Virus record (IMG/VR): IMGVR_UViG_3300037310_000082
Location: 1 to 35,500 of that record
Source: a virus
Taxonomy: Duplodnaviria > Caudoviricetes
Direction: 5' to 3' (one strand)
DNA length: 35,500 bases
Numbering within the stretch: the first letter of the stretch is position 1; every line of letters begins with the position of its first letter. This document shows positions 1 through 35,500 of the stretch, piece by piece. The notes under the pieces are model-generated. The model saw only the letters and a program-made list of their open reading frames with translations, did no database searches and was not told the DNA's origin. The translations under genes and the position numbers were made by a program.

Positions 1-7
1 GGGTAGG

Positions 8-409
8 TTGCGCGAGCCGCTGACATTGCGAGACTACTTTGCGGCGCAGGCGCCCGATGACATCCCCGACTGGTTCGTTATCGACGCTGACGAGCCGCTT
101 CTTCCGATGGTTCTCTCGACTAGCGCCGCACTCAACATGCAGCCGGGATACGCCGACCTGAGCGAGACGTTGAAGAAAGAACTGCGCGAATGGATGAATG
201 ACTGCTCGTGGGAATTGGACGAGCCTAATCAATCCACTATCGGCCGGGCCGCTCTGCGGGCTATCAAGGAAAGCGCTGACGCCCGAGACAGTGAGCGGCG
301 CGCCCGCAAAGAACGGCGCTACTTTGCTTGGCGCTGGTACTACGCAGACGCCATGCTGGCGCTGCGCTCAAACAACATCAACGAAGACAAGAAAGGAACT
401 GGCACTTGA
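8..409 (+). CDS. Phage hypothetical protein (LRDYFAA...Y..ADAML family), probably 5'-truncated by the window edge
   Basis: Motifs TLRDYFAAQA and YYADAMLALR recur in phage early proteins. The frame is open to the window start, and the stop overlaps the next TTG (TTGA 406-409). Confidence 0.7.
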   Translation: MREPLTLRDYFAAQAPDDIPDWFVIDADEPLLPMVLSTSAALNMQPGYADLSETLKKELREWMNDCSWELDEPNQSTIGRAALRAIKESADARDSERRARKERRYFAWRWYYADAMLALRSNNINEDKKGTGT

Positions 410-792
410 ACATTTGTGAAGACGTTTCCACGGCAGGCAACAAGTTGACCGCTGCGTGTCACGGGGCAGCCTTGCGCGCCGGCTGGTGGCATCGGCCCGA
501 TGGCAGCGACACGCGAGACAACCCGCTCACGTTCTCGAACAAGCTCATGCTGATTGTCAGCGAGGTCGCCGAAGCGATGGAGGGCGACCGCAAAAGCCTC
601 AAGGACGACAAACTGCCTCACCGTGACATGCGCGAGGTCGAGTTGGCAGACGCGGCCATCCGCATCTTCGATTTGGCCGGTGCCTACGGCTACAGCCTAG
701 GAAGCGCCATCGCCGAGAAGATGGCATTCAACGCGCATCGCGCAGATCACAAGCCGGAAGCGCGCGCTGCAGCCGGCGGAAAGGCGTACTGA
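406..792 (+). CDS. MazG-like all-alpha nucleotide pyrophosphohydrolase
   Basis: ExxE...ExxD pattern (SEVAEAMEG...EVELADAAIRIFDL) and C-terminal KMAFNAHRADH. Start placed at TTG 406 (AAGGA at 393-397, TTGA overlap) rather than 328. Confidence 0.8.
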   Translation: MNICEDVSTAGNKLTAACHGAALRAGWWHRPDGSDTRDNPLTFSNKLMLIVSEVAEAMEGDRKSLKDDKLPHRDMREVELADAAIRIFDLAGAYGYSLGSAIAEKMAFNAHRADHKPEARAAAGGKAY

Positions 793-1250
793 TGATTACC
801 CTGTTTGGCTACGCTCGCCTGGGCCGCGATGCAGAGCTTCGATACACCACGAACAACGATCCAGTGATGAACCTGTCGCTGGCTTTTAACTACGGTCGCA
901 AAGACGAGAGCGGCAAGAAGCCGGTGCAGTGGATTGATGCGAGCCTATGGGGCCAGCGCGCCGAAGCGCTGGCTGAGTACATGCTCAAGGGGCAGGGGCT
1001 TGTCGTCACGCTCGAAGACTTGCACATCGAGCAGTTCAAGGCGCGCGACGGCACACCAGGCAGCAAACTTGTCGGCCGCGTGAGCACCATTGAGTTTGCT
1101 GGCGGCCAGCCGCAGCAACAGGGCGCAGCGCCTGCACCAGCACCGCGCAACAGCAACAGCTACGCCGACGCCAAGAGCGGCAGGGCGCAGCCGCCAAAGC
1201 AGAAAACCGGATCGGGCTTCGACGACATGGACGACGACATCCCTTTCTAG
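792..1250 (+). CDS. ssb: Single-stranded DNA-binding protein
   Basis: OB-fold start (ARLGRDAELRYT), Gly/Gln/Pro linker and acidic tail DDMDDDIPF. TGATG overlap with the upstream gene. Confidence 0.95.
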   Translation: MITLFGYARLGRDAELRYTTNNDPVMNLSLAFNYGRKDESGKKPVQWIDASLWGQRAEALAEYMLKGQGLVVTLEDLHIEQFKARDGTPGSKLVGRVSTIEFAGGQPQQQGAAPAPAPRNSNSYADAKSGRAQPPKQKTGSGFDDMDDDIPF

Positions 1251-1793
1251 ATGACCATGAACCACACCGTTGAATCCATCCTTGGACGCTGCATCGAAGA
1301 AGGCGACTGCATGATCTGGACTGGCGCCACCACAAGCGGGAAAAGCCCTCTGCCGCTGGTGTCAGATCCACAGCGCCAGAACCGAGTGCGCCACGCGCGG
1401 CCGATGCTGTTTACCATGCTTGGCATGAAGCGGCCCAAGAACAAGCCGCTGACCATCGTGTCGTGCTGGAACTCGCTTTGTCTGTCGCCGAAGCACATGA
1501 AAGCGGCGAGCAAGTTCGAAGTTATTTCTGGTGCCGTGAGCGCTGGGCGCTATCCGATAAACCCGGCGCGCGAGGCGCGTCGCCGCGAGGTCGCGCGCGC
1601 GGCCGCGAAACTGAGCATGGACAAGGCGCGTGAGATTCGGCGCCGGTACTTTGCCGGTGAATCAACCATGGCCGCGCTTGCCGCGGACTACGGCGTTCAC
1701 TGCTCTTTGGTCAGCAAGATCATTCACAACAAAGCGTGGCTTGAAACAGCTGCCAACGCCAGCGTTTTCAACTACCGCGGCACCGCCGCATGA
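1251..1793 (+). CDS. Degenerate HNH-like domain plus C-terminal helix-turn-helix
   Basis: GDCMIWTGA...SCWNSLCLSPKHM resembles phage HNH CW.W.G...HxCxNxxCVNPxHL. The C-terminus AKLSMDKAREIR...LAADYGVHCSLVSKIIHNKAW is the usual HTH tail of these proteins. Confidence 0.7.
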   Translation: MTMNHTVESILGRCIEEGDCMIWTGATTSGKSPLPLVSDPQRQNRVRHARPMLFTMLGMKRPKNKPLTIVSCWNSLCLSPKHMKAASKFEVISGAVSAGRYPINPAREARRREVARAAAKLSMDKAREIRRRYFAGESTMAALAADYGVHCSLVSKIIHNKAWLETAANASVFNYRGTAA

Positions 1794-1812
1794 AAGGAGT
1801 CCCTTGAACACC

Positions 1813-2085
1813 ATGACCCTACCCAAGATCACCGGCTACCGCCAGCTTACCGAGGCCGAGGCCGCGCTCATCAACGAGGTCAAGGCCCACGCCGAAGCCA
1901 CGCGCGATCTGGTCAACCGTGTTGACCACTTCCTTGACAATCGAAGCCGCGATCCTCTGCCAGAAGGACACGCGCCACACTCTGTTGTTACCGAGCCGAT
2001 GCGCTGGCTGGCGATGGGTCGCGCCGACCTGCAAACCGGGTTCATGAAGATCACTCGCGCGATTGAGCAACCCACCACGTTCTAA
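1813..2085 (+). CDS. acb2: Acb2-family cyclic-oligonucleotide sponge (anti-CBASS)
   Basis: KITGYRQLT...INEVK...RWLAMGRADLQTGFMKITRAIEQPTTF matches the Acb2/Vs.4 pattern (KIxGYRxL, NxxK, RWLAIGKTDxQTGxMxxxRAIAQPxxF). AAGGAG at 1794-1799; start is ATG 1813 or TTG 1804. Confidence 0.88.
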   Translation: MTLPKITGYRQLTEAEAALINEVKAHAEATRDLVNRVDHFLDNRSRDPLPEGHAPHSVVTEPMRWLAMGRADLQTGFMKITRAIEQPTTF

Positions 2086-2097
2086 GGAAAGACCGAT

Positions 2098-2178
2098 ATG
2101 GCAAGACGATCGTTTCCAGACATCGTGCGCGACGTGCGCGGCGTTGGCGTGTTGATCCTGCTGGGGAGCCCGGAATGA
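2098..2178 (+). CDS. 26-aa mini-ORF MARRSFPDIVRDVRGVGVLILLGSPE
   Basis: TAAGGA upstream. It fills the gap between acb2 and the next gene, and its stop overlaps the next start (ATGA 2175-2178). Confidence 0.5.
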   Translation: MARRSFPDIVRDVRGVGVLILLGSPE

Positions 2179-2606
2179 CGCCCGCGGATCTGGCCGCACG
2201 GCTGCAAGGCCGCGCCTACGGCAGCGAAATGACGCTGGCCGAAGAAGCCGATGCGAAGGCCGCGGGCCTCGTTGTTGTGTTTGGCTACTCCGACGACAAC
2301 GCGGAACTGCGTGGCGCGATCTATGATGAAGTTGCCGCTTGGCGCGGCACGACGTTCCGCGTTAACGCTGACGGCTTGGTGCCAACATGGCCGCATGACG
2401 GTTACCTCGACGAAAGCGAGGCTGCGGCGTATTTCGACAAACTGCGCGCCGGCTTCAAGACGATCGAGGCACTGTGGGATGTCGGCGGCGGAGAGCCGTT
2501 GTGGACGTACAAGACCGACATACCGCACTCGGCGTTCATCGTCACTGACGAGGGAGAGCCGTTCTGCCGCGGCATCGTGTTTCGGCTTGAGGACGCGCGG
2601 CCGTGA
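2175..2606 (+). CDS. Conserved phage hypothetical protein
   Basis: LVVVFGYSDDNAELRGAIYDE and WTYKTDIPH..F...EGEPFCRGIVF are motifs of a widespread phage/prophage family of unknown function. Coupled by overlaps on both sides. Confidence 0.8.
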   Translation: MTPADLAARLQGRAYGSEMTLAEEADAKAAGLVVVFGYSDDNAELRGAIYDEVAAWRGTTFRVNADGLVPTWPHDGYLDESEAAAYFDKLRAGFKTIEALWDVGGGEPLWTYKTDIPHSAFIVTDEGEPFCRGIVFRLEDARP

Positions 2607-3046
2607 ACGAGCGCCTCAACTCTGTCACCACCGGCACTGTTGGCATCCTCAACGTCGGCGATGGAGACACCAAGCTGTCGTTTGACCCGAAGAACCCTGC
2701 CGAACGCATCCGAGCGGCGCGCATCGTGAAAGACATGATCCGCCGAGGCTATGCCCTGCTCATCGAGACAAAGGTTAAAGGCAAGCCGGTGTTTACACGC
2801 GCGCTCGATTTTGACGAGAACGTGTGCGAGTACGTCATCGCCGACTTTGACCCTGTGCAAGCCCGACAGGCCGACAACATTGAGGACAACATCCGTGCCC
2901 AAGAACAAGCAGAAGCTCAAGCGGACGCTGCGGCAGCAGATCCTGCGCCAAATGCGCCGAAGCGACGCGGCCGACCGCCAGGCAAGAAATTTGTCAAGGC
3001 TGAGTCAGTCCGCGCCGTCGCTGTGGCACGCAGCGCCGGAGGATGA
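2603..3046 (+). CDS. Hypothetical protein ending in C-terminal Gly-Gly (candidate ubiquitin-like modifier)
   Basis: GTG start with GAGGA at 2589-2593. Ends AGC GCC GGA GGA TGA (AVAVARSAGG-stop). Confidence 0.8.
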   Translation: MNERLNSVTTGTVGILNVGDGDTKLSFDPKNPAERIRAARIVKDMIRRGYALLIETKVKGKPVFTRALDFDENVCEYVIADFDPVQARQADNIEDNIRAQEQAEAQADAAAADPAPNAPKRRGRPPGKKFVKAESVRAVAVARSAGG

Positions 3047-3746
3047 GCGCGCCGCGCTTGAAGCGCATGACACGCACGCGGGGCTGCGCAACGCACTACG
3101 CCGCGTCGCCGCCGACCGCTCCGAATGGGCTGGTATTCCGATGCCGCTTGAAAGCGAGCGGCTTGTCATAGAGCCCGCTTACCCGAACGCCGCGGGCCTC
3201 ATGGCAATCGGCGCCAATCCGGAACCCGAAGGGCCGCCCAAATTTAAGGTGCGCAACGAGTTCAACTCGACGCGTTGGCGCTGCGACATCGTGGTGTTTG
3301 AGGAACACGACGGACGCATACGCCACGGCAAGGTGCCGGCGATTCATCACCTGACACAAGACCTACGCACGCTGGGCTGTGCAGACGCATGGGGCGTTGA
3401 GCAGGAAAGCGCAGCGCTTGACCTGTTGGCTTCGATGGTGCAGCACCGACAGTTCAGGCAGTACCTGCTGACCGGAATGTTCATCGAGTCAAGTCCACGC
3501 AGCGGCGTAACTTACTTGTTCCGCCGGCTCAAGCCCACGGTTGCGATGCACGCGGTCAAGGGCAATATGCGCGTGCTCTGCGCGCTGTGCTTGCACCCGA
3601 TTGCCTACTACAGCGGCTCTTGGGCCGGAGCGATGACGCCGACTGATGATGTGGTGGCGCATCTGTCGCTGATGCGCGGCGACGAGCCGATGTTTTGGCG
3701 TCGCGCCAACCAGCACGCGGCGTATCGACCGGAGGCTGGGCTGTGA
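2895..3746 (+). CDS. Hypothetical protein with LCLHP / PTDD / DE.xFW..AN motifs (partner of the diGly protein)
   Basis: Open frame with GC-rich third positions. The best start is GTG 2895 (GAGGA at 2882-2886), overlapping the upstream gene by 152 nt; alternatives are ATG 2952 and 3141. Confidence 0.75.
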   Translation: MPKNKQKLKRTLRQQILRQMRRSDAADRQARNLSRLSQSAPSLWHAAPEDERAALEAHDTHAGLRNALRRVAADRSEWAGIPMPLESERLVIEPAYPNAAGLMAIGANPEPEGPPKFKVRNEFNSTRWRCDIVVFEEHDGRIRHGKVPAIHHLTQDLRTLGCADAWGVEQESAALDLLASMVQHRQFRQYLLTGMFIESSPRSGVTYLFRRLKPTVAMHAVKGNMRVLCALCLHPIAYYSGSWAGAMTPTDDVVAHLSLMRGDEPMFWRRANQHAAYRPEAGL

Positions 3747-3808
3747 GCACCATCTCACTGAGCTTCTATCTTGTCGTTGGCCAGGCGCCGCAGGAGGTTT
3801 GGTTTTGA
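3743..3808 (+). CDS. 21-aa mini-ORF MSTISLSFYLVVGQAPQEVWF
   Basis: GGAGG at 3731-3735, GTGA overlap with the upstream stop and TTGA overlap with the downstream start. Confidence 0.5.
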   Translation: MSTISLSFYLVVGQAPQEVWF

Positions 3809-4359
3809 CTGTAATTGCCTGGGATGGAAAGACGCTTGCGGCCGACAAGGCGGCGACGTGGGTCGGCTTTCAAAACACCGTCACCAAGATCTACCGCGTA
3901 CCCGGCGGGCTGGTAGGGCTGTGTGGCGACAGCGATCGAGCGCTTGAACTGCTTGCGTGGTTTCGGGCCGGCAGAGACGTTGGCGCTTGGCCGCGAGACG
4001 GCCAGAACAGGGACGATCGCGGCGCCGCTGTGTTCATCGACGAGGCCGGTCGATGTTTCAGCTACGAAAAGACGCCCTACCCACAACACAACGAGCAGGC
4101 GTTCTACGCCATCGGCTCGGGCCGCGACTACGCGCTTGCGGCGATGCACCTGGGCCACGATGCGCGCAAGGCTGTTGAGGTCGCATGCGCGCTCGACAAC
4201 TGTTGCGGCCGCGGCATCGACACGTTGACCCTGTACACAAAGAAGCGGCAGCCGGCGCGCGCGGCCGGCGGTAACGCGCGCGCAGCGGCGCTTACGCCAC
4301 AGCGCCGAAGGGATATTGCCGCGAAGGCGGCAGCAACAAGATGGAAGAGCCGACCATGA
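3805..4359 (+). CDS. Proteasome-beta/HslV-like Ntn-hydrolase peptidase with a basic C-terminal extension
   Basis: (M)TVIAWDGKTLAAD, TKI, GLCGD, YAIGSG and AVEVACALD..GRG. AGGAGG at 3792-3797 lies 7 nt before TTG 3805, which would expose Thr at the N-terminus. Confidence 0.85.
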   Translation: MTVIAWDGKTLAADKAATWVGFQNTVTKIYRVPGGLVGLCGDSDRALELLAWFRAGRDVGAWPRDGQNRDDRGAAVFIDEAGRCFSYEKTPYPQHNEQAFYAIGSGRDYALAAMHLGHDARKAVEVACALDNCCGRGIDTLTLYTKKRQPARAAGGNARAAALTPQRRRDIAAKAAATRWKSRP

Positions 4360-4550
4360 CCACAGACATGATCGACCGCGACTACATCGCCAAGAAGCTC
4401 GACATTAGCAAGGAGGTGCTTCGCAAGACAGTCGAGGTTCGGCCAGACTTCCCCAAGCCGGCGCTGCGGCTGTCGCGCAAGACGGTGCGCTGGAACCGCT
4501 CTGACTTCGAACTGTGGCTGCAGAGGCAGGCGCAACAGGAGAAAGCGTGA
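4356..4550 (+). CDS. AlpA/excisionase-like winged-HTH protein
   Basis: IAKKLDIS...PDFPKPALRLSRKTVRWNRSDFELWL. ATGA overlap at 4356-4359. Confidence 0.8.
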   Translation: MTTDMIDRDYIAKKLDISKEVLRKTVEVRPDFPKPALRLSRKTVRWNRSDFELWLQRQAQQEKA

Positions 4551-4594
4551 TGCTGTCGGGCGGTGGCACCAGTGCATAGAGGAAAAAAAGCCTA

Positions 4595-4624
4595 TTGCGG
4601 AAAATCAGCGGGATATGCAACAAT
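4595..4624 (+). promoter_or_regulatory. Putative sigma70 promoter
   Basis: A-tract 4583-4589, TTGCGG 4595-4600, 18-nt spacer, then TGc-AACAAT (extended -10-like) at 4616-4624. Confidence 0.45.
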
Positions 4625-4630
4625 TCATCC

Positions 4631-4765
4631 ACGTCAAGAGGCCGAACAACAGCCCACGAACCTTCGCGGCACATGGGTTCGACTGCAGGCCAGCAGTCGG
4701 ATGGTAAAAGGCAAGCCGCCGGCACCTAGACAGAAACGCCCACTTCGGTGGGCGTTTCGCTTTGT
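4631..4765 (+). ncRNA. Candidate small structured RNA (about 130 nt)
   Basis: Lies between the putative promoter and a strong terminator, contains hairpin CGACTGC/GCAGTCG (4680-4699) and has no convincing ORF. Confidence 0.35.
4733..4765 (+). terminator. Intrinsic terminator hairpin
   Basis: Perfect 11-bp stem GAAACGCCCAC/GTGGGCGTTTC with a C(UUCG)G loop, followed by GCTTTG. Confidence 0.8.
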
Positions 4766-4836
4766 GGTGGTTTTGATCTTGAGGGGCGGCAACCCTTGCT
4801 TCCTTGCAACCCTGCGTAGTAGCGCACAATCGAGCC

Positions 4837-5064
4837 GTGCGCGCCCTTGCCGTCTTCCTGTTCCTCGCTGGCCTGGCCTGCTTCGCGCAGCCGTGGCTCG
4901 TGCCGCTGGGCGCGGGCGGGGTCATCGGCGGCGCTTTCCTGTTCGACCGCGCGGAGCGCGCCGGCCCGAGCAGCTTCGAGGCGCTGCTCGGGGCTGGCGT
5001 GATCCTGCTGGCCGCCGCCGGAGCGGTGGCTGTGGTCTTCGGCCTGGCTACTGCGCCTGCCTGA
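4837..5064 (+). CDS. Small membrane protein (75 aa, two or three TM segments), possibly from a leaderless mRNA
   Basis: Highly hydrophobic (MRALAVFLFLAGLACF...LLGAGVILLAAAGAVAVVFGL) with GC3-rich codons. CACAAT at 4825-4830 sits just upstream of the GTG. It is convergent with, and overlaps, the end of the 2569-aa gene. Confidence 0.6.
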   Translation: MRALAVFLFLAGLACFAQPWLVPLGAGGVIGGAFLFDRAERAGPSSFEALLGAGVILLAAAGAVAVVFGLATAPA

Positions 5065-8000
5065 CGGCCGGGTTCTGCATCACGCTCTTGGCTAGCGCGT
5101 TGCGCTTGAGTTGTAGCTCGTCAAGTTTCTCGCGCTTCTGCTCGGGCGTCAGCGTGCGATCCATGATGATCGCGTCGCGCGCCTTGGTCAAATTCCCAAG
5201 CCGGCTCGTGGCGGCGTCGAGCGCCGGCTTGATCGCGACCTTGCCAGCGTTTTCGCGCATCATCTTCATGGCTTCGGCGCTCTTGCCTTCGGCGCGCAGC
5301 GATCGGATCGTCGCGGCGATCTTGTCGGCCTCGCGGTCGAGTTTGTACAGGTCGGACTCGAACACCGTTGCGCGCGCCGGATCTTCGCGGTAGAACGCAC
5401 GCACCACCGGGTAGTCGTCCATCCGCAGCGCTGGACGCTGGGGTGCGTCTTCGAGCTTGCGCACCACCATGTCGCTCAAGGTCAGTGCGTACATGCCAGC
5501 CGTGCCTAAGTAGCCGTTGACGAGGTATTCGAGCTTCTTCGGGCTCAAGCCAAGGTTGTCGGCGGTGTCGCCCATCGCGCCGGCCACCACGCGCGCGGTG
5601 TCGCTGGTGCTGGCGTTGTAGCGCGCGCGCGGCAGCTTGTTCTCGTCGCCCTTGTTCTCGATTGGGCGCTCGCGGAAGCTGTCCCAATTGAAGTAGGCGT
5701 TCATCGCCGGCCGCACCGCCTGCGGCACCACGTCAATGGCAAGTTGATCGCGCACATTGGCCCACAAGCGGCTCAACGTCTTGTCTTCGGTGTCCAGGCC
5801 CTTGACTTGGCGGCCAATGCGCTCGGGGATGGTGGCGAAGAACACTCCAATCTCGAACGGCTTGGGCAGGCGGAAGTGTCTTTCGCCGATCTTGAAGTGC
5901 CAGTTCGCATCCTTGTCCCAATCTGGCAGTTCCTCGTACCAATCTTCGCCGTCGTTGGCCCAGGCCAGCAACATGCTTGCCGCGGCCATCATCATGCCCA
6001 CCAGCGCCAAGCGCTTGGGATCGGAGCGGCCCAGCCGGTACAGGCCCTGCACGCGGGCATTCAGGAACGGGATCACGTCGGCAAGCAGTTGATAGCCCGC
6101 CCACGATCCGCGCAGCCAGAAGTCCATGGAGTCCTTGCTCTCGTAGGCCGCGGCGGTTTTGTTTTTGGTGGTTTTCATCGTGGCCTCGTACACCGCTTCG
6201 CGGTTGGCGTTCTCGATCGCGTCGCCAATGTCGAAGTAGCTCTCGGCAAAACGCAGCACCTTGTCGCCCACGTAACCAGCAATGCCGTCCACCGTCGCCG
6301 CCGGCAGGCCCTTGGCGCGCAGCACGCGGCGAATCTCTTTGCCGGTGCCGGCCGGATCGTTGGCTTGCACGTTGCCGCTCTGAAAGCTCACGCCCGCAAA
6401 CAGCATCGCTTCGGCCGCGCCGCTCTCGTTGTAGCTCTTGATTGCGCCTTGCACACTCTTGAGCGGGTTGAAGCCGGGCGTGATTGCCTGAGCGGCCAAC
6501 GAGTCGCGCACCCAGTTGCGCAGCATGAACTCGGGCGTGGCTGTGACCGTGCGCGTGAGCAGCCGCTTGAAGAAGCGCATCACGTTCAGGCCCGGGAAGT
6601 CGAACGGCACAAAACTCGTCAGCGCGCGCAGCAGCAGCCGGTCGTTGACCTTGTAGAACTTGGCCTTGCCGCCCACCATCACGCGCACCACGCTCGGGTC
6701 GGACGGCGCCTGCAGCGCCCACATCTTCGCCATGCCGTCAAATGCTTCGTCTGGAATAGCGTCAAGCGTGGCCTCGGGCGTCCCGGCTTCGATCAGCAGT
6801 TTTCGGACTTGCGCCTTGGGCACGATTTCGGCCTTGAAGTCGTATCCGACCTTCTTGACGACACCAGTGCCTTCGAGCATCCGCACGGTCTTGCCGATCG
6901 CGTTGTTCTTCAAGCTCGCGTCGATGAGGCGCGAAAAGTTCATCAGCAGGTTTTCGATCGGGTCGTTCAGTGCGCTTTCGCCGCCGCGCAGCGTGCGGAT
7001 GCCGGACGACTGGCCTGCAAGTCCTTTGCGCCCGGTCGGGCTGAACGCAGCGCGCTCGTCGATCTGCCGGTAGAACGGCACGTAGTCGGCGTGATCCCAC
7101 GCCGCGCGGCCCGCAGGGTCGATCAGGCCCGCGGCCTGCGCCACGTCAAGCACGCTGCGCTTGAAGTCGGCGTACTCGGCGGAGACCTTCTTGAAAAGGT
7201 CTTCGCGGCCTTTGCCGCGGCCCTGCAGCGCAGCAATGTCGGCGTCGCTCAGGTTGTTCTCGCGGCCCTCGCGCTTCAAGCGCGCGGCGCGGTTGCCGAT
7301 CATCCAGGCGAAGAAGTCGGTCGGGTCTTTGCCCAGCGGCTCAAGGATCGCCAGCAGGCCCTTGGTGCCGGGCTTCTTCTCAAGATGCTGGCCGTTGGCC
7401 GCCCACTGCGCTTGGCCGTGCAGCAGCAGCGCGCGCATCACGCCGCTGGTTGCGCCGTTGGCAAGGCGCGCGGTAATGTAGGGGTTTTGGTCAATGCCCA
7501 GGTCGCCCAGGTAGCGTTTCACTGCGCGGCGGATGCCGTAGAACTGGTCTAGCGCGCCGCTGCGCGCCTCGGCCAGCAGCTCGTTGCTGTCGCGCAGCGC
7601 GGCCAGCGCGCGGCCAAAGCCTAAGCGGATCGACGTTCCCAGCGAGCGCTTGCCGCCCAGGCCGGCGCGCTCAAAAGCGCGTTCTTCGTCGGGGGTGAGG
7701 CTGAACCGGATGTCGGGGTTTGTCGGGTTGAACCTCTTGCCACCATCATCGAACGACGTGAACTGCGACCGCGCCGAGAAAGCGCTCATCGCGTCCACCA
7801 CAGCCGCGCGCGCTCCGTCGATGTCTTTCAAGTAGGCTGCGCTGCCCAGCGGGCGTGTGCCCATGACCCACTGGCTCACGTCTTCGAGCAGCCGCATTAC
7901 AGCGTCGGCGATGCGTTCGAGCAGCGTGCGATCCTTCGCCGCCAAGTCGCGCCAGAATTGCTTGTCGTTGAAGAAGTCGCCAACAATGTCGGCGTTCAGT

Positions 8001-11000
8001 TCTTCTAGCCACTGCAAAGGCATCTGCATGCCTTGGTTTGCGTAGCGCGCTTGCAGGGCGTCGCGGTAGCGAAACTCGCCGGTACGAAGTTGCGTGAGGC
8101 GGTCGTTTAGTTCGTGGTACAGGCGAGGGTCTTGGCTGCGAAGCTGGTGCAGCAGTTCGTGGCCCAACACGGCCATCAACGGCATGCGGCTGTCCGCATT
8201 GAGGTAGATCAGGCCGGGCCGTTTGGCCCACACCACACCGTTGAAAATCGCCTTGTCGGCGAAGCGGACGAAGACTACTTCTCGCCCGAACAGATCTCGC
8301 GCGACGCGAGATACCGTCTCAAGTTCTCCTGGCCCGCGTCTGACTGGTGAGCTTCCTGCATCAACAGCGTCAAGCACAACGGCTCGTCCGAGGTCGCGGG
8401 TGAGTTCTTCGGCAAGCTCGGCAACAGCGTCGCGGTGTCGCTGGCTGGGTTCGGGTGCGATTCCACGGGCCGGAGTATCGGCCCGGCCGTCACTTGAGTC
8501 AACACTGAACAGGGGCAGGCCGCGTGCGGTTTTTCCGTTCTGTTGTGCAATTTCGCCATCGAAGGTAGGTGCGTCTTCGGAGATGCTGAAAGCCACATCA
8601 CCACCACGCTGGTCAAACGGCGGGAAGCGCTCGTTGAGCTTTGCTAGGTGCTCCAATCGGATGAAGAACCCGCCGTTCTTCTTCCATGTGTACGGGTCAA
8701 TCGACTGCGCCTGTTCCTTAGTCAGATCGGTGCGGATCACGCCGCGGATCGTCTTGCCCTTGGCGGTGACGTGCTCCACGATGTCGGCGCCCTGCTGCTG
8801 CGCCATCTCGGCGCCGGCAGCCTGCGCCTGCTTCTTCTCGGCCTTTGCTTCGGCGCGCGCTGCGACTGGCGGCGGCGCGGCGGCTTGCGCATCTTCCTGC
8901 TCCGCGGTCATGCGGCGCGGTGGCACTTCCATGTTCTCCAAGCGGTCGAACAGTTCGTTGATGTCGGCCGCGTTGGTCAGGTCGCGCACACCTTGCTGCT
9001 GCGGCGCGCGCGCAGCGTCGGTCTGTTTCTCGATGACGACGATGCGCGTCATGACGCCAGTGCCTGCGCGCTCAAAGGTCGCGGTCGGCAGGCGGATGTC
9101 GGCCACCAAGTGCAAGTCGGCGGCGGGGCGGTACTGCTCGTCGCGCTTGCCTGTCGGCTGCACGGCCTTGATGGATTGACCTGTCACCATCGACACGGCA
9201 CCGCGAAACTCCGGCGCATCCGCCTTGACCAGCGGGTTGCCATCGCGCCAGCCTGTCACCGTGCCGGTCGGCGCCCAGCTCGCGCGCGACTCGATCTTGT
9301 CGCCCTTGTAGATCGGCGTGGCCTTGCCGTCGATGTCGATGGTTCCCAGCGGCTTCACGGGCCTGTCTTGCGCCTCGTAGAACCACTTGTCGAACTTCGC
9401 ATCCGCGCTCGGGCCTGTAGGGATCAGTGCCACGATGCGGCCGCCGTCTCGAAGGTGCGTCGCGGCCTTGGCGAGATGGTCAATCGCCGTGCGGCCGGCC
9501 GTGCCGAAAGGCGGATTCATCACGATGCCGTCGTACTTGTTGACGACGTTCAGATCCTCGAATCGGCTGTCCACGATCTTGCCGTCGAACGACAGCGCCA
9601 GGCGCGCGCGCAGTTGCATGCTCGGCTCAACGGCCGTGCGCGTCACGTTGTCGGGCAGCCAGCGCGCAATCGCGCCGTGGCCGGCGCTGGGTTCAAGCCC
9701 ATCCTCGCCGCCGCGCAGGTTCAGCCACTGCACCATCTTCAAGCCCACGGGCTCGGGCGTGGCGAAGTAGTCGGCGCCTTCCTGCGCCTTGGTCTTACTG
9801 TTCTTCTTCTGCGTGCCGTAGTAGAACGACTTGGCGCGGTCGTACTCGGTGATGACGTTTGCCAGCGCGCGGTCGCGCTGTTTGCCGCCGGTGCCCTCGC
9901 CTTCGTGGCCGGGCGGGTAGGCGTCGCTTTCCTCGTAGCCGGTGATGAAGGCGTCTAGCAGCGCGCGCGCGTGTTCTCCTTGGCCCAAGTTCTCGGCTTC
10001 GCTGGCGCGGCGTGCGATGGTCTGCGCAAAGGCCCAGCGCTCCCAGGTCGTGCCGGTGTTCAGGTAGCGCATCATTGCGTTGCTCGCCTGGCCCACGCGG
10101 TAGATGCGGCCTTCCTGCTGAATCGTCATGGTTGGCTGCGTCGGCAGCCCGAGGTTGAACAATACGCGCGGGTACTTGCCGGTTGTGTCGTGGCCACTCC
10201 AACCCTTGTTCTTTGCGCTCTGCACCAGCGCCACAATCGGCCCTTGGTTGTCGTCGTTGAAACGCTTGTAGCGCTCCAACAGATCGCGTGGCTTCTCGTC
10301 GCCGTTGATGAGCAGCACGTCGGGGAACTCTTGCGTGAAACGATCAATGGGTGACAGCAGGCCCGACAGCGCATCACCCGAGGTCAGGTCGGGGAACTTG
10401 GCCTTGAAGCGGGCAAGTGCTTCGTTGAACTGCTGCGACTCGCGCGCTTTCGTGGCCTGAATCTCATCGCCGCCAATACCGGCATCGATCACGCTTTGCG
10501 GCACCGCATCCATGCTGAACGGGTTGCGCGCGCCGCCCTTTTTGAAGTCGTGGAACACCACCACCTTGCGGCCCAGCGCCAGATGCTGCTTGATGATCGA
10601 CACCGACTCCTTGGCCTTGATCGCTTCGAGCAGGTAGCGGCGCACGAGATGGCCGTCGGTGCCGTAGAGCCGATCGTTGATCGCCGAAGACAGCAGTTTC
10701 ATGCCTTGCGATTTGTCTTTGCCATCGGCCTGGCGCTCGGCGTCTTTCTGTTGCGCGATCCAATCTAGCGCCGCGTCGATGCGGTTGCCGATGGCCGATT
10801 CCACCAGCACGAACTTGCGGTCGTAGTCGGCCTCGACTTCAAGCATGCGGCCAGACAGCGCGCCTTGCTTCTTGAGCCAGCCATTGAACTGACGCTGCAT
10901 CAGGCCCGAATCCACCCTGGCGTCGGGCTTGGTGAGTTTGCCGACACGCATCGAGTAGCCGAAATGCTCGATGAAGAACTGTTGCCAGCCGTTCGGCACG

Positions 11001-12757
11001 TTGTAGCCGGTGCGCTCGACCTTCGGGTAGTCGAACAGGTAGCCGTTGGCCCAATCGACGGTGTACTCGTAGGCAAATGGCGTGGCCGACAGCGCGAGCA
11101 GGCGCGTGCGCGCGGCGCCTTGCTTGGCCGCCACGTCGGACTCGACGGCTTCCTGCTTCTGGCGCAGAGACTTGGAAAGTGCGTCGGCGCGCGCCTGCAG
11201 CTTCGTGTTCTCGGCGCGCGCTTCAGGGGTGCCGGCCTTGGTGTTGGCGGTGATCTTTTCGCCGAGCTGGCGCAGCGCCTCGATCTCGTCGGCATGCAAC
11301 ATCGAGTGGCGCGTGTAGGCATAGTCAGGGTGGCGCGTGATCGCGCGCACGGTTGCCAGCGCCCGCGTCGCCTCGCCGTCCTTGCCCTGCATGAGTTGGT
11401 GCGCCTCGTCGGTTGTCACCAGATCCCATTCGCGCCGCACCAGCGCTAGGTTGTCGCCCGCGTTGGCGTAGGTCGTGATGACGATGCCTTTTCCGGCGTC
11501 TTTCGTGTTGGACAGCGGGGCGACAGTGAGGCCCAGCGCCTTGGCCGACTCGATCCAGTCGGCCATGATCTTCGCGTCTGGAACAAGGATGAGCTGATTG
11601 GTCTTGCCGCGGCGCGCGAAGCGCTTGATCACACCCAAGCCGGTGAAGGTCTTGCCGGTGCCCGTGCCGTTTGTGAACAGCATGCCGTAGCCGTCCGGCT
11701 TGTCGAGTCGCGCCTCGGCTTTCTGCACATCCTCTTGCTGCTCGGGCAGCAGATACGGCAGCGTGGCTCGGATGTTGTCGATGCCGGGCTGCACGGCGAT
11801 CGACTCGGCGGCGCGCTGTGCTTGGCGCTTCTGCGCGTCTGTTACGCCTCGTTCAGCAGCGCGCGCAACTTGTTCTGTTGCGACGGCATCAGACGGTGCT
11901 CGTTGCTCGCCAGAATCAACGCCTCGTTGATCGAAGTCAGTTCCGGCATCGAACTCCGAAGGTCTGTCCGTCCGCTCGTCTCGATCCAGGCGCTGATCGC
12001 CTCGTTCTCCGCCAGCAGTGGCGCCACCAGCAGGTACGCCCGGATCGTTCGCGGGTCGGCTCCTCTGGCTTCGAGCCTGGCTTCCAGTTCCTGCAGCGCC
12101 GCGTCGAGCGCCGGCCCCTGCTCCATCGGAAACAGACGGCGCCACGTCGGAGTCCGCAGCTTCTGCGTCGCTGCGATTTCGTTCCAGATTGGCGTCGGTG
12201 TCGAGTGCATCGTCAGTGCCATTATCCGCCTGCACGGCATCAATGTCGAACGCCTCCACTTCGGCGGCACCGGACATCTCGCCAGCCAGGCCAGCCAGCC
12301 GTGGGTCGTAGCGTGCGGCCATGTACCAGCTCTTGAGGTACGGCCGCACCGCCTCGCCCATGTCGGCCAGCATCGCTCGGGCAAAAGCAGCGAACGTGCG
12401 CGCGCCCTTCTCGATGTGGTAGCCGGCCAGGATGAGCCCGTCCATCATCGTCTCGGGGTCGATGCCGGACTGCAGGCGGCCGATCTTCTTGCGCAAACGC
12501 TCGCGCGCGGCGGCGGCCATGTCGTCAGTGAAGATCGTGTTTCCGCTAGGCGCGGCCGGCGCCGCCACAGCGGGCTCGGCCGGCGCATCACCAAGCAGGG
12601 AGCGCACCGCCGCAAGTTGCTCGCTCACCGCCTGCACGGCCGCTTCATGCGGGCTCTTGCCTTCACTGCGCAGCGCTCGCGCACGGTCAAGAATCGCCGA
12701 TTTGTCCGCGGGGTCGATGGCGTCTCCCGCTTTCTTCAAGCATGTCGTCAGGCTCAT
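5048..12757 (-). CDS. Giant polyvalent (DarB-like) virion protein: SF2 helicase, N6-adenine DNA methyltransferase, HExxH metallopeptidase-like domain and LPD38-like C-terminus
   Basis: Helicase motifs GTGTGKT, TTDEAH, LSATPF and QQEGRIYR. MTase motifs FATPEP, LEPSAGHG and VMNPPF. GHELLH. LPD38-like YEELPDWDKDANW...RLPKPFEIG. Confidence 0.9.
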   Translation of the reverse strand: MSLTTCLKKAGDAIDPADKSAILDRARALRSEGKSPHEAAVQAVSEQLAAVRSLLGDAPAEPAVAAPAAPSGNTIFTDDMAAAARERLRKKIGRLQSGIDPETMMDGLILAGYHIEKGARTFAAFARAMLADMGEAVRPYLKSWYMAARYDPRLAGLAGEMSGAAEVEAFDIDAVQADNGTDDALDTDANLERNRSDAEAADSDVAPSVSDGAGAGARRGAAGTGSQARSQRSRPANDPGVPAGGATAGGERGDQRLDRDERTDRPSEFDAGTDFDQRGVDSGEQRAPSDAVATEQVARAAERGVTDAQKRQAQRAAESIAVQPGIDNIRATLPYLLPEQQEDVQKAEARLDKPDGYGMLFTNGTGTGKTFTGLGVIKRFARRGKTNQLILVPDAKIMADWIESAKALGLTVAPLSNTKDAGKGIVITTYANAGDNLALVRREWDLVTTDEAHQLMQGKDGEATRALATVRAITRHPDYAYTRHSMLHADEIEALRQLGEKITANTKAGTPEARAENTKLQARADALSKSLRQKQEAVESDVAAKQGAARTRLLALSATPFAYEYTVDWANGYLFDYPKVERTGYNVPNGWQQFFIEHFGYSMRVGKLTKPDARVDSGLMQRQFNGWLKKQGALSGRMLEVEADYDRKFVLVESAIGNRIDAALDWIAQQKDAERQADGKDKSQGMKLLSSAINDRLYGTDGHLVRRYLLEAIKAKESVSIIKQHLALGRKVVVFHDFKKGGARNPFSMDAVPQSVIDAGIGGDEIQATKARESQQFNEALARFKAKFPDLTSGDALSGLLSPIDRFTQEFPDVLLINGDEKPRDLLERYKRFNDDNQGPIVALVQSAKNKGWSGHDTTGKYPRVLFNLGLPTQPTMTIQQEGRIYRVGQASNAMMRYLNTGTTWERWAFAQTIARRASEAENLGQGEHARALLDAFITGYEESDAYPPGHEGEGTGGKQRDRALANVITEYDRAKSFYYGTQKKNSKTKAQEGADYFATPEPVGLKMVQWLNLRGGEDGLEPSAGHGAIARWLPDNVTRTAVEPSMQLRARLALSFDGKIVDSRFEDLNVVNKYDGIVMNPPFGTAGRTAIDHLAKAATHLRDGGRIVALIPTGPSADAKFDKWFYEAQDRPVKPLGTIDIDGKATPIYKGDKIESRASWAPTGTVTGWRDGNPLVKADAPEFRGAVSMVTGQSIKAVQPTGKRDEQYRPAADLHLVADIRLPTATFERAGTGVMTRIVVIEKQTDAARAPQQQGVRDLTNAADINELFDRLENMEVPPRRMTAEQEDAQAAAPPPVAARAEAKAEKKQAQAAGAEMAQQQGADIVEHVTAKGKTIRGVIRTDLTKEQAQSIDPYTWKKNGGFFIRLEHLAKLNERFPPFDQRGGDVAFSISEDAPTFDGEIAQQNGKTARGLPLFSVDSSDGRADTPARGIAPEPSQRHRDAVAELAEELTRDLGRAVVLDAVDAGSSPVRRGPGELETVSRVARDLFGREVVFVRFADKAIFNGVVWAKRPGLIYLNADSRMPLMAVLGHELLHQLRSQDPRLYHELNDRLTQLRTGEFRYRDALQARYANQGMQMPLQWLEELNADIVGDFFNDKQFWRDLAAKDRTLLERIADAVMRLLEDVSQWVMGTRPLGSAAYLKDIDGARAAVVDAMSAFSARSQFTSFDDGGKRFNPTNPDIRFSLTPDEERAFERAGLGGKRSLGTSIRLGFGRALAALRDSNELLAEARSGALDQFYGIRRAVKRYLGDLGIDQNPYITARLANGATSGVMRALLLHGQAQWAANGQHLEKKPGTKGLLAILEPLGKDPTDFFAWMIGNRAARLKREGRENNLSDADIAALQGRGKGREDLFKKVSAEYADFKRSVLDVAQAAGLIDPAGRAAWDHADYVPFYRQIDERAAFSPTGRKGLAGQSSGIRTLRGGESALNDPIENLLMNFSRLIDASLKNNAIGKTVRMLEGTGVVKKVGYDFKAEIVPKAQVRKLLIEAGTPEATLDAIPDEAFDGMAKMWALQAPSDPSVVRVMVGGKAKFYKVNDRLLLRALTSFVPFDFPGLNVMRFFKRLLTRTVTATPEFMLRNWVRDSLAAQAITPGFNPLKSVQGAIKSYNESGAAEAMLFAGVSFQSGNVQANDPAGTGKEIRRVLRAKGLPAATVDGIAGYVGDKVLRFAESYFDIGDAIENANREAVYEATMKTTKNKTAAAYESKDSMDFWLRGSWAGYQLLADVIPFLNARVQGLYRLGRSDPKRLALVGMMMAAASMLLAWANDGEDWYEELPDWDKDANWHFKIGERHFRLPKPFEIGVFFATIPERIGRQVKGLDTEDKTLSRLWANVRDQLAIDVVPQAVRPAMNAYFNWDSFRERPIENKGDENKLPRARYNASTSDTARVVAGAMGDTADNLGLSPKKLEYLVNGYLGTAGMYALTLSDMVVRKLEDAPQRPALRMDDYPVVRAFYREDPARATVFESDLYKLDREADKIAATIRSLRAEGKSAEAMKMMRENAGKVAIKPALDAATSRLGNLTKARDAIIMDRTLTPEQKREKLDELQLKRNALAKSVMQNPAVRQAQ
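11842..12222 (-). CDS. Nested +1-frame gene (about 126 aa) inside the 2569-aa gene
   Basis: Helical, protein-like sequence with GC-ending codons, while the host frame reads as a disordered A/D/G/R linker. ATG at 12222 or 12210. Confidence 0.6.
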   Translation of the reverse strand: MALTMHSTPTPIWNEIAATQKLRTPTWRRLFPMEQGPALDAALQELEARLEARGADPRTIRAYLLVAPLLAENEAISAWIETSGRTDLRSSMPELTSINEALILASNEHRLMPSQQNKLRALLNEA

Positions 12758-12948
12758 TCGTCAAGCGCTCCGCTCATGATGATCGCAATAGCAATCTCGA
12801 AAACATCGTCGTCGATGCGCCTTTGCGCTGGGCCGTCATCGCCTCCGGTCGGGATGGCGGCAGATGGTGCCGCAACGTCAACCGCTTTGCGCCAGTGCCG
12901 CGCCGAGAACTGACGCAACCCGAACTGGCGCGTCCCAAACTGCTTCAC
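12754..12948 (-). CDS. Small hypothetical protein (RQF repeats, acidic-hydrophobic C-terminus)
   Basis: KQFGTRQFGLRQFSARHW...DDDVFEIAIAII. GTGA and ATGA overlaps on its two sides. Confidence 0.7.
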   Translation of the reverse strand: MKQFGTRQFGLRQFSARHWRKAVDVAAPSAAIPTGGDDGPAQRRIDDDVFEIAIAIIMSGALDE

Positions 12949-13547
12949 GGCGTAGCGTCCAGCGTGACGGTTGCTCGGTTACCGGCACCATCGAATCCGG
13001 TCTGGATGCGCGTCTTCGCGCCGCTGACCGAAAGAAACGACTCGGCAGCCGACCCAGCGCCGTTTGTGCGTCCCGATATGCCGGCCATGATGATGCGCAA
13101 CAGTTCTTCCGCGCTCATCCCGCTCTCGACCACGCGCTGCCACACGGCGTCGGCGACCTGGGACGGCGTTGCTCCGCCGCCTCCACCGGTAGCCACCGTG
13201 ATCGCCTGCACCGGTTGCTGATAGTTCACTCGCACGGTGAAGTCGCCAAGCGTGTCAAGGAACGGATCTCCGCCACCATCAACCAGCAGCACACCGTCGT
13301 TCACAGTCAGCGTGTGGTCTGACTCCTGCGGCCGGATGCGCCACCCGTTTGTGAGGTAGGCGTAGATCGGCACCGCCGTTCCGGCTGTCAGATCGATGTC
13401 ATCGCCGCCCACCGTGCGAAACGCCGGCAGGTACTGTGCATTCCCGGCCACCCAATCCACCCACCGCGAGTAAACATCCCTCACGCTCATCACCGTCTGA
13501 GCGGTAATCGTGATTGTCTTCGCGGTGCCGTCAAAGGTGTAGGACAC
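12945..13547 (-). CDS. Putative virion structural protein (200 aa)
   Basis: Coupled ORF whose N-terminus resembles that of the 461-aa neighbour. C-terminal ADAVW..VESGMSAEELLR...DGAGNR motif. Confidence 0.75.
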   Translation of the reverse strand: MSYTFDGTAKTITITAQTVMSVRDVYSRWVDWVAGNAQYLPAFRTVGGDDIDLTAGTAVPIYAYLTNGWRIRPQESDHTLTVNDGVLLVDGGGDPFLDTLGDFTVRVNYQQPVQAITVATGGGGGATPSQVADAVWQRVVESGMSAEELLRIIMAGISGRTNGAGSAAESFLSVSGAKTRIQTGFDGAGNRATVTLDATP

Positions 13548-13556
13548 GCCGCCGCC

Positions 13557-14942
13557 TCACACGTAGGCTCGGTCTTGTTCGGCCACTGCGCTGATTGAGA
13601 TTGCCTTGCTTCTCGTCAGCGTGGCACTTACGCGCACGTACTTTCCGGTGCCGGGGCGGATGCAGATCAGCTCCACCGCCGCGTCCGTGCCAGCGATGCG
13701 CCCACCCTGCACGTTGCCATCGTAGTCGAAGTCAAACGCAATAGTGGCCGACGAGATCGTGCCGGTGATCGGTGTGCCGGCAGCGTTGTTCACCGTCACA
13801 GCGCCGTTTTCGCCCCAGTCGTTGCCGGCGCCAGGCAGCGATGCGAAGAACAGCCGATAGCTTGACCCCGCGCCCACCAGCGCCGCATTGAATGACAACG
13901 TTCCGGCAGCCGTGAACGGGTTTGTTCGCTGCACGCCGTTCTGGTCAACAAAGACCACGCGGTTGCTGTCGGCGGGCAGCACGTTGTCGATATACACGCC
14001 TTGCGTGGTGTAGAGCGTGTCTCCTTCGAAGTAGCACAACTGGTCGGCCGTCTTGCCGGTCACAGAGCCCGCACCGCTGTCAATGTCGCCCGCTTGGCGC
14101 AGCAAATACTGCATCTTGGTGTAGATCTGTTCGAGCGTGCCGCCGTTGCCCTGGATGATCTTGCGGAACGGATATGCCGTGCCGCCGATCGTGCGGTTTT
14201 GGTCGGATGCGAAGAACTCCACCGTGATGCCGTTGTACGGCGCATTTGCTGCTACCGTCGCATCGTTGGCTGTCACCTTGCCGGTCTCGGCGTTCACCGA
14301 CACCGGCAGCGACACCTTGAACGCGCCCGTGCCTGTCTCGCCAACGTCGCTCAGTACCGCATCGTCGTAGGTGTAGTTGTACTCGCGGCAGAAAATCTTG
14401 AAGAACGCGCGCGAGTCGAAGTTGCCGTTTGTCGCGTCGCCGAACACTTGGATGCCCTCGTTCGGCGCGTCGTTGTAGGTGAAGTTGATCGGGGCGCCGC
14501 CCACGGCGCGCTGGTAGTAAAACTGCGCGCCGGCCGGGAAGCCAGAAGCCAGGGCCACAATGCCCACGTACTCGCGCGCAAGGGTGCCGGCGGCGCTCGT
14601 GCCGTCAGAGCCGGGCGTCGTTGGCGTGTATTCGCTCCATCCGCCGTCGCGCATGTAGCTGCGCGTTGCGTCGTCGGCAAAGCGCCAGTTGTTGAACCGC
14701 GCGCCGTCAGTGCCAATCTGGAATTGGCCCGAGCGCGCGTCAATCGCATACACCGGGAAGGGCGAGTCTTGATACGCCGCAGTCGCCCACAGCTCCACCA
14801 GCTTGGAGTAGAGCGCCTGCCACGTCACGCCGTCCTTCGCTACCAAGTTGCCAGCCACGTTCAGCGTGATGGTGCGCGCCGTCTCGTCCACCGTCAGTTC
14901 GGTGCCGACGTTCAGTTGTGCCCGAGATGTGATCTTCGCCAT
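13557..14942 (-). CDS. Putative virion structural/appendage protein (461 aa)
   Basis: Long GC3-rich ORF with GAGGAAAAGGAAGG upstream and a beta-rich G/T/A/N composition. Confidence 0.8.
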   Translation of the reverse strand: MAKITSRAQLNVGTELTVDETARTITLNVAGNLVAKDGVTWQALYSKLVELWATAAYQDSPFPVYAIDARSGQFQIGTDGARFNNWRFADDATRSYMRDGGWSEYTPTTPGSDGTSAAGTLAREYVGIVALASGFPAGAQFYYQRAVGGAPINFTYNDAPNEGIQVFGDATNGNFDSRAFFKIFCREYNYTYDDAVLSDVGETGTGAFKVSLPVSVNAETGKVTANDATVAANAPYNGITVEFFASDQNRTIGGTAYPFRKIIQGNGGTLEQIYTKMQYLLRQAGDIDSGAGSVTGKTADQLCYFEGDTLYTTQGVYIDNVLPADSNRVVFVDQNGVQRTNPFTAAGTLSFNAALVGAGSSYRLFFASLPGAGNDWGENGAVTVNNAAGTPITGTISSATIAFDFDYDGNVQGGRIAGTDAAVELICIRPGTGKYVRVSATLTRSKAISISAVAEQDRAYV

Positions 14943-14957
14943 GAGCCTTCCTTTTCC

Positions 14958-17531
14958 TCAAAAGAAATTGCGGTCTGCGACTTGCGCAACCGGGATGCTT
15001 GAATTGCCTGTCGTCAACGCCAGCCCGCGGATGTACAACGGCACAAACCCGTGAATCAGAAAGCCCACGTCCACCGTAGGCGTGCCTTCGTAGCTGTAGG
15101 CGTATGTCGTGCCCGCGTTCGCGTCCTTCTGCGCCAGGATTGTCGTGGTTCCAGCGCTCAGCACTACCACGTCTGAGCCGGGCTGAAGACCCGTAAACGT
15201 CACCGTGGCCGTGTCCAAAGGGTACGGATTCCCGCCCTGCGCGACGCTTGTCGTCACTGTAGGGATGGCGATGTTGGTCAACAGGTTGCCAGCATTGGCC
15301 GTGGCGCAGGTAGCGCGCACCTTGAGCTTGATGCCAATGGCGGGATCGATGGCGCCTACCGCGTTGAGGTTCGTCGCGTTGAGCGTGAGCCAAGCGCCGT
15401 TGTAGCCGCCGCCCGTTTTGTCCCACTGAAACTCGTAGGTCAAGTTGCCGGTGTTGGTGCCGGTCAGCGTCGGCGCGAGATTTGCCAGCGCTGTGTGGCC
15501 GCGGGCGAAGTACGGCATCTCCCAAGTGACCTGATCGCCGATCGTCGTCAGCGCAACCTGTCCGCTGGAATTGAAGCGCGGCGTGCCGCCAGTTGCCGCG
15601 CACTGCGCCGCGCTCGCCGTCGTGGCTTCGTTGCACAGTATCTCGATCTTGCCGACGGTGGCGCTTGTGAAGCTGTCCTTCCAGTGCGTTCCGTACACCG
15701 ACACTTGACCGGTGGTTGAGCCAGTGAGCGACACGGCCTTGGCGACGGCGTTCAGCGCCGCGATGACGGTCGTGTCGGCATAGTCGGCCTTCACGTCGGC
15801 AATCTCGACGGTGTTGTCGGAGTTGACAAACGCCCACGCTCCGGTTCGCGTGTTGCTGACGTAGATGCGCTTGAGTTCGATGCCGTCGTTGTTGCCGGCG
15901 CCGTTGAAAATTAGGCCGCTGGCGTTCGCGCTGCCCAAACTCAGCGGAGATGCGTAGGTGCCAATATTGCGCGCTTTGACTCCGTAGCAAGCGCTCGCGC
16001 TGACCAAACCGTTGTAAGGATGTACGTTGGTCAGGCCCAAGAAGTCCATGCCATCGACCTTTGGCGAGACGCAGCCAGTGGTCATGTCAATGGCGTAGTG
16101 CGCGTTCGTGGTGCCCGTGGTGCCGCTGAACTGGTCGGCGTAGCGCAAGTTTGTGAACACCGGCCGTTGCGCGCCGACGGCTAGGTGCCGGCCGCCGATG
16201 TTGACGCAGCCGCTCCAAGTGCAGTCCACGTTCTGCGTCGCCGTCCAAGTGCCCGTAGTGGTGTTTCCACGGTTCAGCAGCGTCTGCGCCTTGACATTGC
16301 TGAAAACAATGCCTTTGTTGAAGTTGCACTGCGCCACGTAGGCGCCGCTGGCAGCAAGAGAAAAGCGCGCCAAGTTGACGTTGGAGAACGCGCCGCCGCC
16401 GAAGCACGAAAGCATATTCAGCGCGAAGTTCAACTGCGCCTGCGTGGGAGACACGATGCAGTTGTCCACCGCGATAGGGCTGGCGATTTCTTGAAGCACC
16501 ATCGTGTCGCCGATGGCGCTGTTGGAAATGTCGGCGCGAAACGCCTGCAGGAAGTTGCCGTACCAATGCATGACGGCGTGGCTGATATCGATGTCGCCTG
16601 CCGCCGTGGTGACAAACTCTTGCCTAGTGGCAAGCGTGGAGTTGGGCAACACGCGAATCCCGCTGCCACCAGTGGTGCGCGTGCAGCACGTCAGAATGAC
16701 GTTCGGGATGCGCACCCTGCAGCCGGACGGCGGCAGAAAACCGACGTTGTTAGTGCCGTCGCTGCCGATGCGGATACCGCCGGTGGTCTGCCACACCACT
16801 TTGCCGCGCTCGTCGGTCGGCGTGCTGGCGCTGTTGACCATCGAGCCGACGCCCGGGAAGCGTTGATAGACCCCGCTGCCACTGGCAGTCTCGATCCACA
16901 CGCCGGGGAATACGCCTGCCACCGTGGCCGTGGTCGGGCACGGCAGCACCTGGCCGCGTGCGCCGCTGGTGGTGCCCAGTTCAAACCAGTCACCGATCAC
17001 CTCGAACGCGCCGATTCGCGGCACCGTGATCGTGGCCGTGTCTGCGCCGCGAACCTCGATCCAGCCAACTACGTCTGCGCCAGTAGCCGATGCGCCGATG
17101 CCGGTGAGCGCACCAGCCGCAAAGCTGCCACCAGTCTTGGACTTGATCTTGATGAAGCCGCTGGCCGGCATGGCGGATCCGGCCGCTGTAGGCTCGGCTT
17201 GCCATCCGCTCCACACGCCCAGCAGCGCGCCGCTGACGCCTCCCTGACTGATCGATGTTCCCACCGCCGGGACGTTGCCAGTGCCAGTGTTGTACGGAAT
17301 CACCCGCACCTGGGTGCCGTCGATCTGCAGCTTCCCGCCAATACCGGAGAACGAGACAGTATCAAGCGACCCGAACGCAGCCGAGTGGTTGGCGCATTGG
17401 TAGCTGTCGCAGGCAATGCGCAGCGTGGTGCCGTTGCTGATCGTGTAGGTGTCGAGCGTGGCATTCACGCTGCCACCAGACAGCGAATCCCACTCGGTCG
17501 TGCCGCCGGCATTGATGGCGAATGCGGTCAC
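14958..17531 (-). CDS. Putative fibre/tailspike-like beta-helix protein (857 aa)
   Basis: G/T/S/N-rich with repeating short beta-strand patterns in the middle. GTGA overlap at the start. Confidence 0.75.
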   Translation of the reverse strand: MTAFAINAGGTTEWDSLSGGSVNATLDTYTISNGTTLRIACDSYQCANHSAAFGSLDTVSFSGIGGKLQIDGTQVRVIPYNTGTGNVPAVGTSISQGGVSGALLGVWSGWQAEPTAAGSAMPASGFIKIKSKTGGSFAAGALTGIGASATGADVVGWIEVRGADTATITVPRIGAFEVIGDWFELGTTSGARGQVLPCPTTATVAGVFPGVWIETASGSGVYQRFPGVGSMVNSASTPTDERGKVVWQTTGGIRIGSDGTNNVGFLPPSGCRVRIPNVILTCCTRTTGGSGIRVLPNSTLATRQEFVTTAAGDIDISHAVMHWYGNFLQAFRADISNSAIGDTMVLQEIASPIAVDNCIVSPTQAQLNFALNMLSCFGGGAFSNVNLARFSLAASGAYVAQCNFNKGIVFSNVKAQTLLNRGNTTTGTWTATQNVDCTWSGCVNIGGRHLAVGAQRPVFTNLRYADQFSGTTGTTNAHYAIDMTTGCVSPKVDGMDFLGLTNVHPYNGLVSASACYGVKARNIGTYASPLSLGSANASGLIFNGAGNNDGIELKRIYVSNTRTGAWAFVNSDNTVEIADVKADYADTTVIAALNAVAKAVSLTGSTTGQVSVYGTHWKDSFTSATVGKIEILCNEATTASAAQCAATGGTPRFNSSGQVALTTIGDQVTWEMPYFARGHTALANLAPTLTGTNTGNLTYEFQWDKTGGGYNGAWLTLNATNLNAVGAIDPAIGIKLKVRATCATANAGNLLTNIAIPTVTTSVAQGGNPYPLDTATVTFTGLQPGSDVVVLSAGTTTILAQKDANAGTTYAYSYEGTPTVDVGFLIHGFVPLYIRGLALTTGNSSIPVAQVADRNFF

Positions 17532-18013
17532 GCGACTCTCTCAATGGTCATCACGCGGTCAGGCCCTCCATAGGTGTTCGGTACGCGTACTTCCCACTTT
17601 GCGCCCTTCTGACTCTGCGCGGGCATGACTTGCACGACTGGCGCAGGGATCTCAGGTGGCGTCGGCATTACAGCCTCAACCGTGATTGGAGTTGGCTCGA
17701 CCTTGACCGTAACGTTTGGAGCCGCAACGCTCACTTGAGGCGAGGCCACGTTGACGACTGGCGCAGCCTCGCGAATTGCCGCAGCAAGTCGATCAACTGC
17801 CGCCGCGGTCGCGTTCGCGCCGACAGCCTCGATCATTTCTGCAAGTGCTGTTTCCTGCGCGCTCAACATGCGCTCGATGCCAGCCATGCGAGCCGGGTCA
17901 GCAAGGTCGGCGATTCCGGCCTCCACTGCGCTGAAAAGCCTTTCCATCGACTCTTGCTGCTTGGACAAGCGCGAGAGAATTGCGGCTGAAAACTTGGCGT
18001 CTCCTTCGCTCAT
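17528..18013 (-). CDS. Hypothetical protein with a helical N-terminus and PVVNV/APNVTV repeats
   Basis: ATGA overlap with the 1302-aa gene stop. Pro-Val repeats. Confidence 0.75.
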   Translation of the reverse strand: MSEGDAKFSAAILSRLSKQQESMERLFSAVEAGIADLADPARMAGIERMLSAQETALAEMIEAVGANATAAAVDRLAAAIREAAPVVNVASPQVSVAAPNVTVKVEPTPITVEAVMPTPPEIPAPVVQVMPAQSQKGAKWEVRVPNTYGGPDRVMTIERVA

Positions 18014-21000
18014 GATGTCAGGCAGTCAAGGAGGGATTGAAGAACAGACGCACGCTTGCGCAGGGCGATGAGCTTTTCGGTGTTGGCGGTGCGCGGGGCG
18101 CGCGGCGCAACCTGCGGCGTCACCTTTGTCTGCTTCGACTGATCCCATCCGGCACGCCAGAGTTGCTTGTCGGTGTTGCTCAGGTCTTGCGGCGGGTCAC
18201 GCGGATCGCCGCGCTGGCCGGCCTCGCGGCCAAGTTGGCGCGCGTCAGCGGTCGGCTCGTCGAACATGCCGCGCTGTCCCGCAGCAGCCTCCACATCGGC
18301 GGCGCGGTCGCTGCCGGTGAGCGTGAACTCGTCGCGCTCGGCATCGGCGCGCGCCTTGTCGGCGAGGCGCTTCTGCTCGGCGCGGTCGGCCTTGTCGGCG
18401 GCGGAAGCGCGCTCGGCGTCAGCGCGCAGAGACTCGGCGGTCGGTGCCGTCAGCCCTTCTTGGGCGTCAGGTTGCGCCGCAGCGCTTCGAGCTTGAGCAG
18501 GCGCGTCCGATCCTTCGCCGGCATCTTGGCGAGCTTCGTCAGCGCCTTCTTGCGCCGCGGCGTCATCGGCTGCTTGAGCGATTTCACGTAGAGCTTCCTT
18601 GCTGGTCGGGGGCCAGTCGAACGCGATGTCATCGTCGTCCACGGCCTGCATGTCGGCCGCCGTCAGGTCGTTCTCGGCCATGATAGCCGCACGCTCGGCC
18701 TCTGCTTCGGCGGCGGCCTCGGCGTCAAGCGCTTGGTAGTGCTCGCGTTCGGCTTCGGCCGCCGCCTCGGCGTCGGCCAGTTCCTCATCCTGTGTCTTGG
18801 CCTCGACGCGGTTCAGGGCGTCCTGAATGATCGACTGCACCTTGAACTCGTAGCTGCCGCTCTCGACGGTGCCTGGCGGCAGATAGCCGCGCGCTTCCAG
18901 CGTTTCGGCCATCTCGGTAAAGTCGCTGCTTCCGCCAGCGCGGAACAACTTGCCAATGCCGGGGATCATCGGGTTGCGCCACTGCGTCACACGCCTGCCG
19001 TTCTTGCCGATTCGCTTTGTCTCAAAGCGGTGGCTCAGGTCGGCGATCAAGCTCGGGCTCAGTCCGCGCAGATCCTTGGAAAGCACCGCCAACAGGCGGC
19101 TTCCCATGACGGTGTGCGGATGCGCCTTTGGCGCGACGGACTTGGCCCTGTCCGCCGCGCTGCCGCTTAGTACGGCTTGGGCTTGCCGGTCTTGCCCGGC
19201 TTCTTGGCTGGGGCTTTGGCCTTTTTCATCGGCGGCTCCTTGGCTGGTGATCACGGCCGCGCTTGTGGGCGGGGCGGCCGACGCCGCAACAGATGGTGCA
19301 GCGGCAACAGGCGCGGACACTCTCGAAACCGCGGGCTCGGACGCACCCGCACGCGCGCCCTCGCCTTCTGCCTGCGCCGCTGCATTCTTTGGCGGGTAGA
19401 AGTTGGTCTTGTTGCCAACGGCGCCAGCGGCGCGGATGGCTTTCTTGGCGTCCAGATCCGACACGCCAGCGTCGAGTTCGATCGGCTGGCCGCTGTCATA
19501 GTCAAGCAGCGGCTTGCCCTCCATGTAGGGCGTCACCGTGCCGCTGTCGTTGGTGCGCAGCTCGACATCGGTGGTAGCGTTGGGCGTGCGACCGGCGCGA
19601 GCAATGATGCGCTGCGGTGCGGCCGGCGGCGCGGCGCTCAGTGCATTGTTGCTGACTGGTTGTCCGGGTCGAATTCCATCAACACCTTCGCCGCGAACAC
19701 CTTGTTCATCAGCGATGCCGGCATCGTCAGCCAGTCGTCGAGCGTCGTCGCGTAGCAGTTCGCTTCCAGCGCTTCGTCCGGCGTCAGCAGACCGAGCGAT
19801 TCCATCGCCTGCAGTTCTGGCAGCAATTCCTCCATTCAGGATCCCCAGCGGCTTGCGGGCTTCCTTGCTGGACGCCCACGCCTTAAAAGCGTTGATCGGC
19901 ATGCTGGTGATTGCGCCCAGCCCCCGCCAGTCGTCAGCGTAGTTGCTTCGGTAGATGGCCTCTGCCTCGGCTTGGTCAGCAGCGCCAATGATCGCCTTGG
20001 CCTCGTCGTACTTGCCAGTCCTGGGGTCAATCTGATCGACCACAAACACCGGGCCGGCATACTCCGGCGGCGTGCCCGGCTTGATGAACACGTCCACATG
20101 GTCGCCGTCCTTGGCTTCGCTGCCTCGCACATAGCCGTAGTGCGCGCGCATCGTGGTTTCCCACGGGTTGCCATCAGGATCGACGCCGCGCCGCACCGAG
20201 CCTTCGGGGTTCTCGATGCTGATATCCATGCCGGCAATGCGCGCGCGTCCGACCTTGTAGTTGCCGGCCTGCTTTTGGCCTTCGGTCGGCTCGCTCAGGT
20301 CGTTCTCGGGCGACGTGGCTGCGTCGTGCGCGGCGTCGTCGATCGGTGTGCGCGGCGGCATGTCGGCCAAGCCGGTTCCGTCATCTTGCATGCCGGCCAA
20401 GTCTTCAATCGTGGCAAGCAGCTCTTGAGGGGGCTGCAGTGTTTCACGCGGAACCAAATAAGGGTTTGAGGATGTTGCGGGAGATGGCGGCTGTTCGTCG
20501 AGCGCGGCCAGCGCGTCGTCTGTGGCTTGAGGGCCAACCACTCCGCGGTTTCGCAGCGCGGCGATCGCGCGCTTCATGAAGCCTGGCGCGTCGTTGATGG
20601 GCACGCGCTCGGACTGCTCCTTGATCGCTTTGACCGCCTTGCTCGGGATGCCAAACTCGGCGGCCATGTCATCCAGTCGCGCAACCGCGGCCTTCCGGCG
20701 CTCGATCGACGACAAAGCGCGCGCCGCGGCACCGCCGCCGCCGGCCGACGCGGTCATGATCACGGTCTGCGCGGCCGTCTGAACGGCGTCATCGATGTAC
20801 TCGTCCAGCGTCATATCCGGCCGCGTGCCTGCACGTCCGGTCTTGTCGTACAGGTTCTGGATCGCCAGCGTGACCTGTTCCTCGCCCTGCTGCTTGAGCG
20901 CTTCTTTCAGCACGGCGGCCGGCCGCATGCCAGTTCTGCTTGCCATGCCGCCCACCAGCCGCGCCAGACCAGGCATGCCGATGCGCTCGCCGATGAACTC

Positions 21001-21918
21001 GGCCACGCCATGCACGGACGCGCCCTCGATAGACTCTTCCACCGTGAAGCCCGAGCGGCGCAGCAGCGCGTACTGATCGCCGGCTGTCTGGCCGACCATT
21101 GCGCCGATTGCCGCTATCGTGCCACCCGTTGCGCCGGTCACCGCGGCGGTGCCGAGCGACTGGAACGCGCCACTGACAAGTTTGTCGCCGTTCGGATTGT
21201 CGAACGACGCCAGCAGACGCTGGCCGGCTTGGTTGGCATCGCTGGCAAAGTCTGCGATCTTGTCGGAGTCCGCCACATCGGCGGCGGCCTGCACAACGCC
21301 CCACGCCGCGCTTCCAAGCCCGGGAAAAACCTTCGCGACACCGCGCAGCGCGTCGCCGACAACCTCTTTTGCATACCCGCTCGTCGATCTGTCAATCGGC
21401 TTGCGGTCGAAGCCGCGCAGCGCATCGCCCACTGCGTTGCGCGGGTCGCTCGGCTGGACACTGCCTGGGTTTTGCGCACTGCGCTCGAAGCGCTGCCGCG
21501 CACTCAAGCCAGGCTCGACCAGCGCCGCGTACTCGGCATCGCTCATGCGCTGCTCGGGCGGCACGGCCGGCACGCTTGGCGGCTGCGTGGCGTCGAACAC
21601 CGATTGAACAGCCGGCGGCTCGGGTTGAGTCAGGCGCGCTTGGCGATCGGCCGCGGCTTGCCGGATGCCTCGATCAACTTCGGCAATGCGCTGCATCGGC
21701 GAAGGAAGCGGCGCGCGCTGCACCGCTTGCTCTGCCGTCGCGCCTGCGTCGCCGCGGCCACCTGGCGATGGCGTCACGTCGCGCGGCAGCGGCCGGCGGG
21801 CGGCGGCATCACGAAGACGCTGCGTTTCGCGCCGGCCGGCGGCCAGCATCACGTCATCTGGCGTTTCGTCTGGAAACTCAAGCAGCGTCCCATCGAACAG
21901 TTCAAGCTCGCGCGGCAT
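18010..21918 (-). CDS. Large internal virion/ejection protein with an inorganic-pyrophosphatase-like (InPase) polyvalent-protein domain
   Basis: PTEGQKQAGNYKVG...ISIENPEGSVRRG...HYGYVRG...DGDHVDVF...DQ...YDEAK at about 19870-20320. Gly/Ala-rich N-terminal region. Confidence 0.85.
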   Translation of the reverse strand: MPRELELFDGTLLEFPDETPDDVMLAAGRRETQRLRDAAARRPLPRDVTPSPGGRGDAGATAEQAVQRAPLPSPMQRIAEVDRGIRQAAADRQARLTQPEPPAVQSVFDATQPPSVPAVPPEQRMSDAEYAALVEPGLSARQRFERSAQNPGSVQPSDPRNAVGDALRGFDRKPIDRSTSGYAKEVVGDALRGVAKVFPGLGSAAWGVVQAAADVADSDKIADFASDANQAGQRLLASFDNPNGDKLVSGAFQSLGTAAVTGATGGTIAAIGAMVGQTAGDQYALLRRSGFTVEESIEGASVHGVAEFIGERIGMPGLARLVGGMASRTGMRPAAVLKEALKQQGEEQVTLAIQNLYDKTGRAGTRPDMTLDEYIDDAVQTAAQTVIMTASAGGGGAAARALSSIERRKAAVARLDDMAAEFGIPSKAVKAIKEQSERVPINDAPGFMKRAIAALRNRGVVGPQATDDALAALDEQPPSPATSSNPYLVPRETLQPPQELLATIEDLAGMQDDGTGLADMPPRTPIDDAAHDAATSPENDLSEPTEGQKQAGNYKVGRARIAGMDISIENPEGSVRRGVDPDGNPWETTMRAHYGYVRGSEAKDGDHVDVFIKPGTPPEYAGPVFVVDQIDPRTGKYDEAKAIIGAADQAEAEAIYRSNYADDWRGLGAITSMPINAFKAWASSKEARKPLGILNGGIAARTAGDGIARSADAGRSAGSELLRDDARRLADDAGIADEQGVRGEGVDGIRPGQPVSNNALSAAPPAAPQRIIARAGRTPNATTDVELRTNDSGTVTPYMEGKPLLDYDSGQPIELDAGVSDLDAKKAIRAAGAVGNKTNFYPPKNAAAQAEGEGARAGASEPAVSRVSAPVAAAPSVAASAAPPTSAAVITSQGAADEKGQSPSQEAGQDRQAQAVLSGSAADRAKSVAPKAHPHTVMGSRLLAVLSKDLRGLSPSLIADLSHRFETKRIGKNGRRVTQWRNPMIPGIGKLFRAGGSSDFTEMAETLEARGYLPPGTVESGSYEFKVQSIIQDALNRVEAKTQDEELADAEAAAEAEREHYQALDAEAAAEAEAERAAIMAENDLTAADMQAVDDDDIAFDWPPTSKEALREIAQAADDAAAQEGADEARQDAGEGSDAPAQARSAAAQPDAQEGLTAPTAESLRADAERASAADKADRAEQKRLADKARADAERDEFTLTGSDRAADVEAAAGQRGMFDEPTADARQLGREAGQRGDPRDPPQDLSNTDKQLWRAGWDQSKQTKVTPQVAPRAPRTANTEKLIALRKRASVLQSLLDCLTS
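18450..18587 (-). CDS. Nested +1-frame basic protein (45 aa)
   Basis: AAGGA 8 nt before GTG 18587. By my count 42 of 45 codons end in G/C. Confidence 0.55.
   Translation of the reverse strand: MKSLKQPMTPRRKKALTKLAKMPAKDRTRLLKLEALRRNLTPKKG
19167..19229 (-). CDS. Nested +1-frame Lys/Pro-rich peptide MKKAKAPAKKPGKTGKPKPY
   Basis: AAGGAG 6 nt before ATG 19229, TAA stop, and 17 of 20 codons end in G/C. Confidence 0.55.
   Translation of the reverse strand: MKKAKAPAKKPGKTGKPKPY
19638..19835 (-). CDS. Nested +1-frame acidic helical protein (65 aa)
   Basis: GGGGA upstream of the ATG and GC3-rich codons, while the host frame here uses AGA/CGA/GGA/ATT codons. Confidence 0.5.
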   Translation of the reverse strand: MEELLPELQAMESLGLLTPDEALEANCYATTLDDWLTMPASLMNKVFAAKVLMEFDPDNQSATMH

Positions 21919-21924
21919 CGTCGT

Positions 21925-23190
21925 CTATTGGATCACGTTGCCCTGCGCATCCAATCGGATGCGGTTTGCGTCTTTCCGCGCGACGGAAGGCTGAGGCGGC
22001 GCGACGGAAGGCTGAGGCGGCATGTTGGCCGACAGCCCAGGCTTCTCGCCATTCGCCAATCGATTTCGCACGTCCAGCGCACGCTGATACTCGGCATTGG
22101 CGGCCCTTACTTCTGGATCATCGGCCACCGCCTTCGCGCGTTCTTCGCCATTCATGAGGTCGCCGTCCAGCGTTTTCAGGCGAATCTCGATCGCGGCCTG
22201 CCGCGCCTGCTGCAAAGCATTGCGCGCCGTCTCCACCGCGCGGTTGGCTTGAGTAAGCGTGCGGACGTTGCCGCCGTCGGCATCACCGTCCTGCTTGGCG
22301 GCATTTGTTTTGCGATCCTGCGCGCCGCGCGCGCCAATCTCACCCAAGGTCAAGTTGCTCTTGAACTTCTCCAAGTCCCTTCGAAGACCAAACTCCTGCT
22401 CGTTGGTCTTGCGCCGATCAGCCTCCTTCTCGGCGTTGACGCGCACGTCATTGGCCGCTTTCCGAGCATCGAGGTACGATTCCAAGTTCATCTTGATCAG
22501 CGTTTTCGGATCGGCCAAGCGCTGAGAGATGATGTCCTGCATCTGCTGCGCCGTGACCGTGAACGGCTGGCCGGAAGGCTCGCCGGTAAAGCGGCTCTTC
22601 TGCAAGATCTTGAAATTGCGCTCGCCGCTGCGTCCGCGCACTTCTTCGATTTCGCCGATCAGACCATCGTCCATCTGCTCATCAAGCTCACGGAACGGCG
22701 TGATGAAGTCGCCCCCCATCTGCAAAGCCTGCATGGCGCGCATGCCGGCTTCTTGCTGGAACTGCGTGCGCAGCGCCGCCGCCTGGACGTACTTGGCCGC
22801 GCCCAGGTCGTAGCGCCCGCGCCTGAAAAGCTCGTCGTACTCGGCCTGCGCAGCCCTGAGCAGCGCTTTCTGACTTGGCCGGTAAGGCTGCATCGGCGCG
22901 CGTGCTACCGCGCCACCGTCAAGCGTTGGGCCGGGCAGCGCCTTCGTGGCCTGCGCTTCGTACTCGGCGCGGTCTTCTTCGATCGCCGTCATGGCTGCTT
23001 GGCGCGCGGCCTGAGCGTCATCCATGTCGCGGTCGGCCATCTCGTCGGCGCGCTTCTGGCGGTTGATCTGATAGTCGAGCAGCGACATGCGCTTGGCGCG
23101 TTCTTCCTGTTGCTGCTGGCGGTCGATGGCTTGGTTGAACCCGCCGAGCGCCGCGCCTGCGCCCAACCCAAACCTTGCAAGCCCGTTCAT
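21925..23190 (-). CDS. Putative ejection (internal virion) protein
   Basis: N-terminal GLARFGLGAGAALGGF followed by Q/E/R coiled coil, positioned between the pilot-like and giant proteins. Start set at ATG 23190 (ATGA overlap). Confidence 0.75.
   Translation of the reverse strand: MNGLARFGLGAGAALGGFNQAIDRQQQQEERAKRMSLLDYQINRQKRADEMADRDMDDAQAARQAAMTAIEEDRAEYEAQATKALPGPTLDGGAVARAPMQPYRPSQKALLRAAQAEYDELFRRGRYDLGAAKYVQAAALRTQFQQEAGMRAMQALQMGGDFITPFRELDEQMDDGLIGEIEEVRGRSGERNFKILQKSRFTGEPSGQPFTVTAQQMQDIISQRLADPKTLIKMNLESYLDARKAANDVRVNAEKEADRRKTNEQEFGLRRDLEKFKSNLTLGEIGARGAQDRKTNAAKQDGDADGGNVRTLTQANRAVETARNALQQARQAAIEIRLKTLDGDLMNGEERAKAVADDPEVRAANAEYQRALDVRNRLANGEKPGLSANMPPQPSVAPPQPSVARKDANRIRLDAQGNVIQ
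21978..22019. repeat. Perfect 21-bp tandem duplication encoding PPQPSVA twice
   Basis: GCGCGACGGAAGGCTGAGGCG at 21978-21998 and 21999-22019. Confidence 0.9.
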
Positions 23191-24884
23191 GGTTTCCCCC
23201 CCAGCCACAGCCCGCCAAGCGTGCCGATGATGTTGCCCAGGCCAGCATAACCTTCAGCGTCTTGCCGATCCTGCGCGCGCCGATCTGCAGACAGGCCAAG
23301 CTGCAGATTGCCGACTTGGCCGTAGGTGCCAGCGGCATCTCCCAGCGTAGCGCGCACGGGCTGCAGCGTCTGGTTGTACACGTTCTGCTGCTGGCCCAGC
23401 GTGCCCGCGGCTTGTCCACCAGCACTTAGGCCGGTCTGCATGAAGTTGCCGCTCAGGCCCGCAGTCTGGTTGCCCATCTGCGCTACGTCGCGCGTGAGTG
23501 CGATGCCGCGATCCTCGATGCCTTGGCGCGCGGCGCGATCGGCTGCGGCGCCGGCCCTGGCGCCGACGAATCGCTGTGCAGCGTCCAGCGTGAGCGATCG
23601 GCCGCTGTCCAGGCTCACGCCGGAGCGGCCAAGATCGCGCACCAACGCTTCGCGTTGGCGTGCGAGTTGCGCATCCACACCGGCCACAGCCTCGGCACCA
23701 GCCGCGGCGCGTCGGCCGGCGGTGTCGTAGTTGGCCGCTGTTTCTGCCATGCGCCTCTGCGCTGGAAGGTAGGTGGTTTCGTACTCGCGCCGCAGTTGAT
23801 TGCTGCGGTCGTTGCTTGTGCGCTGGCTTGCCAGAATCTCATCGAGGATCTGCGAAAACCGCGCGTCGTAGCCAAGTTGCCGCCCGGCCCGCTCGTTGCT
23901 CAGTTGGTCGGCCAAGGTGAGTTGGCGTCCAGCGATGTCGCCGAGCGCGTTGGCCGCGCCGGTAGCCCGGCCGGCGCCGGAACCGCCGCCACTTGAAGAT
24001 GCCCCCAGGCCACCAAGCACGGCGCTGCCAAGCTGGCCGCCAAGTTGCAACTGTTGCGCGGGTGTCAGCGCGTTCCATCCCGATGCCAGTCGGTTGCCGA
24101 TCGAACTGAGCCAGCCCCCGCCAGCATTCGCGCCAGCACTTGCGGAACTTGCGCCGTAGCCAGCAGTCCCGACCGCAGACTCGATCAGGGCGGCGTTGGT
24201 GGCGCCGCCGGCCGCACCAGCGGTGCCCAAACCCGCGGTCGATCCGATCGTCGGCAGCGACGACATGCTGGTCGTAGTTGCCACTGGCAAGGTGCCGCTA
24301 GTCGCCAACCCGCCAGCGCCTGATGCACTGCTGGCCGCGCCGCCAGCACCAGTGGTGCCAAGCGTGCCGCCAAGCGCCGAGGCGCCGAGCGCCGCACCAC
24401 CCACGAACGCCAAGCCTTCGAGCGGTGCCTTCCACGGACTGTCGCGCTTGAACTCCTTGTCCGCGTACATGACCTTGCCGGTCGCGTTGTCCACGAACAC
24501 GAACTGGCGCTTGTTGCCGCCGCCGCTGACGCGCGCGATGCTGTAGCGATTCCCCAGCTCGTCGATCTGCTTCTGAAAAGCGGCTGTTGGGCGAGTGATC
24601 GGGGTGCCTCGCAGTGCGCCGTCTTCTTCGACGGTGCCGACCGTTTCGTACTCCGGCTTGAGCCCAAGCGACTTGTAGAAGTTCTCTACCGCCTTGGTGG
24701 TGCCTTGACCCAATGACACAGCGCCATTGAATGGCCTGTAGTCGAGAACGAGTTTGCCGTCGATGCGGCGCTGGCCGCCGTCTCTCGTGAGCAAGCTGTT
24801 GGACGACAAGCCTCCGCTGTAAAGCGTTGGGACTTGGACGATCATTCCTGTTCGGGGATCTTGAATGCCAACACGTTCCATCAT
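23187..24884 (-). CDS. Putative DNA-transfer/pilot ejection protein
   Basis: Long Gly/Ala/Ser hydrophobic stretches, a Gln-rich helical region and C-terminal GLGNIIGTLGGLWLG. Confidence 0.75.
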   Translation of the reverse strand: MMERVGIQDPRTGMIVQVPTLYSGGLSSNSLLTRDGGQRRIDGKLVLDYRPFNGAVSLGQGTTKAVENFYKSLGLKPEYETVGTVEEDGALRGTPITRPTAAFQKQIDELGNRYSIARVSGGGNKRQFVFVDNATGKVMYADKEFKRDSPWKAPLEGLAFVGGAALGASALGGTLGTTGAGGAASSASGAGGLATSGTLPVATTTSMSSLPTIGSTAGLGTAGAAGGATNAALIESAVGTAGYGASSASAGANAGGGWLSSIGNRLASGWNALTPAQQLQLGGQLGSAVLGGLGASSSGGGSGAGRATGAANALGDIAGRQLTLADQLSNERAGRQLGYDARFSQILDEILASQRTSNDRSNQLRREYETTYLPAQRRMAETAANYDTAGRRAAAGAEAVAGVDAQLARQREALVRDLGRSGVSLDSGRSLTLDAAQRFVGARAGAAADRAARQGIEDRGIALTRDVAQMGNQTAGLSGNFMQTGLSAGGQAAGTLGQQQNVYNQTLQPVRATLGDAAGTYGQVGNLQLGLSADRRAQDRQDAEGYAGLGNIIGTLGGLWLGGKP

Positions 24885-24953
24885 CGTGATCCTTGAGGAA
24901 ATCAGTGAATGCGCGCCTTGGCTTGCGCACTACAGAAAAGTGAGCCTAGATTA

Positions 24954-27053
24954 TCAAGAGCCGCCACCGCCGCCCGAATCGTTCCAGACAATGCTGTCCG
25001 TTCCAACAATGTACCAATTGCCCGACTTGGCAATGCAGAGTTGGTAGCCATAGTTTGGAGTCAGCAAAAAGCACACCCCGCCAGTATCGGTGTTGCTGGG
25101 CGGCGATGATTGTGGCGTCAGAAACAGTGGGCCTTTGGTTGCATTGCCTGTAAATCGTCCTCCATAACCGATGCCAGAGCTTCCAAACACTCCATCACCG
25201 CCGCTGGAAAATCCCGCCACACCAGCCCCAAGGCCGCTTAGCGGTGGATCATTCAAGCACTCACCATACACGCCTGCAGAACTAGCGTTTCCTCCGTAGT
25301 TTCTGCCATGCAGGCTCAGCCTTCCGTCGCCGTTCGTCTCGCCGTAAACACCAGTGCCAGTGCTTAACACGTTGACCCCAATGGAGTTCGTGTTGCCCAA
25401 TGCGTTTACAACGATAGCCGTCTTGCTTGAAGTCGCGTTGAGCGCGACGCGGCTGCTGCCAATGCTTCCGAAAACACCAATTTCTCCATCGCCAGCGCTG
25501 GTGACTCCGATGGCGGCAAGTTGCTCAACTGTGCCGTCGCCTCTATCACCAAAAAACCTTGCCTCGTTGCTCCCGCCAACGTTGACCTCAAATCGCTTGC
25601 CACTGGTGGCTGTCTGCAGCACCGATCCCGTGATCGTCCCGCCGCTGATTGTTGAGCCGCTGATCGTCGAAGCGCTGATCGCGCCGGTTAGAGTCAGGTT
25701 TCCGTTGCCATCGATGTTGAAAGCGCTGTCGATCTTGAAGACAGATGCCGCGCCCGATGCGCCTAGGTTGAAGATCCGCGCTCCGCCCACGGTGCGCACT
25801 TCGGCACCGCCGCCGCCATCGAATCGAAAGCCTGCAGTCGATCCTGGCACGAAGCCGGATGACTGGATGTACTCACCGACGCCAAGAGATCCGGCTGTGA
25901 TCTTTGTGGCCGACAGGTTCACAATCATCGCGTTGGTGATCGCCGCATCACCAATCGCAGCATCACCAGCGACGATGGTGTTCGCGGCGAGCTTGCCAGC
26001 GTAGCCGCTAAGGTTGTCGCCTTCTTCGACTTGAAAGTCATCGAGCAACAACGTGCCCGCGCCGACGGCTGGCAAAGCGGCGAAAGCCGGGTACAGCGGG
26101 CCATTCGGCTCTGCCGCAGCGCCGAATCTGATGCGAAACGCATAGCGCTGCCAGTTGGCAGACAGTGGTGGGTTCTTGAGAACAACCGTTGTGCTAGGAC
26201 TGACGTTCCATAGCAGTTGCATGCCTACGCCGACAGCGGTTCCCGTGGCGCGCGCGAAAAACGACACAACGTAGCTGGTCAACGGCTGCCAGTTGCCGCG
26301 CACGCCGCCGCTGAACGCTGTTACCGACATGCGAACATCGGTCAGTGCGCCGTTCCATGAGATGCGCTGCGCCACGCCACTGATGCGGCCCGCCGGGCGA
26401 TCGTATGTTGCCGTCAGCGCGTTGCCGTTGTATGCGCTCCATCCGTCAGCCAGACCATCGCCGTTCGCGTCAGTTTCGAACGAGTTGAATCCAAGCAGGT
26501 TGTCGCTGCCGACATCGAGCGATGTGGTTGTGACCTGAAACCCGTTGACGCCACCAACCGGAGATCCCGACAACACGCCATCGCGCGTGCGCCAGTCCAC
26601 CCAAATGTGCCACTGAGTTCCGGGCTCGCTGGCGAAACTGCCGACCTCGCCCACAAACTCGTGCGCGATCACCGCGCTGGCGAAAGTGGGAAGCGCGCCA
26701 GCGCCGCCGTATTTGGCACCGTACACCACGGTTCGACCGTAGCCGTTGCCGGCCGTGAATGCAGGGTTGTTTGTGGTGATGCCCACAAAGTCGATGCCGG
26801 CTGTCACGGCCACGCCCGACGGCGCGGGCGGCGGCGTCAGGTCAGGTTCGTCGCCGCTATCAGGCGCATCGATGACGCCGCCCGACCCGCCAGCAACAAG
26901 CCCAGCGTTCACGTAGGCTCGCGCAAGCTGGCCGCTCACGGCGTCATCGGCAACGCGCTTGATCTGCTCAAGGAAGCGCGTCAACTCAAGGCTCAAGCCC
27001 TCGGGCACGTTGCCCACGGCGCGCGGCTTGGATGCGCGTTCGGCTGCGGTCAT
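24954..27053 (-). CDS. Tail fibre/receptor-binding protein with a carbohydrate-binding-like insert
   Basis: Ig/FN3-like N-region (DLTPPPAPSGVAV), an NLL..NSFE...DGW...DDFQVEEG jelly-roll-like module, IGDAAITNAMI shaft repeats and C-terminal GVYG/GVAG/GVFG repeats. Confidence 0.75.
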   Translation of the reverse strand: MTAAERASKPRAVGNVPEGLSLELTRFLEQIKRVADDAVSGQLARAYVNAGLVAGGSGGVIDAPDSGDEPDLTPPPAPSGVAVTAGIDFVGITTNNPAFTAGNGYGRTVVYGAKYGGAGALPTFASAVIAHEFVGEVGSFASEPGTQWHIWVDWRTRDGVLSGSPVGGVNGFQVTTTSLDVGSDNLLGFNSFETDANGDGLADGWSAYNGNALTATYDRPAGRISGVAQRISWNGALTDVRMSVTAFSGGVRGNWQPLTSYVVSFFARATGTAVGVGMQLLWNVSPSTTVVLKNPPLSANWQRYAFRIRFGAAAEPNGPLYPAFAALPAVGAGTLLLDDFQVEEGDNLSGYAGKLAANTIVAGDAAIGDAAITNAMIVNLSATKITAGSLGVGEYIQSSGFVPGSTAGFRFDGGGGAEVRTVGGARIFNLGASGAASVFKIDSAFNIDGNGNLTLTGAISASTISGSTISGGTITGSVLQTATSGKRFEVNVGGSNEARFFGDRGDGTVEQLAAIGVTSAGDGEIGVFGSIGSSRVALNATSSKTAIVVNALGNTNSIGVNVLSTGTGVYGETNGDGRLSLHGRNYGGNASSAGVYGECLNDPPLSGLGAGVAGFSSGGDGVFGSSGIGYGGRFTGNATKGPLFLTPQSSPPSNTDTGGVCFLLTPNYGYQLCIAKSGNWYIVGTDSIVWNDSGGGGGS

Positions 27054-28690
27054 TCGATCACTGCGCCCTGCACTTGGGCTTGGGTTTCGAGTTCGACCTG
27101 AAAGTCGCGCCCGCCAGTGCCATCGGGCAGCCTCGTCACGCCGGTTTGCACAGCAGCGTTCATGTCGGTCTGGAACGATGACGGCGCATCGGTCTTGGAC
27201 GTGAACACGCGCGCCGTCACGTCGCCAGTGGCGAGCAGTTCAAGCCACTGCGCTTCGGTGTGCGCCTGCTGGCGATAGACCTTGCTGCGAAACTTTGCGG
27301 TCATGAACGACGCGCCTGCATCCCATTCGCGCAAGTCGTCTGCACCGGCCAGCACGAACAGGCGCCGAAGCAGCTTGTCCCAATACGCGGCGCTGTAGCC
27401 CTGGCTCAAGAAGTAGATGCCGCGGTCGTTGGCCGGGTTGAGGACAAAACCCTTGCTCGCGCCGTCGTTGTAGAAACCGACGATGAGCGTCATGTTTTCG
27501 CCCAGGTCGAGACGATGGCAGTGCATCGTGGCCGGGCTCAGTGCCTGCCACTGGTTGCGATCCATGATGTTGGCCGTCAGATTGCGCGTCGAGCCGTCAG
27601 CCGAGTACAACCACAGCCCATCGGCTGCGGCCCATGCGCACCAGTAGTCGGCAGTCACCACACTGCGCGAAGACACGCAGGGCGCCAGCGCAATAGGCTT
27701 CTGATCCAGTCGCTCAGGCGCATCGCCAGTGAACAGTTCGGCTCCGCCGCTGGTGAGCACAAGCAGCCGCTGCGCGAACGAGCACAAAGCGATCGGCGTG
27801 TTGTCGAGGGTGTACTCGTTTCCCAGCGGCCAGGCGTACACAAGGCCCGGCTCGCAGAAGCGAACCGTCTTGCCGACAATCGACGCAGCAAACTCGTTCC
27901 AGCAGTAGGTCAGCCACTTCGCATCGGCCGGCAGCGGTAGGCGCAGCGTCGCGAACTCGGTCGGCAGCACGTCGGCGCCCAGGTCGCGCGCATCGTCTTG
28001 GTTGCCCGAAGATCCGACCGCGTACTCGCGCAGAAAGAAGAACTCGGCTTCGCCTTGAGTGCTTGTCGTCTGCGTGCGATACCAGCGGATGCGGTTGATG
28101 CCGTAGTTGCCTGCTGGGGGCGACTCGGTGGTGCTCAGGTTCAGCACGGCACCAGGTTTGGCAAGTGGTGCCAGCGTCGGCGGGCTTGGCGCGCTCTCCC
28201 ATCCGATGTCGTTGACCCAGGTGTAGCAGTAGTACAGGCGACGAGATTCCCCGCTTGGGCCGTCAGTGACAAGCGTCACGGTCGGCGCCACCGTCGGCTG
28301 CGGCACCGCAAGCAGCCGTGTCGTTCCCGGATACGGAGTCGAGGCCAGACTGATGTTGTTGGCCGCCCACTGCGGCCCGCCGATCGCGCCAGTGAAGTAG
28401 GTGCGCTCAAAAGGATCCAGAGCATCGAAGGCGCGGATTACGTGAACCTCTGTCGTCCACGACAGCCAGAAGTTCGGTGGGGTCGGCGAGTCCCGGCCCA
28501 TGCGGTACAGCGTGAGTCGGTCGCTCGGAATCACTGCGGCCGGTGTCACGGCCAGCGGCACGCGCCACGGCCGGAAGTCGCCTTCTGTACCCGGGCGCTG
28601 ATTCTCGCTGTTGACGCCGACCTCTTTGGCATAGAAACGCGGATCGCCCTTGAGAGCGCATCCAAGAAAGCCGGTCAGCTCGGCAATCAC
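27050..28690 (-). CDS. Podovirus tail nozzle / stabilisation (tail tubular B-like) protein
   Basis: YCYTWVNDIGWESAPSP, VRFCEP..YAWP, CVSSRSVV and FRSKVY, located directly before the fibre and ejection genes. Start set at GTG 28690; uncertain. Confidence 0.75.
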   Translation of the reverse strand: MIAELTGFLGCALKGDPRFYAKEVGVNSENQRPGTEGDFRPWRVPLAVTPAAVIPSDRLTLYRMGRDSPTPPNFWLSWTTEVHVIRAFDALDPFERTYFTGAIGGPQWAANNISLASTPYPGTTRLLAVPQPTVAPTVTLVTDGPSGESRRLYYCYTWVNDIGWESAPSPPTLAPLAKPGAVLNLSTTESPPAGNYGINRIRWYRTQTTSTQGEAEFFFLREYAVGSSGNQDDARDLGADVLPTEFATLRLPLPADAKWLTYCWNEFAASIVGKTVRFCEPGLVYAWPLGNEYTLDNTPIALCSFAQRLLVLTSGGAELFTGDAPERLDQKPIALAPCVSSRSVVTADYWCAWAAADGLWLYSADGSTRNLTANIMDRNQWQALSPATMHCHRLDLGENMTLIVGFYNDGASKGFVLNPANDRGIYFLSQGYSAAYWDKLLRRLFVLAGADDLREWDAGASFMTAKFRSKVYRQQAHTEAQWLELLATGDVTARVFTSKTDAPSSFQTDMNAAVQTGVTRLPDGTGGRDFQVELETQAQVQGAVIE

Positions 28691-28712
28691 AGCAGAGACA
28701 GAAGCGGCTTTT

Positions 28713-29036
28713 TCATTGCCACCCCCAAAAAGTTTTGCCGATGTGGCACAGGTTGCCTTCAGGGTTGCTCCGGCATGCCCCGGCCACGATCGAACACATG
28801 TCCCTATCTCCGTCACGCACGAACTGCACTTGCTCTGCTGGGATGCGCCGCGTGCCGAGGATTTCGACGCGGCCAGGGCGAAGGCGTGGGCGGTCGTCGT
28901 TCTTCACGCCGCACACGCCAGCCAACATCTGCCACTCGCAAGTCGCTTGCATGCGGGCGATGCGCTGCTCGGTGTCAGCCTGAGCTAGCGCGGCGATTGG
29001 CGCTGCCAGAGCGACGGCAAGGATGATGTTTCTCAT
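28713..29036 (-). CDS. Secreted Cys-rich small protein (107 aa)
   Basis: Signal peptide MRNIILAVALAAPIAALA-QA and five Cys in the mature part. Start ATG 29036. Confidence 0.7.
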   Translation of the reverse strand: MRNIILAVALAAPIAALAQADTEQRIARMQATCEWQMLAGVCGVKNDDRPRLRPGRVEILGTRRIPAEQVQFVRDGDRDMCSIVAGACRSNPEGNLCHIGKTFWGWQ

Positions 29037-29038
29037 GG

Positions 29039-32000
29039 TCAGATGCTGCGGATGCAGAGGTTGCAAAGCTCGGATTCTTGCGATTGCGGCCCGTAGGTGT
29101 ACCCGCCGACGCGGGTCAGGCCACCGCGGACTCGCACCCACACCAGATTGGTAGTCGAGTCGTAGAAGTACGTCTCGCCAGACGATGCGATCACGTCCGC
29201 AATGCTGGCGACGCTTGAGTAGTTGCGGGCTTCTCCGTCGTTGATGTGCTGCGCGGTTGGCACGGGCTCTTGCTGGCCGGCGCTGTAAACATTGAAGTCT
29301 CGCGTCGTGAGGAACACCGCGGTCGGTGCGCCGCCGAACTTCTCGACCGCAACCACGAAGCTGTCAGTCGGCTCGGTCAAGAACTCGATGGCGAGCATCG
29401 CGTAGTTCACCGTGTCGTTCGGCCATGTCATCCGATAGATGCCATCTTGCGCTGCGGTGAACGAGCGAAACACCACGCCCGAAGACGTTGTTCCGTCAGC
29501 AATGTTCCAAGTGCCGACCACAGACGACAGGTTGCCTGGGTCTAGGCGGTCGGTGTTAAGCGCCCTGCGCGGGGCGTAGGGATTGGTTTCAGCGTTGGTG
29601 TTGGTGGGTTGCACGCCGAAGTGCCGCTTTGCGGTGTGAAACTCGCCAACGCCTGCGGGGGTGAGCGCAACTTGGTCGGTCAGGCCGAACGTCAGGAACG
29701 GCTCGTCATAGACGCGGAAGCGCCCGGCGGGGATCGAGATGCCGTTCTTGTCCTGCACCGCGCCAGCGTAAGTCCAGAAGCGGTTGTTGACTGGCGCACC
29801 GTCGCCGATGTGCGGCGGGCGTGGCCGGAACAGCACCAACGAATTGATAGGGATGATGTTCTTGAACTCGTACAGGTTGAACATCGAGTTGGTGTAGAGG
29901 TCGCCGCCACCGATGGCCGCGCCAAACTGCGGGACGTTCGCGCCTGTCGGGAAGTCCACCACCGGGGCGTAGGGAAAGTTGATGACGATGGCATCCTGCG
30001 CGTTCAGCAGCTCGTGGTAGCTGGTCATCCACCGCGTGTAGGTGTTGCGCAGCGTGGAGTTGTTCAGCGTCCAGCCCGCGCCAAGGCAGTGCTTGATGAC
30101 GCCCGGCAGCAACACGTTGCTGGCCGCGCCAACAAAGCACCAAGTCTGCGTGCTGCTGCTCGTCCAGCCCCTGTATTCCAGCGTACCGATGCGGTTGAAG
30201 TACAGGCGACTCGCGAACGAAAGCTCGGCACCGAAGACGAGTTGACGTGCGCCCGCCGGCCCCAGATACCGCGTGCCCTCCGAGACGGCACCCCGGTTCG
30301 AGATGTGCGAGATGCCAGTCACCATGGCCGCGGAAGTCTCGAAACCGTTGTGCAAGCGGCCACACCCGGACGCCCTGTTGTTGCTGTGCGCGAGAACCGG
30401 CATGCTCTTTGGCACCATCGCAATCTCGCGCGACAGCGCCAGCGGGAAGTCTTGCGCCCAGGCATTCCAGATGCCGATCATGGGGCACTCGAACGCTTGG
30501 TTGCGCTGGAAATCGAGGTACGGGTTCGCCAGCCAGAAGCCCGCAGCGCCGGCTGCTTCGCCCGTGGGCGGTGAGGCCACTTCGCTCACCAAGAACGCAT
30601 CGACGTTCGGCACGTCAGCGGTCTTGATCACCACGTTGTCGTGGATGATCGTCTCGGTCTCGCTGCCGTCTTCCATGAAGACGGCGTGCCCTACCGTGTT
30701 GTAGAGCACGTTGTTGCGCACCGCGCCACCGCGAATCATGTGGCAGACGATGCCGCGCTGTGCCGTGTCGCGTACCACGCAGTTGTCCACGTAGTCGTTA
30801 ACCGAGCCGATCAGCGTGCCGTTGCTCGGCAGGTTCATGCCGTAAGGCTGTTCGTAGCTGCCGCAGTGCAAATGCACCGGATAGCGACCGAAGTTGCCGC
30901 GCTGACCACCGCGGAACAGTTCCACGCCGTCCATCTCAAGCAGGCCGCCGGGGTGGCGCATGATGTGGAAACCGAATCCGTTGCTCGACCAGGCGGAGTC
31001 GTCCGCCGAGTAGATGCGGATGTTGCGCGACAGGTTGACCACGCGAGCGCGTTCATCCACGGTCTTCGAGATGGCGTCGTAGTCGGCTTGCAGCATCGCG
31101 GCCGGCTTGGTCGGCAGCGTGCCGGGAGTCAGGGACAGACCGGTGTCGGTCACGTACTGCAATACACCCCAGCGCGCGGCGGTGATCGCGCTGGTCGTGG
31201 TCAGCGAGGTGCCGGCAATAGACTGGATCGTCAGAGCCTGGGACTGGCCTTCCGGCACGTCACGGTACTGGCTGCCGCTGACCACAATCAGGTCGCCAGG
31301 GCGCCAGTTGCTCGGGGCCGACGCCAACGTGAACGTCGAGGCGCCAGCCGCCACGTTGGCACCCAGCGGCACGACGTGCGTCGGCAAGTGAGAGGCATGC
31401 ATGCGAACTATGCCGCCCGAGTGAATGTTGATGGCGCGACTGACGCCGTTGTTGCGCCGGCCCTGCTGCCAGATTTCAACCGTCACCGTCTCGCCGCTGG
31501 CGAAGGTGCCGGCCGCGATGAAACGGATCTTGTTGTTGAACAGGACGCCCACGGTTCCGCTGCCCAGGGAGCCGCTGACCGAGCCGCTTACGTCGAAGGC
31601 AGAAGCGCTGGTAAAAGTGACGGTGATGTTCTCGGTTGTGGTGGGCAAGTTCACGTCCAGACTGACGTGAAGTTGAGTCAGGCGGCCATCGCCGGCCACG
31701 GTACTCGCGGTCTGATCGTGACCGTAGCGCAGACTCGACGGACTGTCGGCTTCGTCGCCGTTGAGTTCGATGTCGAACTGGCCGGCATAGCGGTTCGTCT
31801 TGCTGGCGCCTAACTGCAGCACCCCTGTGCTGCGCACATCGATCCAGCCGGTCGTCAGCTTGGCGGGGGCGGCGGGGTCGCCGATGAGGGTGCCGAATAC
31901 CTGAACGTCAGCCGCTACTGCGGACATCGTGTCCACGATATACGTTTGCCCGACCGGGATGTTGACCGTCGTGTTGGCGTCGGGGAACACACCGCCGGGC

Positions 32001-32092
32001 CAGGTTCCGGGGTCGCTCCATCGCAGACCAGTGAGCCCGCCACCGCCACCGACGGTGCGTCCGCCTCGCCGCTTGCCGCTGCGCAGTTTCAT
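29039..32092 (-). CDS. G8-domain plus parallel beta-helix protein (CEMIP/TMEM2/fibrocystin-like architecture); putative tailspike depolymerase
   Basis: RWSDPGTWPGG..P (G8 start), WRPGDLIVV, VVNLSRNIRI, GQRGNFGRYPVHLH and GHAVFMEDGSE. Start ATG 32092 (TGATG overlap), 1017 aa. Confidence 0.8.
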   Translation of the reverse strand: MKLRSGKRRGGRTVGGGGGLTGLRWSDPGTWPGGVFPDANTTVNIPVGQTYIVDTMSAVAADVQVFGTLIGDPAAPAKLTTGWIDVRSTGVLQLGASKTNRYAGQFDIELNGDEADSPSSLRYGHDQTASTVAGDGRLTQLHVSLDVNLPTTTENITVTFTSASAFDVSGSVSGSLGSGTVGVLFNNKIRFIAAGTFASGETVTVEIWQQGRRNNGVSRAINIHSGGIVRMHASHLPTHVVPLGANVAAGASTFTLASAPSNWRPGDLIVVSGSQYRDVPEGQSQALTIQSIAGTSLTTTSAITAARWGVLQYVTDTGLSLTPGTLPTKPAAMLQADYDAISKTVDERARVVNLSRNIRIYSADDSAWSSNGFGFHIMRHPGGLLEMDGVELFRGGQRGNFGRYPVHLHCGSYEQPYGMNLPSNGTLIGSVNDYVDNCVVRDTAQRGIVCHMIRGGAVRNNVLYNTVGHAVFMEDGSETETIIHDNVVIKTADVPNVDAFLVSEVASPPTGEAAGAAGFWLANPYLDFQRNQAFECPMIGIWNAWAQDFPLALSREIAMVPKSMPVLAHSNNRASGCGRLHNGFETSAAMVTGISHISNRGAVSEGTRYLGPAGARQLVFGAELSFASRLYFNRIGTLEYRGWTSSSTQTWCFVGAASNVLLPGVIKHCLGAGWTLNNSTLRNTYTRWMTSYHELLNAQDAIVINFPYAPVVDFPTGANVPQFGAAIGGGDLYTNSMFNLYEFKNIIPINSLVLFRPRPPHIGDGAPVNNRFWTYAGAVQDKNGISIPAGRFRVYDEPFLTFGLTDQVALTPAGVGEFHTAKRHFGVQPTNTNAETNPYAPRRALNTDRLDPGNLSSVVGTWNIADGTTSSGVVFRSFTAAQDGIYRMTWPNDTVNYAMLAIEFLTEPTDSFVVAVEKFGGAPTAVFLTTRDFNVYSAGQQEPVPTAQHINDGEARNYSSVASIADVIASSGETYFYDSTTNLVWVRVRGGLTRVGGYTYGPQSQESELCNLCIRSI

Positions 32093-33804
32093 CAAAGTAG
32101 CGTCCGCGTGAATGAGCCGGTGGCCGACACGATGAAGTCGATGGCCGGCGCGATGGCCGCCTCGGTTCGGCTGTCCCGCGCGACGGCGGGACTGAGCCCG
32201 AGCGTGGCGCTCGCGGGCAGGCGGGTTGTGATCGTGCCAGTGACGGACAACTCGCTTGACAGATTGGTCGCAACCCACTCGATGCGGCGGCCCCCTGGCG
32301 CGCTGGTGGGGAAGTAGGCCAGTTCGAACGAGAACGGGTCGCCGCTGCGGGCGGTGAAACCTGAGCCACCGTTGAGGGTCGTGGTTTCCATCGCGCCGTC
32401 TGCCGGATCGCCCCAGCCCACCACCAGTTGCGCAGACCCCTCGTTGGCGCCAAGAAGGCAACGCCACAAGCCGAAGTCATCGCCGCCAGACGTTCGGATA
32501 GGCGTGCCCGCGAGGGCGCTGTTGGCCCATACCCCCATCGCAAACGAACCGAGTGAACTGGCGTCAGAGACGGCGCCGATGACCAGGGCGCGCCAGTAGC
32601 CGCCACCACCCATCAACACACGTCCGCCGGAAGTGTTCTCATGGCCCGCGCGAACCAGGGTGTTGATGGCCGCCGCGCCGACATACCCCACACGCGGGAA
32701 GCGGCCCAGCGGCGTGTCGGTCAGTGTGCGGGCGGTCGCCGTGCCCACGGTGCCGGATAAGGCGCCGAGGTTGGCAAGCACCGTACTGGCGTTGCGCTCC
32801 GGTAGCACCACTGAACTCGGGCCGACCGACCCGTAGGAAACGCTGCTCGCGCTGCCGCCCGAGGGAATGGCCGAAGAGATGGTGCGCCAATCGTTTGCCC
32901 CGCTGCGCTGGGCCTGCACTCGTTTGCCGATCGCCGTGGCGCTTGCCGCGCTCGTCCCGCTGTCAGTGGTCAGCGTTGCCGATCCCTGGACAAGCGTGAA
33001 CGTCCCGGCTCCGACAGCCTGAATGTCCAGAGAGTCGTCGGCTGTCCACCCTCCGGTAGCGTCGTTGTTGATGGTCAGCGTCAGGCCGGCCGTGTCCACG
33101 AGCAGCAGCCTGTTGCCGTGAGCGGAAGCGGTCAGGTTCGTGTTTGCGGAAAGAGTGACTGGCGCAAGGATCGTTGCCTTCGCGTCGAGCGCGGTCTGCA
33201 GGTCAGTCTGCGCGGACAGCGTGCCGGTGATGCCGCCCCAGGCTGCAGACCCGCCCGAGTGCGAGTGCGTCGAAGCCAGTGCAGGCCCATCGGCCAGCGT
33301 GAGCAGGCCGCGCCCAAAAGCTGTCGTCACAAGCGCGGCGATCGCTGTCAGGTCAGCATCAAGCGGCTGTCGATCGGACAACTCATCAGCCAGATTCGCG
33401 TTGTCAGTCGCGGCGCCAATGATCGAAGCGAACGTCGGTGTTCCGCTGCCGCCAGACTGCCAGGAAGTGCCACCAAGCGCGGTGTTGATGATTTCCACCA
33501 CTTGCGCGTAGTTCAGCGCTTGCGGCGGTGCGGCGGCGGCGGTGTTGTTGCCGACGATCGTGTTGGCCGGCAGGTTGGCCTGCTTCGCCAGCGTCACGGC
33601 GCCGTTGTCGATCGTCCAATTTGTGCCCGAGCCGCTGACCGTGATGTCGCCCTTGTCGCCGTCGGCCAGGCCAGTACCGGCTACAACCTGCCAAGTGCCG
33701 TCGTCGCGCAAGAACTTCGTGCCGACAGGTTCAGTAGCCTTGGGCACGAAACCTGGCGTCAGTGTCGAGAACACTCGCGAGGCGAGGGTTGACCAGAGGG
33801 ACAT
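32092..33804 (-). CDS. Tail fibre protein
   Basis: Fibre motifs FLRDDGTW, DGDKGDITVS, QPLDADLTAIAAL and WGGITGTLSAQTDLQTALDAK. GGAG upstream. Confidence 0.8.
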   Translation of the reverse strand: MSLWSTLASRVFSTLTPGFVPKATEPVGTKFLRDDGTWQVVAGTGLADGDKGDITVSGSGTNWTIDNGAVTLAKQANLPANTIVGNNTAAAAPPQALNYAQVVEIINTALGGTSWQSGGSGTPTFASIIGAATDNANLADELSDRQPLDADLTAIAALVTTAFGRGLLTLADGPALASTHSHSGGSAAWGGITGTLSAQTDLQTALDAKATILAPVTLSANTNLTASAHGNRLLLVDTAGLTLTINNDATGGWTADDSLDIQAVGAGTFTLVQGSATLTTDSGTSAASATAIGKRVQAQRSGANDWRTISSAIPSGGSASSVSYGSVGPSSVVLPERNASTVLANLGALSGTVGTATARTLTDTPLGRFPRVGYVGAAAINTLVRAGHENTSGGRVLMGGGGYWRALVIGAVSDASSLGSFAMGVWANSALAGTPIRTSGGDDFGLWRCLLGANEGSAQLVVGWGDPADGAMETTTLNGGSGFTARSGDPFSFELAYFPTSAPGGRRIEWVATNLSSELSVTGTITTRLPASATLGLSPAVARDSRTEAAIAPAIDFIVSATGSFTRTLL

Positions 33805-33819
33805 GCTTGACTCTCCAAG

Positions 33820-33850
33820 AAATGCGAAAGGCCCCGAATGGCCTTATCGC
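33820..33850 (-). terminator. Hairpin after the adaptor gene, possibly a partial terminator or processing site
   Basis: Minus strand GCGATAAGGCC-ATTCGG-GGCCTTTCGC followed by ATTTCTT. Confidence 0.5.
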
Positions 33851-34482
33851 GTGGTGAACTTTGCCGGCCAAGCCGGATTGACTCGAAGCCTTCGACCGGG
33901 CTGCGTTCGGTTGCGGCCGGCATAGGCCGCCGCCTTGGTAACGGCGCGCTCGAACAGCGCGCGGTGCGCGTCGGCCGCGCCGGAGCTTGACCACGGTTTC
34001 GACGGCTCGGCGTAAAGCCGCGCAAGCGCACCGCTGCGCAAGTCTTCTCTGTGGCGTCGCCACAGGTCTTCATGAATGCCGGTGGCGTCAGGGCCGGGTG
34101 CCAGCACCAGAAGCAGGTTCAGTGTGATCGGCGCTGTCAGCGTTGGCGCCGGCAGGATCTCGAAGTTGTTGGCATCGACGAAGCGAAGCACGTAGTCGCC
34201 ATCGGGGATGTCGTCGGCAATCGGGTCGTTCAGCCGAACGACATGCACACATGCCTCGTCGTCGCCGTCGATGCTCGCTTGCAGGATGTCCACGACCTGC
34301 TGCTCCAAGTCGAACGATGGCTCTTGAGTGCCGTCGAGATTGACTTGATGACCGACGGCGTGAAACCGCGTGCGCACGCAGAAATCGATCGCCGCATCGC
34401 GCAGCGCCTCGACTACCATCACATGCGGGCAACCCTCTACGCGAGCGGCCACTGTCGGCGCGAGGTCATCGAAGTTCAGCAT
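33844..34482 (-). CDS. Head-tail adaptor/connector-like protein
   Basis: VEGCP...ALRDAAIDFC and GALARLYAEPSKPWS motifs. GAGGAGG 8-9 nt before ATG 34482. Confidence 0.75.
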   Translation of the reverse strand: MLNFDDLAPTVAARVEGCPHVMVVEALRDAAIDFCVRTRFHAVGHQVNLDGTQEPSFDLEQQVVDILQASIDGDDEACVHVVRLNDPIADDIPDGDYVLRFVDANNFEILPAPTLTAPITLNLLLVLAPGPDATGIHEDLWRRHREDLRSGALARLYAEPSKPWSSSGAADAHRALFERAVTKAAAYAGRNRTQPGRRLRVNPAWPAKFTTR

Positions 34483-34483
34483 C

Positions 34484-35242
34484 TCAAGCGCCCTCCTCAA
34501 GGAACGGCAGCACCTTCAGGTTCGGGCTTTGCCCGGTCTGCACTTGAGCCTGCATGTTGATCGACTGCATGAACAGGCCGGCATGGTACTGGCTCTTGTT
34601 CATGTTCTGGAAATCTTTGCTGCCCTTGAGCAGCGCCATCGCCACGACGTAGTGGTGCAGATCCTCCGCGTACTCGTCAGTGATGCTCAGTTCGGTCGCA
34701 GATGAGCCAGAAGGTGCGTAGATTTCGCTTCCCGGCAATCCGCCCTCGGCAATTTCGGGAAGGTAGGCCATCCACTGAATCTGCAGCCACAGATCGGGCG
34801 TGGCCGGGGCTCCCGGACTGATCCAGCACCGCGTTGGCAACGACTTGTCGAACACAATTTCGCGCACCGCGTTGGCCGTTTCGTTGGGCCAGTTCGGTTC
34901 CAGGGCGTCCTTGATGTAGCGATCCACCGCGCCGCGCACCGCCGGCCCAGGGGTCAGGCCATCGACGCCCATGTTGCGCAGCACGCGCATCAACGCGATG
35001 CCGCGTCGCTCGGTGCCGCCGATGATGTTTGCGGCAAGCACGCGCGCAAAGTCTTGCTGCGCGCCTGGCACCATCTTCACGATGTCAATTCGAGCCGACA
35101 CATCCGGCAGGTACTTGGCAAGCGTCATCTGGCCGAAGTTGATCCAGCGGACTAGGGCGCGCTCGGGCCAGCGCGAGAAGGGCGGCTTGTTGTCCTGCAG
35201 CGTGTCCTGCACCCACTCGACCATCTTGCGCACCAGCATCAC
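34484..35242 (-). CDS. Head-tail adaptor-like protein (DUF6682-like)
   Basis: LQD...RWPERALVRWINFGQ...PD, PGAQQ, RVLRNMG and LHHYVVAMALLK. Confidence 0.7.
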   Translation of the reverse strand: MMLVRKMVEWVQDTLQDNKPPFSRWPERALVRWINFGQMTLAKYLPDVSARIDIVKMVPGAQQDFARVLAANIIGGTERRGIALMRVLRNMGVDGLTPGPAVRGAVDRYIKDALEPNWPNETANAVREIVFDKSLPTRCWISPGAPATPDLWLQIQWMAYLPEIAEGGLPGSEIYAPSGSSATELSITDEYAEDLHHYVVAMALLKGSKDFQNMNKSQYHAGLFMQSINMQAQVQTGQSPNLKVLPFLEEGA

Positions 35243-35475
35243 GACTCTCCAAGATCTGGTTCAGCGGGCGGCGGCTCAGGCTCGAACTCGCTGATGCGCA
35301 CGCCAAGCACTTTGGAGTAGAGGCTCATGTAGTGCCGCTGCTCTGTCAGCAACTGGCGCTGGCGCTCCGTCAGCAGCACATGGCTTGCGTCGCCGCCTAG
35401 AAAAGCATCGAGCCGGGCGATCTTCTCGTCCAGCTCGGCCTTCTCGGCAAAGACTCGCTGTTCGTGCGGCTTCAT
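35239..35475 (-). CDS. Small coiled-coil protein, crAss001_48-like
   Basis: QRVFAEKAELDEKIARLDAF...LLTEQRHYMSLYSKVLGVRI pattern. Confidence 0.7.
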   Translation of the reverse strand: MKPHEQRVFAEKAELDEKIARLDAFLGGDASHVLLTERQRQLLTEQRHYMSLYSKVLGVRISEFEPEPPPAEPDLGES

Positions 35476-35500
35476 GCGGCGGTCAGTGCGTCGCGCACGC

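Follow-up and report, generated by a model that had tools for sequence, protein, structure and literature searches.

A conserved two-gene phage cassette pairing a Gly-Gly-ended protein with a cysteine-motif partner, a candidate ubiquitin-like tagging system

Type I Bub loci, as described in PMC11601596, encode BubAB, a fusion of a ubiquitin-like protein (Ubl) and an E2, together with BubCD (JAB-E1) and BubE, and they set a precedent both for an E2 that has diverged and carries a nucleophile-x-His motif and for an E1 reported there as lacking the catalytic Cys. The Bil system, as summarized in the same source, comprises the Ubl BilA, the E2 BilB, the JAB enzyme BilC, and the E1 BilD. The phage gene pair analyzed here, a diGly protein (ORF1) and its partner (ORF2), resembles Bub as described there in that a small Gly-ended protein is paired or fused with a candidate E2-type protein, in a junction placed right after the Gly, where the Bub precursor is cut, in the same spacing of the nucleophile-x-His motif, and in its location on mobile DNA. 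It differs in using Cys where the Bub E2 uses Ser, in having no linked E1, JAB, or BubE, in giving no match to the Prok-E2_E profile, and in being borne by phages, whereas Bub is found in host defense loci. A C-terminal Gly handle, a cysteine enzyme, and a phage-host setting are likewise shared with Bil and CBASS Cap2/Cap3; however, those systems act for the host and have E1 and JAB genes of their own (PMC11601596), neither of which applies to the phage cassette. In ThiS/ThiF and MoaD/MoeB, a terminal strand is also followed by GG (PMC1779556), but the diGly protein is longer, with an extra hairpin and linker, and the Cys partner dedicated to it belongs to a different family. The lambdoid TAPI Ubl and JAB-NlpC TAPK (PMC1779556) are the known example of a phage-encoded ubiquitin-like protein with a dedicated enzyme, although these reside in tail genes with a JAB, whereas the present pair lies among early accessory genes and has an unrelated Cys partner.

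The window, by which the whole analyzed stretch is meant, is the complete virus record IMGVR_UViG_3300037310_000082, 35.5 kb long and estimated by CheckV to be 44% complete. Bases 1-4550 hold early accessory genes in a single orientation (a MazG-like pyrophosphatase, SSB, an HNH-like gene, Acb2, ORF1-ORF3, and an excisionase-like gene; Table 1), followed by a terminator-like hairpin at 4733-4758; the remainder is a virion block on the opposite strand that includes DarB-like giant proteins. Two proteins of this block, of 2569 aa (5048-12757, minus strand) and 1302 aa (18010-21918, minus strand), have PHROG matches to DarB-like, methyltransferase, and endolysin-family proteins and are probably virion-delivered antirestriction proteins. 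The window yielded no E1, in line with an earlier note on this DNA. A BubCD profile built from seven proteins, with limited reach for distant JAB enzymes, likewise found nothing in the window and gave one match at E <0.01 across 180 loci (L117, E1 part only). A linked E1 or JAB, as in Bub, Bil, or CBASS Cap2-Cap3, was thus not found, and the pair falls outside each of these systems. Full-text and bioRxiv searches returned no description of the pair, and supplementary comparative-genomics tables could still hold the families; the ORF1-ORF2 pair is real and, as far as the literature was searched, undescribed.

Table 1. Features of the cassette and its neighbors, with positions given in the window.
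Feature	Position	Strand	Remarks
diGly protein ORF1, candidate ubiquitin-like tag	2603..3046	+	147 aa, GTG start
Gly-Gly-stop, putative conjugation handle	3038..3046	+	GG in 120/120 homologues (window protein and best 119 of 818); synonymous codon spread
Partner cysteine enzyme ORF2 (predicted)	2895..3746	+	283 aa
Codons of Cys232-Leu-His234, predicted nucleophile motif	3588..3596	+	Cys 406/408, His 407/408
Thr1 Ntn hydrolase ORF3, neighbor outside the module	3805..4359	+	basic C-terminal tail
Acb2/Tad1-family anti-CBASS sponge, neighbor unlinked to the module	1813..2085	+	PF24729, E 9.7e-13

The GTG start of ORF1 overlaps the TGA of the upstream gene, and its C terminus reads ...AVAVARSAGG-stop, in agreement with the strand-like AVAVAR and SAGG ending recorded previously. 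From the structure model and sequence, the protein consists of a beta-beta-alpha-beta-beta-beta core, a variable low-complexity linker, and a final strand that leads into ...RSAGG. Homologues number 818 at E 0.001 or better, and conservation of the terminal GG, which the earlier note had proposed to check, proved complete among 120 sequences, those of the window protein and its 119 top-ranking homologues, which is far beyond chance. All four Gly codons are in use for the last residue (GGC 33, GGA 22, GGT 13, and GGG 11 in 79 GG-ending loci), as are all three stop codons (TGA 35, TAA 25, and TAG 22 among the 82 stops examined), demonstrating that the GG is selected at the protein level. This spread rules out an artefact of ribosome binding or gene overlap, and the GG is kept even at loci with swapped gene order or without overlap. 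Profile comparison shows a distant clade to be homologous to the diGly protein (probability 96%, E 2.7e-9); the C termini of this clade are PG in 31, AG in one, and PS in one of 33 proteins, leaving a final Gly in 32/33, with one further locus ending in PS, while the copy of a 595-kb phage ends in VAGG. The PS termini indicate that conservation of the last Gly is close to, but short of, absolute. In one member, Virus Rctr197k (KX853510, 4252-7426), the GG-like protein has two tandem domain copies, an apparent second, more diverged partner paralogue lies 1.2 kb downstream, and annotated CRISPR repeat regions flank both sides.

The first codon of ORF2 sits 152 nt inside ORF1, and the +1 frame relation between the two genes is kept in 65 of 82 loci. 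Of 61 loci with this geometry, 46 have a Shine-Dalgarno-like site with an ATG or GTG at 60-260 nt into the GG gene, and the internal start usually gives the partner a short basic N-terminal arm. The dual coding is itself conserved over ~110-200 nt (2895-3046 in the window), with the linker and GG tail of ORF1 read in one frame and the Arg/Lys-rich arm of the partner in the other. The motifs reported earlier for ORF2 (LCALCLHP, PTDD, and DExxFWxxAN, the last as DEPMFWRRAN) are all present. In the structure model, read together with the sequence, the basic arm and a three-stranded meander precede a catalytic-looking core: a helix, a four-stranded meander ending in Cys232-x-His234-Pro, and a helix starting with Pro-Thr-Asp251-Asp. 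The model places Cys and His two residues apart at a strand end, with Cys232 closing meander strand 4, away from the canonical E2 site. The suspected invariance of these residues was borne out in the main clade, where Cys232 is found in 406, His234 in 407, and Asp251 in 406 of 408 proteins, and the Cys is invariant in 22/22 sequences spanning both clades. Since Cys229 and position 248 vary, neither was retained as a candidate nucleophile. The partner family comprises 633 clusters at 50% identity, and copies occur in assemblies labelled Proteobacteria, Planctomycetes, Verrucomicrobia, Elusimicrobia, Dehalococcoidia, Clostridia, and CPR.

Near-invariance of Cys, His, and Asp would also suit a partner acting as a GG-specific cysteine peptidase or transpeptidase (Cys232-His234-Asp251), which would cut its own tag from a fused precursor and either strip from proteins a decoy tag attached by a host defense E1/E2, or ligate without ATP via a GG-X bond. 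However, His234 is absent from four of six distant-clade partner proteins, and its loss with Cys and Asp kept fits transfer better than hydrolysis. Furthermore, neither a papain-like nor any other protease fold was among the structural matches listed for the partner, and most copies of the diGly protein end in a free GG, which would offer no leaving group and hence no energy for ATP-free ligation. This peptidase or transpeptidase activity is regarded as the main rival but as less likely than the reading preferred below, with the fused and small-genome copies described below speaking in its favor.

The linkage of the genes was assessed at loci anchored on the partner by inspecting their neighbors; the viral, genome, and metagenome counts are not independent of one another, because the sets partly overlap. 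On viral contigs, a free-GG gene lies beside the partner in 56 of 59 loci, the other three being partner remnants only. Genome searches returned 32 loci, one of which (L130) was dropped as a spurious weak match; the remaining 31 comprise 24 with free GG, two with GG and a short tail, one deletion remnant, one partner remnant, and three with the upstream region missing. The unpublished genomes G895 and G431 underlie none of the conclusions. Among the best 80 of 262 metagenome contigs, there were 54 free GGs, four fusions, one interrupted gene, two cuts at contig ends, and 19 contigs with too little upstream sequence. In the reverse search, the partner is present at 36 of 37 GG-anchored loci, the single miss being a fragment. 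Thus, ORF1 and ORF2, whose co-occurrence the earlier note had suggested examining, are nearly always adjacent and constitute a conserved two-gene phage cassette; any other gene family recurs next to the pair in at most 7 of the 59 viral loci. Decay was seen at five loci (L046, L053, L060, L108, and L128) as partial partners without a GG gene plus one deletion, which leaves the beginning of the GG gene fused to the partner. All five large-phage loci read in the distant clade (L131-L135) encode a small zinc-finger-type Cys/His-rich protein upstream of the pair, at a distance of one to four genes, and it might be an adaptor.

The description of "three tightly coupled genes" fits the layout of the window but not that of its relatives, in which only ORF1 and ORF2 travel together. 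That ORF3 encodes a Thr1 Ntn hydrolase is borne out by its match to phrog_1040 ("peptidase HslV family"; E 1.3e-33). It begins 58 nt past the ORF2 stop, at a TTG (3805) with GGAGG 7 nt upstream, and reads Met-Thr..., such that Thr would come first after Met removal. Its adjacency and shared orientation in the window are what favor a three-gene arrangement in which it would be the ligase or deconjugase of the module, like Connectase, whose hallmarks are a two-helix S3/S4 insertion and ligase activity. However, among 180 loci, 151 (the window included) have at least 1 kb of downstream sequence, and no Thr1 hydrolase lies beside the pair in any of the 150 others, including that of the closest relative; one extra weak peptidase match (E 0.016) is on the opposite strand. 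The ORF3 family occurs in 376 annotated phage records, whereas the partner occurs in one record of the same collection. Since ORF3 is absent beside the pair elsewhere and widespread without it, a Connectase-like role finds no support, the three-gene arrangement is very improbable, and ORF3 is an unlinked bystander. By size and distribution, and by comparison with the description of the phage proteasome homologue PPH (PMC8665760; PHROG 1040) rather than by alignment to its sequences, ORF3 is likely a PPH: a proteasome-beta homologue of a tailed phage, ~140 aa in PPH and ~145 residues here, with an N-terminal Thr1. It differs from PPH in its extra basic tail and is unlinked to the module; this 36-residue C-terminal tail (4251-4359), in which an AAGG occurs internally, gives a match (E 5.6e-4) to the first part of phrog_2384. 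The Acb2 gene noted upstream of the pair, and taken to fit an anti-defense role, is also genuine (Table 1), but only 2 of 179 other loci carry Acb2, which therefore says little about the function of the module.

Six single-frame proteins join the GG protein to the partner. Two (P0245 and P0258) are single-member clusters known from protein only, and the DNA of the other four (L169, L181, L197, and L205) has neither a stop nor a Shine-Dalgarno-like run before the internal ATG. Although the fusions share 43-64% identity, all join without indels at (S/T)AGG followed directly by MS, and a fixed-length motif ending in Glu-x-x-Asn follows the junction. They fall within one 9-leaf clade (weak support, 0.69, in a tree of 143 sequences retained from 160 after removal of near-duplicates), suggesting that they probably share a single origin, with the junction retained since. 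Such a conserved Gly-Gly/Met-Ser junction would be expected of a precursor that is cleaved behind GG, and it parallels BubAB (PMC11601596). Two further loci (L116 and L125) have a short tail beyond GG. No peptidase gene was found near the fused clade. In one fused locus (L169, 2444-3922), the gene downstream of the fusion adjoins the terminase gene, and we take its product to be TROVE/Ro60-like from its sequence pattern.

Intact pairs were also detected in four small-genome CPR-type assemblies (three from 401 genomes of the phylum searched, plus G005), with ThiF above the cut-off in one of the four, all of them incomplete. At L127, L129, L137, and L138, intact pairs in small CPR-type genomes sit amid housekeeping-type genes, with no obvious phage genes within the few kb read. 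Pairs mostly without ThiF and fusions without a neighboring JAB or other peptidase, along with the short-tailed copies, favor the peptidase or transpeptidase alternative. The fusions, and the intact pairs in those small genomes that yielded no ThiF, also fit a self-sufficient, ATP-free form of ubiquitin-like conjugation, in which one cysteine enzyme would attack a GG-X bond and, dispensing with any E1, ligate the tag to proteins of the host or the phage; this is considered quite unlikely.

Homology and fold searches gave few leads. Pfam, PHROGs, and NCBIfam had no meaningful match for ORF1 or ORF2, PDB sequence searches with four alignments yielded nothing significant, ESM Atlas matches were to unnamed viral clusters only, and BFVD gave one significant match, an unnamed 268-aa protein. 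Foldseek against the PDB found no match at E 0.001 or better for either protein model, and every VIA Z value was <5; the signals for a beta-grasp in the diGly protein and a UBC fold in the partner were weak hints. For the diGly protein, whose model is poor (pLDDT 65), papain-type barrels (4.6) and Sm/Hfq (4.5) tied with or outscored beta-grasp (3.9), and the best covariation pair reached z 5.7, barely above the shuffled maximum of 5.4. ORF1 shows a weak likeness to the papain barrel, but a split-papain reading was rejected for want of a conserved His. In a second VIA run, partner matches were dominated by the small N-terminal meander, and the fold searches did not support reading CxHP...PTDD as a JAB motif. 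Comparison of the partner with eight Prok-E2_E/BubB sequences by hhalign gave probabilities of at most 3%, with small profiles, leaving a by-eye likeness to BubB after the nucleophile (Asp-Asp-x-x-x-His-Leu) unconfirmed; a Prok-E2_C search returned nothing usable.

The lack of a significant Ubl or E2 match and the tie of Sm/Hfq and barrel folds with beta-grasp are compatible with a heterodimer formed without covalent bonds, such as a regulator or an inhibitor of a host enzyme; GG would then pack into a tight groove and Cys/His/Asp would be metal-binding or structural. The PS termini of the distant clade point the same way, and obligate pairing alone can yield fusions. In contrast, the exact Gly-Gly/Met-Ser junction kept across the diverged fusions argues against such a complex, most proteins of the distant clade would be left without either His ligand of a metal site, and free GG in nearly all split copies would exceed the usual need of packing, making the heterodimer rather unlikely. 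A ThiS/MoaD-type sulfur carrier, thiocarboxylated by a host ThiF/MoeB and served by a partner acting as a sulfurtransferase on DNA, tRNA, or a small molecule, would account for the basic N-terminal arm of the partner and for the hydrophobic strand and small-residue GG tail, which resemble MoaD/ThiS (PVTGG 23/28, AVGGG 4/28). Such a carrier is nevertheless improbable: the families recurring beside the pair in the 59 viral loci include no sulfur-handling gene, and the diGly protein matched neither ThiS/MoaD nor BubA profiles, comparisons rendered uninformative by failure of the ThiS-versus-BubA positive control.

The reading preferred here, to which a probability of about 0.4 is assigned, is that the diGly protein is a ubiquitin-like tag and the partner an E2-like transferase charged via a host E1-type enzyme; covalent chemistry of some kind at GG has about two chances in three. 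Weighing against the preferred reading are the lack of any significant fold match, the empty profile comparison with Prok-E2_E/BubB, the position of Cys232, the small CPR-type assemblies mostly without ThiF, the fused clade without a nearby peptidase, and the PG, AG, and PS termini of the distant clade. Formation of a thioester from a free carboxylate requires activation. Since the cassette has no E1, charging by a host E1-type enzyme is favored. The tag would fold as a beta-grasp variant, and its free GG would be adenylated by a host ThiF/MoeB-family enzyme or by the E1 of a Bil/Bub-type defense system. Cys232 would then attack the adenylate to form a thioester, as the Ser-x-His of BubB does in Bub, and Asp251 and its neighbors may assist the incoming amine as the tag is passed to target lysines. 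In the fused clade, a GG-specific protease would first free the tag, as BubCD does for BubAB. Judging from the position of the cassette among early accessory genes, the purpose would likely be host takeover or the jamming of ubiquitin-like defense early in infection, with the target and anti-defense role read from context.

The Gly-Gly/Met fusions provide a natural one-protein test system for this chemistry, and the ATP-free version, if true, would be a new tool for protein ligation. The partner, for which no significant structural match was obtained, would define a new enzyme family. Bil, Bub, and Cap2 are owned by the host and come with their own E1; a phage-encoded pair of tag and enzyme without an E1 would turn the same chemistry on hosts.
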